Origin: Alphaproteobacteria bacterium UBA2964
GTDB taxonomy: Bacteria; Pseudomonadota; Alphaproteobacteria; MPNO01; UBA2964
Length of the DNA stretch: 60,688 nucleotides
Assembly: GCA_905182615.1 (NCBI GenBank)
Contig: CAJJCG010000031.1
Coordinates: 1-60,688, forward strand
Reading direction: 5' to 3'
Shown here: piece after piece, positions 1 through 60,688 of the stretch
How the letters are laid out: each line of letters opens with the position of its first letter
How positions within the stretch are numbered: position 1 is the stretch's first letter
Program-made: the position numbers and the translations under genes
The notes under the pieces: model-generated
Told to the model about the DNA's origin: nothing
Databases searched by the model: none
Seen by the model: the letters and a program-made list of their open reading frames with translations, nothing else

Positions 1-1091
1 TCGTTCTGTAAGATAGCGTAAAGCGGTACGGTATAGAGCCCGCCGCAGACGGCAATTGCCGTCAGGTCAAACAGGATACGCCAGTTAGCCGGACTGTTGA
101 TAAAGTCTGTCGCAGTCATTAATCCGCTGGTCGGAGCGTGGAGGCCGCGCGACGCGAAATACAAATCGAGCGTAAAGCCAGTCAAAGCGAGGGCGCTCAA
201 TGGTACATATTTGGCGGATACTTCGCCTTTAAGAAGCCTGGTGCACCAGTAGGAACCGATCCCGATCCCGAGCGAGAATGTCACCATGAGTAGGGTCACG
301 ACGCTGGCATCACCGCCGAGCAGGATTTTGCTGAAATTGGGGAATTGCGACAGAAACGTTGCGCCAGTTAGCCAAAACCAGGAAATCCCCATGATCGAAA
401 GAAAGACCGAACGGGTTTCCCGAGCACGGGCGACCATGCGCCAGGTCTCCTGGAAGATATTGGTATTGATCTTCAGGTCAGGGTCCGCGGCGTCGGCTTT
501 GGGGATTGCCCGGCTCGCAACCCAGCCTAACAGAGCGACGATCAGCAAGCTGGCGGAGACGATGGAAATGCCCTGATCCGCCACAATCAGAAGTCCTCCG
601 GCGATGGTGCCGATCAAGATAGCGAGAAAGGTGCCGCCTTCGATCAGTGCGTTGCCGCCGATCAGCTCGTTTTCTTTCAAATGGCTCGGCAGAATACCGT
701 ACTTCAACGGGCCAAAGAACGCGGATTGGGTGCCCATCATGAACAGGACGGCGATTAGAAAGTAGGTGTTGGAGAGATAAAACCCGGCGACCGCTATCGC
801 CATAATGAAGATTTCTACGATCTTGATACGTTGGATTGATGCTGATTTCTCGAATTTGTCCGCTATCTGCCCGGCTGTCGCGGAGAACAGGAAGAACGGC
901 AGGATAAAAATGCCAGCCGCCATCGTGACCAGGATTTGCGGGCTGATGTCAGATGACTGCAGCAATCCGAAGGTGATCATCATGATCAGGGCCTGCTTCA
1001 TCAAATTGTCGTTCATTGCCCCGAGAAATTGGGTGACAAAAAGCGGCAGAAACCGCCTGGTCTTAAGAAGGTTCGGGGCTGTTTCGGTCAT
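1..1091 (-). CDS. MFS transporter, LplT-like (lysophospholipid-transporter type); C-terminus lies beyond the left edge
   Basis: Open minus-strand frame that runs off the left edge, so it is absent from the ORF track. My translation from ATG 1091-1089 reads MTETAPNLLKTRRFLPLFVTQFLGAMNDNLMKQAL...GQIADKFEKS...FGPLKYGILP...: successive hydrophobic helices resembling LplT-type MFS proteins. Confidence 0.6.
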   Translation of the reverse strand, partial: MTETAPNLLKTRRFLPLFVTQFLGAMNDNLMKQALIMMITFGLLQSSDISPQILVTMAAGIFILPFFLFSATAGQIADKFEKSASIQRIKIVEIFIMAIAVAGFYLSNTYFLIAVLFMMGTQSAFFGPLKYGILPSHLKENELIGGNALIEGGTFLAILIGTIAGGLLIVADQGISIVSASLLIVALLGWVASRAIPKADAADPDLKINTNIFQETWRMVARARETRSVFLSIMGISWFWLTGATFLSQFPNFSKILLGGDASVVTLLMVTFSLGIGIGSYWCTRLLKGEVSAKYVPLSALALTGFTLDLYFASRGLHAPTSGLMTATDFINSPANWRILFDLTAIAVCGGLYTVPLYAILQN

Positions 1092-1097
1092 GTTGGG

Positions 1098-1736
1098 TTA
1101 TTTAGACTTTGTGACGGCAGTTACGACATAAAGCGGATCAGAGTCACCGGGGTTTGGAGAAATATTTTCGAATTCGGGTGCTTCAAAGCCACCAGCTTCG
1201 TTGAAATAGTAGCCAACCAGCTTGGCGTGGCTGATATCGTCCATCTGGTGCCATAATGCGATGGCTTTGGTCGGGAAACATCTGTTGGAAAACGAGATGA
1301 TGCAGCGGCTGCCCGGGCGCAATACACGCGCTATTTCACCAAAAACGTGAACCGGGTGGATCAGATACTGGACCGAGACGGTGATCATACAGCCGTCGAA
1401 CGAGTTATCTGCAATCGGCAGGGTTGGGTTGGTACTTAGATTATGGACCAATCGTTCTGTAAGCTGTGCGTTGTCGTCAAGCTCGACCTGATTCATGCCG
1501 ATCCCGGTGACGCTTTTGTACTCAACATCCCAGGGCAGGTGGGACACGCAGCTCGACATGAGATCAAGCAGGTCGCCGCCAGCGGGCAGATGTTCACGGA
1601 AATAGTCGTTTAGCGCCGCGCAGGCATGGTCATCGATATGGGTGACCAGACGCGGCTGTTCGTAAAAAATTCCGTCATCGGACTCGTCGGTCCGCAGAAA
1701 GTGCTCCGGCTGGAGCTGATCACTGTCATTGGCCAT
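1098..1736 (-). CDS. class I SAM-dependent methyltransferase (Methyltransf_11-like)
   Basis: 212 aa. LLDLMSSCVSH, FDGCMITVSVQYL and VLRPGSRCIISF resemble the SAM-binding motif region. There is a 3-nt gap to the upstream TauD gene and a 6-nt gap to the downstream MFS gene, consistent with an operon. Confidence 0.6.
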   Translation of the reverse strand: MANDSDQLQPEHFLRTDESDDGIFYEQPRLVTHIDDHACAALNDYFREHLPAGGDLLDLMSSCVSHLPWDVEYKSVTGIGMNQVELDDNAQLTERLVHNLSTNPTLPIADNSFDGCMITVSVQYLIHPVHVFGEIARVLRPGSRCIISFSNRCFPTKAIALWHQMDDISHAKLVGYYFNEAGGFEAPEFENISPNPGDSDPLYVVTAVTKSK

Positions 1737-1739
1737 GTC

Positions 1740-2621
1740 TTATTGCACCGCCGCTTCCTGAAAGGGCGGTTCGCCGGCGAGGACTGGATGATCGTCTTCC
1801 AGAGTAATGCGCCGCAGCATCCGGCGTTCGTCGCTTGGAAAATCAGTGCGGGCATGAACTGAGCAGCGATTGTCCCACATCATGATATCGCCGGGGCGCC
1901 ATTGGTGCTCATAGACGAATTCCGGTTTGCTCTGATGCTCGAACAGGAAGTCGAGGAGCTCGCGGCTTTCTTCCGGGCTAACGCCGATGATTTCTTCGGT
2001 CATCAACTCACTCACGAAAAGCGCCGAACGTCCGGTTTCGGGGTGTTTGCGGAATACCGGGTGGGCGAAATGCGGATGCACACTCTTGTCATAGCTATCA
2101 GCCGTTTTGTGCTGATTGCCGTAATCGTATATATGCAGCGCTTTTTTGGTGCCGATGCGGTGCTTGATGTCTTCGGGCAGAGTTTCTGCCGCTGTATAGC
2201 TGTTGGAGAACAGAGTGTTGCCGCCGTGTGCGGGAATATCGATGGCGTATAGCAGTGTCGCCTTGAGAGGTTTTTCGTAATAGGGCGTATCGGAATGGAA
2301 CATCATTTCGCCATCCGGCAGAGTCCCGATCGGTTTGCCGTTTTCCCGCACGTTTGTAATTAACATGACGGCGTTACTGGTTTGTTGTTCGTGTTTGGTC
2401 GCGGTCGATTGAAGACGCACGGCGACTTTGCCAAAACTGGCGGCATAAGCGTGTTGTTGATCTAACGTCAGGTCCTGATCGCGAACCAGGACGATGATGT
2501 GGTTATGCCAAGCCTGTTTGATAGCTTTGGCGACATCCGGGGACAGGGGTTCCCGTAGGTCTACGCCGAGGACTTCCGCACCGATGGCTTCGCAGATTGG
2601 CCTAATTTCGAAATCAGTCAT
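1740..2621 (-). CDS. TauD/TfdA-family Fe(II)/2-oxoglutarate dioxygenase (paralogue 1)
   Basis: Track ORF 1740..2678 starts at a TTG. ATG 2621 gives MTDFEIRPI..GAEVLGVDL, a typical family N-terminus. FHSD (HxD) and WDNRCSVHAR motifs are present. Confidence 0.8.
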   Translation of the reverse strand: MTDFEIRPICEAIGAEVLGVDLREPLSPDVAKAIKQAWHNHIIVLVRDQDLTLDQQHAYAASFGKVAVRLQSTATKHEQQTSNAVMLITNVRENGKPIGTLPDGEMMFHSDTPYYEKPLKATLLYAIDIPAHGGNTLFSNSYTAAETLPEDIKHRIGTKKALHIYDYGNQHKTADSYDKSVHPHFAHPVFRKHPETGRSALFVSELMTEEIIGVSPEESRELLDFLFEHQSKPEFVYEHQWRPGDIMMWDNRCSVHARTDFPSDERRMLRRITLEDDHPVLAGEPPFQEAAVQ

Positions 2622-2766
2622 GACCGCACCTGTTTCTATAGTTTCTTGGATTGAACGCCATTGAAGGCGGGAACTCAAGAAGTCTGTGGTCCATTTGACG
2701 CCTTTAGGGACGGGGCGTAGAGTCTTTGAAAATTAGAGAATACAGGGCTTTGCGAAGGAGACGGTG

Positions 2767-3618
2767 ATGGAAGTGACGCGTCTATCCGATGCACTTGGGG
2801 CACATGTGTCCGGTGTGGATCTTGGCAATATTGATGCTGGAACCGCTGACAAGATTAGAGGGGCGTTCCACGAACATCAGATACTCCTGTTTCGCGGTCA
2901 GGATATTTCGGTGGAACAGCATATCGCCTTTAGTCAAAATTTCGGGCCGCTAGAGGTCCATATCTCGAAGGATAGCCTGCACGACGATCACGAGGAGATA
3001 CTGCTGGTCTCCAATAAGAAAGAAAACGGTGAGTATATCGGCGTCGAGAATGCCGGCGACTCCTGGCATTCGGACTTGTCCTATATGCCGGAACCCAGCC
3101 TGGGCTCACTTCTGTATGCGCTGGAAGTCTCCGAAATCGGCGGCGATACCGAATGGCTCAATATGTATGACGCCTATGACACGCTGCCGGAAGAAACCAA
3201 ACAGCGGATTGACGGCCTCAAGGCCCGTCACAGCTTTAATCGCTATAAAAACAACCGGATTGGTGTGCCGTCGCAGCGACAGGAAGGGGGCAAGGAGCGC
3301 TATGAGAAGCTCAGCCCGCCTGATGTCTTTCATCCCGTAGCACGGACGCACCCTGAGACAGACCGCAAAGCGCTTTACGTCTCACCAAGGTTCACGCTGG
3401 GTATCCTCGATGGATCAGAGGACGAGGCGCAGGATTTGCTCGATGAGTTAATTGAGCACGTGACGCAGCAGAAATTTGTTTATCGCCATGAATGGCAGGT
3501 TGGCGATCTCGTCATGTGGGACAATCGCTGTACGCTGCATTTGGCTTGCCGGGGGATACCCGAAGACCAGGTCCGGCATATGCATCGCACGACGATCTCC
3601 GGCGATGTGCCGTTTTAA
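2767..3618 (+). CDS. TauD/TfdA-family dioxygenase (paralogue 2)
   Basis: AAGGAGA at 2754-2760 favours ATG 2767 over GTG 2764. Motifs WHSDLSY (HxD), GGDTEW and WDNRCTLHLA. Confidence 0.85.
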   Translation: MEVTRLSDALGAHVSGVDLGNIDAGTADKIRGAFHEHQILLFRGQDISVEQHIAFSQNFGPLEVHISKDSLHDDHEEILLVSNKKENGEYIGVENAGDSWHSDLSYMPEPSLGSLLYALEVSEIGGDTEWLNMYDAYDTLPEETKQRIDGLKARHSFNRYKNNRIGVPSQRQEGGKERYEKLSPPDVFHPVARTHPETDRKALYVSPRFTLGILDGSEDEAQDLLDELIEHVTQQKFVYRHEWQVGDLVMWDNRCTLHLACRGIPEDQVRHMHRTTISGDVPF

Positions 3619-3624
3619 GGGAAG

Positions 3625-4482
3625 ATGAGCATGCAGGTTAATCCGCTTTCAGATGTTCTGGGTGCCGAGGTCATTGGCATTGATGTCGGAAACCTTGATG
3701 CGGCGACCTTCGACAAGGTTCATGACGCTTTTTTGGAGTACCATGTGCTGGTGTTTCGCGATCAGGACCTGTCGCCAGAAAGACAGGTGGATTTCGCTCA
3801 ACGGTTCGGTGAGCTGGATGTTCATATCCAGAAGGACAATAAACATTCGGGCCATGAGGCCATGCAAATCCTCTCGAATAAGAAGGTGAATGGGGAATAT
3901 ATCGGCTCGCCATCGGCAGGCGATGCCTGGCATTCGGACCTGTCCTACACGGATATTCCGACGCTGTGCACGATGCTCTATGCCATGGAAACCCCGGAAG
4001 TCGGTGGCGATACCGAATGGTCCAACATGTATCGTGCCTATGACATGTTAACCGAGGAGATGAAGCAGAAATTGGATGGGCTGCATGCCCGCCATACATT
4101 CAACCGATTTCGCAACCACCGCGTTGAAGTTCCCGAAATATATAAAGGAATGGGAAAAGAGCGCTACGCGGATATCGCGCCGCCGGACGCGGTTCACCCG
4201 CTTGTCCGTACCCACCCTGAAACCGGCCGCAAGGCTCTGTATCTTTCAGAACGTTTCACCATCGGTATCGAAGAATTAGAGGAAGATGAAGGCCAGGCGT
4301 TAATGGATGAATTGATCACGCATCAGAAACAACGCGACTTCATCTATCGCCATAAATGGAACCTGCATGATCTGACGATCTGGGATAATCGCTGCCTAAT
4401 CCATCTTGCCTGTGGCGGCGTGCCTGAAGGACAAATTCGACATATGCACCGCGTCATCGTGCGCGGCGATAAACCCTACTGA
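3625..4482 (+). CDS. TauD/TfdA-family dioxygenase (paralogue 3, tandem copy of paralogue 2)
   Basis: 285 aa, colinear with the preceding gene (WHSDLSY, GGDTEW, WDNRCLIHLA). 6-nt intergenic gap. Confidence 0.85.
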   Translation: MSMQVNPLSDVLGAEVIGIDVGNLDAATFDKVHDAFLEYHVLVFRDQDLSPERQVDFAQRFGELDVHIQKDNKHSGHEAMQILSNKKVNGEYIGSPSAGDAWHSDLSYTDIPTLCTMLYAMETPEVGGDTEWSNMYRAYDMLTEEMKQKLDGLHARHTFNRFRNHRVEVPEIYKGMGKERYADIAPPDAVHPLVRTHPETGRKALYLSERFTIGIEELEEDEGQALMDELITHQKQRDFIYRHKWNLHDLTIWDNRCLIHLACGGVPEGQIRHMHRVIVRGDKPY

Positions 4483-4501
4483 CCAATAACTCCAGGAGAG
4501 A

Positions 4502-4933
4502 ATGAGAATGGCTGACGAGAGAGTTGCTTCAACAAAACCCCGTATTCGGCACACGATGCTTCGCGTGAAAGACCTCGACCGGTCGGTTAAATTCTATGCC
4601 GAGGTCATGGGTATGCAGGAATTCCGCCGTAATGCGAATGAAGGTGGCAAATACACCGTCGTTTTCATGGGGTTCGGTGACGAGAACTCTGATCCCGCGA
4701 TTGAGCTGACCTATAACTGGGGTCAAGACGATGGATATGAGCTGGGAACAGGCTTTGGCCATGTCGCCATCGGTTATCCGGATATCTATGAGGTCTGCAA
4801 AAAGGTTGAGGCATTTGGCATGGAAGTGCCGCGTCCACCGGGGCCGCTGAAACATTCGGGTCCCAACGGCCCGGTTATCGCCTTTATCCGCGACCCCGAC
4901 GGCTATTCCATCGAGCTTGGCCAAAGGGCGTAA
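4502..4933 (+). CDS. gloA: lactoylglutathione lyase (glyoxalase I), VOC superfamily
   Basis: 143 aa. HTMLRVKDLDRSVKFY ... IELTYNW ... GHVAI ... IAFIRDPDGYSIEL closely tracks GloA. Start could be ATG 4508. Confidence 0.75.
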   Translation: MRMADERVASTKPRIRHTMLRVKDLDRSVKFYAEVMGMQEFRRNANEGGKYTVVFMGFGDENSDPAIELTYNWGQDDGYELGTGFGHVAIGYPDIYEVCKKVEAFGMEVPRPPGPLKHSGPNGPVIAFIRDPDGYSIELGQRA

Positions 4934-4960
4934 CCGTCGGGAAATACTTGGGAGGACGCC

Positions 4961-6445
4961 ATGGCGGAGACGGACTCGGCAGCAGTCGTAAGGACGAGTA
5001 ACGAACATAAATTTGCGTATCAGGACCTGCGTGACTGGCTCGAGGAAGCTGAAAAGCTTGGCGAGCTGGAAAAGATTACCGGCGCGAGCTGGGAGGAAGA
5101 TATTGGGATGGCGGCGACCGTCGCCAAATACCGCGATGGCTCCCCGGCATTGTTGTTTGATGAAGTCCCTGGTTGCGCCAAGGGTTTCCGGGTGCTGTGC
5201 AATTTCTTCGGCGGTAAACGCAAAAATTTGACCCTTGGCTTTCCCGAGCACCTCAACAAGGTCGAGCTTTCTGAAGCCTGGGCCGGCATTTACTCGCATG
5301 AGCAAGGCGCTCTGATACCACCGGTCTATGTCGATGATGGTCCTGTATTCGAGAACATCATGACCGGCGACGATATCGATGTGCTCGCCTTCCCATCCCC
5401 AATGTGGCACGAGGATGATGGCGGCCGCTATATTGGCACCGGCACTTACAATGTGACACAAGACCCGGATACTGGCTGGTATAATCTCGGTTGCTACCGG
5501 GTCATGGTCATCGACGAAAAGACCGTCGCCTATAACTCTGCACCCGGCAAACACGGCCGTATTCATCACGAAAAGCACGTCGCCAAGGGCGAAAAGATGC
5601 CGGTCGTCATGGTCGTTGGTGGAGAACCGCTGGCATTCTTGCTGGGCGGTTATGAAGTGCCGTCAGGGGTGAGCGAGTTCGATGTGATGGGTGGCCTGCG
5701 GGGTAAGCCTATTGAACTGGTTCGTGGCAAGGTAACAGGGCTGCCATTCCCGGCTGATGCAGAGATTGTCATCGAGGGTTGGGTCGATCCAGAGGAAGTC
5801 GTTCCCGAAGGACCGTTTGGTGATTGGTGCGGCAGCTACACCGAACCGGGACGTGTGCGGCCGAAATGCGATGTCGCGGCGATCTATTACCGTAATGACC
5901 CAATTATCCTTGGTTTTCCGCCGCAGCATCTGCCGGATGAATTCTCACGGTTCAGGGCAATTACCCGTTCAGCCTTGATGAAACGGAATATCGAAGCCGC
6001 TGGGGTGCCAGATATTCATCAGGTCTGGTGCCATGAGGTGGGCGGCTCACGGATGTTGACCGGTGTATCCATCAAGGCGCGCTATCCTGGCCATGCGACG
6101 CAAGCCGGTCATATTGCCAGTCAGTGCCATGCTGGCGCCTATGCTGGCAAATGGGTCATTGTCACCGATGATGATATCGACGTGACCGACTTGGAAGAGC
6201 TCATCTGGGCGGCGCTGATGTGCTGCGATCCGGCGACGGAGATGGACATCATCAAGAATGCCTGGACATCGAACGCGGATCCCCGGCTTCATCCAGATGA
6301 CAAGGCGAAAGGAAATGTCACGAATTCCCGCTTGATTATTGACGCCACCAAGCCATTCCACTGGGCGGACCGGTTCCCGAAATCAACCAAACCCAAAGCA
6401 GAAGTATTGGAGGCTGCCCGTAAGAAATTCGGGCATCTCGCGTAA
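4961..6445 (+). CDS. UbiD-family (prFMN-dependent) decarboxylase, paralogue 1
   Basis: 494 aa. Signature PADAEIVIEGWVDP..EGPFGDWCGSYT, compared with AEIVLEG..EGPxGDHTGYY remembered from UbiD. Confidence 0.85.
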   Translation: MAETDSAAVVRTSNEHKFAYQDLRDWLEEAEKLGELEKITGASWEEDIGMAATVAKYRDGSPALLFDEVPGCAKGFRVLCNFFGGKRKNLTLGFPEHLNKVELSEAWAGIYSHEQGALIPPVYVDDGPVFENIMTGDDIDVLAFPSPMWHEDDGGRYIGTGTYNVTQDPDTGWYNLGCYRVMVIDEKTVAYNSAPGKHGRIHHEKHVAKGEKMPVVMVVGGEPLAFLLGGYEVPSGVSEFDVMGGLRGKPIELVRGKVTGLPFPADAEIVIEGWVDPEEVVPEGPFGDWCGSYTEPGRVRPKCDVAAIYYRNDPIILGFPPQHLPDEFSRFRAITRSALMKRNIEAAGVPDIHQVWCHEVGGSRMLTGVSIKARYPGHATQAGHIASQCHAGAYAGKWVIVTDDDIDVTDLEELIWAALMCCDPATEMDIIKNAWTSNADPRLHPDDKAKGNVTNSRLIIDATKPFHWADRFPKSTKPKAEVLEAARKKFGHLA

Positions 6446-6458
6446 GGACAAAACAAAT

Positions 6459-7949
6459 ATGGCCGAGACACCAACTGCTGATAGCGATCGCGATCATAAT
6501 TTGCGTCATACGCTGGTCTATCAGGACCTGCGTGACTGGATTGCTGAAGCGGATCGTCTTGGCGAACTGCGCGATGTGAAGGGCGCAAGTTGGGAACAGG
6601 ATATCGGGCTGGCCTGCACGGTCGTGAAGTATGACGAAGATGCACCGGTCTTGTTGTTTGACGACATCCCTGGTGTGAAGCCGGGGTTTCGGGTGCTGGC
6701 GAATTTCTTTGGCGGCAAACGCAAGAATATGACGCTCGGGTTTCCAACCAATCTGTCGAAGGTTGAGCTGTCGGACGCCTGGGCTAAGGTTTACTCACAT
6801 GATCAGCAATCGTTAATCCCGCCGGTGATCGTGGATGACGGGCCGGTCTTTGAAAATATTCAGATGGGTGACGAGGTCGATATCGATCAGTTTCCGTCGC
6901 CGATCTGGCATGAAGGCGATGGCGGGCGGTATATCGGGACCGGGAGTTATAATGTTACCGCCGACCCAGATAATGGTTGGCTCAATCTCGGTTGCTATCG
7001 GATTATGGCGAAAGATTCGAAGACCGTGGCCTTTAACACGGGGCTCGGCAAACACGGACGCATCCACTTTGAAAAGAACGCCGCGAAGGGCGAAAAAACA
7101 CCGGTCGTGATGGTGATCGGTGGCGATCCGATGGCGTTCATTATGGGTGGCTATGAAGTTCCGTCGGGGGTCAGCGAATATGACGTCCTCGGGGGGATGC
7201 GAGGCAAAGCGGTTGAACTGGTAAAGGGCAAGGTCACAGGGCTGCCGTTTCCAGCTGATGCTGAAATAGTCCTTGAAGGTTTTGTCGACCCAGAGGTTGA
7301 GGTGTCGGAAGGTCCATTTGGCGATTGGTGCGGCAGCTATACCGAGAGCGGTAGGCGGCGCCCGAAATGCGATATCGTCGCGGTTTATCACCGTAATGAT
7401 CCCATTATCCTCGGTTTTCCACCGCAAAGCTTGCCGGATGAATATTCGCGTTTTCGCTCGATAACCCGATCGGCTTTGTTGCGACATGCGGTCAATGCGG
7501 CTGGCGTTCCAGACGTTAAGGCGGTCTGGTGCCACGAGGTTGGTGGCTCGCACATGCTGACCGGCATTTCGATTACCCAGCGATATCCCGGTCATTCGAC
7601 ACAGGCGGCGCAGATCGCTTCGCAATGCCAGTCAGGCGCCTATGCGGGGAAATGGGTGATCGTGACCGACGACGATGTCGACGTTGCTGATCTTGAAGAG
7701 CTGATCTGGGCCGCGCTGATGCGCTGTGATCCGGTGAACGATATTGATTTCATCAAATATGGCTGGACGTCATTCGCTGACCCGCGGATTGACCCGGAAG
7801 AACGGGCCAAGGGAAACATTACAAATTCCCGGATGATCATCGATGCCTGCCGTCCGTTCCATTGGAAGGACGATTTCAACAAATCAACCAAGCCGTCAGA
7901 GGAATTGCTGACACTGGCGCGGGAGAAGTTCGGTTATCTACTCGACTAA
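6459..7949 (+). CDS. UbiD-family decarboxylase, paralogue 2 (tandem copy)
   Basis: Track ORF 6339..7949 overlaps the previous gene. ATG 6459 gives MAETPTAD..YQDLRDWIAEADRLGEL, colinear with the paralogue 1 N-terminus. PADAEIVLEGFVDP..EGPFGDWCGSYT present. Confidence 0.85.
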   Translation: MAETPTADSDRDHNLRHTLVYQDLRDWIAEADRLGELRDVKGASWEQDIGLACTVVKYDEDAPVLLFDDIPGVKPGFRVLANFFGGKRKNMTLGFPTNLSKVELSDAWAKVYSHDQQSLIPPVIVDDGPVFENIQMGDEVDIDQFPSPIWHEGDGGRYIGTGSYNVTADPDNGWLNLGCYRIMAKDSKTVAFNTGLGKHGRIHFEKNAAKGEKTPVVMVIGGDPMAFIMGGYEVPSGVSEYDVLGGMRGKAVELVKGKVTGLPFPADAEIVLEGFVDPEVEVSEGPFGDWCGSYTESGRRRPKCDIVAVYHRNDPIILGFPPQSLPDEYSRFRSITRSALLRHAVNAAGVPDVKAVWCHEVGGSHMLTGISITQRYPGHSTQAAQIASQCQSGAYAGKWVIVTDDDVDVADLEELIWAALMRCDPVNDIDFIKYGWTSFADPRIDPEERAKGNITNSRMIIDACRPFHWKDDFNKSTKPSEELLTLAREKFGYLLD

Positions 7950-7983
7950 CGGATAGAATTCCGCTGTAAGCAAGGAGATAGAA

Positions 7984-8745
7984 ATGGGACAGCTAGAGGG
8001 CAAAGTCGCCGTTGTGACTGGTGGGTCGCTGGGCATTGGCGCGGAATATTGCAAACGTCTGGCGGAAGAGGGCGCTAAAATCGTCATTGCCGACCTCGAA
8101 GATGCCAGCAGCGTCATTGGCGTAATCGAACAGGCTGGCGGCGAGGCCATCTATGTCGAGACTGATGTTGCCAATGAGGCCGCCAATATGAATATGGCGG
8201 CCAAGGCATTTGAAGCGTTTGGCCGGCTCGACATTCTGGTCGCGAATGCCGGGCTCTATACACATCTCCGGCGGGGGCCGTCTTTGGACGAAACCGTTGA
8301 TGAATGGGACGCCGTCTATAACGTCAATATCAAGGGCGTTTGGCTCGGCGCCAAAGCCTGCATCCCGGAAATGAAGAAAAACGGCTACGGCAAGATTATT
8401 AATATCGCCTCTACCGCAGCTTTTCAGGGCACGCCGGGGATCACGCGCTATGCGGCGTCCAAGGCCGCTGTCGTAGGCATTACGCGGTCGATGGCGCGGG
8501 AATATGGTGATGACGGTATCCGCATCAATGCGATCGCGCCGGGCCCGATTGAGACCGAAACCGGCAAGCAGTATGAAACCGACGAAAGTATCAAACGTCG
8601 GGTGGCGAGCGGCAAAAAACGCGCACTGGGTCGCAATGGTATGCCTGCGGACGTTCTTGGGTTATGTGTGTTTCTATCGTCGCCGAAGAGCGATTTTATG
8701 AGTGGTCAAACGGTCGTCGTCGATGGCGGCGGCACGATGTGGTGA
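7984..8745 (+). CDS. SDR-family oxidoreductase (FabG-like), copy 1
   Basis: 253 aa. TGGSLGIG Rossmann motif, NAG, YAASKAA (YxxxK). Confidence 0.85.
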   Translation: MGQLEGKVAVVTGGSLGIGAEYCKRLAEEGAKIVIADLEDASSVIGVIEQAGGEAIYVETDVANEAANMNMAAKAFEAFGRLDILVANAGLYTHLRRGPSLDETVDEWDAVYNVNIKGVWLGAKACIPEMKKNGYGKIINIASTAAFQGTPGITRYAASKAAVVGITRSMAREYGDDGIRINAIAPGPIETETGKQYETDESIKRRVASGKKRALGRNGMPADVLGLCVFLSSPKSDFMSGQTVVVDGGGTMW

Positions 8746-8760
8746 GAAAGGGTTAAGTTG

Positions 8761-9522
8761 ATGGCGAGACTGGACGGACGAGTAGCGATTGTAACGGGAG
8801 GCGCGCGGAGTATTGGAGCAGCCTTCGCCAAGGGTTTGGCAGCAGAAGGTGCCAAAATCGTTATCGCTGATCTCGACGCGGCAGAGGAAACGCTGGGCAT
8901 CATCAAGCAAGCCGGTGGTGAGGCGATGGCCGTCAAAACCGATGTCACCAATGAAAGCAGTTGCGAAGAAATGGTCGCCAAAGCCGTTGAGGCCTATGGC
9001 AAGCTCGATATTCTCGTCGCCAATGCCGGGCTGTGGGTCCATCTCGAACGCCAGGAAGCCACGGAAATCGATATCGATACCTGGGAAAAGGTGATGTCGG
9101 TCAATGTGAAGGGTGTCTGGCTGTCGGCAAAGGCAGCGATCCCGGAAATGGTCAAGAACAACTATGGCAAGATCATCACCGTGGCCTCGACCCGGGCGAT
9201 GAAGGGCGGCGCTGGAATGTTGCACTATGACACCAGTAAAGGGGCCGTCATCGGCCTAACCCGGTCACTGGCCCGCGAATACGGGCCGTCAGGCATTTGC
9301 GCCAATATCATTGCACCGGGCGCGACGGATACTGAGATCAGTCAGTCCTTGGCGACTGACACCCAAAAAGAACGCCGCGTGGCTAGTGCGCAGGCGCGCG
9401 CGATCAAACGTGCGGAAGAGCCTGATGATCTGGTTGGGGCCTGTGTTCATTTGGCATCACCCGAAAGCGATTTCATGTCGGGTCAGACACTGGTCGTCGA
9501 TGGCGGCGCTATCGTCTGGTAA
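8761..9522 (+). CDS. SDR-family oxidoreductase, copy 2 (tandem)
   Basis: TTG 8758 is immediately followed by ATG 8761. TGGARSIG, NAG, YDTSKGA. Confidence 0.85.
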   Translation: MARLDGRVAIVTGGARSIGAAFAKGLAAEGAKIVIADLDAAEETLGIIKQAGGEAMAVKTDVTNESSCEEMVAKAVEAYGKLDILVANAGLWVHLERQEATEIDIDTWEKVMSVNVKGVWLSAKAAIPEMVKNNYGKIITVASTRAMKGGAGMLHYDTSKGAVIGLTRSLAREYGPSGICANIIAPGATDTEISQSLATDTQKERRVASAQARAIKRAEEPDDLVGACVHLASPESDFMSGQTLVVDGGAIVW

Positions 9523-9524
9523 TA

Positions 9525-10367
9525 CTAGGCGACTAAACTGTCGCCGCTGACTTTACTGCGGCGCAGGCGGCGGTCATCGCCCAGTTCAAAATGGGTGCGG
9601 GCGTGGGTGACTGCCAAATTGTCCCAGATAATGAAATCACCAATTGTCCATTCATGTTCATAGACGAATTGTCGTTGTTCGGCGTGATCGAAGATCGGGT
9701 CGAGGATTGCGGCGCTTTCCGCGATGGTTAGCCCTTCGAGCTGACAGGTCATCAGACGGTTGACGAATAGCGCCTCGCGCCCAGTCTGTGGATGGGTGAC
9801 CACGCAGGGCTGCCAGGCCTTTTCAATGTTTTCCAGATTATCGAGATCGGGTTTCTCAATCGTTGCGTAGTCATAAACGCTGAGGGCTTTCTTGCCGCGG
9901 ATTGTCTGTTTTAGGTCCTCGGACATGGTTTCCCATGCCTGATACATATTGCACCACATCGTATTGCCGCCGGTCTTCGGAATGGCGAGGGCGCAGAGCA
10001 TCGTGAATTTATCCGGCGCGTCGGTGTAGCAGGTGTCGTGGTGAAACCACATCTCGCCATCGGGGATGACGCCGGTGGGCTCGCCGTTTGCATCGCGAAT
10101 ATTGCTGACATAGGCGATCCCCGGTGTGTCAGAGGAACTGGCAGGGACGACATAATCATCCGGTAGTTTGCGTTTTCGAACCGGGCCGAGAGCAAGCGTG
10201 AAAGCCAGCTGCTGCTTGGCGTTGAAAGTCTGGTTGGGGAAAATCGCGACCTGATGCTCATGGATAACCGTACGAATCTCAGCCGCGAGAGCCTCATCCG
10301 GCGTATCGCGGAAATCGAGCCCGGTGATGCGGGCTCCGAGTGGGGCGTCCAGTGGTGTTACTTTCAT
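9525..10367 (-). CDS. TauD/TfdA-family dioxygenase (paralogue 4)
   Basis: The track start at 10493 would overlap the divergent SDR gene. ATG 10367 gives MKVTPLDAPLGARITGLDF. WFHHDTCY (HxD), GGNTMW, WDNLAVTHAR. Confidence 0.8.
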   Translation of the reverse strand: MKVTPLDAPLGARITGLDFRDTPDEALAAEIRTVIHEHQVAIFPNQTFNAKQQLAFTLALGPVRKRKLPDDYVVPASSSDTPGIAYVSNIRDANGEPTGVIPDGEMWFHHDTCYTDAPDKFTMLCALAIPKTGGNTMWCNMYQAWETMSEDLKQTIRGKKALSVYDYATIEKPDLDNLENIEKAWQPCVVTHPQTGREALFVNRLMTCQLEGLTIAESAAILDPIFDHAEQRQFVYEHEWTIGDFIIWDNLAVTHARTHFELGDDRRLRRSKVSGDSLVA

Positions 10368-10461
10368 GGCCCTATAATAGCAGATGATCCGCCGAAGGGG
10401 AGTTGAAACCGAGGCTTTCACCGTCCACACTGCCGCCAAACAAATACAGGCTATGGAGTTT

Positions 10462-11223
10462 ATGATGGGTAGAGTAGAGGGACGTGTCGCCATTGTGACC
10501 GGTGCTGCTCAAGGTTTGGGCGCAACTTACGCACGGGCTTTGGCCGCAGAAGGCGCTAAGGTCGTGATCGCGGATCGCGATAGCGGTGCGGCTGTGGTCG
10601 AAGAGATCAGGGCCGCCGGTGGCGAAGCGATTGATGTCCCGACCGATGTCCGCGAAGAGGCTGCTACCCTTGAAATGGTCGCCAAGGCTGTCGAGGCCTT
10701 CGGTAAACTCGATATCATGGTCAATAACGCCGCTATTTTCACGGCTGTTGAACGCAAAGGCTTTGATGAAATCTCCGTGGACGAATGGGATTTGATGCAT
10801 GCGGTCAATGTTCGCGGCACCTGGCTTTGTTGTCGGGCGGCCGTCGCTGAGATGCGCAAACACCAATACGGCAAGATCATCAATATCTCGACCAGCCGGA
10901 TTTTCCAGGGCGTGCCGTTTTTTCTGCACTATGACTCGACAAAAGGCGCGGTTCTCGCGATTACCCGCTCGCTGTGCAAGGAAGTCGGTGACGATGGCAT
11001 TCGGGTTAATTGCATCGCGCCTGGCTCCACGATGAGCGAGAACGTCCGCAAACGGACCAATTGGCAGGGCAGTGGTGCCAAGGCTCAGCTCGCGAACCGT
11101 ATGATTAAACGCGAACAGCTGCCCGAAGATCTTGTCGGCGCTGTGCTCTTTCTGTCATCCGCAGAAAGTGACTTTGTCACTGGCCAGACCATGCTGATCG
11201 ATGGTGGCGTCTCCACGCACTGA
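10462..11223 (+). CDS. SDR-family oxidoreductase, copy 3
   Basis: The track ORF starts at 10384. ATG 10462 gives MMGRVEGRVAIVTGAAQGLG, colinear with the other SDRs. YDSTKGA (YxxxK). Confidence 0.8.
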   Translation: MMGRVEGRVAIVTGAAQGLGATYARALAAEGAKVVIADRDSGAAVVEEIRAAGGEAIDVPTDVREEAATLEMVAKAVEAFGKLDIMVNNAAIFTAVERKGFDEISVDEWDLMHAVNVRGTWLCCRAAVAEMRKHQYGKIINISTSRIFQGVPFFLHYDSTKGAVLAITRSLCKEVGDDGIRVNCIAPGSTMSENVRKRTNWQGSGAKAQLANRMIKREQLPEDLVGAVLFLSSAESDFVTGQTMLIDGGVSTH

Positions 11224-11337
11224 ATAAGCTCGCTTTCCATACTGAGTATACCCGCGCTGGGTTGGCCTACAGGCCCTGTTGCGCTATAGCTGCGCCCAAC
11301 TTTTGATACTGACTGATTTCTAAAAAGGACTAGACCC

Positions 11338-12981
11338 GTGACTGAACGCACCCCCGCACGTAGTTACCCCGATTTACATGACCATTTGAAAGCCCTCGAC
11401 GAGGCTGGGCTGTTGGTAACGGTCGATCGTGAAATCAACAAGGACACCGAGATGCACCCGTTGGTGCGCTGGCAGTTCCGCGGCGGGATTGAAGAAAAAG
11501 ACCGCAAAGCCTTCTTGTTCACCAATGTCGTGGACTCTAAGGGTAATAAGTTCGATATGCCGGTGGCTGTTGGTGTGTTGGCGGCAAACCGCGAAATCTA
11601 TGCCATGGGCATGGGTTGTCCAGTGGAAGAAGTGCAGGATCGCTGGGCGCAGGCAATTGCCAACCCGATTCCGCCGAAAGAGATTTCTAGTGAAGAAGCG
11701 CCGTGCCACGAGGTCATCATCGAGGGCGACGATTTGGATAAGCCCGGCAATGCGCTGGATGCTATCCCGGTGCCGATCTCGACACCTGGCTGGGATGTCG
11801 GGCCGGTCGCCACGCTAACCCAATATGTCACCAGAGACCCCGATACCGGCCTGACCAATATGGGTAACTACCGTGCCCAGATTAAAGCGCCCCGCCGGAT
11901 GGGGATGAACCCGTCTTTGGAGCTGCGTCCTGGTATCTATGTTCACTGGGAAAAAATGAAGAAGCGAGGTGAGAAATTACCGGCCGCTGTCGTGCTTGGT
12001 GCTCCTTCGTGCGTGACATTCACTGCGGCGCAGAAACTACCTGAAAATCTTGAAGAAATTACCGTTGCAGGTGGGCTCGTTGGCTCACCGATTAACGTTG
12101 TAAAAGCCCGTACGGTTGACCTGATGGTTCCCGCTGAAGCAGAGATCGTTGTTGAGGGTTATATCAACACGGAGATGCTTGAGCCTGAAGCGCCGTTTGG
12201 TGAAAGCCACGGCCATGTGAACTTGCAGGAATTCAACGCCTTTATGGACGTCACCTGCATCACAAGGCGGTCGAAGCCGATTATGACTTCGATCATTTCG
12301 CAGGTCACACCGTCTGAATCTTCCTGCATCAAGCAGGTCGCCTACGAAACCATCTTTATGAACCACATGCGCGACGCGCTGGGCATCAAGGGCGTTCAAC
12401 GGGTGGCACTGCATGAGCCTTTGACCAACATCCGCAAGCTTGTGGTTCTGGTCTGTGATCGTGACATGCCAGCCACCGAAGTTTGGCGAGCCCTTTATGG
12501 TGCGGCAACGCTGCTGCGCGCCGGTGGCAAATTCGTCATCGCCGTCAATGACGATATTGATCCGTCCAATGCAGATGCGCTGTTCTGGGCGATGGCGTAT
12601 CGCTGCAATCCGATCCTCGATATGCAGGTTTTACCGCATCGGGATCAGGGCCATGGCCCGCGCTCCAAGCGTAATAACGGTGAAGATGGTTCGGTTCTCT
12701 ATGACGCAACGCTGAAAGAGAACTTCCCGCCGATTTCGCTGCCAAAACGCGAATTCATGGAAAACGCCGCCGAGATCTGGGACGAGATTGGCCTGCCGAC
12801 GCTCAAGCCGCAGGAACCCTGGTTTGGTTATTCGCTTGGCGAGTGGGATGAAGAATTCGACGAGGCCGCAAAAATGGCAACGGATAGCGAATACTGGGCC
12901 TATGGAGAACGTATTGCCCAACGCCGCCGCTCGGATGTCGAGATGAACACGGAAGTCCGAGACGTCGACGAGACGAAGTAG
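11338..12981 (+). CDS. UbiD-family decarboxylase, paralogue 3 (divergent, longer)
   Basis: 547 aa with a GTG start. PAEAEIVVEGYINTEMLEPEAPFGESHGH. N-terminus YPDLHDHLKALDEAGLL is typical of the family. Confidence 0.8.
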   Translation: MTERTPARSYPDLHDHLKALDEAGLLVTVDREINKDTEMHPLVRWQFRGGIEEKDRKAFLFTNVVDSKGNKFDMPVAVGVLAANREIYAMGMGCPVEEVQDRWAQAIANPIPPKEISSEEAPCHEVIIEGDDLDKPGNALDAIPVPISTPGWDVGPVATLTQYVTRDPDTGLTNMGNYRAQIKAPRRMGMNPSLELRPGIYVHWEKMKKRGEKLPAAVVLGAPSCVTFTAAQKLPENLEEITVAGGLVGSPINVVKARTVDLMVPAEAEIVVEGYINTEMLEPEAPFGESHGHVNLQEFNAFMDVTCITRRSKPIMTSIISQVTPSESSCIKQVAYETIFMNHMRDALGIKGVQRVALHEPLTNIRKLVVLVCDRDMPATEVWRALYGAATLLRAGGKFVIAVNDDIDPSNADALFWAMAYRCNPILDMQVLPHRDQGHGPRSKRNNGEDGSVLYDATLKENFPPISLPKREFMENAAEIWDEIGLPTLKPQEPWFGYSLGEWDEEFDEAAKMATDSEYWAYGERIAQRRRSDVEMNTEVRDVDETK

Positions 12982-13085
12982 TTTCGAAGGCTGGTAGGGC
13001 TTTCTTAACTCACGCGGAGTTGAATTCACCGGATTGGCTGTACTTCCCACTTAAAGTGCAGACCAAATAGTAACGGGCTTATTCA

Positions 13086-13943
13086 ATGTCTCGACGTTCG
13101 ACCTTCAGAAAATTTTCGCGCCGGTTTGCGCTGGTATTGTTGTGCGCGCCTTTGCTGACGGGGTTTTCATTTGAAGCCCTGTTTGCACCTCAGTCTTACC
13201 TGCTTGAAAAATGGGCGGCGCATGACGCGGCATCGAAAGCGATTATCGATCACAGTGAATGGGACAGGCTTCTTAAGCTCTATGTTGTAAAAAAATCGGA
13301 TGGTATCACCCGGTTTGCCTATAAGCGGGTATCCAAATTGGATCGTCGTCGGTTGGACGGCTATATCCGCGACATATCGAAGACAAAAATCGGCAAGTTC
13401 AATCGCGATGAGCAGTTCGCCTTTTGGGTAAACCTCTATAACGCCCGAACGGTGAAGGTGATCCTCGATCACCCTGATGCAGAGTCGATCCGAGATATTG
13501 ATATTTCACCGGGCTTCTTTGCGGATGGGCCCTGGGACAAAAAGATGATCGTGGTTGATGAGATCATCTTGTCTTTGAATGATATCGAGCACGGCATTCT
13601 ACGGCCGATCTATCAAGATCCGTATATTCATTACGCGGTGAATTGCGCGTCAATAAGCTGTCCAAATCTGCTGCCAGTTGCCTTCTCGGCAAAGAACTAC
13701 GGAACATTGCTCGACAAGGCGGCGCGCGCTTACATCAATCACCCGCGTGGTGTGAGGGTTGAGCAGGGGCAGATTAAGGTCTCGAGCATCTATGTCTGGT
13801 TTGCAGAGGATTTCGGCGGTGAGGCAGGCGTGCTTGAACACATAAAAAAATACACTGATCGCGAGCGTGTCCGGGTCATCCTACACAGCCGGAAATCAAT
13901 AGCCGGTCACGGGTATGACTGGACGCTTAATGACGACGGCTAG
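13086..13943 (+). CDS. DUF547 domain protein, probably exported
   Basis: 285 aa with an N-terminal hydrophobic segment. FWVNLYNA and HYAVNCASISCPNL motifs as remembered for DUF547. Confidence 0.6.
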   Translation: MSRRSTFRKFSRRFALVLLCAPLLTGFSFEALFAPQSYLLEKWAAHDAASKAIIDHSEWDRLLKLYVVKKSDGITRFAYKRVSKLDRRRLDGYIRDISKTKIGKFNRDEQFAFWVNLYNARTVKVILDHPDAESIRDIDISPGFFADGPWDKKMIVVDEIILSLNDIEHGILRPIYQDPYIHYAVNCASISCPNLLPVAFSAKNYGTLLDKAARAYINHPRGVRVEQGQIKVSSIYVWFAEDFGGEAGVLEHIKKYTDRERVRVILHSRKSIAGHGYDWTLNDDG

Positions 13944-13948
13944 CCGGT

Positions 13949-14656
13949 CTATTGATCGTTGCGAGCTGTAAACCGGAGATTAGCAATCGCAGAACGGGAT
14001 TTAACCCCGGTATCATCGGTATCGGCGGAAATTGCGATATGGCTAGGGGCGGGACCGTTCGCACGGAATAGCTTTCGGTAGTCCGCCGCAATATCAATCG
14101 TTTCAGTCATCCATTGGAAAAGCGGCGCATTTGTACTGCGTTTGATTACGATCATACCGCGATCTGGCAAATGAGGGTTGGTAAAACTCGCGCCCGTCTT
14201 GTGCTTTCCGCCCCACATATAGGTAATGACTCGGCCACTCGGTGGTAGGCCGATAAAACTGGATAGAGTGTCGCCAATTGATGTCCAGATGCTGCGTTCT
14301 TTTTCTGCCATTGGAAACCAGACATGGACCGCAATCGGCCGGTCACCTCCACCTTTCTTTGTAGCATCTGTAGCTGGTGGTGCCTTTTCAACACGCCAGC
14401 GCCAGCGGAGGATAGGATAGTCTCTTCCGCCTGTGAGCGGGCGTACGAGCATACCAAACGCGTCCATAGCATTAGCCGTCAGAGCGCCGTTGGCTGATTT
14501 TTTAAAGGCGGTTGGCATGACGCCGGGGATCGTGATGTTCTGCCAGCCCGTATCGTCTGGTCCGCCGTAAAGCGGGATGAGGACAGTGGCTGCCCCACTG
14601 GAAATCATCCCCAATGACAGCAGCAGGGGCAGGGCAGCTTTCGTAATCTGGTTCAT
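13949..14656 (-). CDS. DUF3047-like exported protein
   Basis: 235 aa with a signal-peptide-like LPLLLSLGMISSGAA. WRWRVEK...GGGDRPIAVHVWF resembles DUF3047. Its start overlaps the upstream stop (ATGA). Confidence 0.45.
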   Translation of the reverse strand: MNQITKAALPLLLSLGMISSGAATVLIPLYGGPDDTGWQNITIPGVMPTAFKKSANGALTANAMDAFGMLVRPLTGGRDYPILRWRWRVEKAPPATDATKKGGGDRPIAVHVWFPMAEKERSIWTSIGDTLSSFIGLPPSGRVITYMWGGKHKTGASFTNPHLPDRGMIVIKRSTNAPLFQWMTETIDIAADYRKLFRANGPAPSHIAISADTDDTGVKSRSAIANLRFTARNDQ

Positions 14657-15411
14657 GCGGGAACGGGGTCAATCAGCCCAAGCCGCTCAAGGCTTTTGGC
14701 CTGCAAGGCCCAACGACGTTCGGAAAATCCTTTAACGGCGCGCCAGAGAACAGCGTTGTCATGAACCAGCGCTTTAATGCAGGCATCCCAGATACCTTTG
14801 ATTGCCAAGACGGTTTCCAGACGCTCTTGTTCGGTTAACTGAGCGTTGGCGCTGACCAGCTGACCATAGGCTACGTGCCGCACTTCGTCCTGGGTGACAC
14901 GACGGTTGATTGCCTGAAACAGCGGGCAGCGGATGTCGTCAGATAGTTCATGCTGCAATGTCAGGGCTTCGCTTTCGAGAACCACGTGGACCGCGAAAAC
15001 CAGCCCCGTAGGGGGGCCTTTCCAATTTACCAGCTGCTTGGTTGCTTCTCTGAAGCCATCCGGTATGAGGGCCGGCATCCCGACGCGTTCGAGGTAGGCG
15101 CGATACACCTTTGCGTGCCGTTCTTCATCCGCAGCCTGATATTCGAGACAAGCGCTGAGGTCTGCATCAGGTGAGTCCGCGAGCAACATTTTACAGGCTG
15201 CAGCGGTTGCTTCCTCACCGGCCATTAAGGCGCCAAGCGCCCGTCCAATAAAGCGCTGCGTTAAAAAATTGGGTGGAGAAGGGTGGATAGACCAATCGAT
15301 ATCCTTTTCGATCTGCCACTGACCGTTTTCGGCATTGTTGATAAGCGTCGCGATTTGATGTTCGCGGGAGCTCTGAGACGACGGAGGCGTTACTATTTGA
15401 GTTGGCAGCAT
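14653..15411 (-). CDS. ferritin-like di-iron protein of unknown function
   Basis: 252 aa. Two ExxH motifs (DEERHAKVY, QDEVRHVAY) in predicted helical context, as in four-helix-bundle di-iron oxygenases. Confidence 0.45.
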   Translation of the reverse strand: MLPTQIVTPPSSQSSREHQIATLINNAENGQWQIEKDIDWSIHPSPPNFLTQRFIGRALGALMAGEEATAAACKMLLADSPDADLSACLEYQAADEERHAKVYRAYLERVGMPALIPDGFREATKQLVNWKGPPTGLVFAVHVVLESEALTLQHELSDDIRCPLFQAINRRVTQDEVRHVAYGQLVSANAQLTEQERLETVLAIKGIWDACIKALVHDNAVLWRAVKGFSERRWALQAKSLERLGLIDPVPA

Positions 15412-15511
15412 AGGATCACGATGTCCGTTTAGGTTACAGACATGTGGTAACGGCTTGGAAATTTAGAAGTAACAGTAGGATGACATATTCGTTACTTCGC
15501 CTGCTTAGAAA

Positions 15512-15814
15512 TTATCCTACAGGCTGTTTACAGGCCAGAAGCAGGAACATAATCAGCAAAAAAGCGCTGCCGGTGACGGCCGCGACGATGCTAAACCGCC
15601 AGGCGATACGGCAACCGGATTCGTCAAAGTACAGATCGGGCTTCATCAGGTAGGACGGCTTGATGAAATTTTTCTTACGAAGCCACATGTGTTTCGGCGG
15701 TTCCGGCGGCACCAGCAAATGGTCATTAAGGATACGCGAGAAGACAGCCATGGCTGCCGCCCCGGCGAGAAAAACCCACACAAAAACGCTCGAATGTTCC
15801 CAAAGACCGCACAT
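15512..15814 (-). CDS. small hypothetical membrane protein
   Basis: Start at ATG 15814 (MCGLWEH...), 2 nt after the upstream OCD stop. Two hydrophobic segments (VFVWVFLAGAAAMAVF, IVAAVTGSAFLLIMFLLLA). No family recognised. Confidence 0.3.
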   Translation of the reverse strand: MCGLWEHSSVFVWVFLAGAAAMAVFSRILNDHLLVPPEPPKHMWLRKKNFIKPSYLMKPDLYFDESGCRIAWRFSIVAAVTGSAFLLIMFLLLACKQPVG

Positions 15815-15816
15815 GA

Positions 15817-16926
15817 TTAGTCGCGAATATCCTGTAATAGCCATTCGGTCGGTATCTCGTTGCCGAGACCAGCTTCTTTGGCGAGTTCAAATGTCCGTCC
15901 GGCAACCGCATGGAACTGGTTGCCTTGCAGATTTCCGCGTTCTGAATAGGTGATTTGGTCGTTCGATGTCCGACCACGATCAGTGTTTTCCATGATGTCG
16001 GAGAAATAGATCACCTTGTCGGGCATGGCAACGCCATGGGCGCGGGTCCCAAGCGGTTTTTGTCGCAGTCCGTTATCGACATCGGGGCGCGCTGCATAGG
16101 TAACCCATTCATCTGCGAGGGCCATTTCGGGGATGCCTTCGGGTGCCGGGGCGTTGCCGAACCGGAAATAGACATCGACCTTGTCCTGCGCCTCGGGGCT
16201 GACCATGCCGGTGCCACCACCGACGTTGAGAACATGCATGCCGGGTTGCAGGAGGTCGGCGCGAACGACGGGTACCGATGCATTTGTGCAGCCCGCGACT
16301 ATATCGGCGCCGTTATAGGCATCTTCCGGGTTGTCGCAGGAAATGACTTCGATATTCCATTTGGCGCGCATTTCATCGGCAAAGGCGTCGCGATTGGATT
16401 TGGTCGGGCTGTAGACTTGCAGCTTCTTGATATCGCGGACGCACATAAAGGCTTCCATATGGCTGCGCGCCATGCCGCCAGCGCCCAGCATACACACGAT
16501 CTCTGAATCCTCGCGGCTCATATATTTGACGCCAATACCGCCATCGGCACCGACCCGTTTATGTTGCAAAACCCCGTCATTAAGAAAAGCCAGAGGCTCG
16601 CCGGTCTCGACGCTGGTGAGCAGGATCAGGCCACAAAACAGACCGGGCTCGCTGCAATACTTATGGTGCGTCCGGTTGCCATCGATGACCGTCTCATAGG
16701 TGACGTCGGACTTCATGCGAATGGCGAAATAGCCGCGGGTTGAGCCGCCTTCCATGGTGCCCCATTGATAGACCTTGCCGTCAGATGTTGGGATTTGGAT
16801 ATCAATCCGCGGGCGGCACACGGCTTCTCTCTCTGCGAGATCGGCATAGGCCTGTTCCAAGACGTCGATGGTGTCCTGCATTGTCAGGACCTGATCGACC
16901 ATGTCGTTATTGATCACTAGGGTCAT
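15817..16926 (-). CDS. ornithine cyclodeaminase/mu-crystallin family protein, copy 1
   Basis: 369 aa. Family-like N-terminus (VLTMQDTIDVLEQAY) and central Rossmann motif MLGAGGMARSH. Confidence 0.7.
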   Translation of the reverse strand: MTLVINNDMVDQVLTMQDTIDVLEQAYADLAEREAVCRPRIDIQIPTSDGKVYQWGTMEGGSTRGYFAIRMKSDVTYETVIDGNRTHHKYCSEPGLFCGLILLTSVETGEPLAFLNDGVLQHKRVGADGGIGVKYMSREDSEIVCMLGAGGMARSHMEAFMCVRDIKKLQVYSPTKSNRDAFADEMRAKWNIEVISCDNPEDAYNGADIVAGCTNASVPVVRADLLQPGMHVLNVGGGTGMVSPEAQDKVDVYFRFGNAPAPEGIPEMALADEWVTYAARPDVDNGLRQKPLGTRAHGVAMPDKVIYFSDIMENTDRGRTSNDQITYSERGNLQGNQFHAVAGRTFELAKEAGLGNEIPTEWLLQDIRD

Positions 16927-16943
16927 TCTGCCTCTCCGTGTCC

Positions 16944-16959
16944 GTCATTATCGGGCTTA
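16944..16959. repeat. degenerate half-copy of the GTCATTACCGGGCTT repeat
   Basis: GTCATTATCGGGCTTA matches the first 15 nt of the repeat at 17367-17381 with one mismatch. It is inverted relative to 17276-17290, so the two bracket the GIY-YIG gene. Confidence 0.5.
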
Positions 16960-16970
16960 AGGTCATTCAA

Positions 16971-17255
16971 TCAAGTGATCTCCGCATAGAGATCACGCCA
17001 CTCCGGATTATTCTTTTCGATCAGTTCTAGTTTCCACTGACGCGACCAGTGTTTGATGTTTTTCTCCCGCTGAATTGCGTTGCGTATCGACTGATGTTGT
17101 TCGAAATACACTAAGCGATCGACGTCGTACTGTTTACTAAAGCTCTTAACTGATTTTTCCTTGTGTTCATAAACCCGGCGGATCAAATCATTGGTAACGC
17201 CTGTGTATATCGTTACATTATTTTTACTCGCTAGAATGTAAACGTATGCAGGCAT
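16971..17255 (-). CDS. GIY-YIG nuclease family protein (small UPF0213-like)
   Basis: 94 aa. YVYILASKNN..IYTGVTNDLIRRVYEH..K is the GIY-YIG motif region. Confidence 0.8.
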   Translation of the reverse strand: MPAYVYILASKNNVTIYTGVTNDLIRRVYEHKEKSVKSFSKQYDVDRLVYFEQHQSIRNAIQREKNIKHWSRQWKLELIEKNNPEWRDLYAEIT

Positions 17256-17262
17256 TTTCTCT

Positions 17263-17292
17263 GGATTACCGGGTCAAGCCCGGTAATGACAA
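17263..17292. repeat. 30-bp repeat unit containing an internal perfect palindrome
   Basis: GGATTACCGGGTCAAGCCCGGTAATGACAA. The internal hairpin is ATTACCGGG/TCAAG/CCCGGTAAT. This is the exact reverse complement of 17365-17394. Confidence 0.9.
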
Positions 17293-17364
17293 TGGTTGAA
17301 GTTCTTGGTTCGCGTAAAATTTTCAGAACACATAGGCTTAGCTCACATGAAAATACCCACTAAG

Positions 17365-17394
17365 TTGTCATTACCGGGCTTGACCCGGTAATCC
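17365..17394. repeat. 30-bp repeat unit, inverted partner of 17263-17292
   Basis: TTGTCATTACCGGGCTTGACCCGGTAATCC is a perfect 30/30 reverse complement of the other unit. A 72-bp spacer separates them. Confidence 0.9.
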
Positions 17395-17414
17395 AGCACA
17401 TAAGACTCGACTCC

Positions 17415-18527
17415 CTAGTTCCGGATGTCTTGCAGGAACCATTCGGTCGGCACTTCATTGCCGAGCTCGGCTTCCTTGGCGCGTTCGTAGGCACGGCCTG
17501 CGACCGCGTGAAACTGATTACCTTGCAGATTGCCACGTTCGGAATAGGTGATCTCTTTGCTTGATGTCCGCCCGCGATTTGTGCCCTGCATGATGTCGAC
17601 GAAATAGAGAACCTTATCCGGCATCGCGACGCCATGGCCGCGTCCGCCTTTTTTCTTTTGCGTGAAGCCGTAATCGTGATCGGGGCGGGCAGCGTATGTT
17701 AGGTACTCATCGGCGAGATCAAACTCTGGCATTCCCTGCGGTGCTGGCGCATTGCCGAACCGGAAATAGACATCGATGAGGTCTTGGGCGTCTTTGCCAA
17801 CCATTCCACCACCACCACCAACATTGATAACGTGTTGGCCGGGCTCAAGGTATTCGGCGCGGATCACCGGCACAGCGGAGTCCGTACAACCCGCAATGAT
17901 ATCGGCGCCCTTATAGACATCTTCGTGATTGTCACAGACGACAATTTCGATACCGTGCTTGGCGCGCATCTCTTCGGCATAGGCTTCGCGGTTGGCCTTG
18001 GTCGGGCTGAACACCTGGACCTTTTTGATATTGCGGACACACATAAACGCATCGAGATGGGTGCGTGCCATGCCGCCGGAGCCAATCATGCCAACGACTT
18101 CGGAATCTTCGCGGCTCATATATTTGACGCCAATTCCGCCATCGGCGCCGACCCGCATATGCTGCAGCACGCCGTCATTGATAAAAGCAAGCGGCGTGCC
18201 GGTTTCAACATCGGTGACAAAGATTAAACCACAATAGGTGCCGGGCTCCGTGCAGTATTTTTCCTGACTCCGAACCCCTTCATATTCGGTCTCATAAATG
18301 ATGTCGGATTTCATGCGAATGGCGAAATAGCCGCCAACTGAGCCACCTTCCATCGAGCCCCATTGATAGGCCTTATTTGGATCGCTGGTCGGGATCTGAA
18401 TATCGACCCGCGGACGGCATACCGCCTCGCCATCTGCGAGATCGCGATAGGCCTTCTCCAGCACATCGATGGTGTCCTGCATGGTCAGGACTTCCGCGAC
18501 AACTTCGTTATTGATGAAAAGGGTCAC
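17415..18527 (-). CDS. ornithine cyclodeaminase/mu-crystallin family protein, copy 2
   Basis: 370 aa, colinear with copy 1 and clearly a majority of residues identical by eye. MIGSGGMARTH Rossmann motif. Confidence 0.7.
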   Translation of the reverse strand: MTLFINNEVVAEVLTMQDTIDVLEKAYRDLADGEAVCRPRVDIQIPTSDPNKAYQWGSMEGGSVGGYFAIRMKSDIIYETEYEGVRSQEKYCTEPGTYCGLIFVTDVETGTPLAFINDGVLQHMRVGADGGIGVKYMSREDSEVVGMIGSGGMARTHLDAFMCVRNIKKVQVFSPTKANREAYAEEMRAKHGIEIVVCDNHEDVYKGADIIAGCTDSAVPVIRAEYLEPGQHVINVGGGGGMVGKDAQDLIDVYFRFGNAPAPQGMPEFDLADEYLTYAARPDHDYGFTQKKKGGRGHGVAMPDKVLYFVDIMQGTNRGRTSSKEITYSERGNLQGNQFHAVAGRAYERAKEAELGNEVPTEWFLQDIRN

Positions 18528-18537
18528 AGCGACGCTC

Positions 18538-20400
18538 CTAATTCAACGATGTATGCACATCCACCAGCGCGACACCGCCTTTTTCGACGACGTCGGCGGC
18601 GCGCTTGAAGGCGGCTGCGAGGTCTTTGGGATCGCGCACCGGCTCTTCCGCCCACGCGCCATAGCCACGTGCGACCGTGCAGTAATCTGGTTCCGGTCCG
18701 ACCATCCGCTGGCCAATCCATGCATTTTCAGGAGGGCGACCACGACGATAGGCGAGGCCAATCTGATGCTCTTCGTCATTGCCGAATGAGGTGTTGTTGT
18801 GGAGCACAATCATGATCGGAATTTTGTAATGAACGGCGGTCCAGATTGCGGCGGGTCCCATCGTGAAATCTCCGTCGCCGATAATGGCGACTGTGAACTT
18901 GCCCTGATCGCGACCCGCGAGCGCTGATCCTATAATTCCGCCCGGACCGTAACCAATGCCGCCACCGATCGAGTTGGACATGAATTGTCCCGCACCGTCG
19001 AATTCCCAAATTCCATCATACCAGGCACGATAGTTGCGCGCGGCAAGGAGCCAGTCTTTATCCTTCACAGCGTTAAACAATTCAGACGTCATGCGCGGCA
19101 GGTAGATTGGGACCTGATCCCATTTTGCTTCCATGGCATCGGTTTGGCTTTTGCGCAGCTCGTCATGCATCTGCGAAACTTCGGCGCGGCGTTCTTCGGC
19201 ACGTTTGAGCCAGGCCGGGTTATCAGCGGCACGGCTTTTCACTTCGGCGAGGACCTGTTTGAGGCCGTATAAGCCATCGGCCTGCAGCTGAATATCAACC
19301 GGGTGCAGCGGACCTCCCAGATGTGTCCAATGCTGAATAGCGAAGTCGTTCAGCGAAAGATCAATGACCGTCATTTTGCCGGCATCGACTTCTTCACCAG
19401 CGCCGCGCGCGCCTTCGTAAGCACCAATGTTATTTGAGATATCGAGACAATCGACACATAGAACCGCATCGGTCTTTGCCAGCAGCATCTTTTTATAGGC
19501 GCCTTCGGCTTTGGTACGGCCAAAGCTGGCATTGAGATTCTGCGGATGGTTGGACGGCATGCAGATGATGTCGTGACCGTCCTGATAGGCGGCGCCGAGC
19601 AGTTCAACCAACTCTTTCATGACCGGCGTGGTTGCCGCGTCATAGCCGACACGTCCGCCGAGGATCAGCGGGAAGTCGGCGGCGATCAGCGCATCGACTG
19701 CAGCGGCGACAGCTTCCGCTGGAGCGGCAACGGGCGCCGCTGGTTGATAGCGTTGCTCAGTGACATTTGGTAGAGAAACGCCGTCGGGAATATCAGCTTC
19801 CTGAACCACAACATCGACGGAGACATAAGTCGGGGAACAAGGTCCGCTGGTCGCAATGCGTTGCGCGCGGGCAATTGAGTCGAGGCAGCCTTGCAGGGTG
19901 ATCGGCTCATCGGTCCATTTGGTGACGTCTTTAACGATATCGCACTGAGTGTTGGCGGAATGGATCCAGTCCGTCTTGCGACGTTGCGCGGGATCGGCGG
20001 GACCTGATCCACCGAGCACAACGACCGGCATGCGATCAGCCATCGCATTATAGAAAGCCATCGTCGCATGCTGGACGCCGACGAGATCATGCAGGAACGC
20101 CATCGCGGGGCGGCCGGTTGCCTTGCAATAGCCATGCGCCATTGCGACAGCGATTTCCTCATGAGCGACGAGAATGATTTGCGGCTTATGGTTCTTGGTG
20201 TGATTGACCAGCGAGTCATGGACGCCACGAAACGACGATCCCGGTGTCAGGAAGATATAGTCATGGCCAAGCTCGCCAATGAGTTCGGCGATCATGTCAG
20301 AGCCATATTCCGCCTTGGGCTGGTTGGCCGGCAGATTTATCGGCGATTCCGTCGCAAAGTCGGGGGCAGCTGGATAGTTATTATTGATTTCGTCGCTCAT
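18538..20400 (-). CDS. ThDP-dependent enzyme, atypical subfamily (member A)
   Basis: 620 aa. PYR-domain HEEIAVAMAHGY (catalytic Glu), PP-domain GDGDF..(24)..HNN. Subfamily motifs TPGSSFRGVHDSLVNH and DWIHS. Confidence 0.8.
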   Translation of the reverse strand: MSDEINNNYPAAPDFATESPINLPANQPKAEYGSDMIAELIGELGHDYIFLTPGSSFRGVHDSLVNHTKNHKPQIILVAHEEIAVAMAHGYCKATGRPAMAFLHDLVGVQHATMAFYNAMADRMPVVVLGGSGPADPAQRRKTDWIHSANTQCDIVKDVTKWTDEPITLQGCLDSIARAQRIATSGPCSPTYVSVDVVVQEADIPDGVSLPNVTEQRYQPAAPVAAPAEAVAAAVDALIAADFPLILGGRVGYDAATTPVMKELVELLGAAYQDGHDIICMPSNHPQNLNASFGRTKAEGAYKKMLLAKTDAVLCVDCLDISNNIGAYEGARGAGEEVDAGKMTVIDLSLNDFAIQHWTHLGGPLHPVDIQLQADGLYGLKQVLAEVKSRAADNPAWLKRAEERRAEVSQMHDELRKSQTDAMEAKWDQVPIYLPRMTSELFNAVKDKDWLLAARNYRAWYDGIWEFDGAGQFMSNSIGGGIGYGPGGIIGSALAGRDQGKFTVAIIGDGDFTMGPAAIWTAVHYKIPIMIVLHNNTSFGNDEEHQIGLAYRRGRPPENAWIGQRMVGPEPDYCTVARGYGAWAEEPVRDPKDLAAAFKRAADVVEKGGVALVDVHTSLN

Positions 20401-20729
20401 GATGTCTCCCTAGATGGGCGCTCAGTGGCCCAGATTTCAGTTTGTGCCAGCATATCTGGCGGAAGGGCTTTGGCAAAGGGGCAGGGATAATCACACCTTG
20501 ATTTTCAGCGCTTATTTTGGAAGAAAATGAAAATTCATCAAATCAATTATCTTTATCATATATATCAATTTGATTTATCTCGTGCGTAGCCTAGGGTTAG
20601 CGTCAAATGGGATGAGGTAGGGCTTGCGCGTTATTTCGTCGGCCACCTAGACGGCGTACCCTTTGTCGACAACAATGGGGCGTAGAAATGTAAACAGGCA
20701 TGACAGAGGCCTGATAGGGAGGATGTTTG
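20401..20729. promoter_or_regulatory. divergent intergenic region between two ThDP-enzyme genes, with an AT-rich core
   Basis: Largest clean intergenic region in the window. The AT-rich core 20521-20580 carries the direct repeat ATCAATT (20542-20548 and 20564-20570) and the inverted hexamers TCAAAT (20538-20543) / ATTTGA (20569-20574). Confidence 0.3.
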
Positions 20730-22451
20730 ATGCCTACAAAAACACTCAAAGACGTAACCGTCGCTGATGCTTATCTGGCCGTTCTGGCGGATCGCGGCGT
20801 CGATTATCTTTTTGCCAATGCCGGTACGGACTTTGCACCTCTTGTTGAAGCGCTGGCCAAGGCTCAGGCGCTCGGGACATCTCATCCTCACCCAGTTACC
20901 TGTCCGCATGAAAATACGGCGCAGCACATGGCGATCGGCTATTACCTCGCGACGGGCCGCCCGCAGCTAACGATGATGCATGTCAATGTTGGTACGGCGA
21001 ACGCGATGAATGGTTTGCTGAATGCATCGCGGGGCCAGACTCCGATGCTGTTTACAGCAGGGCGGACCCCAACCAACGAAGACAAGCTCAAAGGCCATCG
21101 TTCGCTCGATATCCATTGGACCCAGGAAATGTTCGACCAGGGCGGCATGACACGCGAGGCCGTTAAATGGGACTACGAACTCCGTAATGGCGAGCAGGTC
21201 GAAACCGTCATTGATCGCGCGCTCAGTGTAATGATGAGTGATCCGAAGGGACCGGCCTATCTGTCGCTGCCAAGAGAAGTCCTGGCGATTGAGATGGATG
21301 AGTTCACGTTTGAATCACCGAGCCGGATTCAGCCCACATCACCAAGCCTGCCAAATGCTGATGCGCTGGATGAAGCGGCATCGATACTGGCAAAGGCCAA
21401 GAACCCGGTCATCATTACTAACTGGGGCGGCCGCAACCCGAATGTTATGCCTGCGCTGGTCGATCTCGCAGACAAATACGCTATCCCGGTGGTCGAGTAT
21501 CGCAACCGATTTGTTGCCATGCCACGCCATCATCCGATGTTTGCTGGTGGCAATCCTAATCCGTTTGTCGAAGCTGCTGATGCGATCCTGGTGATGGATT
21601 GTGCAACACCTTGGTTGCCATCGCAGGTTTCGCCATCGGAAGATTGCAAAGTCATCCATATGGCACCCGATCCGCATTACAGTTATTTGCCGATCCGCGG
21701 GTTCCGAGCCGATATTGCGCTGGCCTGTGATAGTGCCCTCGGACTGGTCGCCCTTAACGCGGGGATGGATGAGGCATCCAAATCAAACCAGGGCGCCATC
21801 GATAGCCGGCGCAAGACAGTCACTGCATTGCATGAAGAATTAGAGGAAAGCTGGGCCAAGAAGTTGCAGGCCGTAAAGGATCAGACGCCGATCCATCCGG
21901 CGTGGATTTCAGATTGCATCGCCAAGATCAGTGATGCCGATACGATCTTCGCCAAGGAGTCTCAGCTTCAGGTTCAGTATCTCGATACATCTAAGCCAAC
22001 CAAGATTCTCAATGCTGGGGCGTCATCCGGGTTGGGTCATGGGATGGGCGTCGCCCTCGGGGCCAAGCTCGCCAATCGCGATAATCTGGTTATCGGAACC
22101 CATGGTGATGGCTCATATATGTTTAACGTTCCTGTCTCGGCACATTATGTGGCGGCGGAGCAGGAATGCCCGATCCTGACGGTCGTGTTTAATAACCAGA
22201 AATGGCAGGCCGTTCGTGGTTCAACGATGGGGATGTACCCGGATGGGTATGCCGCGAAAGCAAACCGTCCGCCGCTAATGCATTTCACGGTCGATCAGCA
22301 TTATGAAAAACTGGTTGAGGTTTCCGGTGGGTATGGCGAGCAGGTGACTGATCCGAAGGATATGCTGCCAGCACTGGAACGCGCAGTAAAAGAGGTTATG
22401 GTCAATAAACGGTCGGCGTTGCTGAACGTTATGGCTTCCGATCCGACATAA
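20730..22451 (+). CDS. ThDP-dependent enzyme, acetolactate-synthase-like canonical type (member B)
   Basis: GGGAGGA at 20717-20723 precedes ATG 20730 (the track uses TTG 20727). HENTAQHMAIGY and GDGSYMF..(22)..FNN motifs. Confidence 0.8.
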   Translation: MPTKTLKDVTVADAYLAVLADRGVDYLFANAGTDFAPLVEALAKAQALGTSHPHPVTCPHENTAQHMAIGYYLATGRPQLTMMHVNVGTANAMNGLLNASRGQTPMLFTAGRTPTNEDKLKGHRSLDIHWTQEMFDQGGMTREAVKWDYELRNGEQVETVIDRALSVMMSDPKGPAYLSLPREVLAIEMDEFTFESPSRIQPTSPSLPNADALDEAASILAKAKNPVIITNWGGRNPNVMPALVDLADKYAIPVVEYRNRFVAMPRHHPMFAGGNPNPFVEAADAILVMDCATPWLPSQVSPSEDCKVIHMAPDPHYSYLPIRGFRADIALACDSALGLVALNAGMDEASKSNQGAIDSRRKTVTALHEELEESWAKKLQAVKDQTPIHPAWISDCIAKISDADTIFAKESQLQVQYLDTSKPTKILNAGASSGLGHGMGVALGAKLANRDNLVIGTHGDGSYMFNVPVSAHYVAAEQECPILTVVFNNQKWQAVRGSTMGMYPDGYAAKANRPPLMHFTVDQHYEKLVEVSGGYGEQVTDPKDMLPALERAVKEVMVNKRSALLNVMASDPT

Positions 22452-22482
22452 TAAAAATAGACAAGATACTATAAATTTAGGG

Positions 22483-23583
22483 ATGACGTCGTTGGACGAG
22501 TTTTCGACATTGCAACAAATCGCGGTTCGCGCGCGGAGAAACCTGAACTGGAATGTTTGGGATTATCTCATGGGTGGCTCGGAGACCGAGACTAGCCTGA
22601 AGCGCAATCGGCAGGGATTTGACTCTCTGGGGTTGGCGCCTCGGATTTTGCGCAATGTTGCCAATGTCGATCCGTCGACAACCTTCCTGGGAAAACAAAT
22701 TCGCCTGCCCGTGATGTTGGCGCCGATTGGCTCCCTGCAGCTGGTTACGCCTGACGGTGCTTTGGCGTCGGCTCAAGCAGCAGCAGAAGTCGGAACAATC
22801 AGCTTCTTGAGCTCTGTCACTCAGCCCGAGATGGAAGAAGTTGGCGCGGCGACGAATGCGCCGAAGGTCTTTCAGCTATATGTTAAAGGCGATGACGACT
22901 GGATAGACGAGCAGGTAAAACGCGCTCAGGATTCTGGTTTTGAGATTTTCTGTCTCACTGTTGATACCGCGCTCTATAGCCGCCGCGAACGAGATATCCT
23001 TAAGCGCTGGGAGCCAAGCTCCAGACGCGCGGTCGTTGAAGGCGCGGATCAGGATTATCTCGCCATGTTGAACTGGGATACTGTCAAACGGTTCAAGGAT
23101 CGGCATGATATCCCGCTGATCCTGAAAGGGATTGGGACAGCAGAAGACGCAACGATTGCTCTCGAACATGAAGTTGAGTGCATCTACGTCTCCAATCATG
23201 GCGGTCGCCAGCTTGATCACGGACGGGGCTCGATTGATGTCCTGCCGGAAGTTGTTGAGGCCGTTGGTGGCAAGGCAAGCGTGTTGGTCGATGGTGCAAT
23301 CATGCGCGGGACAGACGTCATTAAGGCGCTGGCGCTGGGCGCTGACGCCGTTTGTATCGGTAAATTACAGGGGCTTGGTTTGGCCGCTGGCGGCAAGGAC
23401 GGGTTGGTTCATACGCTTCGTTTGCTTGAAGCGGAAATCCGGACCTCGATGGCCCTGTTGGGACTACACAATTTTTCAGAGTTGGATGCGAGCTATGTTG
23501 AAGAGGTCGAACCTCTGATGCCGCCGCACCAGACATCACCTTATACACATATTGAATTAGAAGAGCGGGAGTATGAAAGATGA
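22483..23583 (+). CDS. FMN-dependent alpha-hydroxy-acid oxidase/dehydrogenase, copy 1
   Basis: 366 aa. SNHGGRQLD signature of the glycolate oxidase / LldD / mandelate dehydrogenase family. Its stop overlaps the next start (ATGA). Confidence 0.85.
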   Translation: MTSLDEFSTLQQIAVRARRNLNWNVWDYLMGGSETETSLKRNRQGFDSLGLAPRILRNVANVDPSTTFLGKQIRLPVMLAPIGSLQLVTPDGALASAQAAAEVGTISFLSSVTQPEMEEVGAATNAPKVFQLYVKGDDDWIDEQVKRAQDSGFEIFCLTVDTALYSRRERDILKRWEPSSRRAVVEGADQDYLAMLNWDTVKRFKDRHDIPLILKGIGTAEDATIALEHEVECIYVSNHGGRQLDHGRGSIDVLPEVVEAVGGKASVLVDGAIMRGTDVIKALALGADAVCIGKLQGLGLAAGGKDGLVHTLRLLEAEIRTSMALLGLHNFSELDASYVEEVEPLMPPHQTSPYTHIELEEREYER

Positions 23584-25379
23584 GCGATATCAAGGCACAT
23601 GACCGCCCGGTCAATCTCGGTAATCCGCAGATGGGTTGGGCCAGCGATGTTGCAGCAGAAATGCTGCGGCAGTTGGGCGTTAAATACATTTCTTTGAACC
23701 CGGGGGCGAGTTATCGCGGGCTTCACGATTCAATCGTGAACTATCTCGGAAACGACACGCCGCAGATGTTGATCTGCCTGCATGAAGATCATGCTGTGCA
23801 TGTCGCTCAGGGCTACGCGAAGGCAACGGGCGAGCCAATGGCCTGCGCGCTGCATTCCAATGTTGGTCTGATGCATGGTCTGATGGCGACCTTCAACGCC
23901 TGGTGCAACCGGGCGCCGATTATCATGATGGGCGCAACCGGGCCAATTGATGCATCGATACGCCGTCCCTGGATTGATTGGATCCATACGTCGAAGGATC
24001 AGGGCGCGATGCTCCGTGATTACACGAAGTGGGATGACGAGCCTCGTTCAGCCGGTGCCATCGTTGAGTCGATGCTGCGCGCCAATCAGATGGCCCGTTC
24101 AGAACCACCGGGACCAGTTTATGTCTGTCTCGATGCTGGATTACAGGAATCAGCACTCGAAGAAGAGATTAAGATCCCTGACGTGAGCCGCTTCCAGCCT
24201 TCGGAGCCACCGCGGGCATCGGGCAATAATGTAAAAGAAGTGGCGGACATGCTGCTTGGGGCGGCTAACCCCGTGATCATGATTGGTCGCAGTGGCCGGT
24301 CACAGGAAGCCTGGGATAACCGGATCAAGCTGGCGGAAGCCGTTGGTGCTGGTGTCTTCACCAATCTGCGGAACGCCGCGGTCTTCCCAAGTGATCATCT
24401 GTTGCACGTGGGACGTCCTGCAGGACGGATCAATGACACGATGCGGGACGTTGTCACGGAGTCCGACGCGATCCTCAGCCTGAACTGGTTGGATTTTGGT
24501 GGCACCCAGCGTCTGTTGACACGCGACGGTGAGCTCAAAGGCAAGATCGTCCATTGTTCAATGGAAGAGTATGTCCATAACGGTTTTGGCGGCGAATTAT
24601 TCGAACTGCCAATGGCCGATATCAAGATCACAGCGGATCACGATGCGTTCGTGGTTCAGCTGCTCGAAGAAATCGAAAGCCGTGGCGCTGCTTCAAACTG
24701 GGACGGCAAGCGTGTCGGTCCGGAACCAGCTGCTTATGACCAGATCGCCGATCGCGACCCTGACAGCGTTTTGCAACCAGCGGATATTGTGACCGCCTTG
24801 GCCGAGGCGCAGGGTGATCGCAAGATCAGTCTGAACCGGGTTAGTTCCGGTGGCGTTGGTCCGGCCTATCACTTCACTGCACCTTTGTCCTATCTCGGAC
24901 ATGATGGCGGTGGCGGGTTGGCTTCAGGACCCGGCACATCAGTTGGTGCTGCGTTAGCGGTGATGGATACAGATTGGCTGGCGGTTTCCGTTCTGGGTGA
25001 TGGCGATTTCATGCAGGGCAACACTGCCTTGTGGACCGCTGCGAAGTACAAGATCCCGATGTTGGTGATCATTTCCAATAACCGCTCGAACTTTAATGAT
25101 GAGCTGCATCAGGAAACGGTTGCCAAAGATCGTGACCGTCCGGTTGAAAACCGCTGGATTGGTATGCGTATTAGCGAGCCGGATATTGTTCTTACGGACC
25201 TTGCTGACTCTCTTGGCTTTGAAGCTGTTGGCCCGGTTGAGACGGCTGGTGGACTTATGGAAGCAATTGAAAATGGACTGAAGGCAGTTGAAGCCGGCGG
25301 TCAGCATTTCATCAATGTGCATGTTGATACCGGCTATGCCGAACCGCCGCTGATGCGTGGCGGGAATAAAGGCGAGTAA
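23580..25379 (+). CDS. ThDP-dependent enzyme, atypical subfamily (member C)
   Basis: 599 aa. NPGASYRGLHDSIVNY, HEDHAVHVAQGY, RRPWIDWIHT, GDGDFMQG..(20)..SNNRSNFND. Confidence 0.8.
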   Translation: MSDIKAHDRPVNLGNPQMGWASDVAAEMLRQLGVKYISLNPGASYRGLHDSIVNYLGNDTPQMLICLHEDHAVHVAQGYAKATGEPMACALHSNVGLMHGLMATFNAWCNRAPIIMMGATGPIDASIRRPWIDWIHTSKDQGAMLRDYTKWDDEPRSAGAIVESMLRANQMARSEPPGPVYVCLDAGLQESALEEEIKIPDVSRFQPSEPPRASGNNVKEVADMLLGAANPVIMIGRSGRSQEAWDNRIKLAEAVGAGVFTNLRNAAVFPSDHLLHVGRPAGRINDTMRDVVTESDAILSLNWLDFGGTQRLLTRDGELKGKIVHCSMEEYVHNGFGGELFELPMADIKITADHDAFVVQLLEEIESRGAASNWDGKRVGPEPAAYDQIADRDPDSVLQPADIVTALAEAQGDRKISLNRVSSGGVGPAYHFTAPLSYLGHDGGGGLASGPGTSVGAALAVMDTDWLAVSVLGDGDFMQGNTALWTAAKYKIPMLVIISNNRSNFNDELHQETVAKDRDRPVENRWIGMRISEPDIVLTDLADSLGFEAVGPVETAGGLMEAIENGLKAVEAGGQHFINVHVDTGYAEPPLMRGGNKGE

Positions 25380-25402
25380 CGGGTAGGGATAGGAGAAATA
25401 TA

Positions 25403-27193
25403 ATGCCTGATTTAACAAAATTTGACCGGCCCGTTAATGTCGGAAACCCCAAGATGGGATGGGGCAGCGATGTCGCTGCCGAAATGCTCCGTCGTATGGG
25501 AATTAAATATCTGTCGATGAACCCCGGGGCGAGTTATCGCGGGTTTCATGACTCCATCGTCAATTATCTGGGGAATGACGACCCGCAGATGATCCTGTGT
25601 TTGCATGAGGATCACGCGGTTCATATTGCTCAGGGCTATGCGAAAGCAACGGATGAGCCGATGGGCTGTATCCTGCATTCAAATGTCGGACTGATGCACG
25701 GCATGATGGGTATCTTCAATGCCTGGTGTAACCGGGTGCCGATGGTGATCATGGGTGCAACAGGTCCGGTTGATACGATGAAACGTCGTCCGTGGATCGA
25801 CTGGATCCATACCGCAAAAGACCAGGGCGCGTTGATCCGAAATTTCGTCAAATATGATGACGAGCCACGATCAGCACAGGCGCTAGCCGAAACCATGGTT
25901 CGGGTGAACAAAACCATCCGTACTGCGCCGACGGGGCCTGCTTATGTATGCCTGGATGCTGGTTTACAGGAATCTGAAATCGATCCGGATATGAAATTAC
26001 CGGATGTTTCTCGCTTCCTGCCACCGCTGCCAACCCCGGCACCGCAGAAAAGCATCGATGAAGCGGCTGATCTTTTGGCTAAAGCCAAGAACCCCGTAAT
26101 CATGATGGGGCGCCTCAAACGCGCAGAAAAGGGCTGGGCAGATCGTATCAAGCTTGCTGAGCTTCTTGGCGCTGGCGTTGTCACGGATATGAAAACCGGG
26201 ATTGCTTTTCCGACAGATCATGGTTTGCATCTTGCACCACCGGCCAACCGGCCGCGCGATGAAGCCGTTGCCGGTATGCAGGAAGCTGATGTCATTCTCG
26301 ATCTTAATTGGGTCGATTTGGCGGGTACTTTCAAACTGGTCTTTGGCCGCGACGATGTGAATGCCAAGGTAATTCATGTCTCGATGGACTCAATCATCCA
26401 TAACGGTTGGACATCTGACCATATGGGGATGCCCCTTGGTGACGTGACCATGTTGGCCGAACCGGAACCGGTTGTTGAACAACTCCTTGAGGCACTTGAA
26501 AAACGCCTTGGCGGCAAGTCCAAGTGGGATGGTCAGAACAAGGGACGTATGCCTGAGCCTGACACGACTTATGACATGCTGAATCAGGACGATAACATTT
26601 CGGTCGAAGCCGTAACGCTTTGCATGAACGAAGTTCGCAAGGGCCGTAATATTACGCTAACCAATGTCACCATTGGCTGGGCGGCAGACGGGTATCACTT
26701 CACCCATCCGCTGGATTATCTCGGCAATGATGGTGGTGGCGGACTGGCTTCTGGCACGGGTACGGCCATCGGTGGTGGTTTGGCTCTCGCCGATACAGAC
26801 CGCACGGTTGTTGCTGTCCTCGGCGATGGCGACACCATGCAGGGCGCATCGTCTCTTTGGACCGCAGCGCATTACAGCATTCCGGTGCTGTTTGTGATCT
26901 CAAACAACCGATCCAACTTCAATGATGAAATTCATCAGGAAACGGTCGCCATAACGCGTAACCGGCCTGTTGAAAATCGCTGGATTGGTCAGCGGATTGA
27001 CGACCCGACTGTTTCGATTGAGAAATATGCTGCGTCTTTAGGTGTTGAATCAGCGGGGCCGATTGAAAAAATTGCGGATCTGGTGCCAGCCCTGGAGCAT
27101 GCATTGTCAGTTGTTGAATCCGGTAAGCCTTATCTGCTCAACGTTCATGTTGAGAAGGGCTATGCGGTGCCGCCGCCGGCACGTGAAGCATAA
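25403..27193 (+). CDS. ThDP-dependent enzyme, atypical subfamily (member D, tandem copy of C)
   Basis: 596 aa, colinear with member C. NPGASYRGFHDSIVNY, RRPWIDWIHT, GDGDTMQG...SNNRSNFND. Confidence 0.8.
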   Translation: MPDLTKFDRPVNVGNPKMGWGSDVAAEMLRRMGIKYLSMNPGASYRGFHDSIVNYLGNDDPQMILCLHEDHAVHIAQGYAKATDEPMGCILHSNVGLMHGMMGIFNAWCNRVPMVIMGATGPVDTMKRRPWIDWIHTAKDQGALIRNFVKYDDEPRSAQALAETMVRVNKTIRTAPTGPAYVCLDAGLQESEIDPDMKLPDVSRFLPPLPTPAPQKSIDEAADLLAKAKNPVIMMGRLKRAEKGWADRIKLAELLGAGVVTDMKTGIAFPTDHGLHLAPPANRPRDEAVAGMQEADVILDLNWVDLAGTFKLVFGRDDVNAKVIHVSMDSIIHNGWTSDHMGMPLGDVTMLAEPEPVVEQLLEALEKRLGGKSKWDGQNKGRMPEPDTTYDMLNQDDNISVEAVTLCMNEVRKGRNITLTNVTIGWAADGYHFTHPLDYLGNDGGGGLASGTGTAIGGGLALADTDRTVVAVLGDGDTMQGASSLWTAAHYSIPVLFVISNNRSNFNDEIHQETVAITRNRPVENRWIGQRIDDPTVSIEKYAASLGVESAGPIEKIADLVPALEHALSVVESGKPYLLNVHVEKGYAVPPPAREA

Positions 27194-27639
27194 TGTGTCC
27201 GGCGGATAGTGGAGATGACCTGGGTAAGCGGGCTTTGGCCCGCGAACAGGTCTATCTCTGCATCATGACCAATGTCGAGCCGCCGCCGGAGGGCAAACCG
27301 CCGCGTCAAAGCCTGATGCATGATCACAAGACCTATCTCCGTGATCTGGAACGCAAAGGGTTATTATTCGGGGCAGGGCGGCTGTTCAATGAAGAAGATA
27401 ATGAACACGCCGCCATTGGCCACGGCATGATTGTTATCCGGGCGAAGACCCGGGCCGAGGCTGAAGCGATTGCGTTTGAGGAGCCGTTTACCAAGGCGGG
27501 CTATCGAACGATGGTCTTGCATCCTTGGCAACGGAATGAAGGTAGCGTCGACATCTCAATTCGCTTGATGGATTCAGTGCTTGAGATTGACAGTCGGACT
27601 TATGATCTGGTGCCACGCGAAGGCGCAGTCAGAACGTAA
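27193..27639 (+). CDS. YciI-family protein
   Basis: 148 aa. The start shares one nt with the upstream stop (TAATG). YLCIMTNV (beta-1), H..YL..L...GLLFGAG and EEPF..AGY are YciI-like. An internal ATG at 27265 would remove beta-1, so it is disfavoured. Confidence 0.55.
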   Translation: MCPADSGDDLGKRALAREQVYLCIMTNVEPPPEGKPPRQSLMHDHKTYLRDLERKGLLFGAGRLFNEEDNEHAAIGHGMIVIRAKTRAEAEAIAFEEPFTKAGYRTMVLHPWQRNEGSVDISIRLMDSVLEIDSRTYDLVPREGAVRT

Positions 27640-27717
27640 TAGCTGACTGGCCGAGTTGTTTTAAAATTAAGAATAGATAGCCCACTTCGGGGGCTGTGTT
27701 GAAAAAGGTGATTTAGC

Positions 27718-29493
27718 ATGAGTGACGGCGAACCAATTCGCAAAGCCAATACCCGGTATCAATCCGACGTCATCGTCGACATGATCAAACTCTATGATTT
27801 CCCGGCGATTCCATTGAATCCGGGAGCCAGCTATCGGGGGTTACACGACAGTCTGGTCAATTACGGCGAAAATGATCCGCCGATGATCCTGTGTAATCAC
27901 GAGAAAATCGCCATCCAGATCGCTCACGGCTACACCAAGGCAACTGGTAAGCCGATGGCAGCCGCCGTTCATAACGTCGTTGGTCTGCTGCATGCGCCGC
28001 TCGCCGTTTATTACGCCTATATCGATCGCTGCCCGGTCTTCCTCATTGGTGCCACTGGCCCGATGGATGAAAAACTGCGCCGTCCGTTTATTGACTGGAT
28101 TCACACCGCTTTTGCGCAAGGGTCTGCGGTACGTGACTTCACCAAATGGGATTACCAGCCCGGCAGTGTTCACGGCATTCCAGATTCATTCGCCCGCGCT
28201 TACTCGATCATGATGACTGAACCGCAGGGTCCGGTTTATATGGTCTATGACGCTGGAATTCAGGAAGCCGAGCTAACGGAACATATCGCCATTCCGTCAG
28301 CTGATGCCGTGAAGGTTCCGCCGCGTCTTGCCGCTGATCCTAAACTGATTGATGAAGCCGCTGAAATGCTGCTAGCTGCGGATTATCCGGTTCTGTTGAC
28401 CGAATATGCTGCCCGCGCACCGATTGGTTTTGATGACACCGTCAAGCTGGCCGAGACTGTTGGCTCGCCTGTTTTCGACATCAATAAACGGCTTGGTTTC
28501 CCGAACCGCCACCCTCTTAGTGTTTCGATGCATGCGGATGCCTTTAAAGGTGCTGATTTGGTTATGGCACTGGATGTCATCGACTGGACGAAGGGCTCGC
28601 ACAAACCGAACTGGGAAACCCGTGAAGTCGAAACCATTACGACACCAGAATGTAAATGGATCGATATTGGTTTTGCCGATATCGAAATCAGCAAATGGGC
28701 CACCGATTACAACAAGCATCATAATTGGGATATGCGGATTCTGGCCGATACAGCCAATGCGATCCCCGCCCTTACCGAAGCCTGTGTCGCGCGTATTAAG
28801 GATGACGACAAGCTGGCCGCGCGCATTGTCGAGCGGACCAAGGATGTCGGCGAAAAACATACGGCGCAATGGGACAAGTGGCAGGAACAGGTCAAGGATA
28901 CCTGGGACCAAATGCCGATGCATGAAGCCCGCATGGCCACTGAAGTTTGGGAAGCCATCAAGAATGAGGACTGGGTCCTGACAGCAGGGACGTTGAAAGA
29001 CTGGGTCCGTAAGGTCTGGAACTTTGACAAACCATACCAGCACCCCGGTCGTGATCTCGGCACTGCCACCCAATTCGGTATCTCGATGGGTGTTGCGTAT
29101 GCCTATAAAGACACTGACAAGCTGGTTGTTGATCTGCAGCCCGATGGTGATTTGATGTTTGATCTCGGCGCCCTGTGGGTTGCCGCGAAATATGAAATCC
29201 CGATGCTGGTCATTATGTACAATAACCGTGCTTATTATAATGACTGGGCGCATCAGATTTCAGTTGCCAAGAAACGCGGCACTGATGAGGCCCGCGCCTA
29301 TATCGGCATGGATCTCGAAGGACCGGAACCAGACTTTGCTCATATTGCCAAAGGCATGGACTGGTACGCCGAGGGACCAATCTTCGATCCCAAGGAAATC
29401 GGCCCGGCCGTTGCGCGTGCCATTGAACAGGTCAAGAAAGGCAAACCAGCCTTGATCGATGTCATCACCTGGCGGCGCGGAGAAGCGGCGTAG
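27718..29493 (+). CDS. ThDP-dependent enzyme, atypical subfamily (member E)
   Basis: 591 aa. NPGASYRGLHDSLVNY, HEKIAIQIAHGY, RRPFIDWIHT, PDGDLMFD...YNNRAYYND. Confidence 0.8.
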   Translation: MSDGEPIRKANTRYQSDVIVDMIKLYDFPAIPLNPGASYRGLHDSLVNYGENDPPMILCNHEKIAIQIAHGYTKATGKPMAAAVHNVVGLLHAPLAVYYAYIDRCPVFLIGATGPMDEKLRRPFIDWIHTAFAQGSAVRDFTKWDYQPGSVHGIPDSFARAYSIMMTEPQGPVYMVYDAGIQEAELTEHIAIPSADAVKVPPRLAADPKLIDEAAEMLLAADYPVLLTEYAARAPIGFDDTVKLAETVGSPVFDINKRLGFPNRHPLSVSMHADAFKGADLVMALDVIDWTKGSHKPNWETREVETITTPECKWIDIGFADIEISKWATDYNKHHNWDMRILADTANAIPALTEACVARIKDDDKLAARIVERTKDVGEKHTAQWDKWQEQVKDTWDQMPMHEARMATEVWEAIKNEDWVLTAGTLKDWVRKVWNFDKPYQHPGRDLGTATQFGISMGVAYAYKDTDKLVVDLQPDGDLMFDLGALWVAAKYEIPMLVIMYNNRAYYNDWAHQISVAKKRGTDEARAYIGMDLEGPEPDFAHIAKGMDWYAEGPIFDPKEIGPAVARAIEQVKKGKPALIDVITWRRGEAA

Positions 29494-29566
29494 CGATATT
29501 CTCGCTGTTGGGATAGAATAATCACGCGTTGAGTGTGCGTCCGATTAACCACGGAGGACTTCAGCC

Positions 29567-30409
29567 ATGATGATCCAGAATGCGCCAGACGGCGAACCCC
29601 GCTTTGTCAGCCTGATGGCCGAGCATAACGAACTGTGCGAACAGTTTGCTCGCGCCTTTGGCAATGAACGGTTTGAAAAGCCCGAGCCTTTCGAGGAAAC
29701 CGTTTATGTCATCGGGCATCATGACCGCGGCTGGGACAAATTCGACGCAAGCCCTGTGCTCGATCCTATCAGTGGTTTTCCGACAGGTGTTGGCGGCGCT
29801 AAAGGGCCCGGCGGCGCGGCGACGACCAAGCTGTCACCGGATTTCAATCAGGCACGCCACGATTATTGCGGGTTGCTGGCCTCAATGCATACATGGGGGC
29901 TGTACCACGCGCGCTATGGCTTTTCGGATTTTCGGGTACGGCCAGGCGGATCGACATCCGTACCAATTGCAAAAGAAATGACCGGGGAAACCAACGAAAT
30001 CCTTACTCGGGAAATCGCCAGGCAGGAGGAATTGAAGGCCAAACTCGCGTCAGATGCTGCGACGGCTAGTTGGATCAAGGAAGACAACCTCTTCCGCAAT
30101 TACAAGCTCCTCCAGTTCTGTGATACGCTGGCGCTTTATTTCAACCTGCGCCACGAAAATGACCGCGCGGTTGAAGTGTTCACCCATGTGCCGGAGAACA
30201 CAGCCAGTGACACCTCGGTGACGGTAACACCGCAGGGCGAGGGGACTTATTCCTTTGCACCGTTCCCGTTTGCCGGTGACAGTCTCGAAATTCGTTCAAA
30301 GGGCCGTTATTTGACCGCTATGCCCGGCGATGCCGCGCCAAGTGATCTCGGGGTCCATATCGCGGGTCTTCCGGCTCAAGAACAGGTTTTTACCTTTGTC
30401 GGCGCATAA
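29567..30409 (+). CDS. DUF3891-like protein (HD-like motif)
   Basis: 280 aa. GGAGGA precedes the start. IGHHDRGWDKFD resembles the H-D-x-G-W core I recall for DUF3891. Weak call. Confidence 0.4.
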   Translation: MMIQNAPDGEPRFVSLMAEHNELCEQFARAFGNERFEKPEPFEETVYVIGHHDRGWDKFDASPVLDPISGFPTGVGGAKGPGGAATTKLSPDFNQARHDYCGLLASMHTWGLYHARYGFSDFRVRPGGSTSVPIAKEMTGETNEILTREIARQEELKAKLASDAATASWIKEDNLFRNYKLLQFCDTLALYFNLRHENDRAVEVFTHVPENTASDTSVTVTPQGEGTYSFAPFPFAGDSLEIRSKGRYLTAMPGDAAPSDLGVHIAGLPAQEQVFTFVGA

Positions 30410-30524
30410 AACAGCTACCTTTTAGTGCGTTAAAATTTTTGGTGCGGTTGGACTAGCCCCACCTGCGCCCGGCTGCTAATTTCTGTCGACATATTTTCAC
30501 GGCTTAAAAGATAGGGGACAGCTC

Positions 30525-32309
30525 ATGAGCGAGGGCGGCATCAAAAAATCAAACGTCAAATACAATTCCGACGTTATCGTCGACCTGATCAAGGATTTCG
30601 GATTCAAACATATCGCCTTGAATCCCGGCGCCAGCTATCGCGGGCTCCATGACAGCTTGGTCAATTACGGTGAAAACGACCCACCGATGATGCTCTGTAC
30701 CCACGAGAAAATCGCGGTTCAGATGGCGCATGGCTATGCCCGAGCCACCGGTGAGCCGATGATTGCCATTGTTCATAACCTAGTTGGGCTGCTGCATGCG
30801 CCGATGGGTGTCTATTATGCCTATCTCGACCGCGCGCCGGTCTTCATCATGGGGGCTACTGGCCCGGTGGCAGAGCCCAAGCGCCGCCCGTACATTGACT
30901 GGATTCATTCCGCAAACGTACAGGGTCAAATCCTGCGCGATTTCGTCAAATGGGATGCTCAGCCCAATACCATCGATTACGTGCCGGATGCTTTTGCCCG
31001 CGCCTATTCGGTCATGATGACCGCGCGTCAGGGGCCTATCTATATGTGCTATGACGCTGGCTTGCAGGAAGCCGAGCTCGATCACGAAATTAAAATGCCG
31101 CCAAAAACCGCTGCGCGAGTTCCGGCACAACCCGCACCTGACCCGACGGCGCTCGGCGAGGCTGCGGAAATGCTGGCCAACGCCGAACGTCCGGCCATTG
31201 TTGCCGATTTCGCCGCCCGCCCGCCGCATGGCTGGGATCATGTTATCGAAATCGCTGAAACACTGGGCGCCAGTGTCTGGGATGTGAATTCACGTCTCAA
31301 TTTCCCAGGTAATCATCCGCTGAACCTGTCGATGGATCAGGAGGCTTGTTACGAGGATGTCGATTGCGTGCTGCTGCTTGATGTTGCCGATTTTGAGAAA
31401 CACACCCATGTGCGGGATATTTCAACCCGCAGCGTAAAGCCGTCGGTTAAAGAGGACGCTAAATGGATCGACATCGGCTGGACCGATACAGAGATCAGTA
31501 AATGGACGATGGATTATTCGCGGACGCTGTTCCCTGATATCCGGATGACTGCAGACGTGGTCACCGCCACGCCGATGCTCACCGAGCTGATGAAAGGACA
31601 TATCGCCAACACCGATGGTCTGGCAGAAAAGATTGTCAAGCGCACCAAGTTGATCGGCGAGAAGCATCACAAGATTCGTGCGGACTGGCGCAAAGAGGCC
31701 GAAGAAGATTGGGACTCGCAGCCGATGACGGTTGGTCGTCTCGCGCTCGAAACCTGGGAAGTTATCAAAGACGAAGATTGGGTCCTCACGGCTGGCACAA
31801 TGCATGATGCCGCGCGTCGCTTGTGGGACTTCGACCGGCCTTACTGTCATGGCGGGCGAGAGCTCGGCACGGGCACACAGATCGGCACCTCTCTTGGTGT
31901 CGCGCTGGCCAATAAAGGCACCGGACGTCTTTGTATAAATATGCAGCCCGATGGCGATCTGATGTTTGATGCTGGCGCTCTGTGGATGGCGGCCAAGTAC
32001 GAAATCCCGATGTTGATCGTGATGTACAACAACCGCGCCTATTACAACGACTGGAACCATCAGATCGTAATCGCCAAGAACCGTGGTACTGACCCCGAGC
32101 GTGCCTATATCGGGATGGACCTGCTTGATCCTGATCCCGATTTTGCCGGCCTTGCACGTTCGCAGGGCTGGTGGGCAGAAGGTCCGATTGAGAACGGTGA
32201 CGATGTTCAAGCGGCATTACGACGGGCCATCGAACAGGTCAAAAAGGGCAAGCCCGCTCTGGTTGATACGGTCTGCATGCGTGGGAAGGGCAAAGCGGCT
32301 CTGACGTAA
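30525..32309 (+). CDS. ThDP-dependent enzyme, atypical subfamily (member F, paralogue of E)
   Basis: 594 aa, colinear with member E. NPGASYRGLHDSLVNY, RRPYIDWIHS, PDGDLMFD...YNNRAYYND. Confidence 0.8.
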   Translation: MSEGGIKKSNVKYNSDVIVDLIKDFGFKHIALNPGASYRGLHDSLVNYGENDPPMMLCTHEKIAVQMAHGYARATGEPMIAIVHNLVGLLHAPMGVYYAYLDRAPVFIMGATGPVAEPKRRPYIDWIHSANVQGQILRDFVKWDAQPNTIDYVPDAFARAYSVMMTARQGPIYMCYDAGLQEAELDHEIKMPPKTAARVPAQPAPDPTALGEAAEMLANAERPAIVADFAARPPHGWDHVIEIAETLGASVWDVNSRLNFPGNHPLNLSMDQEACYEDVDCVLLLDVADFEKHTHVRDISTRSVKPSVKEDAKWIDIGWTDTEISKWTMDYSRTLFPDIRMTADVVTATPMLTELMKGHIANTDGLAEKIVKRTKLIGEKHHKIRADWRKEAEEDWDSQPMTVGRLALETWEVIKDEDWVLTAGTMHDAARRLWDFDRPYCHGGRELGTGTQIGTSLGVALANKGTGRLCINMQPDGDLMFDAGALWMAAKYEIPMLIVMYNNRAYYNDWNHQIVIAKNRGTDPERAYIGMDLLDPDPDFAGLARSQGWWAEGPIENGDDVQAALRRAIEQVKKGKPALVDTVCMRGKGKAALT

Positions 32310-32330
32310 GACCGTCAGTAGCGACCAAAT

Positions 32331-32362
32331 AAAAAGGGCGGGAATTGAACCCCGGCTTTTTT
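32331..32362 (+). terminator. candidate intrinsic (bidirectional-looking) terminator
   Basis: AAAAAGGGCGGG-AATTGAAC-CCCGGCTTTTTT forms a G/C stem with one mismatch, flanked by an A-run and a T6 run, 22 nt after the member F stop. Confidence 0.4.
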
Positions 32363-32483
32363 CAAAATAATAACGCCCGATAATCCCGTCGTCACGGGCT
32401 AGCCTCTTTCTTTCCGGGGCTGTGGCGAATATTATCACGCCAGCGCCGGTTAGCCGGCATAGGCATTTGTTTGGAGCAAAACT

Positions 32484-34820
32484 ATGGTTGAGAAGTTTGG
32501 TGTTGGGCAGCCGGTCCCGCGTTTTGAGGACCCCCGTCTTTTAACGGGTGGTGGCCGCTATATGGATGATAACCAAATGCCAAATGAGACTCGTGCCTAT
32601 ATTCTGCGCTCGCCTTACGCCCACGCTAAAATCCTGTCGATGGATTTGACTGCCGCCAAAGCGGCACCGGGTGTTGTCGAGATTTTGACCGGTCAGGATT
32701 ACATTAATGATGGGCATGGCGCGCTTAAATGCTCGCCGGTCCAGAAGCAGCGCGATGGCTCACGGATGTTTGAGCCCGATAACCCGCCGCTGATCGATAA
32801 TGAAGTCAAAATGGTTGGCGATTACGTCGCGTTAATTATCGCCGAGACCATCGATCAGGCGAAAGATGCCGCCGAGCTGATCGAAGTGGATTACGAGGCA
32901 CTGCCATCAGTGTCTTTACCCTTTCCAGCATCGCAAGCTGATGCGCCAAAAGTCTGGGCCGATCACGACAGCAATATTTGCTTTGTTCACACAGTGGGCG
33001 ACAAATCGGCAACCGATGCAGCTTTTGATCGGGCCGCGACGATTGCCGGTGGCGAACTACCGGTAAACCGTAGCGCCCATGTCACGATGGAGCCGCGCGG
33101 TGCCATTGGCGATTACAACCAGGGCTCGGGGATGCTGACGCTGTATACCGGCGTGCATTATCCTTGGCAGTTGCGCGAAGAACTTGCGAGCAAAATTTTC
33201 GATATGCCGGAAACCAAAGTCCGCGTTGTTGCAGGTGATATGGGTGGCAGCTTTGGTCTGCGTGGCGGAACCTATCGCGAGCATGTGCTGGTGTCCTGGG
33301 CTGCCTTGCGCATCGGGCGCCCGGTCAAATGGGTCTGCGAACGCTCCGAAGGATTTATGAGCGATCATCAGGGTCGTGACGTTTACTGGGATGCTGAAAT
33401 TGCATTGGATGAAAACGGAAAATTCCTTGCTGTCCGTGCCACCAGCTTTGCTAATGTTGGTGCTTATCTGGCGAGTAAAGGCACGCTGCCGCCAATTGCC
33501 AACCTTGGCACCATGGCAGGGACTTACGATATTCCAGCGATGTATGTTGATGTCTCGGCGGTTTTTACCAATACCAACCCTATTTGCCCATTCCGCGGCA
33601 ATGGCCGTCCGGAAGCATCCTATGTCATCGAGCGGTTGATCGATCTCGCAGCAGATGAAACCGGCATAGATCCGGCTGAACTGCGGCGTATCAACCAAAT
33701 TCCTCCAGAAGCCATCCCATATAAAACGGCGCTTACCTTTACCTATGACAGTGGTAATTTTGGCGACAATCTCGAGAAGACTTTGAAGATGGTCGATTAT
33801 GACGGTTTTCCCGCGCGCCGCGAACAATCCCGAGCCAACGGTATGCTTCGAGGCATTGGTATTTCTAACAGTATCGAACGCGCCGCTGCAGCCAGTATTG
33901 AGCAGGTAGAAATCCGGTTTAATCCGGGTGGTACGGCAACGCTTTTTGCAGGCACCAGCCAGCAAGGGCAGGGGCATGAGACAATCTATAAGCAAATTAT
34001 GTGTGAGAAGCTTGGCCTTGACCCCTATGAGGTCGGTTTCAATGAAGGCGATACCTCTATCCTCGCTTTTGGCGGTGGTACGGGTGGGTCTCGTTCGGCG
34101 ACTCTTGGCGGTAGTGCAGTTCTGGGCTGCTCTGACAAGATCATTGAAAAGGCGACTAAGTTGGCGGCACATCTTCTGGAAGCGGCGGATGCCGATATTG
34201 AGTTCGCCGACGGCACTTTCGTCGTCGCCGGAACCGACAAGACAATTAGTCTGACCGAAGTCGCGCAGGCCAGTTACAAGCCAGGTCGTACGCCTGTTGA
34301 TATGGAACCTGGTCTTGGATCGGTCTTCACCTATGAAGCCGCCAAAGAGAATTTCCCCAATGGTTGTCATGCTTGTGAGATGGAGATCGACCCCGAAACT
34401 GGCGTGACCGAGATCGTCAGCTACAAGGTTGTTGATGATGTTGGCACGGTGCTGAACCCGCTGACACTCAAAGGGCAGATCATGGGTGGTGTTGCTCATG
34501 GTATCGGGCAGGCCTTACTCGAGGAAATTCAATTTGATGCCGATAGTGGCCAGCTTATTACCGGCTCCTTTATGGATTACACGATGCCGCGCGCTGACAA
34601 TATGAGCTACATCGATGTTGTGAGTAACCCATGCCCGACAGCCACAAACCCTCTGGGCTGCAAAGGGGCAGGCGAGGCTGGAACCGTTGGTGCCGTGCCG
34701 TGTGTCATGAACTCGGTTGTCGATGCACTATCAGAGTATGGCATTCGTCATATCGACATGCCGGCAACGCCTGCCAAAATTTGGGCAGCCATCGAAGCAG
34801 CAAAGAAAGCGGCGGCGTAA
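32484..34820 (+). CDS. xanthine dehydrogenase/aldehyde oxidase family molybdopterin-binding large subunit (CoxL/XdhB-like)
   Basis: 778 aa. N-terminal RFEDPRLLTGGGRYMDD and overall size and architecture are typical of this family. Confidence 0.8.
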   Translation: MVEKFGVGQPVPRFEDPRLLTGGGRYMDDNQMPNETRAYILRSPYAHAKILSMDLTAAKAAPGVVEILTGQDYINDGHGALKCSPVQKQRDGSRMFEPDNPPLIDNEVKMVGDYVALIIAETIDQAKDAAELIEVDYEALPSVSLPFPASQADAPKVWADHDSNICFVHTVGDKSATDAAFDRAATIAGGELPVNRSAHVTMEPRGAIGDYNQGSGMLTLYTGVHYPWQLREELASKIFDMPETKVRVVAGDMGGSFGLRGGTYREHVLVSWAALRIGRPVKWVCERSEGFMSDHQGRDVYWDAEIALDENGKFLAVRATSFANVGAYLASKGTLPPIANLGTMAGTYDIPAMYVDVSAVFTNTNPICPFRGNGRPEASYVIERLIDLAADETGIDPAELRRINQIPPEAIPYKTALTFTYDSGNFGDNLEKTLKMVDYDGFPARREQSRANGMLRGIGISNSIERAAAASIEQVEIRFNPGGTATLFAGTSQQGQGHETIYKQIMCEKLGLDPYEVGFNEGDTSILAFGGGTGGSRSATLGGSAVLGCSDKIIEKATKLAAHLLEAADADIEFADGTFVVAGTDKTISLTEVAQASYKPGRTPVDMEPGLGSVFTYEAAKENFPNGCHACEMEIDPETGVTEIVSYKVVDDVGTVLNPLTLKGQIMGGVAHGIGQALLEEIQFDADSGQLITGSFMDYTMPRADNMSYIDVVSNPCPTATNPLGCKGAGEAGTVGAVPCVMNSVVDALSEYGIRHIDMPATPAKIWAAIEAAKKAAA

Positions 34821-34829
34821 GTATCTTCT

Positions 34830-35753
34830 ATGCCGATAGAAAAATCAGTTTCTATCGGCGAGGGTGGAGATGCTCTTTTTGGAACGCTGATGCTTCCTGA
34901 CGGGAAGAGCCGTTTTGATGCGGTTTTGATCTGGTCGGGATCTGGTCCTACTGACCGTGACGGCAATTTACCGGGTCACATAAACAACTGTCTTAAGATG
35001 GTAGCGCATCAGCTAGCTGATGCTGGCTATGCCTCGATCCGCACGGACAAGCGTGGCATTGGGGAAAGCGAAAATGCTGTCGCTGATGAAACGGAATTGC
35101 GTTTTGAGGCATTTGTTGATGATGCCCTTGTCTGGGCGCAAATCTTGAAAGAGGTGCGGGGTGTTCGCCATGTGTTTCTCCTCGGCCATAGCGAGGGGGC
35201 GTTGACTACCATGCTGGTCGCGCGAGATTTCGATGCGGCTGGCATGATCCTTATTGAAGGAACAGGGTTTCGGGCGAGTGATGTTTTGCGGCGGCAGCTA
35301 TCTGCCCCCGATATCAATATTCCAAAATATTTGGTGTCAGAAATTAGCGAAATTTTGGATAGCCTGGATGGAGGGACCCTTGTTGCAGAATTTTCAGCTG
35401 AACTTGAAGGACAATACAGGGAAAGTATCCAGCCCTATCTGATCTCGTGGTTCAAATATGATCCGCAGGAGGAATTGGCGAAGACAAAACTGCCGGTGAT
35501 GGTTATCCAGGGCACGACTGATTTTCAGGTTTTGATAGAAGAAGGTGAGCGCTTGGCGGCAGCGCGCGGCGATATTAAATATCTTCAAATCAATGGTATG
35601 AACCAAGTGCTGAAAGATGCCCCAAAGCACAGGGCGTCAAACTACGCGACCTATGGCAAACCACTACTCAAACTGGCTGTTCCGTTAATGCCGACGATTA
35701 TTGAATTCCTCGATGAACAAGCGCGATCCGCCAGCGTGGCGAATGACCGCTGA
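34830..35753 (+). CDS. alpha/beta hydrolase
   Basis: 307 aa. GHSEGA nucleophile elbow (GxSxG) in the expected position. Confidence 0.65.
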   Translation: MPIEKSVSIGEGGDALFGTLMLPDGKSRFDAVLIWSGSGPTDRDGNLPGHINNCLKMVAHQLADAGYASIRTDKRGIGESENAVADETELRFEAFVDDALVWAQILKEVRGVRHVFLLGHSEGALTTMLVARDFDAAGMILIEGTGFRASDVLRRQLSAPDINIPKYLVSEISEILDSLDGGTLVAEFSAELEGQYRESIQPYLISWFKYDPQEELAKTKLPVMVIQGTTDFQVLIEEGERLAAARGDIKYLQINGMNQVLKDAPKHRASNYATYGKPLLKLAVPLMPTIIEFLDEQARSASVANDR

Positions 35754-36839
35754 TTAGCCGACTTTACCACCCGGCAGATGCGGGAATGCAGAATGTTCAT
35801 GCGGCAGGGTTACCGGCATTGCTTCAGTGACGCTCGCGGAGGAGAGTTCATCCAGCGACGTAACGCCAATAAGCCCCATCGTAGTGTTGATTTCCCGCTC
35901 CAACAGTTCCAAACAGCGAACGAGGCCTTCAGCACCTCCGGCTCCTAGCGCATAGGCTTGCAGGCGGCCAATACCGACGGCTTTTGCGCCAAGGATCAAT
36001 GCTTTGACGATGTCTGTCCCACGGGTGAAACCACCATCGATAAAGACTTGGGCCTTACCATCAACTGCCTCAACGACTTCAGGCAGCATCTGGATATTTC
36101 CGAGGACGTGATCAAGCTGGCGACCGCCATGGTTTGAGATATAGATACCCTGCACACCGTGTTCGACGGCGAGGGCAGCATCTTCAGCGGTCATGATACC
36201 CTTCAGGATCAGCGGGATATCGCCGATCTCATCCTGGATCAACTTTACGGTTTCCCAGGTGATTTTCTTTTGCCATTCGCGTGCGGCCACACGGCGAAGG
36301 GCGAGCTGTGCCGGATTGAGCCGTTCGCGATTGCCATAAAACGCTGAGTCTACCGTGAGCGTCACCGAGGCATAGTTGGCTTTGACCACGCGGCGGACTA
36401 AATCTTTGATCCAATCGTCATCACCGCGCACATAAATCTGGAAAGATTTCGGATGAGGGCTGTTGTCGGCTACTTCTTCAAGGCTGGGTTGGCAGACCGT
36501 TGAGAGGAAATTGACGCTGCCAAACTCTTCCGCAGCATTGTCGACGTCGATGCCGCCATTGGCTGAGAACCGTTCGATTCCGCCCATCGGGGCGAGGAGA
36601 ACCGGAATACGCAGCTTGTGTCCGAAGAAATCTGTTTCGGTATCGATCTCGCTGACATCGCGACAGATGCGGGGGCGGAAGGCGAGACAATCGAGCGCCA
36701 TACGGTTACGCCGGAGCGATGTCTCACTTTCGGCAGCACCACAAATATAATCCCAGTTATCCTGATCGAGATTGCGTCGGGCCATCATGATCATATCGTG
36801 TGTGGTTTCAAAAATGGCGTCACTCATTGTGTTCTCCAT
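35754..36839 (-). CDS. FMN-dependent alpha-hydroxy-acid oxidase/dehydrogenase, copy 2
   Basis: 361 aa. SNHGGRQLD signature. Confidence 0.85.
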   Translation of the reverse strand: MENTMSDAIFETTHDMIMMARRNLDQDNWDYICGAAESETSLRRNRMALDCLAFRPRICRDVSEIDTETDFFGHKLRIPVLLAPMGGIERFSANGGIDVDNAAEEFGSVNFLSTVCQPSLEEVADNSPHPKSFQIYVRGDDDWIKDLVRRVVKANYASVTLTVDSAFYGNRERLNPAQLALRRVAAREWQKKITWETVKLIQDEIGDIPLILKGIMTAEDAALAVEHGVQGIYISNHGGRQLDHVLGNIQMLPEVVEAVDGKAQVFIDGGFTRGTDIVKALILGAKAVGIGRLQAYALGAGGAEGLVRCLELLEREINTTMGLIGVTSLDELSSASVTEAMPVTLPHEHSAFPHLPGGKVG

Positions 36840-36875
36840 CCGTCTGGTATGTTGGAATAAGTTTGTTTCAAGCGG

Positions 36876-37946
36876 TCACGTTAGGCGACCGCCTGGAATA
36901 TGCGGGAAGGCGCTCATCTCGTGGGCCGGGTTAACCGCTCGTCCTTTTGCCAAATAAGAAGGGTTCAGTTGGTCAAGAGATGATACGCCGAGCAAGCCCA
37001 TGCCAATTCTAATCTCGTCTTCGAGAATGGTCAGGCAATTTATCAGTCCAGAAAGTCCGCCAGCGCATAAAGCAAAAGCCTGCAGTTTGCCAATCCCGAC
37101 CGCCTGAGCGCCGAGGGCGACTGCCTTGATGACGTCAGTGCCGCGCATAAAGCCCCCATCGATGAAAACTTCGGCGCGGCCATCAACTGCGGCGACAATA
37201 TCGGGAAGGACTTGGATTGTTGCCCGATCATGATCGAGCTGGCGGCCACCATGGTTGGATACATAAATTACCGAAGCACCGTGCTGTACGCCAATCTCCG
37301 CATCTTCCGGACGGCTAACGCCTTTGAGGATCATCGGGCCGCCCCAAATCTGACGGATTTCATCCCAGGTGTCCCAGCTAAGCCCAGCCAGAAATTCACG
37401 CCCAGCTGAATTGGTTCTGGTCGGCGGTGTCCAGCCGGCCAACATCTGGCGTTCACGATTAGAATACACTGCGGCATCGACAGTAACGGCGAGGGCGTCA
37501 TAGTTGTTTTGCTTTACGCGACCGAGTAATTCTTCGAGCCAGTCCCGTCCCCCGCGAACGTACATTTGATAGACCTTGGGATGCAGGCTGTTCATCGCAA
37601 TCTCTTCCAGCGATGGTCGGGAATGACCGCTCAGCATGTTGAGAATGCGGAACTCTTCTGCAGCATCATCGACGGCCTGTGCGGCCGCCGGTGTAACAAG
37701 TTGCAGCGATGCCATAGGGGCCAAAAAAACTGGCATACGGGACTTATGTCCCATCACCGTTGTTGCGTAATCGATTTCTGAGACATCGCGAAGTACACGT
37801 GGCTTGAGTGCTATAGAGTCGAGACCGAACCGGTTGCGTCGCATGGCGGTTTCGCTTTCGCTGCCACCGGCAAGATAATCCCAGACGGGGCCGCGGGCAT
37901 TACGCCGGGCTCTTCTGATAATCTCATGGTTCGTTTTGAATTCCAT
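36876..37946 (-). CDS. FMN-dependent alpha-hydroxy-acid oxidase/dehydrogenase, copy 3 (tandem)
   Basis: 356 aa. SNHGGRQLD signature, colinear with copy 2. Confidence 0.85.
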   Translation of the reverse strand: MEFKTNHEIIRRARRNARGPVWDYLAGGSESETAMRRNRFGLDSIALKPRVLRDVSEIDYATTVMGHKSRMPVFLAPMASLQLVTPAAAQAVDDAAEEFRILNMLSGHSRPSLEEIAMNSLHPKVYQMYVRGGRDWLEELLGRVKQNNYDALAVTVDAAVYSNRERQMLAGWTPPTRTNSAGREFLAGLSWDTWDEIRQIWGGPMILKGVSRPEDAEIGVQHGASVIYVSNHGGRQLDHDRATIQVLPDIVAAVDGRAEVFIDGGFMRGTDVIKAVALGAQAVGIGKLQAFALCAGGLSGLINCLTILEDEIRIGMGLLGVSSLDQLNPSYLAKGRAVNPAHEMSAFPHIPGGRLT

Positions 37947-37983
37947 TACTCGGTATTATCCCCGTATTTGCGCTATTTTGGTG

Positions 37984-37997
37984 CGTCCGACCGGACG
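37984..37997. promoter_or_regulatory. 14-bp perfect palindrome in a divergent promoter region
   Basis: CGTCCG-AC-CGGACG lies in the 164-bp spacer between the divergently transcribed FMN-oxidase copy 3 and the TauD-like gene. Candidate operator only. Confidence 0.25.
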
Positions 37998-38110
37998 GCG
38001 GCGAAGGGCAAACTTTAGTGCTCGCATTGATGCTTGTCGAGGTGGCGGTGGGCATGATTTTTTGTCTAAATCGGTTTCCCAATAAAGGAATTAAGGCGTA
38101 AAATCCGTGC

Positions 38111-39205
38111 ATGACTGAAATAGAGACAAAAGATCGCTTAACGCGCCGTACTCCGGCGGTTCCTATGGAACCTGTGGTAGATCCGGCGGCTTGGACAGCA
38201 TCGGACCTAGCATCAGATCAGGGGTGGGTACACGAACTCACTGAATCGGATGTCGCAGAACTCGATGCATTGGTTATCCTACTTTCGGAAAGGATTATCG
38301 ATGTTCTCGAACTCAAAGAGACCGATATTGATCTGCCGACCTTGGGGCCGCGGCTTGAAAGGGTAGCTAATGATGTTCTCGACGGCAGAGGACTTGCCCT
38401 AATCAGAGGTGTTCCAGTTGAGCGCTACTCGAGATTACAGTCTGCAATCGCGTTCTGGTGCATTGGTGGATTTGTCGGTGATCCGGTATCACAGAATGCC
38501 AAAGGCCATCTGTTGGGGCATGTTCAGGACCTCGGTGGTACGACGCTGAAAAACCCCAGTAATCGCGGTTATCAAACGCAAGAGGGACTGCCGTATCACT
38601 GCGATTCCTGTGATGTCGTTGTGCTGATGTGTTTGCATCCATCTAAGTCAGGTGGAGAGAGCACGGTCGTCAGCTCGTTGAACATTTATAACGAGATGCT
38701 CAAACGTAATCCTGCAGCGGCGGCTGCTCTAACCGAAGCAATATATCGCGACCGTCGGAACGAAATTCCAGAAGGCAAAGATCCGTGGTTCCAATTGCCG
38801 GTCTTTAATTTCCAAGATGATCTCATGACTGTTAGCTGGCAGGGCGGCTATATCCGTTCAGCTTCCCGGTTTGAAGAACTTCCGCCGCATTCTCAGGATT
38901 TGAAGGTCGGGCTGGATCTGTTCAATAAGTTGGCCAATGAGCTGGCCTATTCGATGGATTTTAAACCTGGTGACATTCAGATCTTGCATAATCATGTCAC
39001 GGTGCATTCACGCACGGCATTTGAAGAGTTTCCTGAATTGAAACGTAAGCGACATTTGCTACGACTTTGGCTGGGTACACCGAATGGGCGGCCATTATCG
39101 CCGGCTTATGCAAATCGTTATGGAGACCTGAAACCCGGCGCCAGACCGGCGGGAGGAATAATTGTACCGGGGACTGTATTTAAGGCCCCATTAGAGGCAG
39201 AATAG
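38111..39205 (+). CDS. TauD/TfdA-superfamily dioxygenase, larger clavaminate-synthase-like branch (paralogue 5)
   Basis: 364 aa. YHCDSCD (HxD) and NHVTVHSR distal His motif. Confidence 0.7.
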   Translation: MTEIETKDRLTRRTPAVPMEPVVDPAAWTASDLASDQGWVHELTESDVAELDALVILLSERIIDVLELKETDIDLPTLGPRLERVANDVLDGRGLALIRGVPVERYSRLQSAIAFWCIGGFVGDPVSQNAKGHLLGHVQDLGGTTLKNPSNRGYQTQEGLPYHCDSCDVVVLMCLHPSKSGGESTVVSSLNIYNEMLKRNPAAAAALTEAIYRDRRNEIPEGKDPWFQLPVFNFQDDLMTVSWQGGYIRSASRFEELPPHSQDLKVGLDLFNKLANELAYSMDFKPGDIQILHNHVTVHSRTAFEEFPELKRKRHLLRLWLGTPNGRPLSPAYANRYGDLKPGARPAGGIIVPGTVFKAPLEAE

Positions 39206-39315
39206 CCGCGAAGAAACAGGTGGATCGTTTCCAAACTATGGATCTGATCCAGATTATGCCTTCGGTCGTATGTCTAGTAAGGGAACGCAGGCAAATATCA
39301 CGTTAGGAGAAAACA

Positions 39316-40524
39316 ATGGAACTACCTACAAGTGATCGTTATCAGGCTATGAGTGTTGATAGCTTCGATACGACGAAGCTGTTGACCAACGCGGCTCGCC
39401 AACGGGATGCTCGTAAATTGAATGAATTCCCGATTTTTGACGCTGATGCGCATCATTATGAAAGCGAATCTATTTCAGAAATCATCAAATATATTGATGA
39501 TGACGTTTTGAATCACTTGGCGCGTGCTAATCCGGGAATTCTCTCTGCAGGTCGTGGTGGCTATCAGCCGGTGGGTGGCCGGATTACACGCTACCCGCTG
39601 CGCAAGATCGAAGAGACTCCATCCGATGGCACACATCGCGACGTTCATCTGTCGCGCCGCTGGATGGATGCGATGGGTATAGACTATATTAGTTTGTTTC
39701 CGACAGGGATGTTGGGTATCGGCCTTATCCCGCAGGTCGAGGTCGAAGTGCAATACGCTCGCGCGTACATGCGCTGGCTGACGGAAGAAATTCTACCGTG
39801 TGACCCTCGCGTTAAAGGTTATGTCTTCTTACCGTTCAACAGCCCGGAAGCGGCCTATGAAATTGCCACCGAGTTTGGTGACAAGGAAGGTATTATTGGT
39901 TTTCTCGTCACCAGCCCGCGTTATAAGCCAGTTCATGACAATGCTTATATGAAGACCTACAGCTATATCGAAGAAACAGGGAAGCCGTTGGTCTTTCATT
40001 CTGGTCTTAACTGGAATGACCCACTGATGTCAGTAACCAATCGATTTATCGCAGCTCATGCACTTGGTTTTACGCTTTATAACGTCATTCATATGTGCAA
40101 CTGGATCTGTAACGCTCTAAATGAGCGTTTCCCGAAAATCCCGGTTGTCTGGACAGAATCAGGCCTTGCTTGGGTTCCGTGGCTCGCTCAGCGGCTCGAC
40201 AATGATTACAAGATGCGTTCGTCGGAAATTCCGGGTCTGAAGAAACTTCCCAGCGAATATATGGGGGACATGTTCTACACCAGTCAGCCAATGGAAATGC
40301 CGAACGATTTGTCGTTCCTGGAAAGCACTTTCAAGATGATCAACGCGGAAACCCAGCTGCTTTATGCGTCTGACTATCCGCATTGGGATGCTGATATGCC
40401 TTCCACTATTTATGATCTGCCATTCCTTGATGAGAAGGCGAAGCGGAATATTCTTGGTGGCAACGCTATCAAAATCTTCGATCTCGATGTTTCGGATCGT
40501 TATCCAAACTATAAAGCTGCTTAA
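39316..40524 (+). CDS. amidohydrolase_2-family protein (ACMSD/LigW-like metal-dependent hydrolase/decarboxylase fold), copy 1
   Basis: 402 aa. FDADAHHYE N-terminal metal motif and ASDYPHWD C-terminal Asp motif. Confidence 0.7.
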   Translation: MELPTSDRYQAMSVDSFDTTKLLTNAARQRDARKLNEFPIFDADAHHYESESISEIIKYIDDDVLNHLARANPGILSAGRGGYQPVGGRITRYPLRKIEETPSDGTHRDVHLSRRWMDAMGIDYISLFPTGMLGIGLIPQVEVEVQYARAYMRWLTEEILPCDPRVKGYVFLPFNSPEAAYEIATEFGDKEGIIGFLVTSPRYKPVHDNAYMKTYSYIEETGKPLVFHSGLNWNDPLMSVTNRFIAAHALGFTLYNVIHMCNWICNALNERFPKIPVVWTESGLAWVPWLAQRLDNDYKMRSSEIPGLKKLPSEYMGDMFYTSQPMEMPNDLSFLESTFKMINAETQLLYASDYPHWDADMPSTIYDLPFLDEKAKRNILGGNAIKIFDLDVSDRYPNYKAA

Positions 40525-40618
40525 GCACCACGTGTTTTCTTCTCCGGCGAAAATCGGGCTGTAACCGCCCGACCTGAGATAAAAATTAGAGATATTTGTT
40601 GTTAAGAAAGGGAGTGTA

Positions 40619-40990
40619 ATGGCTAAGGAAATTCTCGTCGGAAAGGCCTCCGACTTCAAAGAAGGGGGCAAGAAAATTGTCCCTAACGGAAAGACCAGCG
40701 AAATAGGTGTCTATCTCGTGCATGGCAATTGGTATGCTTATGCCAATCTGTGCCCGCATCAGGGCGGCCCAGCCTGTGAAGGCCTGTTGATGGCCAAGGT
40801 TGAAGAGGTCATCGCTGAAGATAAGACCTATCAAGGAATGCGCTTTAATCACGACGAAATGCATATCGTTTGCCCATGGCACGGTTGGGAGTTTGATATT
40901 GCTGATGGTCAGGCTGTCGCCGACCGTAAGTGGAGCCTTCGTAAGTTTGAAGTAGAAGTTCGTGGAGAAGATGTCTATGTCCTCGCCTGA
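40619..40990 (+). CDS. stand-alone Rieske [2Fe-2S] domain protein
   Basis: 123 aa. The ligand boxes LCPHQGG (CxH) and VCPWHGWEF (CxxH) are separated by an unusually long 37-residue spacer. Confidence 0.8.
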   Translation: MAKEILVGKASDFKEGGKKIVPNGKTSEIGVYLVHGNWYAYANLCPHQGGPACEGLLMAKVEEVIAEDKTYQGMRFNHDEMHIVCPWHGWEFDIADGQAVADRKWSLRKFEVEVRGEDVYVLA

Positions 40991-41318
40991 TGTTGATCCA
41001 AGAGCAGCTGATCTGCCAGAAGGCGGAGAGGTTCTTGCCCATATTCCTGACGAAGAGGCCGCAATGCGAGCCTTCGCCAAGCGGATCGCGGAAGTTCCAG
41101 AGGGTGAACCCATCCCGATTGAAGTGGTTCAGGAAGGTTTTACGGCGATGGTGCGGCTTTATTCCGTTAAATTCCAGCTTGGTGAACGCTGGGAACCGTT
41201 TGCAGAAGACAGCATGGTACCTGCAACCGCTGCCATGATTATGTGCACGACAATGATGCGTGCCGTAAATGTCGAGGTGTTTGAATTGGGGATGTGGCAG
41301 TCATGGTCTGGTGCCTAA
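40971..41318 (+). CDS. hypothetical acidic protein, no family recognised
   Basis: ATG 40971 (MSMSSPDVDP...) overlaps the Rieske gene 3' end by 20 nt. The ORF ends 16 nt before the next amidohydrolase start. Called from operon position only. Confidence 0.4.
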   Translation: MSMSSPDVDPRAADLPEGGEVLAHIPDEEAAMRAFAKRIAEVPEGEPIPIEVVQEGFTAMVRLYSVKFQLGERWEPFAEDSMVPATAAMIMCTTMMRAVNVEVFELGMWQSWSGA

Positions 41319-41334
41319 GCATAAGAGGAGTGTA

Positions 41335-42561
41335 ATGGATTTACCGACGAGTGATATTCATAAGCAAGCCGTAAAATCTTTAGATACGACGAGTTTGCTT
41401 ACCAATGCTGCGCGACAGCGGGATGCCCGAAACTATGACTCGTTTCCTATAATTGATGTCGATTGTCATCATTATGAGAACGAGTCGCTTTCGGAGATCG
41501 TTAAGTATATCGATGATCCTGTACTAAAGCAGATGGGAATGCTTTATACGGGCGGTGGAACCGGCGGCCAATCACCGCTTAATCCCGGCGGTGTTGGCTA
41601 TCAGGATGTCTCTGGGCGCGTGACGCGCTATCCATTACGCAAAACTGAAACGACACCTAGTGACGATCAGCACCGTGATGTTCATCTGTCCTTACGCTGG
41701 ATGAATGCCATGGGCGTTGATTATGTCTGTTTGTTTCCGACGCCGATGTTGAGCCTCGGACTGCATCCGCAGCCTGAGGTCGAGTCAGGCTTGTCGAAAG
41801 CCTATAACCGTTGGCTTCTGGAAAATATAACCTCCAAAGAAGAACGTATCAAAACGATGATTTATGTGCCGTTCAGTGATCCTGAAGCGGCCTACGAAAC
41901 CGTAAAGGAATTTGGTGATCATCCTGATGTCATTGGCTTCATGATCGTGTCTGTGCGGTATCAAGCGGTGCACAACAACGCCTATATGAAGACCTATGCA
42001 CTGATGGAAGAGCTTGGCAAACCGCTCGGATTCCACAGTAACTATAATTGGAACGACCGGCTGGTCGGTAACGCTAACCGTTTTCTAGTGACTCATGCGC
42101 TTGGCTTTACCGTTTATAACGCGCTTCATCTGTGCAACTGGGTGGTTAATGGTATGCCGGAGCGTTTTCCGAAGCTGAAAACCATCTGGATTGAATCTGG
42201 GCTCGCTTGGATTCCGTGGGTAATGCAGAGACTGGATAATGATTACAAGATGCGTTGGTCGGAAGCCCCGTCTCTAAAAGGGCTGCCGAGCGATTATATG
42301 CGTGAGATGTTTTACACCAGTCAGCCGATGGAAATTCCGGACAATCCGGATGTCCTTAAAATGACCTTTGACATGATCAATGCTGATGATCAGCTTTTGT
42401 GGGCGTCAGATTATCCACATTGGGATATGGATGTTCCGAGTGTGATCTATGATCTGCCGTTTCTAGATGAACGGCAGAAGCGAAAGATGCTCGGTGGTAA
42501 TGCCATAGATCTGTTTAATCTCGATGTCAGTAAACGTTTTCCGAACTACAAACCAGCCTAA
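41335..42561 (+). CDS. amidohydrolase_2-family protein, copy 2
   Basis: The track ORF starts at 41269. ATG 41335, preceded by AAGAGGAG, gives MDLPTSDIHKQAVKSLDTTSLLTNAARQRDAR, colinear with the copy 1 N-terminus. IDVDCHHYE and ASDYPHWD motifs. Confidence 0.75.
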   Translation: MDLPTSDIHKQAVKSLDTTSLLTNAARQRDARNYDSFPIIDVDCHHYENESLSEIVKYIDDPVLKQMGMLYTGGGTGGQSPLNPGGVGYQDVSGRVTRYPLRKTETTPSDDQHRDVHLSLRWMNAMGVDYVCLFPTPMLSLGLHPQPEVESGLSKAYNRWLLENITSKEERIKTMIYVPFSDPEAAYETVKEFGDHPDVIGFMIVSVRYQAVHNNAYMKTYALMEELGKPLGFHSNYNWNDRLVGNANRFLVTHALGFTVYNALHLCNWVVNGMPERFPKLKTIWIESGLAWIPWVMQRLDNDYKMRWSEAPSLKGLPSDYMREMFYTSQPMEIPDNPDVLKMTFDMINADDQLLWASDYPHWDMDVPSVIYDLPFLDERQKRKMLGGNAIDLFNLDVSKRFPNYKPA

Positions 42562-42567
42562 CGGGAA

Positions 42568-43869
42568 GTGACGGTGACCTTAACTGAAGGGCTAGTTAAG
42601 TTAATTCGTAAAAAACCAGTTTCGGTTGTTGATCTTCATCAAACGGCTTTGTTCACGCTTGATGCGGTTGCCAATATGATTGCCGGTCGCAACTCAGAGC
42701 CGGGACGTAAGCTCCTCGAGTGGGGTAAAAACCGTCAAAGAGATTCTGCACGGCGCGCCTTTGTTATGGGTGGGCTGACGCATATTTTGGAAGTTGATGA
42801 TATTCATCGGGCATCAGTGGTTCACACCGGCTGTGTAACGGTCCCGGTTGCTTTAGCTCTGGCGGCTGATCAAGATATTCCCGGTGAGAAGTTTCTTAAA
42901 AGCGTTCTTTATGGATTTGAAGCAAGCTGTCGCGTCGGAATGGCAGTTGGTCCGGCACATTACAAAATTTGGCATAACACAGCGACCTGTGGGCCTTATG
43001 GCAGTGCTATGACAGCCGCGACAATTCTCGACCTTAACGATGAGCAGACGATGCACGCGCTCGGTAATGCGGGCACACAGTCAGCCGGTTTGTGGGAATT
43101 TCTCGCCACCGGTGCGATGAGCAAACATCTTCATGCTGGGCGTGCTGCAGAGGCAGGGCTAGTAGCTGCTGAGTTGGCCGCCCTGGATTTTACCGGGCCA
43201 CCGGCGATCCTCGAAGGACCCGCCGGGTTTTTCGCGGGTGCCTGTCCCGACCCAGACCCGGAGGCCGTTTTAAGAGATGCCGGTGCTGAATGGCAGGTGC
43301 ATTTGACCTCGATCAAGCCATGGCCCGCGTGCCGTCATACCCATCCGGCGATCGATGCGTCACTCGCGGTATTTGATGATCTCGATGGGGCTGCCATAGA
43401 GCGCATTGAGGTTGAGACTTATCAGGCCGCAATTGATGTGTGTGACCGGCCTGTAGCAAACAGCGAATATGAAGGCAAGTTTTCTCTGCAGCATTGTGTT
43501 GCTGCAGCGTTGCAACGCGGCAAGGTCGATTTTTCTGCCTTTGGACCAGAGGCACGACGTGATGCGGCGGAGCTCGCAACGAAGGTAAGTGTGTCAGCCG
43601 GCGGGCCTTATGCCAAATCCTACCCGGCTTCATGGGGGGCTGCGGTTTCTGTTATTCTCGCGGATGGTACAAAACTAGAATCCTCAAAGCCCGAATGTAA
43701 GGGCGATCCAGAATCGGCGTTGAATGACGATGAGATGATTGCCAAAGCCCGCGACCTGATCCGCTTTGGTGGCATCAATGACCCGGCGCCGGTCATTGAG
43801 GGTGTTATGGGAATGTCCCAAGGTGGTAATTCTCTGAATGTATCTAGCCTATTAGCGTCTGCAGCATAA
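42568..43869 (+). CDS. MmgE/PrpD-family protein (not the canonical PrpD)
   Basis: 433 aa with a GTG start. Family-like core (GGLTHILEVDDIH, TCGPYGSAMTAA). Confidence 0.7.
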   Translation: MTVTLTEGLVKLIRKKPVSVVDLHQTALFTLDAVANMIAGRNSEPGRKLLEWGKNRQRDSARRAFVMGGLTHILEVDDIHRASVVHTGCVTVPVALALAADQDIPGEKFLKSVLYGFEASCRVGMAVGPAHYKIWHNTATCGPYGSAMTAATILDLNDEQTMHALGNAGTQSAGLWEFLATGAMSKHLHAGRAAEAGLVAAELAALDFTGPPAILEGPAGFFAGACPDPDPEAVLRDAGAEWQVHLTSIKPWPACRHTHPAIDASLAVFDDLDGAAIERIEVETYQAAIDVCDRPVANSEYEGKFSLQHCVAAALQRGKVDFSAFGPEARRDAAELATKVSVSAGGPYAKSYPASWGAAVSVILADGTKLESSKPECKGDPESALNDDEMIAKARDLIRFGGINDPAPVIEGVMGMSQGGNSLNVSSLLASAA

Positions 43870-43973
43870 TTTCGATATTTTTAAAGTCGGAGTTTATCTG
43901 ATCGTTCAGCGGGCTCGTTCAGGATGGAAGTTGCCGGAAGCAGAAGCGGTCATGGAAATAGGAGACCTTTAGA

Positions 43974-44798
43974 ATGAGTCAGCTAGAGAAAGCCGAGAAA
44001 CTTTTGGCGATGCATAAGAACGACGACATTTTGGTCCTGCCAAATGCTTGGGATGTCGCTAGCGCCTGCGTGTTGGTAGATGCCGGGTTTAAGGCAATTG
44101 CGACAACCAGCGGTGGATGTGCCTTCTCGGTTGGATTCTGTGATGGCGAACATATCGGCCGGGATGGCATGACGGAGATCGTTCGTCGTATGGCCTGTGG
44201 TGTTCCGGTGCCGGTAAGTGCTGATATGGAAGCTGGTTATGGTGGAAACCCCGATGATGTGATGGCTACCGTTAAGGCCGCGCTCGATGCAGGGGCGGTG
44301 GGCGTCAATATTGAAGACAGCAACAAAAGCGGTCCGAGGCGGCTTCATAATCTCGACCTTGCGGTTTCGCGTGTCCGTGCAGCGCGTAAAGCCGCTGACG
44401 ATTTTGGTATCCCGGCGGTGATTAATGCCCGAACAGATGGATATATGCTTGGCAGTGACGAAGACATGTTCGATGAAACTGTCAAACGCGCCAATGCCTA
44501 TCTCGCAGCAGGTGCTGATTGTGCGTTTGTGATCGGTGCGCGCGATGGTGACCTTATTGGTCGGCTCGCTGCGTCAATAGATGGTCCAATGAATGTCTTG
44601 GCAGGTCCCGGGACACCGCCGGTACCGCAATTAAAAGAGATGGGCGTGAAGCGGGTGACTGTTGGCGGCAATATAGCCAAGGCGGCCTATACGTTGGTCA
44701 AAACGGCTGCTGAAGAGTTAATGCAGAGCGGCACCTATGAGTTTGCCGCTGGAGCGTATTCGCAGCCTGAAATGCACCGTATTATCAAGGGCGAGTGA
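43974..44798 (+). CDS. isocitrate lyase/PEP mutase superfamily protein (methylisocitrate-lyase-like)
   Basis: 274 aa. VLPNAWDVASACVLVDAGFKAIATTSGG and GVNIED motifs. Confidence 0.7.
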   Translation: MSQLEKAEKLLAMHKNDDILVLPNAWDVASACVLVDAGFKAIATTSGGCAFSVGFCDGEHIGRDGMTEIVRRMACGVPVPVSADMEAGYGGNPDDVMATVKAALDAGAVGVNIEDSNKSGPRRLHNLDLAVSRVRAARKAADDFGIPAVINARTDGYMLGSDEDMFDETVKRANAYLAAGADCAFVIGARDGDLIGRLAASIDGPMNVLAGPGTPPVPQLKEMGVKRVTVGGNIAKAAYTLVKTAAEELMQSGTYEFAAGAYSQPEMHRIIKGE

Positions 44799-44811
44799 CG
44801 TATATTTCGCG

Positions 44812-45771
44812 CTAATTCGGATAGCTGTGGGGCGCCTTTTCAAGCGCTTCGAGATTTCGATTTAACCGGTTTAGCAGCGCCGTTAGTTCAGCCTCATCCG
44901 TTTTATCAAGAGCGGGGCCCGGTTTTCGGGTTGCGGCAGAGTTTATGACGCCCCGGCGGCGTAGAACCTCTTTGCGCAGCGACAGCCCGATACCAATCTG
45001 TTGTTCATGTCTGACCATCGGTAAATAGGCGTCAAATAAATCTTCGGCGTCTTCTGCTTTTCCGGCGGCGTGCATTGCACAGACCTGGACCATCATTTCT
45101 GCAAAGGCAAAGCCGGTCATGGCGCCATCAACGCCTCGGTCGAGTTCTTGCGGAAGGTATAGGGCACCATTACCGACGAGGATGCTGACGCGGCGGCGAT
45201 TACCGTTTTCTTCATCGGCGCGGAACTGAGTGATTTTACGCAGTCCCGGTGACTCTTCATGCTTGAGGATTTTTAGGCTGGATAGGTCGGCAAATAACTT
45301 GTTCAGCAGCTCTACCGATATATAGACGCCGGTGCTCGGTGGGTAATCCTGCAGCACGATGGGCGTATCACCAATGGTGCCACAGACATCGTGAAAATAT
45401 TTTTCGATCTGGGTGTCTGTGCGGAGACCGGGCATTGGGGCGATCATGACACCTGCGGCACCGGCATCCATAACTTTGCCGCTAAAGGTCTCGATAGACC
45501 CAAGAGAGGGTGCGGAGACCCCGACAACAATCGGCACCCGTTCATCAACCCGTTTGAGAACACGCTGACAGAACGCCATGGATTCAACCGGTGTAAGTTT
45601 TTGGGCTTCGCCCATAACGCCCAAAATGGTCATGCCGGATACGCCGGACCCCAAATAATAATCGACCATCCGATCAGTGCTCTCGAGGTCGAGAACACCA
45701 TTGGCTTCGAAAGGAGTCGCAGAAATGATAAAAACGCCCTTTGCGTTTTCGTCCAGAATTGGCGTTGCCAT
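44812..45771 (-). CDS. dihydrodipicolinate synthase/N-acetylneuraminate lyase family class I aldolase
   Basis: 319 aa. SATPF...G.LD N-terminus, GVMGE, and a KHEES region at the Schiff-base Lys position. Confidence 0.65.
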   Translation of the reverse strand: MATPILDENAKGVFIISATPFEANGVLDLESTDRMVDYYLGSGVSGMTILGVMGEAQKLTPVESMAFCQRVLKRVDERVPIVVGVSAPSLGSIETFSGKVMDAGAAGVMIAPMPGLRTDTQIEKYFHDVCGTIGDTPIVLQDYPPSTGVYISVELLNKLFADLSSLKILKHEESPGLRKITQFRADEENGNRRRVSILVGNGALYLPQELDRGVDGAMTGFAFAEMMVQVCAMHAAGKAEDAEDLFDAYLPMVRHEQQIGIGLSLRKEVLRRRGVINSAATRKPGPALDKTDEAELTALLNRLNRNLEALEKAPHSYPN

Positions 45772-45850
45772 TGTATATCCTCAGTGGTCTTGGATGCTGC
45801 GTATGCTAGCCTCTAGTCTGCTGAAAGCCACTGCGTAAGGAAAGTCTTTC

Positions 45851-47308
45851 GTGCCTGAATTCGATCTGGTTATTCGTCATGCGGATGTTGCGACCGAAAG
45901 CGATCGGTTCTCGACCGATATCGGGATTTCGAACGGTAGAATCACGGCGCTGGAGCCCGGTCTTTCCGAAGGCGCGCAGGAGATCGACGTCAAAGATAGA
46001 CTGGTTATGCCCGGTGGCGTCGATAGCCATTGCCACGTCGAACAGATTTCCTCCAACGGCATCTGGACAGCGGATGACTGGTTTACCGCGACACGGTCGG
46101 CGGCGTGCGGTGGTACGACAACGATAATCCCCTTTGCCTGTCAGCATCGTGGCCAGTCTTTGCGAGATGTCGTGAAGGCCTACCACGATTTGGCTGGGCC
46201 GAAGGCGGCGATCGATTATGCATTCCATTTGATTGTCTCAGACCCGACAGATCAGGTGTTGGGGCAGGAGCTGCCGGCACTGATCAAGGATGGCTATACT
46301 AGCTTCAAGATATATCTAACCTATGACGCGTTGATGCTGACTGATCGACAATTTCTTGACGTTCTAGCCGTCGCCCGGCGTGATGGCGCGATGGTCATGG
46401 TGCATGCCGAGAATAACGACATGATCAAATGGATGGCGGAACGGTTATTGCATGCGGGGCTCCGAGCGCCGAAGTTTCATGCGGTCGCGCGGCCAATGTT
46501 GGTGGAACGGGAAGCAACACACCGCAGTATCGCGCTCGCGGAGTTGGTGGATGTGCCCATACTAATTGTTCATGTGTCTGGTAGTGAAGCGATAGAGCAA
46601 ATCCGTTGGGCACAAGATCGTGGTCTCAATGTTTATGGTGAAACTTGTCCGCAATATCTGTTCCTTACCGAAGATGATTTAGACAAGCCGGGTCAGGAGG
46701 GCGCAAAGCATATGTGCAGCCCACCACCGCGCGATAAGGCCAATCAGGAAGTCGTGTGGAAAGCCCTGGAAGCTGGGCTCTTTGAGGTATTTTCCTCAGA
46801 TCACGCGCCGTATCGGTTTGATGATCCGGAAGGAAAATTTAAAGCTGGCAAGGACGCACATTTCAAACAGATTGCCAATGGCGTACCGGGACTGGAAGTT
46901 CGGCTGCCTTTGCTGTTCTCCGAAGGTGTTGGCAAGGGACGGATCACGCATCAACAGTTTGTTGCATTGACGGCGACCAATGCGGCTAAGCTTTATGGGT
47001 TGCACCCCAGAAAGGGAACGATCGCCGTGGGAGCTGATGCCGATATTACGGTTTGGGACCCGGACAAACAGGTGACCATCACCCAGTCTATTCTGCATGA
47101 TGCAATGGATTACACACCGTATGATGGACAAGAGGTGACAGGCTGGCCGGTGACGACCATCTCCCGAGGCAACGTAGTCTGGGATGGTGACGAATTTCTC
47201 GGCGCAGCGGGTAAGGGTGAGTTCCTGCCCTGCGATACGCCCCCGGCTTTATCGGCAGAAAGACGCCCTGTCACAGCATTTGATCCAGTGACAGGCGTTC
47301 TGAGTTAA
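45851..47308 (+). CDS. dihydropyrimidinase/D-hydantoinase-type cyclic amidohydrolase
   Basis: 485 aa with a GTG start. GGVDSHCHVEQ (HxH), SFKIYLTY (carbamylated-Lys region), VHAEN, FSSDHAP. Confidence 0.8.
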   Translation: MPEFDLVIRHADVATESDRFSTDIGISNGRITALEPGLSEGAQEIDVKDRLVMPGGVDSHCHVEQISSNGIWTADDWFTATRSAACGGTTTIIPFACQHRGQSLRDVVKAYHDLAGPKAAIDYAFHLIVSDPTDQVLGQELPALIKDGYTSFKIYLTYDALMLTDRQFLDVLAVARRDGAMVMVHAENNDMIKWMAERLLHAGLRAPKFHAVARPMLVEREATHRSIALAELVDVPILIVHVSGSEAIEQIRWAQDRGLNVYGETCPQYLFLTEDDLDKPGQEGAKHMCSPPPRDKANQEVVWKALEAGLFEVFSSDHAPYRFDDPEGKFKAGKDAHFKQIANGVPGLEVRLPLLFSEGVGKGRITHQQFVALTATNAAKLYGLHPRKGTIAVGADADITVWDPDKQVTITQSILHDAMDYTPYDGQEVTGWPVTTISRGNVVWDGDEFLGAAGKGEFLPCDTPPALSAERRPVTAFDPVTGVLS

Positions 47309-48093
47309 GTGCTTCGAATGTAACCGCCATCGACGCGGATCGAGCCACCGGTGACATAGCCGGCGCAATCACTCACCAGAAATGCAGCGACTTTCGAAAA
47401 TTCATCGACGCTGCCATAGCGGCCCGCCGGGATTGTGGCATGCGAGGCTTTGACGACTTCCGCTACCGGCACACCCTGATTTTTCGAGGCATTGGCATCA
47501 ATTGAATCGACCCGGTCAGTATGGATGCGACCGGGCATGATCGCATTGACGGTGACGCCGTCTTTGGCGACCTCGGTAGCAAGTGTCTTGGCCCAACCGA
47601 TTAGTGAAGATCGTAGTGTGTTGGATATACCCAAACCGGGGATTGGCTGAACAGCTCCTGAGCTTGAAATGATGAGGATACGGCCCCAGCCGCGTTCCCG
47701 CATGCCCGGCAGAAAGGCATTGGCAATTTCCAGTTGGCTGAGGACCATTGGCCGGAATTGTTTTTCAACGACATCCAAATCGACATCTGCGATAGGTCCG
47801 GGCGGTGGGCCGCCACCATTATTGATAACAATATCGATACCACCGAAATCACTGGTGACATCAGCGATGAGGGTGGCAACCGCTGTGGCATCAGTAAGGT
47901 CAACTTGATAGGCTCGGATTGCGCGACCAGTACGGCTTGCGATATCTGTGGCCTGCGCCTTCATGGCATCACCATCGCGACCGCAGAGGGCGATGTCGGC
48001 ACCTTCGGAGGCAAGTTGTTCAGCGATGCCCTGTCCCAAGCCACGTGAGGCACCAAGCACGAGGGCGCGTTTACCGGTTAATCCGAGATCCAC
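47305..48093 (-). CDS. SDR-like oxidoreductase with atypical active-site region, copy 4
   Basis: 262 aa. GASRGLG Rossmann motif, but the expected YxxxK position reads SNTLRSS. Confidence 0.7.
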   Translation of the reverse strand: MDLGLTGKRALVLGASRGLGQGIAEQLASEGADIALCGRDGDAMKAQATDIASRTGRAIRAYQVDLTDATAVATLIADVTSDFGGIDIVINNGGGPPPGPIADVDLDVVEKQFRPMVLSQLEIANAFLPGMRERGWGRILIISSSGAVQPIPGLGISNTLRSSLIGWAKTLATEVAKDGVTVNAIMPGRIHTDRVDSIDANASKNQGVPVAEVVKASHATIPAGRYGSVDEFSKVAAFLVSDCAGYVTGGSIRVDGGYIRST

Positions 48094-48113
48094 AATATAG
48101 TCCTTTGGTTAGT

Positions 48114-49076
48114 TTAAAGTTCGTGCTGGCGTTTTTGTCGTGATTCAAAATCCATGACCGGCGGGTTGAGATATCGACGTACTGCCGATGGATCTACTGC
48201 ATCGCTAGCGGCGACGGGGCGTTCTCCTTTGATGGTGACGCGTTCCATTAGGCGGCGCTTGGGATAGTAATCATGGATTGCGGAATGTTGCGCGCAGCGG
48301 TTGTCCCAGAACAGGACCATGTCCTGTTCCCAACGATGCCGGTACTGATACTCGTGGATGTAAGTTTTGCGGAATAGGAGATCGAGGATGGTATTGCTTT
48401 CATCCTCTTCCATACCTTTGATCTTGAGCGTGAATTGCGGGCTCACGAACAGTACTTTTTTGTCGGTCACAGGATGTACTGTCACGATCGGGTGGGTCGA
48501 GGGAGGATATTGATCTTCAAATTTGCGTAGCCGTTCAATCCCTTCTGGCGTTTCCGGAAAGAGCGTTTTGAAGGGCTTGAAATCATGCACCGCTTCGAGG
48601 CCAGACAGGAAACTCTGCATTTTGTCGGATAGTCCTTCATAGACAGCAGACATGCTGATGAAAGCAGTATCGCCGCCGACGTCGGGAATAATCTTGGAAC
48701 AAAGCACGGTGCCCATTGGTGGGCATTCACGAAATGTTTCATCGGTGTGCCAGATATCGGTAGGTGGCGGTGGATTACCTTCCTTCTGATCATAAACAAT
48801 AAGCTCCGGGGCATCTTCGGCGCTGCTTGAGAACGGATGTACCGTCAAATCTCCGTAATAGCGCGCGAAACGCTTAAGGTCTTCTGAAGAAATTTTTTGC
48901 TTGGGGAAAATCAGTAGCCCGTGCTCGGCATGTGCCTGACCGATGGCAGCGATTGTTGCGTCATCAAGGGGCTGTGTTAGATCTACACCGGTGATTTCTG
49001 CGCCGAGAAAGACACCTTTCTGCTTAAGTGAAATTGTTGAGGTTTCGTTCTTTAAAGCAATTGCTCCATCATCCAT
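48114..49076 (-). CDS. TauD/TfdA-family dioxygenase (paralogue 6)
   Basis: 320 aa. WHTDETF (HxD), GGDTAF, WDNRCAQHSA. Confidence 0.8.
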   Translation of the reverse strand: MDDGAIALKNETSTISLKQKGVFLGAEITGVDLTQPLDDATIAAIGQAHAEHGLLIFPKQKISSEDLKRFARYYGDLTVHPFSSSAEDAPELIVYDQKEGNPPPPTDIWHTDETFRECPPMGTVLCSKIIPDVGGDTAFISMSAVYEGLSDKMQSFLSGLEAVHDFKPFKTLFPETPEGIERLRKFEDQYPPSTHPIVTVHPVTDKKVLFVSPQFTLKIKGMEEDESNTILDLLFRKTYIHEYQYRHRWEQDMVLFWDNRCAQHSAIHDYYPKRRLMERVTIKGERPVAASDAVDPSAVRRYLNPPVMDFESRQKRQHEL

Positions 49077-49087
49077 GATAATCTCCT

Positions 49088-50776
49088 TTAGCCTTTTTGA
49101 GCGGCTAAGCCTGCTTCTCGTAGTCCCGAAAGGGTAGCTCTTGGCGAAATTTGGTCCTGCTCAACGCGGATCTCGATCATCGCCGGACCACCAGACTCTA
49201 ACGCTTTTTCGAAGGCCGGGGCAAACTCCTCCGTCCGTTTGACGACTTCACCGGTGAGCCCAAATGCCTTGCCGAGGGCGGCAAAATCTGGATTAATAAG
49301 ATCGGTTCCGCTGACGCGGCCCGGATAGAATTTTTCCTGATGCATGCGGATCGTACCATAGGTGCTGTTATTGACGACGACAAAGACGATCCCGAGATTG
49401 TATTGGCGGGCTGTCGCGATCTCCTGTCCGCACATCAAAAAATCACCATCGCCACTGAACGAGACAACGATACGGTCAGGGTGCACTGTTTTGGCGGCTA
49501 CTGCTGCGGGGACGCCATAGCCCATAGATCCACTTTGCGGTGCTAGCTCGGTCGGGTAGCTGCGATAGGGATAGAAGCGGTGTACCCAGTTCGAAAAATT
49601 GCCTGCGCCGTTGGCGATAATCGCATCATCCGGTAGGCGTTCACCAAGCCACTGAATGATGGAACCGAGATCGACGTCGCCTTTCATGTCTGGAATTGTG
49701 ACGTTGCCGTCCTGGTCTGCTCGCGCGGCCCTAGTCAAGTTGGACCACGGAACGCTGTTTGGTGCCTTTAGTGCCTTAGCCGCGGCTGCAAAATTGGCCA
49801 TGCCGGAATGGATTGCCAGTTCGGGTTCGTAAACCCTAGCAAGCTCATCAAGGCCCGCCGCAATATGTACGAGCGTTTGGCTAGGGCAGGGGATTGCGAA
49901 CCGCTCATAGCCATCGGTTATGGTTTCGGTCATTTGCGCACCGACAACGATGAGTAAATCAGTTTCCTGAAGGCGTTTGGCGAGTGGCGGATTAATCCCC
50001 AGCCCAACATCACCGGCGTAGTTTGGATGCCGGTTATCGATTAGGTCCTGACGGCGAAAAGCGGCGCCAACCGGTAAATCAAAATTCTCCGCAAACTTAA
50101 CGAAATCGTTGCAGGATTCTTGTGTCCAGCCGCTGCCCCCAAGAATGACGAAAGGACGTTGCGCCTGGTCAAGCATTTCTTTGAGCTGAACCATTGCCTC
50201 TGGCGGCGGGGCGGGATTGATCGGTTTATAGCGGACGGCATCATTGACCGAAGCCTTTTCCTTTTGCATGTCTTCCGGCAGGGCAATGACAACAGGGCCG
50301 GGGCGCCCCGATGTCGCGACATGGAAAGCGCGGCTCAAAACTTCTGGTATGCGGTTGGGATCATCGATCTGGGTGACCCATTTCGACAAAGGCGCGTACA
50401 TTTCGCGAAAATTAACTTCCTGAAACGCTTCGCGGTCCATCATGGCGCGTCCGACTTGACCAACCAGAAGAATAACCGGCGACGAATCCTGATGCGCGGT
50501 GTGAATGCCGAGACTGGCATTCGTTGCCCCCGGGCCACGAGTGACAAAGCAGATCCCAGGTTTGCCTGTTAGCTTACCATAGGCCTCGGCCATATAGGCG
50601 GCTCCGCCTTCCTGGCGGCACACGACCAGTTTAATATCGTTCTGTACATCAAACAGCGCGTCCAGTGTGGCGAGATAGCTCTCACCGGGGACACAGAAGA
50701 TCGTATCGGCGCCATGAATACGCAGCTGATCGACAAGAATCTGGCCACCAGTCCGTAGATTTGGGTTGTCGGTCAT
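49088..50776 (-). CDS. ThDP-dependent enzyme, acetolactate-synthase-large-subunit-like canonical type (member G)
   Basis: 562 aa. VPGESYLATLDAL, QEGGAAYMAEAYG, GDGDFLM..(22)..VNN. Confidence 0.8.
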   Translation of the reverse strand: MTDNPNLRTGGQILVDQLRIHGADTIFCVPGESYLATLDALFDVQNDIKLVVCRQEGGAAYMAEAYGKLTGKPGICFVTRGPGATNASLGIHTAHQDSSPVILLVGQVGRAMMDREAFQEVNFREMYAPLSKWVTQIDDPNRIPEVLSRAFHVATSGRPGPVVIALPEDMQKEKASVNDAVRYKPINPAPPPEAMVQLKEMLDQAQRPFVILGGSGWTQESCNDFVKFAENFDLPVGAAFRRQDLIDNRHPNYAGDVGLGINPPLAKRLQETDLLIVVGAQMTETITDGYERFAIPCPSQTLVHIAAGLDELARVYEPELAIHSGMANFAAAAKALKAPNSVPWSNLTRAARADQDGNVTIPDMKGDVDLGSIIQWLGERLPDDAIIANGAGNFSNWVHRFYPYRSYPTELAPQSGSMGYGVPAAVAAKTVHPDRIVVSFSGDGDFLMCGQEIATARQYNLGIVFVVVNNSTYGTIRMHQEKFYPGRVSGTDLINPDFAALGKAFGLTGEVVKRTEEFAPAFEKALESGGPAMIEIRVEQDQISPRATLSGLREAGLAAQKG

Positions 50777-51447
50777 ATTGTTATGAACTCATCGATAAAG
50801 ATTGTGTAACGCTGAAGCTTGGGTTTCGTCGCATCTTCGGCGTTTACGTAGGATATCGAGCTTTTGCCCAGCAGTTCACGAGGCAGGATCATGACCCGTG
50901 AGAAATTACCGGACCGGTCAGCGGGCGCGTAGGCAAGTACCGGATCGGGGCCTGCCTCAAACCACGCTTCACCGGCATCGATATATGTCTTATGGCCTTG
51001 GGTTTCGACTAAAAATCCACCCTTGAGCAAGCAGCGAATGCCGGGACCTTGATGGGTATGGGTATAGGCGATACCGCTCGGTGGAATGTCCACTCGGTCG
51101 CAGCGAATGAGGTAATCATCGCCAGGGACTAGATCGACTTCGGCTTGGTAGAGCAGGGTACTGGAAACGCCATCGCCAGAGATGAGATTATCACTATCAC
51201 TCGTTGTGTCCTGCACCAATTCATAACGCAGGATATGGGCGCCATCTGCGCCGGCCGAAACCGATGTTTCGTTGGCATTGTACCAGGCTGAATTCCTAGA
51301 CAGGGTTGCGGCTGTTGTGGACTTGTTTTTAACAGTTGCCATACCGTCGCTGACATAGAGAACGCGATTTTGTGCCGAATAGCTTTGATCGGGTGTTTTT
51401 TTGGCGCCTAGTCGGTCGTCATAAAGACGTAACAGGTATTTTGCCAT
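50773..51447 (-). CDS. hypothetical protein, possibly cupin-fold
   Basis: 224 aa. YTHTHQGPGIRCLLKG resembles a cupin metal motif. Its stop overlaps the downstream ThDP gene start (ATGA). Function not supported. Confidence 0.3.
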   Translation of the reverse strand: MAKYLLRLYDDRLGAKKTPDQSYSAQNRVLYVSDGMATVKNKSTTAATLSRNSAWYNANETSVSAGADGAHILRYELVQDTTSDSDNLISGDGVSSTLLYQAEVDLVPGDDYLIRCDRVDIPPSGIAYTHTHQGPGIRCLLKGGFLVETQGHKTYIDAGEAWFEAGPDPVLAYAPADRSGNFSRVMILPRELLGKSSISYVNAEDATKPKLQRYTIFIDEFITI

Positions 51448-51448
51448 T

Positions 51449-51769
51449 TCAGGATTTAGCTGTCGGTGACCAGGGGGCAGGAATAAGAGATTTATTCTCC
51501 TGACGCAGGATCAAGGGTAGGATTTTAGGCAGGAATGCTTTCCACGCGGCGCTTTTACCTAATTCGGCGCGACGACGGTCTCTCTCAGCATAGGAGTCGT
51601 AACCCCACATATGAATGATCTGATTTTGTGGACCGAAATCGGTGTAATACCAGCCTACAAGGTTGCCCAGGATTGGCTCCTGAATAGCCAGTCCTTTGGC
51701 CTGATAGTTCTTCATATACACCGGCACTTTCCCGGGATGAAGGGTATAGATGCGTTCTTCAACAATCAT
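51449..51769 (-). CDS. NIPSNAP-family protein, copy 1
   Basis: 106 aa. MIVEERIYTLHPG...HMWGYDSYAERDR pattern typical of the NIPSNAP dimeric alpha-beta barrel. Confidence 0.7.
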   Translation of the reverse strand: MIVEERIYTLHPGKVPVYMKNYQAKGLAIQEPILGNLVGWYYTDFGPQNQIIHMWGYDSYAERDRRRAELGKSAAWKAFLPKILPLILRQENKSLIPAPWSPTAKS

Positions 51770-51937
51770 AGAATTAGGTTTCCTATATCATAATTTAAAG
51801 ACATCACATCACAGGGGAAGAGCTCCGGCAACTGCGTAGACTGCCAAAGTGAATGCAGTTAGGCCGCTGTCGTTGATCGACCTCCTCATTCAGGTATGAT
51901 CCTGCCCAATACGGCAGAAAATAGAACAAAGATAGTT

Positions 51938-53446
51938 ATGAAAAATCATACGGTTAGAACTTATTCCTCAAAAGAAAATTTAGCCCGCGAAGACGAGTTG
52001 GCCTGGAAACTTGGGGCGCTGGCGGTTGATCCAGTCCCGGTCGATGATGATGTCGCCGACATGATTATGAACCGGATCATCGATAACGCTTCTGTTGCTA
52101 TTGCAGCTATCAATCGTTCACCCCCTGCTGCAGCGCGTGCGCAGGCATTGGCACATCCCCGCGATGGCGGTGCAACTGTATTTGGCGTCGCCAATAATCA
52201 GCAGTTTGATGCCGAGTGGGCGGCCTGGGCCAACGGCACAGCAGTTCGCGAGCTGGATTATCACGACACATTTTTGGCGGCCGATTATGCGCATCCCGGT
52301 GATAACATCCCTCCGTTATTGGCGGTCGCTCAGCAACTCGGAAAATCCGGTCAAGAATTGCTGAATGGTCTGGCGACCGGTTATGAAATTCAGATTAATC
52401 TCGTGCGGTCGATTTGCTTGCATGAACACAAAATCGATCATGTCGCGCATCTCGGCCCATCTGCCGCTGCGGGTATTGGCACAATGTTGGGATTGCCGGT
52501 CGAGACAATTTATCAAGCTGTACAGCAAGCGTTGCACGTAACGACATCGACGCGTCAATCTCGCAAAGGTGAGATTTCCAGCTGGAAGGCCTTTGCGCCG
52601 TCCCATGCTGGTAAGCTGGCGATTGAAGCGGTTGATCGCTGTATGCGCGGCGAGGGGGGGCCGTCTCCGATTTATGAAGGAGAAGACGGTGTCATTGCCT
52701 GGATTCTGTCGGGGCCGGAAGCTATCTATTCAGTGCCATTACCCGAAATTGGTGAGTCGAAACGCGCAATTCTCGACTCCTTCACCAAGGAGCATTCCGC
52801 GGAATATCAAAGTCAGGCGCTGATTGATCTGGCCTTTCGGATGAAAGAACAGATCAGTGATTTTGAAGCGATTGATCGTATCGTTATTCAGACCAGTCAC
52901 CATACTCATTACGTAATTGGTACGGGCGCTGGCGATCCGCAGAAAATGAATCCAACAGCGAGCCGGGAAACGCTCGATCATTCGATCATGTATATCTTTG
53001 CGGTCGCTCTGCAGGATGGCGAATGGCACCATATTCGGTCTTATTTGCCTGAGCGGGCGGCACGCGAAGATACCGTGCGACTGTGGAACAAGATTGAAAC
53101 TGCTGAAGACGCCGAGTGGACGACGCGGTATCACGAAACCGACCCCGATAAGTTAGCCTTTGGCGGGCGCGTCGAAATCACTTTGAAAGATGGCTCGGTT
53201 ATCATGGATGAGTTGGCCGTTGCGAATGCTCATACGAATGGTGCACGGCCGTTTGCCCGGGAAAACTATATTCACAAGTTCCGGACTTTGACGGAAGGGC
53301 TGGTCTCCGTGATCGAGCAGGACCGTTTTCTTGATCTCGTTCAGCGCTTGCCGGAATTGACCGCTGAAGAAGTCCGGCAAATCAATGTTGTGCTGGATGT
53401 AGCTACTCTTGAGTCAGCAGCCCGCGATACAAAAGGAATATTCTGA
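51938..53446 (+). CDS. prpD: 2-methylcitrate dehydratase
   Basis: The track ORF starts at 51896; ATG 51938 is preferred. About 500-aa MmgE/PrpD protein directly followed by prpB and prpC. Confidence 0.75.
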
Positions 53447-54351
53447 TGTTATTTGCAACTAAATCAGCCGCTGAAAAACGATCGGGTTTCCGTGCTGGGT
53501 TGAACTCGGGAAAAATCCTCAAGTTTCCCGGCGCTCATGCCCCTTTGGTTTCGATGGAAATTGAGCGGCAAGGTTTCGATGGCGTTTATATCTCGGGCGC
53601 TGCGCTCTCCGCTGACCTCGGCCTACCTGATATCGGTCTTACGACATTGTCTGAGGTTACCCAGCGTGGTCGTCAAATTTCTCGCGTGACGTCGCTACCG
53701 GCTATTATTGATATCGATACTGGATTTGGCGAACCAATGAGTGCTGCCCGCACGGTGCAGGAGCTCGAAGAACTCGGCATCGCCGGGTGCCATTTGGAAG
53801 ATCAGGAAAACCCTAAGCGCTGCGGCCATCTCGATAACAAATCACTGGTCAGTTTGGATGAAATGGCGCGGAAGATCATGGCGGCATCGGATGCCAAAAC
53901 CGACCCCAACTTTGTGCTTTTTGCACGAACTGATGCGCGGGCATCGGAAGGAATGGATGCGGCGATTGATCGGGCGAAGGCTTATGTCGACGCGGGCGCG
54001 GACGCTATCTTCCCGGAGGCTATGGAAGGGGAGAAGGAATTCGAAATATTCCGCAAGGCGATCGACGTGCCAATGATGGCAAATATGACAGAGTTCGGAA
54101 AATCACCGTTGTTGTCAGCCCAACAACTCGAGAACCTCGGTTATAATCTTGTGATCTATCCGGTAACCACGATGCGGCTCGCAATGGGCGCGGTACGTGA
54201 TGGCCTGGCGGAAATTGCCGAGACCGGCACTCAAAATGGTTTGATCGATAAGATGCATAGCCGGAAAGAACTGTACGAACTTATCCGCTATCAGGATTAC
54301 AATAATTATGACCAGTCGGTCTTTAACTTCAAAGTGCGCGAAGAGGGATAA
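53446..54351 (+). CDS. prpB: 2-methylisocitrate lyase
   Basis: 301 aa. IIDIDTGFG and EDQENPKRCGHL (KRCGH) motifs. The start shares one nt with the prpD stop (TGATG). Confidence 0.85.
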   Translation: MLFATKSAAEKRSGFRAGLNSGKILKFPGAHAPLVSMEIERQGFDGVYISGAALSADLGLPDIGLTTLSEVTQRGRQISRVTSLPAIIDIDTGFGEPMSAARTVQELEELGIAGCHLEDQENPKRCGHLDNKSLVSLDEMARKIMAASDAKTDPNFVLFARTDARASEGMDAAIDRAKAYVDAGADAIFPEAMEGEKEFEIFRKAIDVPMMANMTEFGKSPLLSAQQLENLGYNLVIYPVTTMRLAMGAVRDGLAEIAETGTQNGLIDKMHSRKELYELIRYQDYNNYDQSVFNFKVREEG

Positions 54352-54356
54352 GCGAG

Positions 54357-55487
54357 ATGGCAAAAGAACCACGGATTTATAAAGGTCTTGATGGGGTTGT
54401 CGTCGACGAAACGGCGATCTCAAAGGTTATGCCTGAAACCAACTCGCTGACCTATCGTGGCTATGCTGTGCAGGACCTCTGTGAGTATTGTTGCTTTGAA
54501 GAGGTGGCGTATCTGTTGTGGCATGGCCAGCTCCCGACCCGGACACAGTTGCGGACGTTCAAGAAGGACGAACGCAGCCGCCGCAAAATTTCCCGGGATC
54601 ATCTGGCCGTAATTCAAAAGTTTCCAAAACGCGCCCATCCGATGGATACTATTCGGACCTCGGTTAGCTATCTCGGTACGACAGAGATTGCCTGGGGCGG
54701 AGAACCCGTCGAAGCTGATATGGAACGGTCGATGAATTTGTTGGCAAAAATACCAACAATGATCGCGACCGACTATCGTTTGCGGAAGGGCAAGCGTCGT
54801 ATTGCGCCACGTACCGATCTTTCTTTCTCCGAAAACTTTTTGAATATGTGCTTTGGCGAAGTCCCGCCGAAGCAGGTGGTGAAGGCATTTGATATTTCAC
54901 TGATCCTGTATGCCGAGCACAGCTTTAATGCGTCGACCTTTGCCACGCGTGTTGTGACGTCGACGATGTCAGATGTTTATAGCGCCGTAACAGCGGGCAT
55001 CGGTGCCCTCAAAGGCCCACTCCATGGTGGTGCTAATGAAGCCGTCATGAATATGCTGCTGGAAATTGGCCATCCGGATAAAGCCGAATCCTGGCTGCGC
55101 GATGCTTTCGCCAATAAACGCGTCGTGATGGGATTTGGACATCGGGTCTACAAATGGGGTGATAGCCGGGTGCCGACGATGCGGGGCTGCCTTGAAGGTC
55201 TCGCGCGCTGGAAAAATGATCGTAAATGGATCGAGATTGAAGATGTTCTTGAGGACATCATGGTCAAGGAAAAGAAAATTCACCCCAATCTCGATTATCC
55301 GGCGGGCCCGGCCTATTACATGATGGGTTTCGACATTGATATGTACACGCCAATCTTCGTGATGAGCCGGATTATCGGCTGGACGGCGCATTACATGGAA
55401 CAGAATGCGGCGAACCGTTTAATCCGCCCGCTTTCCGCCTATACCGGCGTTAAACAAAGGCGGGTAAAGCCGATTGCCCATCGCTGA
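54357..55487 (+). CDS. prpC: 2-methylcitrate synthase / citrate synthase family
   Basis: 376 aa. LTYRGY, LKGPLHGGANE and GFGHRVYK citrate-synthase motifs. The prp assignment comes from context. Confidence 0.8.
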   Translation: MAKEPRIYKGLDGVVVDETAISKVMPETNSLTYRGYAVQDLCEYCCFEEVAYLLWHGQLPTRTQLRTFKKDERSRRKISRDHLAVIQKFPKRAHPMDTIRTSVSYLGTTEIAWGGEPVEADMERSMNLLAKIPTMIATDYRLRKGKRRIAPRTDLSFSENFLNMCFGEVPPKQVVKAFDISLILYAEHSFNASTFATRVVTSTMSDVYSAVTAGIGALKGPLHGGANEAVMNMLLEIGHPDKAESWLRDAFANKRVVMGFGHRVYKWGDSRVPTMRGCLEGLARWKNDRKWIEIEDVLEDIMVKEKKIHPNLDYPAGPAYYMMGFDIDMYTPIFVMSRIIGWTAHYMEQNAANRLIRPLSAYTGVKQRRVKPIAHR

Positions 55488-56018
55488 CCTTCAACGCTTG
55501 CCACCCAGCCCTAATTATCGGGCTTTAGCGGGACCGCACTGGAAGCTTATTCTGCGGCCCTAGTTTGATACTGTGGCGTTGGGATTTGTTGCCAAGTGTT
55601 TCTGATCGCTGTCGCGGGCATGGTCCGCTGTTTCAATTTCAGACGGATCGGGCGAGAGGTTTGCAGATGACCTTGCTTTTCCGGGATTGAACCTTTCGCA
55701 TTATGCGGAGGCCTTAGGCAAAATATCGCAATCCCATCGTGCGTTTCGTCAAATTTGTGATGATTGGGAAAACGCTTTTTCGCCAAAGAAAACTCTTCTT
55801 CGGGGCAGCGTTCGGCCATGAGTCCTAAAAAGGTGGATATGCTCCTTGGCTCTGCTGATCGGGTGACGCCGTTTTTTGGATGGAATTGCGCTGGCGAAGC
55901 GTTGGAAAGTGCCCGACACAAATCTGTTTATCTGCAAACAGGGCCATTTTTGCGGCGCGTTGGGCCTGTCGCATGATGCGGCGCCATTGCAACGGTTCGC
56001 TGATCTGCTTTTGCAGAC

Positions 56019-56936
56019 TTAAGGGGAATTGCTTTCAGGCGGAACCTGTTTCCGGAGCATCGCTTCACGGCGCACAATATAGCCGCAGGAGGCTAGAACG
56101 ACGGCACCGCCAGAAATCGCCCAGGCATCCGGTACTTCACCGAAGAAAACAAAGCCAATGCCAACGGCAATTATGATCCGCATGTAGTCCAGTGGCGCGA
56201 TAATCGTCATTTCCCCTGCGGCATAGGCGCGGGTCAGACAATATTGCCCGGTTGAGCCGACAAAACCGAGGGCAAGTAACCAAAGCCATTCCTCGCCTGC
56301 TGGCATCCTAAAATCTAGAGCCGCTGGGATCGCCAGGATGATGAAGCCCCAGAATAGAAAATAGAAAACGATCCGATTTGACGGTTCGGTTTTTGTCAGA
56401 TTCTTCATTGTGGTTAGGGCACAGGTCGCGAGGATCGCGGCCAGCAGAGCGACCAGTGCCGCCGGTTCAATGCCGGTTTGCGGCTGGACAACCATAAGGA
56501 TGCCGCAAAAACCAATGATCGTTGCCAGGGCGCGGCGGAACCGGATGCGTTCGCCGAGAAACAGCGCTGCCATGATGATCGACCAGAGAGGGATCGTGAA
56601 GGTCAGCACTGTCGCGTCAGCCAGGAGCATATGGTGAACGGCGTAAATGCCCGCGAGCAAAGAAGTCGCGCCAAAAAATGCGCGCCAGAAATGGGCAAAT
56701 GGCCGTTCAGTTTTCAAAACGCCAATGCCGTTGATGGCTACCCAGGGAAGCATAAACATCAGACTCGTGAAAAATCTGAACATGCCGACTTCAGCGATGG
56801 GCAGGGTTTGCATGAGAACTTTGGCAATCCCGAACATGCCGGTCAGCAGGGAAACGGCAACCAACATCCACAAGACACCGAGGACATTTGAACTTATGCC
56901 GGTGCGGCGGGCCGCATTTTCGGATTCATTTGACAA
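56019..56936 (-). CDS. DMT-superfamily (EamA-like) transporter
   Basis: 305 aa with about ten hydrophobic helices in two repeated halves. Confidence 0.7.
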   Translation of the reverse strand: MSNESENAARRTGISSNVLGVLWMLVAVSLLTGMFGIAKVLMQTLPIAEVGMFRFFTSLMFMLPWVAINGIGVLKTERPFAHFWRAFFGATSLLAGIYAVHHMLLADATVLTFTIPLWSIIMAALFLGERIRFRRALATIIGFCGILMVVQPQTGIEPAALVALLAAILATCALTTMKNLTKTEPSNRIVFYFLFWGFIILAIPAALDFRMPAGEEWLWLLALGFVGSTGQYCLTRAYAAGEMTIIAPLDYMRIIIAVGIGFVFFGEVPDAWAISGGAVVLASCGYIVRREAMLRKQVPPESNSP

Positions 56937-57096
56937 GAATTTGGGCCTGCGAGGGAGGAAAATGCATGATCCTGAGTATGACGGTCATACCGTAAGGCGG
57001 CTAGGCTGGAAACCGATAAACCCATCACCCTGTTCGAGCCTGATACATCCTGCTTAAATGGCGTTCGACGGCATTTGCCGAATTACGGAGACAGGA

Positions 57097-57411
57097 ATGA
57101 TTTACGAAGAGCGCATATATACAATCAAGCCCGGCACAATGCCTGAATATATGAAAAATTACGAAGAGCTGGGTCTACCGGTCCAAAAAGAAGTTCTCGG
57201 GACACTGGTTGGCTTTTGGCACACGGATGTCGGTGGTCTGAACAAGGTCGTGCATATTTGGGGTTATGACTCACTGGACGATCGGCTGGAAAAGCGCGCT
57301 ATTCTTTCTGCACACCCAGACTGGCCTGCCTATCTGGATGTTGCCTTGCCGCTGATCGTTGAACAGGAAAACCGTGTGCTTATTCCTGCCAGTTTTTCTC
57401 CGGCGAATTAG
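57097..57411 (+). CDS. NIPSNAP-family protein, copy 2
   Basis: The track ORF starts at 57058. ATG 57097, after GGAGACAGGA, gives MIYEERIYTIKPG..., colinear with copy 1. Confidence 0.7.
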   Translation: MIYEERIYTIKPGTMPEYMKNYEELGLPVQKEVLGTLVGFWHTDVGGLNKVVHIWGYDSLDDRLEKRAILSAHPDWPAYLDVALPLIVEQENRVLIPASFSPAN

Positions 57412-57421
57412 GTAATTTGAT

Positions 57422-58180
57422 ATGGCTCGGCTTGAAAATGATGTTGCGATTGTAACCGGTTCGGCGCGGGGTATTGGTGCGGCCTATGCCAAAGCGTTAG
57501 CAGCTGAAGGTGCCAAGGTCGTTGTAGCCGATATCCTAGACCCTGGTTCTACTGTTGAAGAGATTAAAGCGGCAGATGGCACCGCTATCAGCATTGTTTG
57601 CGACGTTACTGACAATGCAGCAATCGATGCCATGATATCGCAGACGGTTTCCGAGTTTGGAAAGATCGATGCGCTGGTCAATAACGCGGCGTTGTTTGCA
57701 GAAATCTCTCATAAAAAGTTCGAAGATATTCCCGATGGCGAATGGGCCAGGGTGATGCAGGTGAATATCGAGGGTGTCTGGCGCGTATCAAAAGCTGTCG
57801 TGCCGCATATGCGGGTGCGGCAATATGGCAAGATCGTCAATGTCGCGTCGACCACCGCACTCAAAGGGACCCCGATGATGCTGCATTACGTGTCATCAAA
57901 AGGCGCCATTCTGGCGATGACGAAAGCGATGGCGCGGGAAGTTGGCGAAGATAATATATGCGTCAACGCGATTGCGCCGGGGCTGGTAGTCAGTGACGGG
58001 CTCGTGGAAGGCGGCAATTGGAGCGACGAGTGGTTCGATAACAATACCAACAGTCGTGCCATCAAACGGCGGGCGATGCCGGAAGATATGGTCGGGACGA
58101 TCGTTTTCCTCTCGTCGCGTGAGGCAAATTTTATTACCGGCCAAACTATGGTGGTTGATGGCGGGTCGATACCGCATTAA
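57422..58180 (+). CDS. SDR-family oxidoreductase, copy 5
   Basis: 252 aa. TGSARGIG, NNAA, YVSSKGA. Confidence 0.85.
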   Translation: MARLENDVAIVTGSARGIGAAYAKALAAEGAKVVVADILDPGSTVEEIKAADGTAISIVCDVTDNAAIDAMISQTVSEFGKIDALVNNAALFAEISHKKFEDIPDGEWARVMQVNIEGVWRVSKAVVPHMRVRQYGKIVNVASTTALKGTPMMLHYVSSKGAILAMTKAMAREVGEDNICVNAIAPGLVVSDGLVEGGNWSDEWFDNNTNSRAIKRRAMPEDMVGTIVFLSSREANFITGQTMVVDGGSIPH

Positions 58181-58248
58181 TTGACTTTTCGCTATCCACC
58201 GCCAAATTCACATGCGAATCTTTGTGCAGAACTAACAGGAGAAAACCA

Positions 58249-58872
58249 ATGGCCGATGATCCAGTTACGGTCGAGATATTCACCGACTATGTGTGACCAT
58301 GGTGTTTTCTCAGTACCGTGCGTATTGAAAAGTTAAAACAGAATTTCAACGTCGATATCAAGTTGGTGCATTTCCCGCTGCATCCCGATACTCCGCTAGA
58401 AGGCCGTTCGATGGCGGATCTCTATGCCGGGCGGGGCACTGATCCCGACGAGATGTATCGTCAGATGAAAGAACGGATGGAAGCGGAAGGCCTGCCCTAC
58501 GGCAAACGCACCCATACTTATAACAGCCGCAAGGCACAGGAGCTTGGCAAGTGGGTCGATACGCAAGATAACGGCGACGCGCTGCACGATGCGCTGTACC
58601 GGGCTTATTTCGTCGACACCAAGAATATTGGCGATATCGATGTTCTGGTCGAAATCGCCGATGCAAATGGTTTCGATGGGGCGGAAGTTCGTCAGATTCT
58701 CGAAGACGGCAAGTTTAGTGCCGCTGTTGATGAGGATTGGGCCAAGTCACGCGCTTATGGTGTGACCGGTGTTCCGACCTATGTCGCGGGTGGTTTTGGC
58801 GTGGTTGGTGCGCAACCATATGAAGCGCTTGAACAGCTTATGAGTGAAGTTGGAGCTGTTAAAGTTGGTTAG
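58249..58872 (+). CDS. DsbA/FrnE-family thiol:disulfide oxidoreductase with in-frame TGA at the first CxxC position (candidate selenoprotein, U-P-W-C)
   Basis: AGGAG at 58238-58242 precedes ATG 58249. The frame reads MADDPVTVEIFTDYV-TGA-PWCFLSTVRIEKLKQNF... and continues in phase into track ORF 58318..58872. That body (VTGVPTYV, FrnE-like) is DsbA family. Confidence 0.6.
58294..58296 (+). other. candidate selenocysteine (UGA) recoding codon
   Basis: The TGA sits exactly where D-x-x-C-P-W-C places the nucleophilic Cys. A hairpin follows immediately: stem 58298-58303 paired with 58315-58320, and an 11-nt loop starting GU. Confidence 0.5.
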
Positions 58873-58934
58873 CTAGGTTGGTTCTGTTGAATTTCAGAGT
58901 GGACATATAATTCCGAGGTTAAATTTCCAGAGTT

Positions 58935-58966
58935 TGAGGCGGTGGCCTCATGCTCTGGTTTATTTG
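58935..58966 (+). terminator. candidate intrinsic terminator after the DsbA-like gene
   Basis: TGAGGC-GGTG-GCCTCA is a perfect 6-bp stem, followed by the T-rich TGCTCTGGTTTATTTG. Confidence 0.35.
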
Positions 58967-59197
58967 TCTAATGTAGACCTTCTACGATAACCGTTATTAA
59001 GAAATAGTTTTTGCTGAGTATCTTAAAGCGTGCGTTCAAAGATCTCTTACGGTACGACGCACTACCCGAAACGGCCGTAATCCGAGAAAAAATTGAAGCG
59101 AATAGAGAAGTTGATCAGCCATTTTGTCCGTCTTCTGAAGGCGATCTTATTTATTCTCTTATCGTCTGCCGTCAGCGGCTATGGAACAAAATAGTGA

Positions 59198-59742
59198 GAT
59201 TGTATACGGGAGGATTTCTGGTTCATCGTAGTGACCGAAGGGAACGAAGATGAGACAGAAATCGCAGACACGACAGACGGGTGTCGCCAAGGCGATCAAG
59301 GACATTCGCCGGACTACCCGCAAGCAGTATGTAACAGTATCTCCGGACAAAATTACCTCCGGCTCACCTTCAGTTTTTGCGCTACTTGGAACTTTATCAT
59401 ATTGAGAAGGATTATCTTCTCGTGCATGCCGGTGTTGCTCCGGGAGTGCCGATTGAAGGTCAAGGGGCCGAAGACTTTCTTTGGATCCGCGAAGAGTTTT
59501 TGCGATCAAAAGCCCATCATGGGCATTGTATTGTCCATGTCCATTCAATCGTTGATATGCCGGAGTTCCTCCTAAATCGGATCGCTATTGGTACCGGTGC
59601 CTATTATATTGGCCGGTTAACATGCCTGATGCTTGAAGGGGATGAGCGCCGGTTTATGCAGACCTTATCTCGGAATTTAGTATCGTGCTGCGTGTTCGAC
59701 ATCAGGGTTTTCTGGATCATTACACAATCTGAAGAGGCGTGA
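59198..59742 (+). pseudogene. decayed PP1/lambda-type metallophosphoesterase (Ser/Thr phosphatase) remnant
   Basis: The C-terminal part (frame of 59377..59742) reads YLLVHAGV.PG...EDFLWIREEF...IVHVHS...NRIAIGTGAYY.GRLTCL. The family motifs VHGHT and DTGA are mutated to VHVHS and GTGA. An upstream piece in another frame reads VVTEGNED (compare RGNHE). Stops and frameshifts separate the pieces. Confidence 0.45.
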
Positions 59743-59960
59743 TTACTGGAAGAGCCTGACGATCTTTTGGATGCGGCAGATGAGCTCGCTAATCTGATTT
59801 CACCCACCCTTGCCGCATATGTGTTGAGTAGCGTAGAGGACCAGAAGGATGAGCCTGTTATAGAGACATCTCGGGTTTCCAAAAACGGGCTGCTTGCTAA
59901 ATTTTCTCTGTCACAGCAGCTCATTGAGCGGAAGTTTTGGCGGGTTCAGGAATTGATGTC

Positions 59961-60688
59961 ATGTTTCTGAAGGGGTTTGCAAACGGGAACAGTTTTTATC
60001 CCGACCCAGTTTTGCGGCAGCAAGGAGATCTCGATTTTCTGATCCGGAAACAGGATTTACAGGCCGTGATAGAGTTTCTGGCTCCTTATGGGTTTGGGTT
60101 TCGGGCCGCGCCCCTAAGTCGTTGGGGTACAATTTATGACGCAGGTTTTGTGCCCGGCATGACCTCTGATGGCAGCTGTGACCTCGATATTCACGTCCAT
60201 CCTGATTATTATCCCGCCCATTGCTCGCTGACGACCGAACGACTGTTTGCTGAATCAATGCTCGTTGGTGCGGGTAGTTTTACCGTGCGGGTTCCGTCGC
60301 ACGAGCACGCTTTACTTTTATGCGTGACGAATATTGCGAAGGACAAGTTTAATGTGTTTAGCATTCGCAAAGTCATCGACGCGATGGTGCTTATACGGGC
60401 AACGCCGAATCTCGACTGTGAAAAAATTATAGAGCTCGCCTCGGAAGGAAGTTTTCTCATGCCAACGCGAGTTTTCTGCTCCCTTCTGCTCGCTCTGGGA
60501 TTTTATCAGAACACGATTCCGGACATATTGCTGAAGCCTGCACCGCGCTGGTGGAAAAAATCATTCCAGACCGTTGTTCGGAGGTTTCGGCGTCTGTTCC
60601 CGGGTGACCCCTCTTTGTTGCCGATTTTATGGCGGGAATGGGCGCTATGCGCAGAGCCGGCTGTTGCATTGTACAATTTGAAGTTACG
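59961..60688 (+). CDS. nucleotidyltransferase-family protein (NTP_transf_5-like), runs off the right edge; N-terminal part appears frameshifted
   Basis: Open frame to the window end, so it is absent from the track. My translation: (LAGSGIDV)MFLKGFANGNSFYPDPVLRQQGDLDFLIRKQDLQAVIEFLAPYGF...DLDIHVH..., i.e. the LKG...Y.dP..R...D.D.L motif of that family. The expected N-terminal ~60 aa sit in another frame (59767..59970). Confidence 0.4.
   Translation, partial: MFLKGFANGNSFYPDPVLRQQGDLDFLIRKQDLQAVIEFLAPYGFGFRAAPLSRWGTIYDAGFVPGMTSDGSCDLDIHVHPDYYPAHCSLTTERLFAESMLVGAGSFTVRVPSHEHALLLCVTNIAKDKFNVFSIRKVIDAMVLIRATPNLDCEKIIELASEGSFLMPTRVFCSLLLALGFYQNTIPDILLKPAPRWWKKSFQTVVRRFRRLFPGDPSLLPILWREWALCAEPAVALYNLKL

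Follow-up and report, generated by a model that had tools for sequence, protein, structure and literature searches.

A conserved gene pair encoding an FMN-dependent 2-hydroxy-acid oxidase-family enzyme and a ThDP enzyme in Alphaproteobacteria, and its candidate two-step function

The locus and its gene junction

We analyzed a stretch of 60,688 nucleotides from Alphaproteobacteria bacterium UBA2964, and refer to this whole stretch as the window. Our subject is a pair of intact open reading frames on the plus strand, the first encoding a flavoenzyme (FMN_dh1) and the second a ThDP enzyme (ThDP-C). The relevant features are as follows.

4961-12981, plus strand: upstream part of a conserved island, UbiD-UbiD-SDR-SDR...UbiD (Pfam)
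20727-22451, plus strand: ThDP-B, a true PRK08327-family ThDP protein (NCBIfam NF006203, 662.1 bits against a cut-off of 456)
22483-23583, plus strand: FMN_dh1, FMN-dependent 2-hydroxy-acid oxidase/dehydrogenase, 366 aa (Pfam PF01070, E 4.6e-105)
23567-23574, plus strand: Shine-Dalgarno element GGGAGTAT for ThDP-C, read directly within the last FMN_dh1 codons
23580-23583, plus strand: ATGA start/stop overlap of FMN_dh1 and ThDP-C, read directly (gap -4)
23580-25379, plus strand: ThDP-C (599 aa), a BFDC-like enzyme from a large, uncharacterised ThDP subfamily (three ThDP domains)
25403-27193, plus strand: ThDP-D, which is 56% identical to ThDP-C, its tandem duplicate 23 nt upstream
35754-37946, minus strand: FMN_dh2 and FMN_dh3 (35754-36839; 36876-37946), paralogous 2-hydroxy-acid oxidases/dehydrogenases (Pfam E 5.4e-102 and 3.4e-99)
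39316-44798, plus strand: downstream part of the island, Amidohydro_2, Rieske, small ORF, Amidohydro_2, MmgE/PrpD-like, PEP-mutase/isocitrate-lyase-like (Pfam)

A preliminary description of this DNA had reported that the oxidase gene ends inside the start of ThDP-C, and direct reading bears this out. At the junction, ...GGGAGTATGAAAGATGAGC..., the FMN_dh1 stop codon TGA (23581-23583) lies within the ThDP-C start (ATG, 23580-23582), and the GGGAG ribosome site (23567-23571) is found 8 nt 5' of the overlap. Because 23580 is the earliest possible start of the ThDP-C reading frame, and residues 8-10 are kept among relatives, the overlap is not an artefact of a wrong start-codon call. The layout is suited to translational coupling. 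It is important to emphasize that a 4-nt overlap is commonplace by itself; within this window it also occurs in at least two more pairs of same-strand genes (13949-14656/14653-15411 and 49088-50776/50773-51447). What is above chance is the conservation of this junction among relatives.

The preliminary description had also viewed the two genes as a two-step module. The pairing holds, but not as a free-standing unit of two genes, since the pair lies inside a B-FMN_dh-C-D operon that begins with ThDP-B, 31 nt upstream of FMN_dh1, and that is itself within a larger conserved island. Contigs from four metatranscriptome studies match the operon at 99% identity or more and run across the junction, a pattern consistent with expression of the operon. 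These data are assembled contigs, from which a single transcript, its strand or its level is not readable and in which DNA carry-over is possible; gaps in the contig cover (about 22800-23280 in one run, upstream of 21357 in another) carry no meaning.

The flavoenzyme and its ThDP partner

FMN_dh1 contains the SNHGGRQLD motif attributed to it earlier, and scores 351.9 bits against the Pfam model (cut-off 24.9) over positions 1-349 of 350, which places it within the FMN_dh family. In an alignment to spinach glycolate oxidase (GOX; 1GOX), it retains Tyr28, Tyr133, Asp161, Arg167/168, Lys215, His239 and Arg242. The corresponding catalytic set of GOX is Tyr24, Tyr129, Asp157, Arg164, Lys230, His254 and Arg257, so that FMN_dh1 keeps the full catalytic set of a 2-hydroxy-acid oxidase. 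Two differences are seen: Val112 stands in place of GOX Trp108, and the loop-4 region is shorter than that of GOX (gaps in the query). The length of loop 4 relative to GOX, rather than an alignment to MdlB, suggests that the MdlB-type membrane-binding segment is missing.

The best PDB matches of FMN_dh1 by sequence are L-lactate oxidase (E 2e-79) and glycolate oxidase (E 7e-62); mandelate dehydrogenase matches at E 3e-44. It falls below the NCBIfam cut-offs for LldD (184.5 against 550 bits), L-lactate oxidase (173.9 against 645.5), MftD (221.9 against 470.85) and PRK11197 (213 against 376). As a candidate MdlB we rejected it, since glycolate and lactate oxidases are closer to it than mandelate dehydrogenase is, and since its loop 4 is short. 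The two further FMN oxidases previously noted downstream are real genes, each 49% identical to FMN_dh1, but they lie on the minus strand; in the sister loci, an FMN_dh2-like gene is directly downstream of the pair, likewise on the opposite strand.

ThDP-C matches PF02776, PF00205 and PF02775 (a PYR-TH3-PP architecture) and has the cofactor residues Glu69, G473-D-G-D and N500/N501, which together place it in the ThDP superfamily. In standard numbering these positions are Glu 51, GDGX 443-446 and the Mg-binding Asn 471, followed by 476/477 (PMC3534367). By sequence, its nearest solved relatives are benzoylformate and 4-hydroxybenzoylformate decarboxylases (E 3e-25). An AF2 model (pLDDT 85.7) has a BFDC-like fold, and in a Foldseek search the top matches are BFDC and 4-hydroxybenzoylformate decarboxylase (TM 0.75/0.85), with the first AHAS only at rank 44. 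Identity to BFDC is about 22%.

The active sites were compared at the BFDC active-site residues Ser26, Glu28, His70 and His281 and the pocket residues Ala460/Leu461, their roles being taken in part from the titles of mutant structures. Among these residues only His70 is retained, as ThDP-C His92. Ser26 is replaced by Ala43, Glu28 by Tyr45 and His281 by Thr309, the alignment at His281 being uncertain. Ala460/Leu461 correspond to Asn506/Asp507 (standard 476/477, after the Mg-binding Asn), which are polar rather than hydrophobic and are nearly invariant in the subfamily. A further signature of the subfamily, RRPWIDWIH (residues 128-136), is present neither in ThDP-B nor in the aligned BFDC stretch; the model has low confidence at residues 129-139 (pLDDT under 50).

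Every NCBIfam match of ThDP-C is below cut-off. It scores 156.3 bits against the BFDC model NF005485 (cut-off 493) and 226.3 against NF006203 (PRK08327; cut-off 456), and it is far below the cut-offs of FAD-binding ThDP families, e.g., TIGR00118 (107 against 538) and PRK11269 (64 against 791). We therefore rejected ThDP-C both as an MdlC, on its model score and replaced pocket residues, and as an acetolactate synthase, pyruvate oxidase or glyoxylate carboligase, given scores far below cut-off and nearest folds of BFDC type. The subfamily is large, with at least 7,948 significant sequences among the 8,000 candidates listed, and its public names are generic ('acetolactate synthase', 'thiamine pyrophosphate-binding protein'). 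Both genes are intact and keep their catalytic and cofactor residues.

Conservation of the pair and of the surrounding island

We found 19 FMN_dh-ThDP pairs, including that of the window, and the junction can be read in 18, the remaining pair being cut by a contig end. In all 18 the gap is -4 or +3/+4 nt. Conserved adjacency in other genomes had been proposed as a check on the pairing, and the outcome is positive, with an overlap or a 3-4 nt spacer in every readable pair down to 53% ThDP identity. Each of the 9 other intact C-clade pairs with a readable junction has the -4 overlap, as do Xanthobacter sp. KR7-225 (locus L029) and both FMN_dh remnants described below; the six sister-clade pairs that were read have the +3/+4 spacer. 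A GGAGTAY core precedes the ThDP start in the 17 main-clade pairs read and is absent from the Xanthobacter pair. While the junction stays conserved, the genes around the pair vary across lineages in which the proteins are 53-60% identical.

Genes in these loci were called with a GC3-filtered caller. In a ThDP tree of 99 rows (96 subfamily ThDPs from 85 loci and three outgroups), FMN_dh-adjacent ThDPs form one 31-row clade (support 94), in which C and D are joined by a sister group of single-copy genes, and only one pair lies outside it. The partner genes in the FMN_dh tree fall into two corresponding clades, one with 10 members (support 100) and one with 6 (support 84). These trees are consistent with an ancient pairing that was co-inherited vertically in one clade of marine and other Alphaproteobacteria. 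The pair in Xanthobacter combines a divergent FMN_dh (44% identity) with a ThDP from another branch and has an ATGA overlap. It is probably a separate, second origin, with the caveat that long branches make the placement of both of its rows unsure.

Within the FMN_dh-linked clade, C and D group as sister clades (support 95), and in the window's clade ThDP-D always follows ThDP-C. ThDP-C and ThDP-D are tandem duplicates of an ancestral single partner, with ThDP-C the faster-evolving copy and ThDP-D slightly closer to the ancestor. All loci of the window's clade have ThDP-B upstream of FMN_dh, as do sister loci L013/L119 and L017. Both enzyme families are multi-copy in this genome. A third C/D-like paralogue, on another contig, is preceded by sulfatase and cupin genes, and not by FMN_dh.

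The association is not universal. One lineage (L004/L012) has deleted the FMN_dh gene, leaving a 103-aa remnant, and has kept ThDP-B, ThDP-C and ThDP-D. In the ThDP tree, 65 of the 96 subfamily rows have no FMN_dh partner, and a ThDP partner is likewise lacking for the majority of FMN_dh relatives with about 50% identity. Around unpaired ThDPs the neighbours are mixed (51 genes upstream and 62 downstream), with TctABC carboxylate-transporter components the commonest, and those of unpaired FMN_dh relatives are mainly SDRs; neither tally points to a substrate. Seven loci without a usable focal gene were excluded from these tallies and kept in the trees. No FMN_dh-ThDP fusion was found among proteins of 1,050-2,995 aa, which is weak evidence; the sole match was a fungal protein of 1,160 aa with ThDP domains only.

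On a larger scale, the order UbiD-SDR-UbiD / FMN_dh-ThDP / FMN_dh / ABC importer / Rieske-small protein-Amidohydro_2 / PrpD-like / PEP-mutase-like is conserved. Orthologues of the upstream part (52-74% identity) occur in the same order 5' of the pair in loci L118/L119, and orthologues of the downstream part (51-70% identity) in the same order 3' of the pair in these loci and in the L019 genome. The pair is a fixed element of this acid-degrading island, which several uncultured lineages of Alphaproteobacteria have in common. Some of its genes are characteristic of aromatic-acid breakdown, namely UbiD and Rieske in the window and glyoxalase-fold and FAA-hydrolase genes in the sister loci. There is no aldehyde dehydrogenase conserved next to the pair, and neither a racemase nor a benzaldehyde dehydrogenase was seen adjoining it in the loci examined. 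A full-text literature search found no paper on either subfamily or on an FMN_dh-ThDP cassette.

Proposed function and relation to known systems

We moderately favor the hypothesis that FMN_dh1 and ThDP-C together make up a two-step catabolic cassette, translated and inherited jointly, for 2-hydroxy-acid oxidation and subsequent 2-oxo-acid decarboxylation. FMN_dh1 would convert an (S)-2-hydroxy carboxylate to a 2-oxo acid, which ThDP-C, and probably also its duplicate ThDP-D, would convert to an aldehyde one carbon shorter and CO2. The order of the reactions, and plain decarboxylation as the ThDP step, are our inference. Rather than mandelate itself, the substrate would presumably be a 2-hydroxy acid that is substituted and polar, and possibly aromatic. 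Mandelate-like chemistry had been suggested from the outset. Because the nearest solved relatives of ThDP-C are of BFDC type and the flavoenzyme keeps its catalytic set, this logic is plausible, although membership in the MdlB and MdlC families is contradicted by the BFDC score and by the proximity of FMN_dh1 to glycolate and lactate oxidases.

A different ThDP step is conceivable, if unlikely: the enzyme could be a carboligase or lyase that uses the 2-oxo acid from FMN_dh1 as donor and joins a fragment to an acceptor (yielding an acyloin or hydroxy-keto-acid), or that cleaves such a compound. A ThDP-dependent hydroxy-keto-acid synthase (8x3x) equals BFDC in the fold search (TM 0.76/0.85), Asn506/Asp507 are unusual as well as nearly invariant at acceptor (S-) pocket positions, and three ThDP paralogues (B, C and D) surround one FMN_dh gene. 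However, the context is catabolic (UbiD decarboxylases, transporters, PrpD-like and lyase genes), an enzyme supplying the acceptor is not evident, and carboligation is only a side reaction in BFDC-type enzymes.

We consider it improbable that the two genes are merely neighbours without a shared substrate, i.e., members of expanded paralogue families in a compact operon, with an overlap that reflects only genome streamlining. The frequency of 4-nt overlaps in the window, the multiple copies of both families, the lineage that lost FMN_dh1 and kept ThDP-C, and the many unpaired relatives with varied neighbours are all in keeping with this idea. It is at odds with a junction conserved in 18 of 18 pairs amid varying surroundings, with trees consistent with co-inheritance, and with the second, apparently independent pairing in Xanthobacter.

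Still less probable is a lactate or glycolate module, in which FMN_dh1 would feed pyruvate or glyoxylate to a ThDP enzyme resembling acetolactate synthase, pyruvate oxidase or glyoxylate carboligase. The best PDB matches of FMN_dh1 and the public name 'acetolactate synthase' point in this direction, but both proteins score far below the relevant models, the nearest folds of ThDP-C are of the FAD-free BFDC type, and Val112 replaces Trp108, which closes the small-substrate pocket in glycolate oxidase. That the pair is a genuine mandelate segment, with MdlB and MdlC orthologues acting on (S)-mandelate and benzoylformate, is highly improbable despite the shared chemical logic and BFDC as nearest solved relative, given the low BFDC score and identity, the unconserved equivalents of Ser26, His281, Ala460 and Leu461, the affinities and shortened loop 4 of FMN_dh1, and the adjoining genes.

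For the hypothesis of oxidation followed by decarboxylation, a conserved coupled partner makes the function of the ThDP subfamily testable, as decarboxylases of 2-oxo acids that a 2-hydroxy-acid oxidase supplies, and this would correct a misleading annotation. The cultured Xanthobacter sp. KR7-225, which has a pair of the same two subfamilies, offers a genetic handle. More tentatively, the cassette might form the constant core of a roughly 20-kb pathway, so far undescribed, with which marine Alphaproteobacteria strip carboxyls singly from a polar, polycarboxylated or substituted aromatic acid beyond known pathways. If so, the subfamily, with its polar Asn/Asp acceptor pocket and RRPWIDWIH signature, would have a substrate class new for ThDP decarboxylases, and the C/D duplication and further paralogues (A, E and F) would have broadened its range in this genus. 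Since the island occurs in marine metatranscriptomes and in several uncultured lineages, it may bear on the degradation of carboxyl-rich organic acids in the ocean.

Among known systems, Streptococcus pneumoniae has an FMN_dh-family enzyme, LctO, that makes a 2-oxo acid, and SpxB, a ThDP/FAD pyruvate oxidase, that decarboxylates it. As proposed here, an oxidase product passes to a ThDP enzyme for decarboxylation. The LctO and SpxB genes are not known to be adjacent, SpxB works oxidatively and depends on FAD, and the system acts on lactate, whereas ThDP-C is of the FAD-free BFDC type by fold match and FMN_dh1 is below the lactate oxidase cut-off. Two 4-hydroxybenzoylformate decarboxylases, from Rhodococcus jostii RHA1 (7ORX) and from Pseudomonas fluorescens Pf-5 (6QSI), are among the top three fold matches of ThDP-C. 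Both are ThDP decarboxylases of the BFDC type that lack FAD and act on substituted arylglyoxylates, and the present island likewise has genes of the aromatic-acid-breakdown type. ThDP-C is only 20-21% identical to them, and the evidence here does not indicate an aromatic substrate.

Another close parallel is the mandelate core of Pseudomonas putida, made up of MdlB (an FMN-dependent (S)-mandelate dehydrogenase) and MdlC (the ThDP enzyme benzoylformate decarboxylase, BFDC; 1BFD), in which an FMN_dh-family 2-hydroxy-acid enzyme is also encoded beside a BFDC-type ThDP enzyme, with the same route predicted from 2-hydroxy acid through 2-oxo acid to aldehyde and CO2; MdlC is the top match of ThDP-C in both sequence and fold. 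ThDP-C differs from MdlC in its low identity, its score below the family cut-off and its polar pocket residues, and FMN_dh1 differs from MdlB in its short loop 4, from whose length the absence of the membrane segment is deduced, and in being nearer to glycolate and lactate oxidases. The arrangement also differs from the mandelate core: here the FMN_dh gene comes first and is translationally coupled to the ThDP gene, the operon includes two more ThDP paralogues, and in the loci examined no racemase or benzaldehyde dehydrogenase gene adjoins the pair. In kind, the pair is already familiar: its logic, 'oxidise, then decarboxylate', is that of the mandelate pathway, and it represents a functional lead rather than a new kind of system.

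The FMN_dh1/ThDP-C junction and its conservation

FMN_dh1, which encodes an FMN-dependent 2-hydroxy-acid oxidase/dehydrogenase, and ThDP-C, one of six ThDP-enzyme paralogues (ThDP-A to ThDP-F), are adjacent in a long plus-strand operon recognized from open reading frames and Pfam matches. The operon consists of ThDP-B, FMN_dh1, ThDP-C, ThDP-D, a YciI-like gene, ThDP-E, a DUF3891 gene, ThDP-F and genes for a CoxL-type molybdoenzyme and an alpha/beta hydrolase. Divergent from the operon, on the minus strand, lie ThDP-A and two OCD/mu-crystallin genes.

Genes of the window considered here
20727-22451, plus strand: ThDP-B, first gene of the operon
22483-23583, plus strand: FMN_dh1, second gene
23580-25379, plus strand: ThDP-C, third gene
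25403-27193, plus strand: ThDP-D, fourth gene
27718-29493, plus strand: ThDP-E, after the YciI-like gene
30525-32309, plus strand: ThDP-F, after the DUF3891 gene
35754-37946, minus strand: FMN_dh2 and FMN_dh3, 49% identical to FMN_dh1

The preliminary description had claimed that the oxidase gene ends within the ThDP-C start (ATGA, 23580-23583), and both reading frames and their overlap are indeed read in the sequence: the stop codon TGA occupies 23581-23583 and the start codon ATG 23580-23582. The earliest possible start of the ThDP-C frame is 23580, GGGAG lies ahead of it at 23567-23571, and the start call is sound because residues Asp8, Arg9 and Pro10 are kept in relatives. The two additional FMN oxidases that were reported are both real. 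Overlaps of 4 nt also occur at other gene pairs of the window, and such an overlap is by itself not beyond chance.

Public contigs with ThDP-C orthologues at 89, 79 and 66% identity keep the order B-FMN_dh-C-D, and in each the FMN_dh end overlaps ThDP-C by 4 nt. A pattern scan using one genome per prokaryote species gave 80 loci of the subfamily to which ThDP-C and ThDP-D belong (C/D-type), in which FMN_dh neighbours were sought by tblastn with the window proteins. In the window's clade, all intact members (L007-L011) have FMN_dh directly upstream of ThDP, as do seven loci with one ThDP gene, whose product shares just 53-60% identity (L013, L014, L017, L018, L019, L022 and L029). At L024, an eighth locus of this sort truncated by a contig end, the final 101 residues of an FMN_dh remain and stop 7 nt before the ThDP start. 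Counting the window, there are 19 pairs, and the junction was read in 18. As to whether the overlap is conserved along with the adjacency, 12 of these 18 have a distance of -4 nt (ATGA) between FMN_dh stop and ThDP start, and the other 6 have +3 or +4 nt. Ahead of the ThDP start, 17 of the 18 (the exception being L029) carry the conserved motif GGAGTAY, which is formed by the Glu-Tyr codons at the flavoenzyme C-terminus. The junction is constant across pairs while the surrounding genes vary. Functional linkage of FMN_dh1 and ThDP-C is well supported.

The region 20700-27250 is present in part or whole in 18 runs recorded as RNA, from 14 studies. Four marine runs of four different studies were compared with the window; their contigs, at least 99% identical to it, cover the operon and span position 23580 (X1, 23285-27250; X4, 23341-25563; X5, 23238-24129; X13, 23327-23638). 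Because such contigs neither prove a single transcript nor exclude DNA carry-over, they are only consistent with co-transcription.

ThDP-C and the putative second step

We lean towards the reading that FMN_dh1 forms a co-translated two-step cassette with ThDP-C and/or ThDP-D. FMN_dh1 would turn a 2-hydroxy acid into a 2-oxo acid, which ThDP-C and/or ThDP-D would decarboxylate to an aldehyde and CO2. The substrate is probably polar and larger than glycolate.

ThDP-C has three ThDP domains, the activating Glu69, the GDGD...NN motif and His92, the equivalent of His70 of benzoylformate decarboxylase (BFDC; MdlC of the mandelate pathway). Its best sequence matches in the PDB are BFDCs (E about 3e-25), and the nearest folds to its AlphaFold2 model (pLDDT 85.7, pTM 0.90) are BFDC, engineered formolase variants of BFDC, and the R. 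jostii and P. fluorescens 4-hydroxybenzoylformate decarboxylases (TM about 0.75/0.85, 20-22% identity). In the same comparison a hydroxy-keto-acid synthase scores equal to BFDC, and the first AHAS is at rank 44. That the ThDP step is instead a carboligation or lyase reaction seems to us rather unlikely. The acceptor (S-) pocket is shaped in part by the two residues that follow the Mg-binding Asn, commonly Met/Ile and Val/Ile in the superfamily (PMC3534367); in ThDP-C these are Asn506 and Asp507, both nearly invariant. A further signature of the subfamily, RRPWIDWIH (128-136), lies in a low-confidence part of the model.

Against the NCBIfam models, ThDP-C falls below all cut-offs (226 versus 456 for PRK08327, 156 versus 493 for BFDC). 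Most BFDC active-site residues are replaced, with Ser26 becoming Ala43, Glu28 Tyr45 and, in an uncertain alignment, His281 Thr309. ThDP-C therefore lies outside the MdlC family.

Each of the window's six ThDP paralogues seems catalytically competent. ThDP-E and ThDP-F have PDGD for GDGD, with Pro at the first Gly, a residue reported to be conserved in 98% of ThDP decarboxylases (PMC3534367), and the DGGGGL stretch found in C and D is missing from both. A third C/D-like paralogue of the same genome, 50% identical to C (L117:6891-11632, on another contig), is downstream of sulfatase and cupin genes, and so has another upstream partner.

History, limits and surroundings of the association

A FastTree phylogeny of 96 C/D-type proteins, for which ThDP-A, E and F served as outgroup, places the FMN_dh-linked ThDPs in one 31-row clade (support 94). 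It comprises a single-copy sister group and, as sisters to each other (support 95), the C and D clades. Among the other 65 rows, which include Xanthobacteraceae, Beijerinckiaceae, Binatia, Thermodesulfobacteriota, Actinomycetota and others, FMN_dh was not found within 6 kb except in Xanthobacter (L029). Because C and D are sisters inside the FMN_dh-linked clade, they are tandem duplicates of an ancestral gene already coupled to FMN_dh. C orthologues are consistently less conserved than the D orthologues of the same loci (e.g., 70 versus 80%, 74 versus 83%), and therefore the copy in the FMN_dh-coupled position evolves faster; single-copy relatives are slightly closer to D than to C. The FMN_dh tree, in which ten C-clade partners form one group (support 100) and six sister-group partners another (support 84), is consistent with the same linked history.

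The L029 partner is placed apart from both groups, although this placement is unsure because both L029 rows are on long branches. This pair (L029:4805-7740; Xanthobacter sp. KR7-225, NZ_JBDZDO010000002.1) combines an FMN_dh 44% identical to FMN_dh1 with a ThDP from another branch, again with an ATGA overlap. It looks like a second, probably independent, association of the same two subfamilies, and its carrier, a cultured bacterium, could be a genetic test system.

The association has limits. Of 400 other alphaproteobacterial species genomes sampled, 38 encode a homologue of FMN_dh1 at E 1e-60 or better. Flanks were read for the best 29 matches: ThDP-C is downstream only in a same-genus genome, and one further match has an unrelated ThDP gene next downstream. 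These unpaired flavoenzymes form a clade adjoining the paired ones, and their neighbours are varied, most often SDRs. (An unpublished genome, G240, contributes one row to the FMN_dh tree and two proteins to the neighbour tally; no conclusion rests on it.) In a marine lineage whose ThDP-C is 70% identical, FMN_dh has shrunk to a 103-aa frame (L004:9693-10004, likewise in L005; L012:1924-2235) while ThDP-B, C and D are intact. What is left is the ATGA-overlapping end and a decayed N-terminal part, 38% identical to residues 10-85, so an internal deletion occurred; an FMN_dh2-like gene persists 10 kb away. A search for an FMN_dh-ThDP fusion among proteins of 1,050-2,995 aa found none. With the unpaired homologues and this loss on one side and the constant junction on the other, we consider it improbable that FMN_dh1 and ThDP-C are merely neighbours.

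A fungal protein of 1160 aa, twice the usual length (P0123, Pseudocercospora musae), matches ThDP-C at 44% identity across 95% of the query; its other half has no Pfam domain on record, and it may represent a eukaryotic acquisition or fusion.

Sister lineages with a single-copy pair have the same supra-operonic order as the window: UbiD-SDR-UbiD(-UbiD), in some cases ThDP-B, FMN_dh-ThDP and an FMN_dh on the opposite strand, followed by an ABC importer with an NMT1-type binding protein, Rieske-small ORF-Amidohydro_2, and MmgE-PrpD-like and PEP-mutase-like genes. The matching window genes (4961-12981 and 39316-44798) are Pfam-confirmed and 51-74% identical to those of L118/L119. Because this order is conserved at such identity in other alphaproteobacterial lineages, the window's separate modules are probably parts of a single pathway. 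The FMN_dh-ThDP(C/D) pair is the constant element, because ThDP-B is present only in some sister loci (L013/L119 and L017, not L018 or L019). The window's clade has an expanded island, with the extra C/D duplication, ThDP-A/E/F, OCD, CoxL and TauD. In L118 and L006 the pair is flanked by glyoxalase-fold and FAA-hydrolase genes, which along with the UbiD and Rieske genes hint at substituted aromatic or otherwise carboxyl-rich acids as substrates.

Two side observations concern other neighbours. ThDP-A (18538-20400, minus strand) adjoins an OCD gene of the mu-crystallin family (17415-18527, minus strand), as it does in all related loci examined (L001, L003, L004, L006, L007, L008); this could be a second pair, parallel to FMN_dh/ThDP-C, in which a 2-oxo or imino acid is made and then used by ThDP. 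TctA/TctB/TctC tripartite carboxylate-transporter components are the most frequent neighbours in the wider ThDP subfamily (L013-L086); other recurrent neighbours are proteins with a GBBH-like N-terminal domain (5 loci) and proteins of intradiol dioxygenase type (4 loci).

FMN_dh1 and the mandelate pathway

FMN_dh1 matches PF01070 end to end and, aligned with spinach glycolate oxidase, keeps Tyr28, Tyr133, Asp161, Arg167/168, Lys215, His239 and Arg242; Trp108 is replaced by Val112, and loop 4 is shortened. Its scores against the models for LldD, lactate oxidase and MftD are all below cut-off, and a lactate/glycolate module is, in our estimation, very improbable. FMN_dh1 is nearer lactate and glycolate oxidases than mandelate dehydrogenase, so the proposed likeness to MdlB does not extend to family, and a true mandelate pathway is the least credible reading of all.

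What survives of the mandelate-like module is its two-step logic, still our best reading by a modest measure of confidence; membership of either protein in the MdlB or MdlC family does not. The cassette, whose two components come from uncharacterised subfamilies, is a variation on a familiar type of module and offers a lead to the function of a very large, mis-annotated ThDP subfamily. Its working logic would be that of MdlB-MdlC, whereas its proteins lie outside both families.

Follow-up and report, generated by a model that had tools for sequence, protein, structure and literature searches.

What do two paralogous members of the amidohydrolase_2 family (PF04909) do beside a Rieske protein and a small acidic protein? 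The question is raised by four genes in the 60-kb stretch of DNA analyzed here (the window, from a 73%-complete genome), all on the plus strand in the order AH1, Rieske, small acidic ORF, AH2 (Table 1). An earlier note on this DNA had called the combination unexplained, on the premise that amidohydrolase_2 enzymes are redox-neutral and work without an Fe-S partner, and had guessed at a multi-subunit enzyme. We consider it likely that these genes specify a multicomponent monooxygenase built around amidohydrolase-related dinuclear oxygenases (AROs), together with a helical partner on the ferredoxin side. The pairing of the PF04909 and Rieske proteins, which is of the AibH1H2/AibG type, is the known part of the locus, and the small helical protein is the new part.

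TABLE 1. Genes and intergenic features of the locus and its flanks, numbered from the first nucleotide of the window.
Feature	Position	Strand	Description
TauD/TfdA-family Fe(II)/2-oxoglutarate dioxygenase	38111..39205	+	PF02668 at 3e-35
AH1	39316..40524	+	putative ARO-type dinuclear oxygenase paralogue, 402 aa; PF04909
AH1-Rieske spacer	40525..40618	+	94 nt; hairpin CGGGC-N7-GCCCG and Rieske ribosome-binding site
Rieske	40619..40990	+	soluble [2Fe-2S] ferredoxin, 123 aa; PF00355
Small protein	40977..41318	+	113 aa, pI 4.3, four predicted helices
AH2	41335..42561	+	putative ARO-type dinuclear oxygenase paralogue, 408 aa; PF04909
MmgE/PrpD-family protein	42568..43869	+	directly 3' of AH2
PEP-mutase/isocitrate-lyase superfamily protein	43974..44798	+	PF13714 at 6e-78

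The premise of redox neutrality is out of date, since PF04909 contains Rieske-partnered AROs, and AibH1H2, for one, has the Rieske ferredoxin AibG and the reductase AibF as its partners (PMC7782822). AROs, among them PtmU3, AibH2, SfbO and DitZ, form a newly recognized superfamily of ∼17,000 sequences that hydroxylate unactivated C-H bonds with Fe2, Mn/Fe or Mn2 centers. Co-location with a small Rieske gene is a published criterion for them (3,307 ARO candidates; PMC10811679, PMC13154177), and with this published association the combination that the note found unexplained is accounted for. By definition an ARO is a PF04909 TIM barrel in which beta-strand 1 carries a D-x-H motif that ligates metal site 1 and a D-x-P-H-x-[D/E] motif follows at least ∼200 residues in; the ligand set is completed by a His that follows beta-strand 5 and a bridging Glu that follows beta-strand 6, and the class is further marked by a redox-active two-metal cofactor and O2-dependent oxidation of the substrate (PMC13154177).

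AH1 and AH2 are indeed paralogues, as had been claimed, being 61% identical over their full length, with PF04909 matches above the gathering score (1.8e-23 and 1e-21, respectively) and the common N-terminal pattern M[ED]LPTSD...LLTNAARQRDAR...D.D.HHYE. The start of AH2 is the ATG at 41335 (MDLPTSD), although its open frame extends back to 41269. Both proteins carry the D-x-H motif (D44-A45-H46 in AH1, D43-C44-H45 in AH2), which aligns with D-V-H of D3EI84 and SfbO and takes the form D-[ACS]-H throughout their clade, and both carry the D-x-P-H-x-D motif (D353-Y-P-H-W-D358 and D359-Y-P-H-W-D364). Of 92 clade members examined, 91 have the C-terminal motif in the form D-x-P-H-x-[D/E]. The predicted metal ligands are D44, H46, H228 (LVFHS), E281 (WTESG), D353 and H356 in AH1 and D43, H45, H234, E287, D359 and H362 in AH2, with D358 and D364 as second-sphere residues; in HMMER alignments the His and Glu ligands share columns with D3EI84 and SfbO. 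Alignments to ARO crystal structures were full-length, and the best PDB relatives of AH1 were 8SM7/D3EI84 (2e-35), 8SM6/SfbO (1e-28), 8SM9, 6M1W/8FUL (AibH) and 6OMP (PtmU3), with the ligand columns aligned. For AH1 and AH2 alike the best solved relatives are AROs, namely D3EI84, SfbO and AibH2. Judged by these motifs and alignments, AH1 and AH2 are almost certainly metal-dependent oxygenases of the ARO family that would be fed electrons by the Rieske protein, and their annotation as "amidohydrolases" can be changed to putative dinuclear oxygenases.

The Rieske protein matches PF00355 at 1.8e-12 and stands alone, and the unusual spacing of its ligand boxes was confirmed, with 37 residues between C45-P-H47 and C85-P-W-H88. 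The ligands C45, H47, C85 and H88 are invariant in 28 sequences, and C53 is an extra invariant cysteine. CarAc aligns to residues 8–59 and 83–121 only, while residues 60–82 are unmatched in solved Rieske ferredoxins. In the AlphaFold2 model (pLDDT 94) the insertion forms a long beta-hairpin with strands 56–65 and 71–84; these ∼21 residues without counterpart in solved ferredoxins explain why the spacer measures 37 residues instead of ∼16. The best Foldseek matches of the model were CarAc, NirD, T4moC and the naphthalene dioxygenase ferredoxin (TM-scores 0.7–0.8, targets of 103–113 aa), and its ligands, its fold size and the lack of a catalytic domain mark the protein as a soluble ferredoxin of the CarAc, T4moC and BphF type. 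Since the spacer is 37 or 38 residues long in 76 of 80 loci, it is a trait of the lineage and not a peculiarity of the window gene; a spacer of 32 residues occurs in one AibH1H2G-like cluster, from a related MAG.

The small ORF was correctly described as acidic; its length and its overlap with the Rieske gene, given earlier as 115 aa and 20 nt, had to be revised. Homologues start with MSSP, and the ATG at 40977 is preceded by a GGAG at a distance of 9 nt, so that the protein has 113 aa and its gene overlaps the Rieske gene by 14 nt, an arrangement that implies translational coupling. The gene, previously missed or unnamed, can now be called. It is under purifying selection (dN/dS 0.03–0.09), 101 close homologues were found, and the family comprises 871 clusters at 50% identity; selection and family size rule out a chance overlapping frame. 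As the note had supposed, the protein matches nothing in Pfam (E up to 10), NCBIfam or the PDB sequences. The AlphaFold2 model is all-helical, with four helices (pLDDT 77), and gave no Foldseek match against the PDB at E below 0.7. On this basis the small protein is an uncharacterized component that belongs to no recognized family and constitutes the novel part of the locus.

The C-terminus of the small protein, V-F-E-L-G-M-W-Q-S-W-S-G, is largely invariant, and residues 101–113 are its most conserved segment, yet among the ordered parts of the monomer they are modeled with the lowest confidence (pLDDT ∼60), a combination that speaks for a partner-binding tail. The invariant positions are occupied by Q, Y, G, P, A, T, M, F, E, L and W, and the alignment holds no conserved Cys or His, no clustered carboxylates and no metal-binding pattern. 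Long members of the family were considered as fusions to the Rieske protein or to an ARO, but their extra length consists of disordered Lys/Ala/Pro-rich N-terminal tails. One sequence, P0221 (186 aa), combines a Rieske domain cut short at its C-terminus with a small domain cut short at its N-terminus; we give it little weight because it is a single cluster and could reflect a deletion or an assembly error.

The four genes are co-transcribed as an operon. Seawater metatranscriptome contigs matching 39302–42013 and 39299–42824 cover AH1, Rieske, the small gene and AH2 without a break, and the second (run X3) runs from AH1 into the MmgE/PrpD gene; 67–89% of the sampled words were present in 19 RNA runs. 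Contig depth, a weak measure of expression, was 236 over AH1, 66 over Rieske and 37 over AH2 in run X5. A consensus scan found no terminator between AH1 and Rieske, and the hairpin in the spacer may be a partial attenuator. Over the TauD/TfdA gene the depth of the RNA contigs was far below that over AH1, and this gene appears to be transcribed apart from AH1. A 175-aa antisense ORF (40586–41113) opposite the Rieske and small genes was treated as spurious.

The guess of a multi-subunit enzyme gains from synteny. The four-gene order is kept in 22 marine genome loci. Of 80 loci, drawn from several families of Alphaproteobacteria and also from Gemmatimonas and a Burkholderiaceae MAG, about 77 show the order Rieske, small gene, ARO. 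The arrangement is therefore not due to chance, as it recurs in dozens of genomes; carriers of the clade are marine Rhodospirillaceae-like MAGs, Defluviicoccus, many Hyphomicrobiales, a Gemmatimonas MAG and the Burkholderiaceae MAG. The small gene was present in all 61 genomes of the order that were searched, usually in two copies, and in the loci examined each copy adjoins its own Rieske gene and an ARO, and the start-stop overlap with the Rieske gene recurs. Exceptions are L001 and, in genome G028, L024 and L025, where the Rieske-small pair lacks a directly adjoining ARO. Genomes of family f5 hold 6–10 AROs of the clade and only 2–3 Rieske-small pairs, and the window has two AROs for its one pair, so that the small protein appears to go with the ferredoxin and not with each hydroxylase. 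Judged by gene order, the link between the small protein and the Rieske gene persists across hundreds of genomes. The locus defines a coherent ARO clade, transcribed in the ocean, with an extra uncharacterized, apparently ferredoxin-coupled protein.

The closest precedent for the arrangement is the 2-aminoisobutyrate monooxygenase AibH1H2 of Rhodococcus wratislaviensis (PMC7782822, PMC10401708; PDB 6M1W, 8FUL), in which two PF04909 paralogues likewise stand beside a small Rieske ferredoxin with an electron-shuttle role and the dinuclear site has the same ligand set as the one predicted here. The similarity is distant (E ∼1e-21 to 1e-16), and AibH1 and AibH2 are only 28% identical, in contrast to 61% for AH1 and AH2. 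Moreover, AibH1 is a mono-zinc, non-catalytic subunit without the final Asp, whereas AH1 and AH2 both keep the full C-terminal motif D-Y-P-H-W-D, and neither is degenerate in this way; an AibH1-like degenerate partner (DYPHWQF) occurs in a different cluster, at loci L091 and L092. Gene order differs too, as Rieske and the small gene are here flanked by AH1 and AH2; a reductase, AibF, is part of the aib operon, whose published gene table contains no small helical protein. We found no ferredoxin reductase gene in the window or beside the paralogous cluster that a complete genome from the same genus carries, and no PF14759-type ferredoxin reductase anywhere in the window's 73%-complete genome.

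In the mechanism that we propose, AH1 and AH2 would be TIM-barrel hydroxylases, each binding a two-metal center (Fe2 or Mn/Fe) that activates O2 to hydroxylate a small metabolite, probably a carboxylated one, at a C-H bond. The Rieske protein would serve as the [2Fe-2S] electron shuttle, the counterpart of AibG or SfbR, loaded by a reductase presumably encoded elsewhere. AH1-type copies, upstream of Rieske, form one clade (100/100 support) found in the marine family only. In other lineages a single ARO follows the small gene, and AH2 is its orthologue. AH2 would be the ancestral partner and AH1 a lineage-specific duplicate with a complete metal site. Either both would be catalytic, with different substrates, or they may form an alpha2-alpha'2 heteromer like AibH1H2.

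Translated in step with the ferredoxin, the small protein would most likely bind it through the conserved aromatic C-terminus, possibly at the clade-specific beta-hairpin, and could serve as an adaptor or gate when the ferredoxin docks on the hydroxylases and passes electrons to them; for its binding partner, gene arrangement and copy number are what point to the ferredoxin. The strongest form of this idea, in which the protein is an obligatory and so far unrecognized component, stoichiometric with the hairpin Rieske protein, needed for docking or gated electron transfer to several AROs and representing a new kind of adaptor with a new fold, is one that we put forward tentatively. Substrates are known for very few AROs, and ferredoxin docking has only been modeled. 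If the small protein were needed for electron delivery, both the reconstitution and the annotation of the clade enzymes would change, and if it were obligatory, two-component reconstitutions from ARO and ferredoxin would be incomplete for this clade.

The small protein could instead act on the hydroxylase side, as an effector or coupling protein that binds the ARO and tunes O2 activation, in functional analogy to MmoB, DmpM or T4moD of the soluble diiron monooxygenases. In tmoC-tmoD of toluene-4-monooxygenase, too, a Rieske ferredoxin gene is followed by the gene of a small cofactor-less effector. The window locus mirrors this order, with a ∼100-aa protein lacking any conserved Cys, His or metal-binding pattern in the operon of a putative dinuclear-metal hydroxylase; the Rieske protein also has T4moC as one of its structural matches, and the ∼35-residue N-terminal extension of AH1 and the other clade AROs, absent from D3EI84, could be a docking site. 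The likeness to T4moD appears to lie in the arrangement only, since the all-helical model has no Foldseek match to any solved effector and the protein resembles the MmoB/DmpM/T4moD family (PF02406) neither in sequence nor in fold, and the T4mo hydroxylase is a ferritin-like four-helix-bundle diiron protein whereas AH1 and AH2 are TIM barrels. Copy number follows the Rieske gene and not the AROs, and it is to the Rieske gene that translation is coupled. One effector could still serve several closely related hydroxylases, but on balance we think a role of this kind unlikely.

More improbable still is a maturation or assembly factor, which would assist the Rieske cluster or the loading of a Mn/Fe site and take no part in the working enzyme. 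Small accessory proteins with assembly roles, such as DmpK and MmoD, are encoded in diiron monooxygenase operons, and within a genome every ARO-Rieske system has a small gene of its own. However, conserved Cys, His or clustered carboxylates are lacking, translational coupling implies near-stoichiometric synthesis and not catalytic amounts, and the disordered tails of the long members are atypical of metallochaperones. An ordinary redox-neutral role for AH1 and AH2, as PF04909 decarboxylases of the LigW or ACMSD kind or as hydratases like LigJ, with Rieske merely a neighbor, is hardly credible: the amidohydrolase annotation of PF04909 and weak matches to ACMSD, LigW and gamma-resorcylate decarboxylase (E 5e-6 to 5e-4) speak for it, but ARO structures match 25–30 orders of magnitude better, D-x-H plus D-x-P-H-x-D is reported absent from all characterized hydrolases and decarboxylases of the fold (PMC13154177), and the order Rieske, small gene, ARO is kept across families and phyla.

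Within the AROs, AH1 and AH2 have their best solved relatives in the group of SfbO/SfbR and the orphan low-potential AROs D3EI84, W7L2Y2 and B6JH23 (PMC10811679, PMC13154177; PDB 8SM6–8SM9), with which they share the ARO motifs, the Trp in D-x-P-H-W-D and a Rieske ferredoxin neighbor. Unlike that group, the clade has the additional, conserved N-terminal segment and a dedicated small protein gene between Rieske and ARO; no mention of such an intervening protein was found in those parts of the ARO literature that a search by term reached. The clade also differs at gamma1, the x of D-x-H, which is Ala in AH1, Cys in AH2 and Ala, Cys or Ser across the clade, compared with Val or Ile in the Rieske-associated low-potential AROs studied so far (PMC13154177). 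The low-potential, Mn-using subclass is characterized by a hydrophobic gamma1, a hydrophilic gamma2 and an aromatic gamma4 (Table 1 of PMC13154177). Gamma4, the x after H in D-x-P-H-x-D, is Trp in all clade members, and gamma2 (end of beta-strand 2) is probably Thr (LFPT-G), as mapped from one pairwise alignment only. As neither Ala nor Cys is clearly hydrophobic, the published metal-preference rule does not classify AH1 and AH2, and the clade is a useful test case for it. Gamma5, two positions past the motif Trp, is the residue for which stacking against the ferredoxin has been proposed; AH1 has Ala and AH2 has Met at this position, which is non-aromatic in the clade, unlike in the SfbO/D3EI84 group.

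The flanking genes bear on the substrate. The TauD/TfdA gene is a conserved upstream neighbor in the marine family (loci L026–L047), the MmgE/PrpD gene follows AH2 or its counterpart in both the marine and a Defluviicoccus-like family, and synteny makes the PEP-mutase/isocitrate-lyase gene a conserved part of the same neighborhood. Taken together, the neighbors in these two families (TauD, PrpD-like, isocitrate-lyase-like, FMN-dehydrogenase and ThDP-enzyme genes) suggest a small carboxylic acid as substrate and nothing more specific. In Hyphomicrobiales only the three-gene core is kept, and its neighbors vary, including a LysR regulator, an FAA hydrolase, an RraA-like aldolase and a molybdenum hydroxylase.

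Four open reading frames, all in the same direction, were read in the region (see table). AH1 and AH2, described in the earlier note as paralogues with a common distinctive N-terminus, are 61% identical from end to end and do have that N-terminus in common. The small gene between the Rieske gene and AH2 had been given as 115 aa with a 20-nt overlap; since its homologues and an upstream GGAG point to a later ATG, its product is 113 aa long and the overlap with the Rieske gene is 14 nt. The initiation regions of the Rieske gene (40608-40621) and AH2 (41324-41337) are near-identical, with GGAGTGTAATGG ahead of both start codons.

Genes of the amidohydrolase-Rieske region
Gene	Position	Product	Basis
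AH1	39316-40524	402 aa	PF04909 match
Rieske protein	40619-40990	123 aa	PF00355 match
Small protein	start ATG 40977	113 aa	homologues begin MSSP; GGAG 9 nt upstream
AH2	ATG 41335	408 aa	PF04909 match

A search of PDB sequences with AH1 returned 8SM7 (2e-35) and 8SM6 (1e-28) first, then 8SM9, 6M1W/8FUL, 8SM8 and 6OMP. All of these are amidohydrolase-related dinuclear oxygenases (AROs): D3EI84 (8SM7), SfbO (8SM6), W7L2Y2 (8SM9) and B6JH23 (8SM8) (PMC10811679, PMC13154177), AibH1/H2 (6M1W/8FUL; PMC7782822, PMC10401708) and PtmU3 (6OMP). ACMSD, LigW and gamma-resorcylate decarboxylase ranked below the AROs, with E-values of only 5e-6 to 5e-4. Two motifs on the PF04909 fold define the AROs, D-x-H near the N-terminus and D-x-P-H-x-[D/E] near the C-terminus, and reportedly no characterised hydrolase or decarboxylase with this fold has them (PMC13154177). 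The corresponding motifs and predicted ligands are D44-A-H46, H228, E281 and D353-Y-P-H356-W-D358 in AH1 and D43-C-H45, H234, E287 and D359-Y-P-H362-W-D364 in AH2; all of them fall in ligand columns of the crystal-structure alignments. AibG, a Rieske ferredoxin, and AibF, a reductase, are the partners of AibH1H2 (PMC7782822), and SfbO together with 3,307 further candidates was discovered by adjacency to a small Rieske protein (PMC10811679, PMC13154177). The pairing with a Rieske protein, previously regarded as unexplained, is therefore a known enzyme architecture, a puzzle solved by the literature of 2021-2026. What remains of interest is a third component, conserved, transcribed and uncharacterised, and a clade of AROs left unclassified by the metal-preference rule.

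This clade departs from characterised AROs in several respects. Whereas AibH1 is a degenerate, mono-zinc subunit without the last Asp (PMC7782822), AH1 and AH2 each retain a full predicted site. An N-terminal extension of ~35 residues, missing from D3EI84, is conserved in all clade members. The published metal-preference predictor requires the residue that separates D from H to be hydrophobic (PMC13154177); since the clade motif is D-[ACS]-H, its members are not classified by this rule. In the C-terminal motif Trp is invariant and is followed two residues on by A, M or F, and the position proposed to stack on the ferredoxin is non-aromatic in both AH1 and AH2. In a phylogeny of 91 clade members, all copies upstream of the Rieske gene formed a single clade (100/100 support) confined to the marine family, and the lone ARO that follows the small gene in other lineages was the orthologue of AH2; AH1 therefore arose by a duplication specific to its lineage. 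Extra tandem ARO copies occur at loci L037 and L040, and one genome carries a tandem array of four AROs of the clade (G028:C8:185133-190051); with 6-10 such AROs per genome in one family of the order, the expansion is marked and lineage-specific.

The ligand boxes of the Rieske protein, C45-P-H47 and C85-P-W-H88, are indeed 37 residues apart. HMMER alignments left query residues 60-82 unmatched in solved ferredoxins, with CarAc aligning to 8-59 and 83-121 only, so that the insertion suspected earlier is genuine and ~21 residues long. AlphaFold2 modelled it as a long beta-hairpin (strands 56-65 and 71-84; pLDDT 94), and the top structural matches of the model were CarAc, T4moC and the naphthalene dioxygenase ferredoxin (103-113 aa), plus NirD. 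The spacer measures 37 or 38 residues in 76 of 80 loci. At locus L092, an AibH1H2G-like cluster without the small gene has a 32-residue spacer; on the strength of this one case, long spacers may be a common property of ferredoxins associated with AROs. A third cysteine, C53 (H-Q-G-G-P-x-C), is invariant in the 28 aligned ferredoxins of the lineage (28/28); typical Rieske ferredoxins have a Leu near this position, and in the AibG-like example the Cys is displaced by one residue.

The small protein, for which the earlier note recognised no family, had no match in Pfam, NCBIfam or PDB sequences. It is nevertheless clearly a genuine gene, since it has 101 close homologues, belongs to a family of 871 clusters at 50% identity (E up to 1e-3) and shows a dN/dS of 0.03-0.09 where dS is not saturated. 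Its acidity does not extend to the family, because longer homologues bear additional disordered N-terminal tails rich in Lys, Ala and Pro; in P0123, P0125, P0170, P0174 and P0189 (~200 aa) long histone-H1-like disordered tails precede the helical core. The conserved core comprises the C-terminal 80 residues, of which the last, V-F-E-L-G-M-W-Q-S-W-S-G, are largely invariant. The alignment shows no conserved Cys or His. AlphaFold2 predicted four helices (pLDDT 77), and Foldseek found no match for the model in the PDB. Model confidence is low in the most conserved tail (pLDDT ~60), which would fit a segment that becomes ordered on a partner.

The small gene was present in 61/61 searched genomes of the order, mostly as two paralogous copies. 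In the eight regions examined, each copy lies behind a Rieske gene whose end its start overlaps, and an ARO adjoins most of the copies. Among 80 loci from species-representative genomes, the order Rieske-small-ARO was found in about 77, the remainder being truncated or frameshifted. The 80 loci span marine Rhodospirillaceae-like MAGs, Defluviicoccus, Xanthobacter, Bradyrhizobium, Enterovirga, Devosia, Rhodoplanes and Beijerinckiaceae, with one Gemmatimonas and one Burkholderiaceae MAG. Cultured bacteria that carry the Rieske-small-ARO trio include Xanthobacter tagetidis DSM 11602 / ATCC 700314, Enterovirga aerilata DB1703 and Bradyrhizobium sp. dw_411. The full four-gene order is kept in 22 marine loci, with TauD and two FMN dehydrogenases upstream and PrpD-like and PEP-mutase-like genes downstream. 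In a Defluviicoccus-like family AH1 is missing, and the locus consists of Rieske, small, AH2, PrpD, PEP-mutase and ThDP-enzyme genes. Genomes of family f5 of the order encode 6-10 clade AROs each, tandem arrays included, but only 2-3 Rieske-small pairs, from which the nearest ARO orthologue lies 2.5-22 kb away; the small protein thus tracks the ferredoxin one-to-one, not the hydroxylases.

In a few genomes the pair is not directly beside an ARO (L001:7640-9717, and L024 and L025 of genome G028). At L001 a PrpD-like gene directly follows the pair and transposase-like debris lies upstream; at L024 the pair has an EgtD-like methyltransferase gene on one side and thioesterase and GH3-family genes on the other. 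A second ARO cluster resembling aibH1-aibH2-aibG occurs in Hyphomicrobiales-type MAGs (L092:8717-11340, L091:8941-11557). One of its amidohydrolases has a degenerate motif (DYPHWQF in L091), with the final Asp missing as in AibH1; the next has DIH and DYPHWDF and is followed by a Rieske gene with a 32-residue spacer and no small protein.

Of the words sampled from the locus, 67-89% are present in each of 19 seawater metatranscriptome runs. Two assembled RNA contigs (39302-42013 and 39299-42824) together cover the stretch from AH1 to AH2 and part of the PrpD-like gene, and contig depth is far lower over the upstream TauD gene, which supports one AH1-Rieske-small-AH2(-PrpD) transcript, contig depth being crude and DNA carry-over possible. 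In run X5 (39211-42824) depth was 236 over AH1, 66 over the Rieske and small genes and 37 over AH2; by this crude measure, attenuation or a difference in mRNA stability may set in downstream of AH1.

We propose that a reductase encoded elsewhere would reduce the ferredoxin, which, complexed with or aided by the small protein, would supply AH1 and AH2 with electrons at their dinuclear sites; these sites would activate O2 and then hydroxylate a C-H bond. No reductase was found in the window or beside the paralogous cluster, and none of the PF14759 type in the source genome (73% complete). A ferredoxin-side role of the small protein is favoured mainly because of its one-to-one occurrence with the ferredoxin. 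It might instead act on the hydroxylase as an effector, by analogy with T4moD, which is also encoded after a Rieske ferredoxin (T4moC). A role as an assembly factor is a further alternative.

Conserved neighbours encode a PrpD-family dehydratase, an isocitrate-lyase-superfamily protein, FMN 2-hydroxy-acid dehydrogenases and ThDP enzymes, which suggests that the substrate may be a small carboxylic acid and that its hydroxylation is followed by cleavage. The window (1-60688) has the appearance of an island of genes for the catabolism of various small organic acids. It is rich in paralogues, with six TauD-family, three UbiD-family, eight ThDP-enzyme, three FMN-dehydrogenase, five SDR, two PrpD-family, two PEP-mutase/ICL-family and two ornithine-cyclodeaminase-like genes, and also encodes an orphan molybdenum-hydroxylase large subunit.

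Follow-up and report, generated by a model that had tools for sequence, protein, structure and literature searches.

An in-frame TGA in a FrnE/DsbA-like gene of an alphaproteobacterium is almost certainly a selenocysteine codon and is followed by a covarying SECIS-like hairpin

Introduction

A DsbA-like protein with a UxxC motif (COG2761) was described as a selenoprotein of the Sargasso Sea by Zhang, Fomenko, and Gladyshev in 2005, and the supplement of that work lists the sequence AACY01473751 as "DsbA-like" (PMC1088965). The same family appeared as "DsbA 1" in the GOS paper of 2008, where it was found to be enriched in marine samples and its Cys forms to be about 10-fold more numerous overall (PMC2398784), and as "DsbA-like protein form 1" (PF01323, UxxC) in a 2026 review, which states no experimental selenium incorporation for any DsbA-like family member (PMC13188914). 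The review also gives a model of the bacterial selenocysteine insertion element (bSECIS), comprising a loop of 3-9 nt, an upper stem of 4-16 bp, a G within the first two loop positions, and a distance of 16-37 nt from the UGA, together with a stability threshold of -7.5 kcal/mol or lower (PMC13188914). The fdhF-type SECIS of Escherichia coli is likewise a stem-loop with a small apical loop, located inside the gene immediately after the UGA.

Two groups of Cys-containing proteins are close to this family. FrnE of Deinococcus radiodurans (drFrnE; DR_0659, structures 5CNW and 5CP1) belongs to the FrnE subfamily (cd03024) and acts in the cytoplasm as a disulfide isomerase/reductase; an active site of the form CP(W/F)C has been given for this subfamily (PMC8945050). 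The D. radiodurans protein is 260 aa long and ends in a C239-xxxx-C244 tail, the proposed regenerator of the enzyme. Many members have this CxxxxC motif, but since the FrnE proteins of S. roseofulvus and D. maricopensis are devoid of it, it is not strictly defining for the subfamily. The periplasmic DsbA of the E. coli type, on the other hand, has a thioredoxin fold into which a helical domain is inserted (PF01323), carries CPHC, and is reoxidized by DsbB.

Results and discussion

A reading frame that continues through TGA

The window, i.e. the whole stretch of DNA that was analyzed, comprises 60,688 nucleotides of contig CAJJCG010000031.1 from Alphaproteobacteria bacterium UBA2964. Mechanical ORF calling places an ORF at 58318-58872 that begins at an internal GTG, and public databases list the protein as a 184-aa truncation, which is the kind of mis-annotation that a preliminary description of this DNA had expected. 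As was also claimed there, this ORF has no catalytic N-terminus, and the full frame opens at ATG 58249-58251 and reads M-A-D-D-P-V-T-V-E-I-F-T-D-Y-V-[TGA]-P-W-C before it ends with TAG at 58870-58872. The features of the gene are as follows:

58249-58872, + strand: full coding sequence of the predicted selenoprotein, 207 codons including Sec16, then the TAG stop (from translation)
58237-58241, + strand: Shine-Dalgarno sequence AGGAG, 7 nt before the ATG (direct reading)
58294-58296, + strand: predicted Sec codon UGA (residue 16), which replaces the first Cys of CPWC (from the conserved TGA and the alignment with FrnE Cys22)
58303-58305, + strand: TGT codon of the predicted resolving Cys19 of U-P-W-C (invariant Cys in 83/83 sequences)
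58318-58320, + strand: internal GTG (Val24), a false start for ORF callers, corresponding to loop nt 25-27 of the SECIS-like hairpin
58774-58776, + strand: Pro176 codon in the conserved G-V-T-G-V-P-T (T173-G174-V175-P176 invariant in the alignment)

The frame, the position of the TGA, and the P-W-C that follows it (CCA TGG TGT, 58297-58305) were found exactly where the preliminary description had put them, and the ribosome-binding site was present as well, though one base away from the 58238-58242 given for it. Equivalent AGGAG/GGAGG sequences lie 5' of the start codons in three relatives (L001, L002, and L004), and reading of the sequence ahead of the internal GTG 58318 revealed no purine-rich Shine-Dalgarno sequence. 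TGA also serves as a normal stop in the window, ending 11 of its 47 long ORFs, and the code is therefore standard, in line with the earlier remark that any recoding would be local. When all six frames of the window were scanned for further in-frame TGA candidates, the output was too noisy to be informative, and only 58294 stood out.

When U was replaced by C, the read-through protein matched the Pfam family DSBA (PF01323) over residues 7-197 (E=5e-36) and the FrnE structure 5CNW (E=2e-24). In the latter alignment the TGA fell on Cys22 of C22-P-W-C25, and Cys homologues have TGC at this site, so that its assignment to the nucleophilic Cys position was borne out. No specific NCBIfam model scored above its cut-off; the best match, to the Rcas_1661 selenolipoprotein family, reached 38.8 bits where 190 are required. 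The region around Pro176 presumably forms the cis-Pro loop opposite the active site of the thioredoxin fold. Very probably, 58249-58872 codes for a cytoplasmic thiol-disulfide oxidoreductase of the FrnE/DsbA type with 207 residues (~23 kDa), whose predicted nucleophile would be the UGA-encoded U16 of U16-P-W-C19.

The window protein has in common with the DsbA-like selenoprotein family its PF01323/COG2761 assignment, the UxxC motif with Sec in first place, and the context U-P-W-C-[FY]-L-S-T-V, and there is no substantive difference between them. It is identical to AACY01473751 at 79 of 88 residues (≈90%), and the hairpin sequence described below is the same in both. The gene is thus a member of an already known selenoprotein family, published in 2005, and its truncated form is a routine gene-calling error and no discovery; the preliminary description, too, had regarded the concept as known from marine selenoproteome surveys. 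With drFrnE it shares the DsbA-like thioredoxin domain over about 200 residues, the D-x-x-C-P-W-C context (with Sec for Cys22), the lack of a signal peptide, and a stand-alone gene outside a polyketide cluster. Unlike drFrnE, however, it is only 207 aa long and has no C-terminal CxxxxC regeneration motif, Cys19 being the sole Cys in its translation. By inspection only, it has no hydrophobic leader, since MADDP leads directly into strand beta-1 (VTVEIFTDYV). The neighboring genes are SDR, NIPSNAP, and EamA genes, with no dsbB partner among them. The thioredoxin fold with its helical insertion and the PF01323 match are shared with the E. coli protein, but the absence of a signal peptide, the (U/C)PWC motif in place of CPHC, and the lack of a nearby dsbB indicate that the protein is not a periplasmic disulfide oxidase of the E. 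coli DsbA type.

Conservation of the TGA and its flanking codons

As the preliminary description had proposed, orthologs were compared at the TGA. The homologous codon was TGA in 80/80 GTDB species-representative genomes and in 79/79 metagenome loci, i.e. in 159/159 of the fetched TGA-clade loci with a readable site, whose proteins show 63-89% amino acid identity; conservation of this extent is far from what chance would give. Among the carriers of the TGA form are OZ244931.1 and OZ251446.1, the 4.1-Mb contig ptg000018c of ERZ18545485 (87% identical to the window and syntenic with it), the metagenome-assembled genome A_MB73 (CALSLP01), and the cultured Desertibaculum subflavum SYSU D60015 (NZ_QOZS01). 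These loci sit in varied gene neighborhoods, and the upstream peptide, the start codon, and the downstream gene are kept across them, the ATG itself in 71/83 sequences. The 15 codons before the TGA bear the mark of purifying selection at the protein level: F, D, Y, and V are invariant, while their third bases vary synonymously, as illustrated by the Val codon just before the TGA (GTC in 44, GTT in 34, GTG in 4, and GTA in 1). Homologs with C-P-W-C exist as well (P0012, P0016, P0023, P0085, and others) and their DNA has TGC at this position; the DNA control for these Cys forms consisted of four distinct genes, obtained from four exact-protein look-ups. A scan of metagenomes that started from Cys-form proteins returned TGA forms only.

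These data bear on the simplest alternative, namely that the TGA is a nonsense mutation, a pseudogene lesion, or a sequencing error and that the product, if any, starts from GTG 58318 and has no CxxC. The internal start is indeed the one recorded by ORF callers and public databases (184 aa), and the Sec machinery was not seen in the window. However, 159 independent loci, the most distant with 63% amino acid identity, have TGA at this same codon, and because of this conservation the TGA is not a lesion. Moreover, the upstream 15 codons, the start codon, and the Shine-Dalgarno sequence are conserved, the internal GTG is GGG, which is no start codon, in 13/83 relatives, a product without CxxC would be without an active site, and one would not find a lesion together with an RNA hairpin that covaries. 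The conservation data effectively refute this explanation, to which we assign next to no probability.

Since TGA is present in every one of the 159 close relatives sampled and many of them are metagenome-assembled genomes (MAGs) with names that suggest soil, the picture differs from the marine-enriched, mostly Cys-containing family of the GOS description. Our sampling shows predicted Sec forms to dominate this alphaproteobacterial subclade, including the MAGs with soil-suggesting names.

A covarying hairpin downstream of the TGA

The nucleotides 3' of the TGA were expected to be more conserved if they form a recoding signal, as the preliminary description had pointed out, and this was indeed observed. 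Synonymous sites of codons +5 to +11 had an information content of 1.3-1.9 bits, compared with about 0.4-0.9 bits for four-fold sites located more distally, and third codon positions were near-invariant across 58310-58328. The RNA structures that involve this region are as follows (in the text, the U of the UGA is nt 1, so that 58304-58333 corresponds to nt 11-40):

58304-58333, + strand: conserved SECIS-like hairpin; lower stem of 58304-58306 with 58331-58333, plus 58308 with 58329 (from covariation)
58310-58328, + strand: upper stem-loop of the SECIS-like hairpin, 7 bp; UCAGUAC 58310-58316, loop CGUGC 58317-58321, GUAUUGA 58322-58328
58298-58320, + strand: hairpin CAUGGU/ACCGUG of the preliminary description, 58298-58303 with 58315-58320; a lineage-specific alternative pairing, unconserved

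Across the alignment, 95.6% of the cells of the 58304-58333 hairpin were paired, and six of its pairs showed double changes; 0/500 shuffles matched this value, and controls slid along the alignment reached at most 49.6%. Its pairs 21-31 and 12-39 were the top two of all column pairs by APC-corrected mutual information (MIp). At pair 21-31, 122 sequences have U-A and 30 have C-G, which corresponds to about seven independent switches, with no intermediates. GC content was considered as a cause of this C-G/U-A covariation and rejected, given that the C27/G37 clade has the AT-rich state at column 45 and that both pairs head the all-against-all MIp ranking. In divergent published DsbA-like members all seven stem pairs (7/7) are kept through different base pairs, and 8/8 of the selenoprotein genes in this divergent published set have GU at nt 25-26; in our alignment G25 of the loop is invariant, whereas nt 26 is U or G. 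In the four Cys-form genes the hairpin is lost, only 2-5 of the 7 pairs remaining, and the codons there are relaxed.

The geometry agrees with the bSECIS model, as the loop has 5 nt, the stem 7 bp, and the G stands at loop position 2 followed by U/G, while the loop starts 20 nt past the A of the UGA. The stability, however, lies short of the threshold in the window: the upper stem has -5.9 kcal/mol and the minimum free energy (MFE) of nt 4-48 is -6.2 kcal/mol (ViennaRNA), compared with -7.5 kcal/mol, and the lower stem is weak here (G-U, U-G, and U-A) and adds no stability. Relatives reach -8.6 to -13.7 kcal/mol, and in 64/81 of them the MFE fold of the single sequence includes the upper stem-loop. 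The -7.5 kcal/mol threshold is a search heuristic and no biological requirement. Rfam searches of the whole window (gathering threshold) and of 58150-58950 (E<=10) gave only chance-level matches, and no bacterial SECIS family was apparent in Rfam. With respect to the fdhF-type SECIS, the intragenic location immediately behind the UGA and the small apical loop are shared features, also of the bSECISearch consensus, but the primary sequence is unrelated. The conservation pattern is a clear illustration of how coding sequence is constrained by an RNA element, at synonymous sites as well as in its amino acids (S-T-V-R-I-E).

Competing hairpins

The preliminary description had proposed another element, a 6-bp hairpin that starts 2 nt after the TGA. 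It does exist at 58298-58320, but its role as a functional element did not hold: in a single-sequence fold of 58290-58350, which says little by itself, its stability was at chance level (z=0.31 versus 200 shuffles), pair 6-26 does not form in 67/81 sequences, and covariation is absent, with a score below every shuffle. The family mean energy is -1.5 kcal/mol, and the complete hairpin is found only with a CCA codon for Pro17, which L001 and L005 share with the window. RNAalifold (81 sequences) preferred yet another overlapping hairpin, nt 7-13 with 19-25, which was rejected as a functional element on account of its 0 compensatory pairs, its degradation in divergent members, and its closeness to the UGA.

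It is very improbable that either of these two structures, rather than the stem-loop at 58310-58328, is the functional recoding element. What speaks for them is that an extended form of the first hairpin is the MFE structure in the window (-7.4 versus -5.9 kcal/mol for the upper stem of the SECIS-like hairpin) and that RNAalifold selects the second, whose variable pairs shift only between G-U/G-C and C-G/U-G. Yet neither contains compensatory double changes, and divergent members retain 2-5 of 6 pairs of the first and 4-6 of 7 pairs of the second, as opposed to 7/7 in the SECIS-like stem. Furthermore, the loops of both are without a conserved G at loop position 1-2, and both begin 1-4 nt past the UGA. 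Within the ribosome footprint, mRNA located 1-4 nt past a UGA in the A site lies in the mRNA channel and is unwound. The hairpin CAUGGU/ACCGUG shares nucleotides with 58304-58333, and the two pairings are mutually exclusive; it is conceivable, though improbable, that in the window this lineage-specific competitor (-7.4 versus -5.9 kcal/mol) tunes Sec insertion versus termination.

Decoding of the UGA

The reading as a selenoprotein is favored because the UGA, both coding flanks, and the compensating hairpin are conserved together, and because the hairpin is lost in Cys forms and the protein belongs to a published selenoprotein family. On these comparative grounds the local recoding of UGA in a UxxC protein, as suggested in the preliminary description, is well supported, and it is almost certain that the in-frame TGA represents a true Sec codon in a cytoplasmic FrnE/DsbA-like redox protein. 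By analogy with the standard bacterial Sec pathway, the hairpin at 58304-58333 would still be outside the ribosome when the UGA is reached, and its apical loop CGUGC would present G25-U26 about 20 nt past the UGA. There it would bind SelB-GTP-Sec-tRNASec, and this complex, competing with RF2, would deliver Sec into the A site. In the finished protein, the selenolate would attack substrate disulfides, and Cys19 would resolve the mixed selenenylsulfide.

The UGA might instead be decoded as an amino acid other than Sec. Near-cognate read-through could yield Cys or Trp, or a SelB/tRNASec-like route could operate independently of selenium, and the hairpin would then serve to stimulate read-through. 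Sec-type recoding is documented to vary in nature (PMC10778597). We nevertheless regard such decoding as highly unlikely in view of the following: (i) the hairpin fits the SelB-type bSECIS consensus in its geometry and in the G-U/G signature of its loop, (ii) the family has been curated as selenoproteins since 2005, and Sec machinery co-occurs in the same metagenomes, and (iii) Cys can be reached by a single TGA-to-TGC/TGT change without any RNA element, and the lineages so changed have lost the hairpin.

As to the machinery itself, selA, selB, selD, and tRNA-Sec were not found in the 60.7-kb window, whose source contig spans only about 63 kb. A Pfam scan of its 30 large ORFs for SelA, SelB, and SelD gave no hits, and the other 17 ORFs are all <325 aa and therefore too short for SelA or SelB. 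SelD/SelA signature-motif regular expressions and ARAGORN, applied to 0.8 Mb of fetched loci, produced no matches and no tRNA-Sec, respectively.

If Sec is accepted at this position, the correct annotation of the gene is 58249..58872 with a transl_except for Sec at 58294..58296, and hundreds of 184-aa database entries named "DsbA family / thioredoxin domain" would really be 207-aa selenoproteins. The gain is a SECIS structure backed by covariation for the DsbA-like/FrnE selenoprotein family, which is modest and involves no new principle.

Arginine codons at the Sec position

In two relatives the Sec position is occupied by an Arg codon, CGA in L165 and AGA in L171, each of which is one first-base change away from TGA. 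These two variants come from ERZ23491408 and ERZ27259480, and the SECIS-like hairpin and the remaining ORF are intact in both. Mukai et al. are said to have described, in 2016, Sec insertion at sense codons other than these. It would be a long shot to suppose that in L165 and L171, too, the hairpin directs Sec to a sense codon by means of a tRNASec with the matching anticodon; if true, however, the family would provide a case from nature in which NGA sense codons are recoded as Sec.

Gene structure and genetic code

The gene is represented in the ORF list by a single mechanically called frame, and the same reading frame extends upstream through a TGA codon. The following elements were located:

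58237-58241, + strand: Shine-Dalgarno sequence AGGAG, read in the sequence
58249, + strand: start codon ATG, read in the sequence
58294-58296, + strand: in-frame TGA, after M-A-D-D-P-V-T-V-E-I-F-T-D-Y-V
directly 3' of the TGA, + strand: CCA TGG TGT, translated as P-W-C
58318..58872, + strand: mechanically called ORF of 184 aa with a GTG start
58870-58872, + strand: stop codon TAG, from translation

The path laid out in the preliminary description, from the ATG through the TGA and P-W-C to the TAG, was recovered, as was the opening of the supplied ORF at an internal GTG, while the AGGAG is present but lies one base 5' of the position assigned to it (58238-58242). ORF calling had indeed missed the gene: public calls give the 184-aa product (e.g. 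NKB22526.1), and such entries are named 'thioredoxin domain-containing protein' or 'predicted DsbA family dithiol-disulfide isomerase'. The 207-residue protein, translated with Cys at the U position, is matched by Pfam DSBA (PF01323) over essentially its full length, residues 7-197 (E=5e-36). The TGA had been placed at the nucleophilic Cys of the CxxC motif, and it aligns with Cys22 of C22-P-W-C25 in the best solved relative, Deinococcus radiodurans FrnE (drFrnE; 5CNW/5CP1, E=2e-24). Because TGA is an ordinary stop in 11 of the 47 long ORFs of the window, in line with the earlier reading of it as a true stop elsewhere, the standard genetic code applies there. Judged from sequence comparison, UGA 58294-58296 is very probably recoded as selenocysteine (Sec), giving a DsbA/FrnE-type selenoprotein.

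Conservation of the TGA codon

The gene calls for most of the top 120 homologous proteins (67-100% identity) carry the same truncation, to exactly 184 aa, and homologues of ~200-210 aa reading D-Y-V-C-P-W-C were interleaved among them. In three diverged 184-aa homologues with different gene neighbourhoods (loci L001, L002 and L004), the homologous codon is TGA in each case, with a conserved open frame, an ATG and a Shine-Dalgarno sequence ahead of it. With one genome scanned for each GTDB species, 80 loci of 63-88% identity were obtained, one of which (L079) was picked up by a looser pattern, and TGA occupied the homologous codon in 80/80. By label, these loci are mostly alphaproteobacterial (Rhodospirillales, Stellaceae, Hyphomicrobiales, the cultured Desertibaculum subflavum), and a few are MAGs labelled Betaproteobacteria, Ectothiorhodospiraceae or Rokubacteria. 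A metagenome scan returned a further 80 loci and, despite being seeded with Cys-form proteins, gave TGA in 79/79 loci with a readable site. The choice between TGA and TGC/TGT in orthologues had been raised earlier; TGC was found in four distinct Cys-form genes. Among the TGA carriers are many MAGs with names (SMAG_, MFD...) that point to soil or terrestrial sampling, habitat being taken from the names only.

Upstream of the TGA, residues F-5, D-3, Y-2 and V-1 are invariant with variable third bases (Val-1 codons: GTC 44, GTT 34, GTG 4, GTA 1; 83 sequences), and an ATG stands at codon -14 in 71/83 sequences, a pattern typical of translated sequence. The conservation excludes a nonsense lesion or sequencing error at the TGA. 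The internal GTG chosen by ORF callers is not a conserved start, since it is GGG in 13/83 relatives.

A conserved SECIS-like hairpin

Raised nucleotide conservation 3' of the TGA, which had been proposed as a check, was observed: the third positions of codons +5 to +11 (CTC AGT ACC GTG CGT ATT GAA) are near-invariant, at 1.3-1.9 bits versus about 0.4-0.9 bits at four-fold sites further downstream, and AGT, CGT and ATT are kept even in GC-rich genomes. These nucleotides form a hairpin, analysed in a nucleotide alignment of 81 distinct relatives (U of UGA = nt 1), with these elements:

58304-58333, + strand: conserved SECIS-like hairpin, whole
58310-58316 with 58322-58328, + strand: upper stem, nt 17-23 with 29-35
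58317-58321, + strand: apical loop CGUGC, nt 24-28
nt 11-13 with 38-40, plus 15 with 36, + strand: lower stem

In this hairpin, 95.6% of alignment cells are paired and both-side changes occur in 6/11 pairs; 0/500 shuffles match the observed values, and slid-partner controls reach ≤49.6% paired. All-against-all mutual information (APC-corrected, MIp), calculated without a structural prior, gave as its top two column pairs 21-31 and 12-39, both base pairs of the hairpin. Pair 21-31 is U-A in 65 sequences and C-G in 16 with no mismatch, and pair 12-39 is C-G in 36, U-A in 33, U-G in 6 and other in 6. Genomic GC content cannot explain this covariation, because position 39 is in its AT state in the C21/G31 clade. 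A neighbour-joining tree of 152 distinct sequences, constructed from the remainder of the gene, places about 7 changes of state at pair 21-31, each on both sides and with no intermediate. Loop G25 is invariant, and position 26 is U or G. Two loci (L054, L156) have the loop GGUCC instead of CGUGC via two simultaneous synonymous changes (ACC->ACG, GTG->GTC), so that G24 and C28 could pair and close a GUC triloop.

The hairpin agrees with the published model of bacterial SECIS elements, taken from a 2026 review, in geometry (5-nt loop, 7-bp stem, 20-nt spacing from the UGA) and loop rule (G at loop position 2, then U or G), whereas its energy in the window, -5.9 to -6.2 kcal/mol, is weaker than the model's -7.5 kcal/mol or lower. 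The window's lower stem consists of G-U, U-G and U-A only; relatives reach -7.5 kcal/mol or lower.

The preliminary description had proposed another hairpin, 58298-58303 with 58315-58320. It is present in the window; as the SECIS it is wrong and is replaced by 58304-58333. Its stability is at shuffled level (z=0.31), and its family mean energy is -1.5 kcal/mol. Of the 81 distinct relatives, 67 lack its second pair, and its covariation score is lower than that of any shuffle. Only the window, L001 and L005 form it completely; all three encode Pro17 as CCA. This codon completes an alternative hairpin there (58297-58320 in the window; -7.4 kcal/mol with extension), which cannot form together with the SECIS upper stem (-5.9 kcal/mol) and is unstable in other lineages. 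The overlapping helix preferred by RNAalifold (nt 7-13 with 19-25) was rejected, having no compensatory pair. Both rival helices start 1-4 nt 3' of the UGA; mRNA at this distance lies within the ribosome's mRNA footprint, and their region would be unwound with the UGA in the A site. Both also degrade in published Sargasso Sea 'DsbA-like' genes.

Cys-form and published selenoprotein genes

Four distinct TGC genes (L166/L167, L168, L169, L170) served as Cys-form DNA controls. They keep 2-5 of the 7 upper-stem pairs, and their codons have shifted to CGC, ATC/GTC, GCC/GCG and GAG/GCG. Their peptides differ from one another (YLATAR, YLSTPR, YLASAR, YLSTGR), while TGA forms are fixed at YLSTVRIEKL. 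Since both the nucleotide and the amino-acid constraint are relaxed in Cys-form genes, they are tied to the TGA. An independent test set came from the 'DsbA-like' selenoprotein genes of the Sargasso Sea (PMC1088965, supplement): the divergent AACY01178397 and AACY01078317 form 7/7 upper-stem pairs via different base pairs (G-U, G-C, U-G), AACY01543637 has a 5-bp version, and GU stands at nt 25-26 in 8/8 sequences. Published AACY01473751 (MVQVEIFTDYVuPWCFLSTVRIEKLKKNF...) is 79/88 identical to the window protein, and its hairpin is identical to that of the window.

The selenoprotein family is already described, in line with the view in the preliminary description that the concept is not new. 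The 2005 Sargasso Sea selenoproteome (PMC1088965) lists it as 'DsbA-like protein' (COG2761, UxxC, nine sequences, predicted SECIS), the 2008 GOS paper (PMC2398784) as 'DsbA 1' (pfam01323, UxxC, marine-enriched; 63 sequences with Sec and 704 with Cys), and the 2026 review (PMC13188914) as 'DsbA-like protein form 1'. The present analysis adds an annotation correction and a well-supported SECIS structure. The GOS family is mostly Cys, whereas 159/159 close relatives sampled here (L005-L164) are TGA forms; true Cys forms came only from exact-protein look-up.

Variants at the Sec site

In two relatives the codon at the Sec site encodes Arg, CGA (L165:498-500; homologue P0099) and AGA (L171:106-108; P0081), each one first-base substitution away from TGA, with 7/7 hairpin pairs and the rest of the ORF intact; P0014 also has R there. 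Assembly or read errors on ~1-kb contigs could account for these codons, as could a recent inactivation or Sec recoding at sense codons like that reviewed in PMC10778597. Such relatives with an intact SECIS are the one item with some novelty potential. Public entries P0004 and P0028 have Trp at the site (FTDYVWPWC). For P0028 the DNA reads TGA at this codon (L172:344-346), so the gene was called under a TGA=Trp code table, which yields by accident a full-length but wrong protein. P0013, with the N-terminus MGSEMCIRDRPWC..., reads ...MCIRDR immediately ahead of PWC. We take MCIRDR to be the translation of a Nextera adapter remnant; the P0013 contig would therefore be adapter-chimeric at the Sec site.

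Predicted function and genomic context

From its sequence, the product is assigned as a cytoplasmic FrnE-subfamily thiol-disulfide oxidoreductase (U16-P-W-C19) encoded by a stand-alone gene. By inspection it has no signal peptide. C19 is its only Cys, and P176 falls in a conserved G-V-P cis-Pro loop. The CxxxxC motif found at the C-terminus of drFrnE is absent, as it also is from the FrnE proteins of S. roseofulvus and D. maricopensis. drFrnE is induced by stress and acts as a disulfide isomerase/reductase, and cells that have lost it become more sensitive to cadmium and diamide (PMC8945050); by analogy, the window protein may be a disulfide reductase or isomerase with a selenolate in place of the nucleophilic thiolate. 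The neighbours in the window encode an SDR, a NIPSNAP protein and an EamA transporter, as in 87%-identical L001, but neighbourhoods differ among relatives, and because they are not conserved no operon partner can be named. The window, from a source contig of only about 63 kb, contains no tRNA, Sec-machinery genes were absent from its 30 scanned ORFs (TPP enzymes, UbiD, FMN dehydrogenases, TauD, amidohydrolases, methylcitrate-cycle genes), and searches of 0.8 Mb of fetched flanks gave no hit to Sec machinery.

Elsewhere in the window, paralogues are unusually concentrated at 15817-32309 and 49088-50776, and the paralogue-rich region looks like a catabolic island:

18538-20400 (-), 20727-22451, 23580-25379, 25403-27193, 27718-29493, 30525-32309, 49088-50776 (-): seven TPP-dependent enzyme genes
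4961-12981: three UbiD-family decarboxylases
32484-34820: xanthine-dehydrogenase-type molybdoenzyme

Two ornithine cyclodeaminase/mu-crystallin genes, three FMN-dependent dehydrogenases and two TauD dioxygenases also belong to this concentration. At 51896-55487, PrpD-like (MmgE/PrpD), PEP-mutase/isocitrate-lyase-family (PrpB-like) and citrate-synthase-family (PrpC-like) genes follow one another, an arrangement like that of a methylcitrate-cycle operon, and a second MmgE/PrpD paralogue is at 42568-43869. In the 1.8 kb downstream of the selenoprotein gene (58873-60688) there are only short ORFs, overlapping and on both strands, none of them convincing as a gene. A breakpoint may lie here, close to the end of the contig, or the DNA may be mobile or degenerate; syntenic L001 has an oligopeptide ABC transporter at this place.
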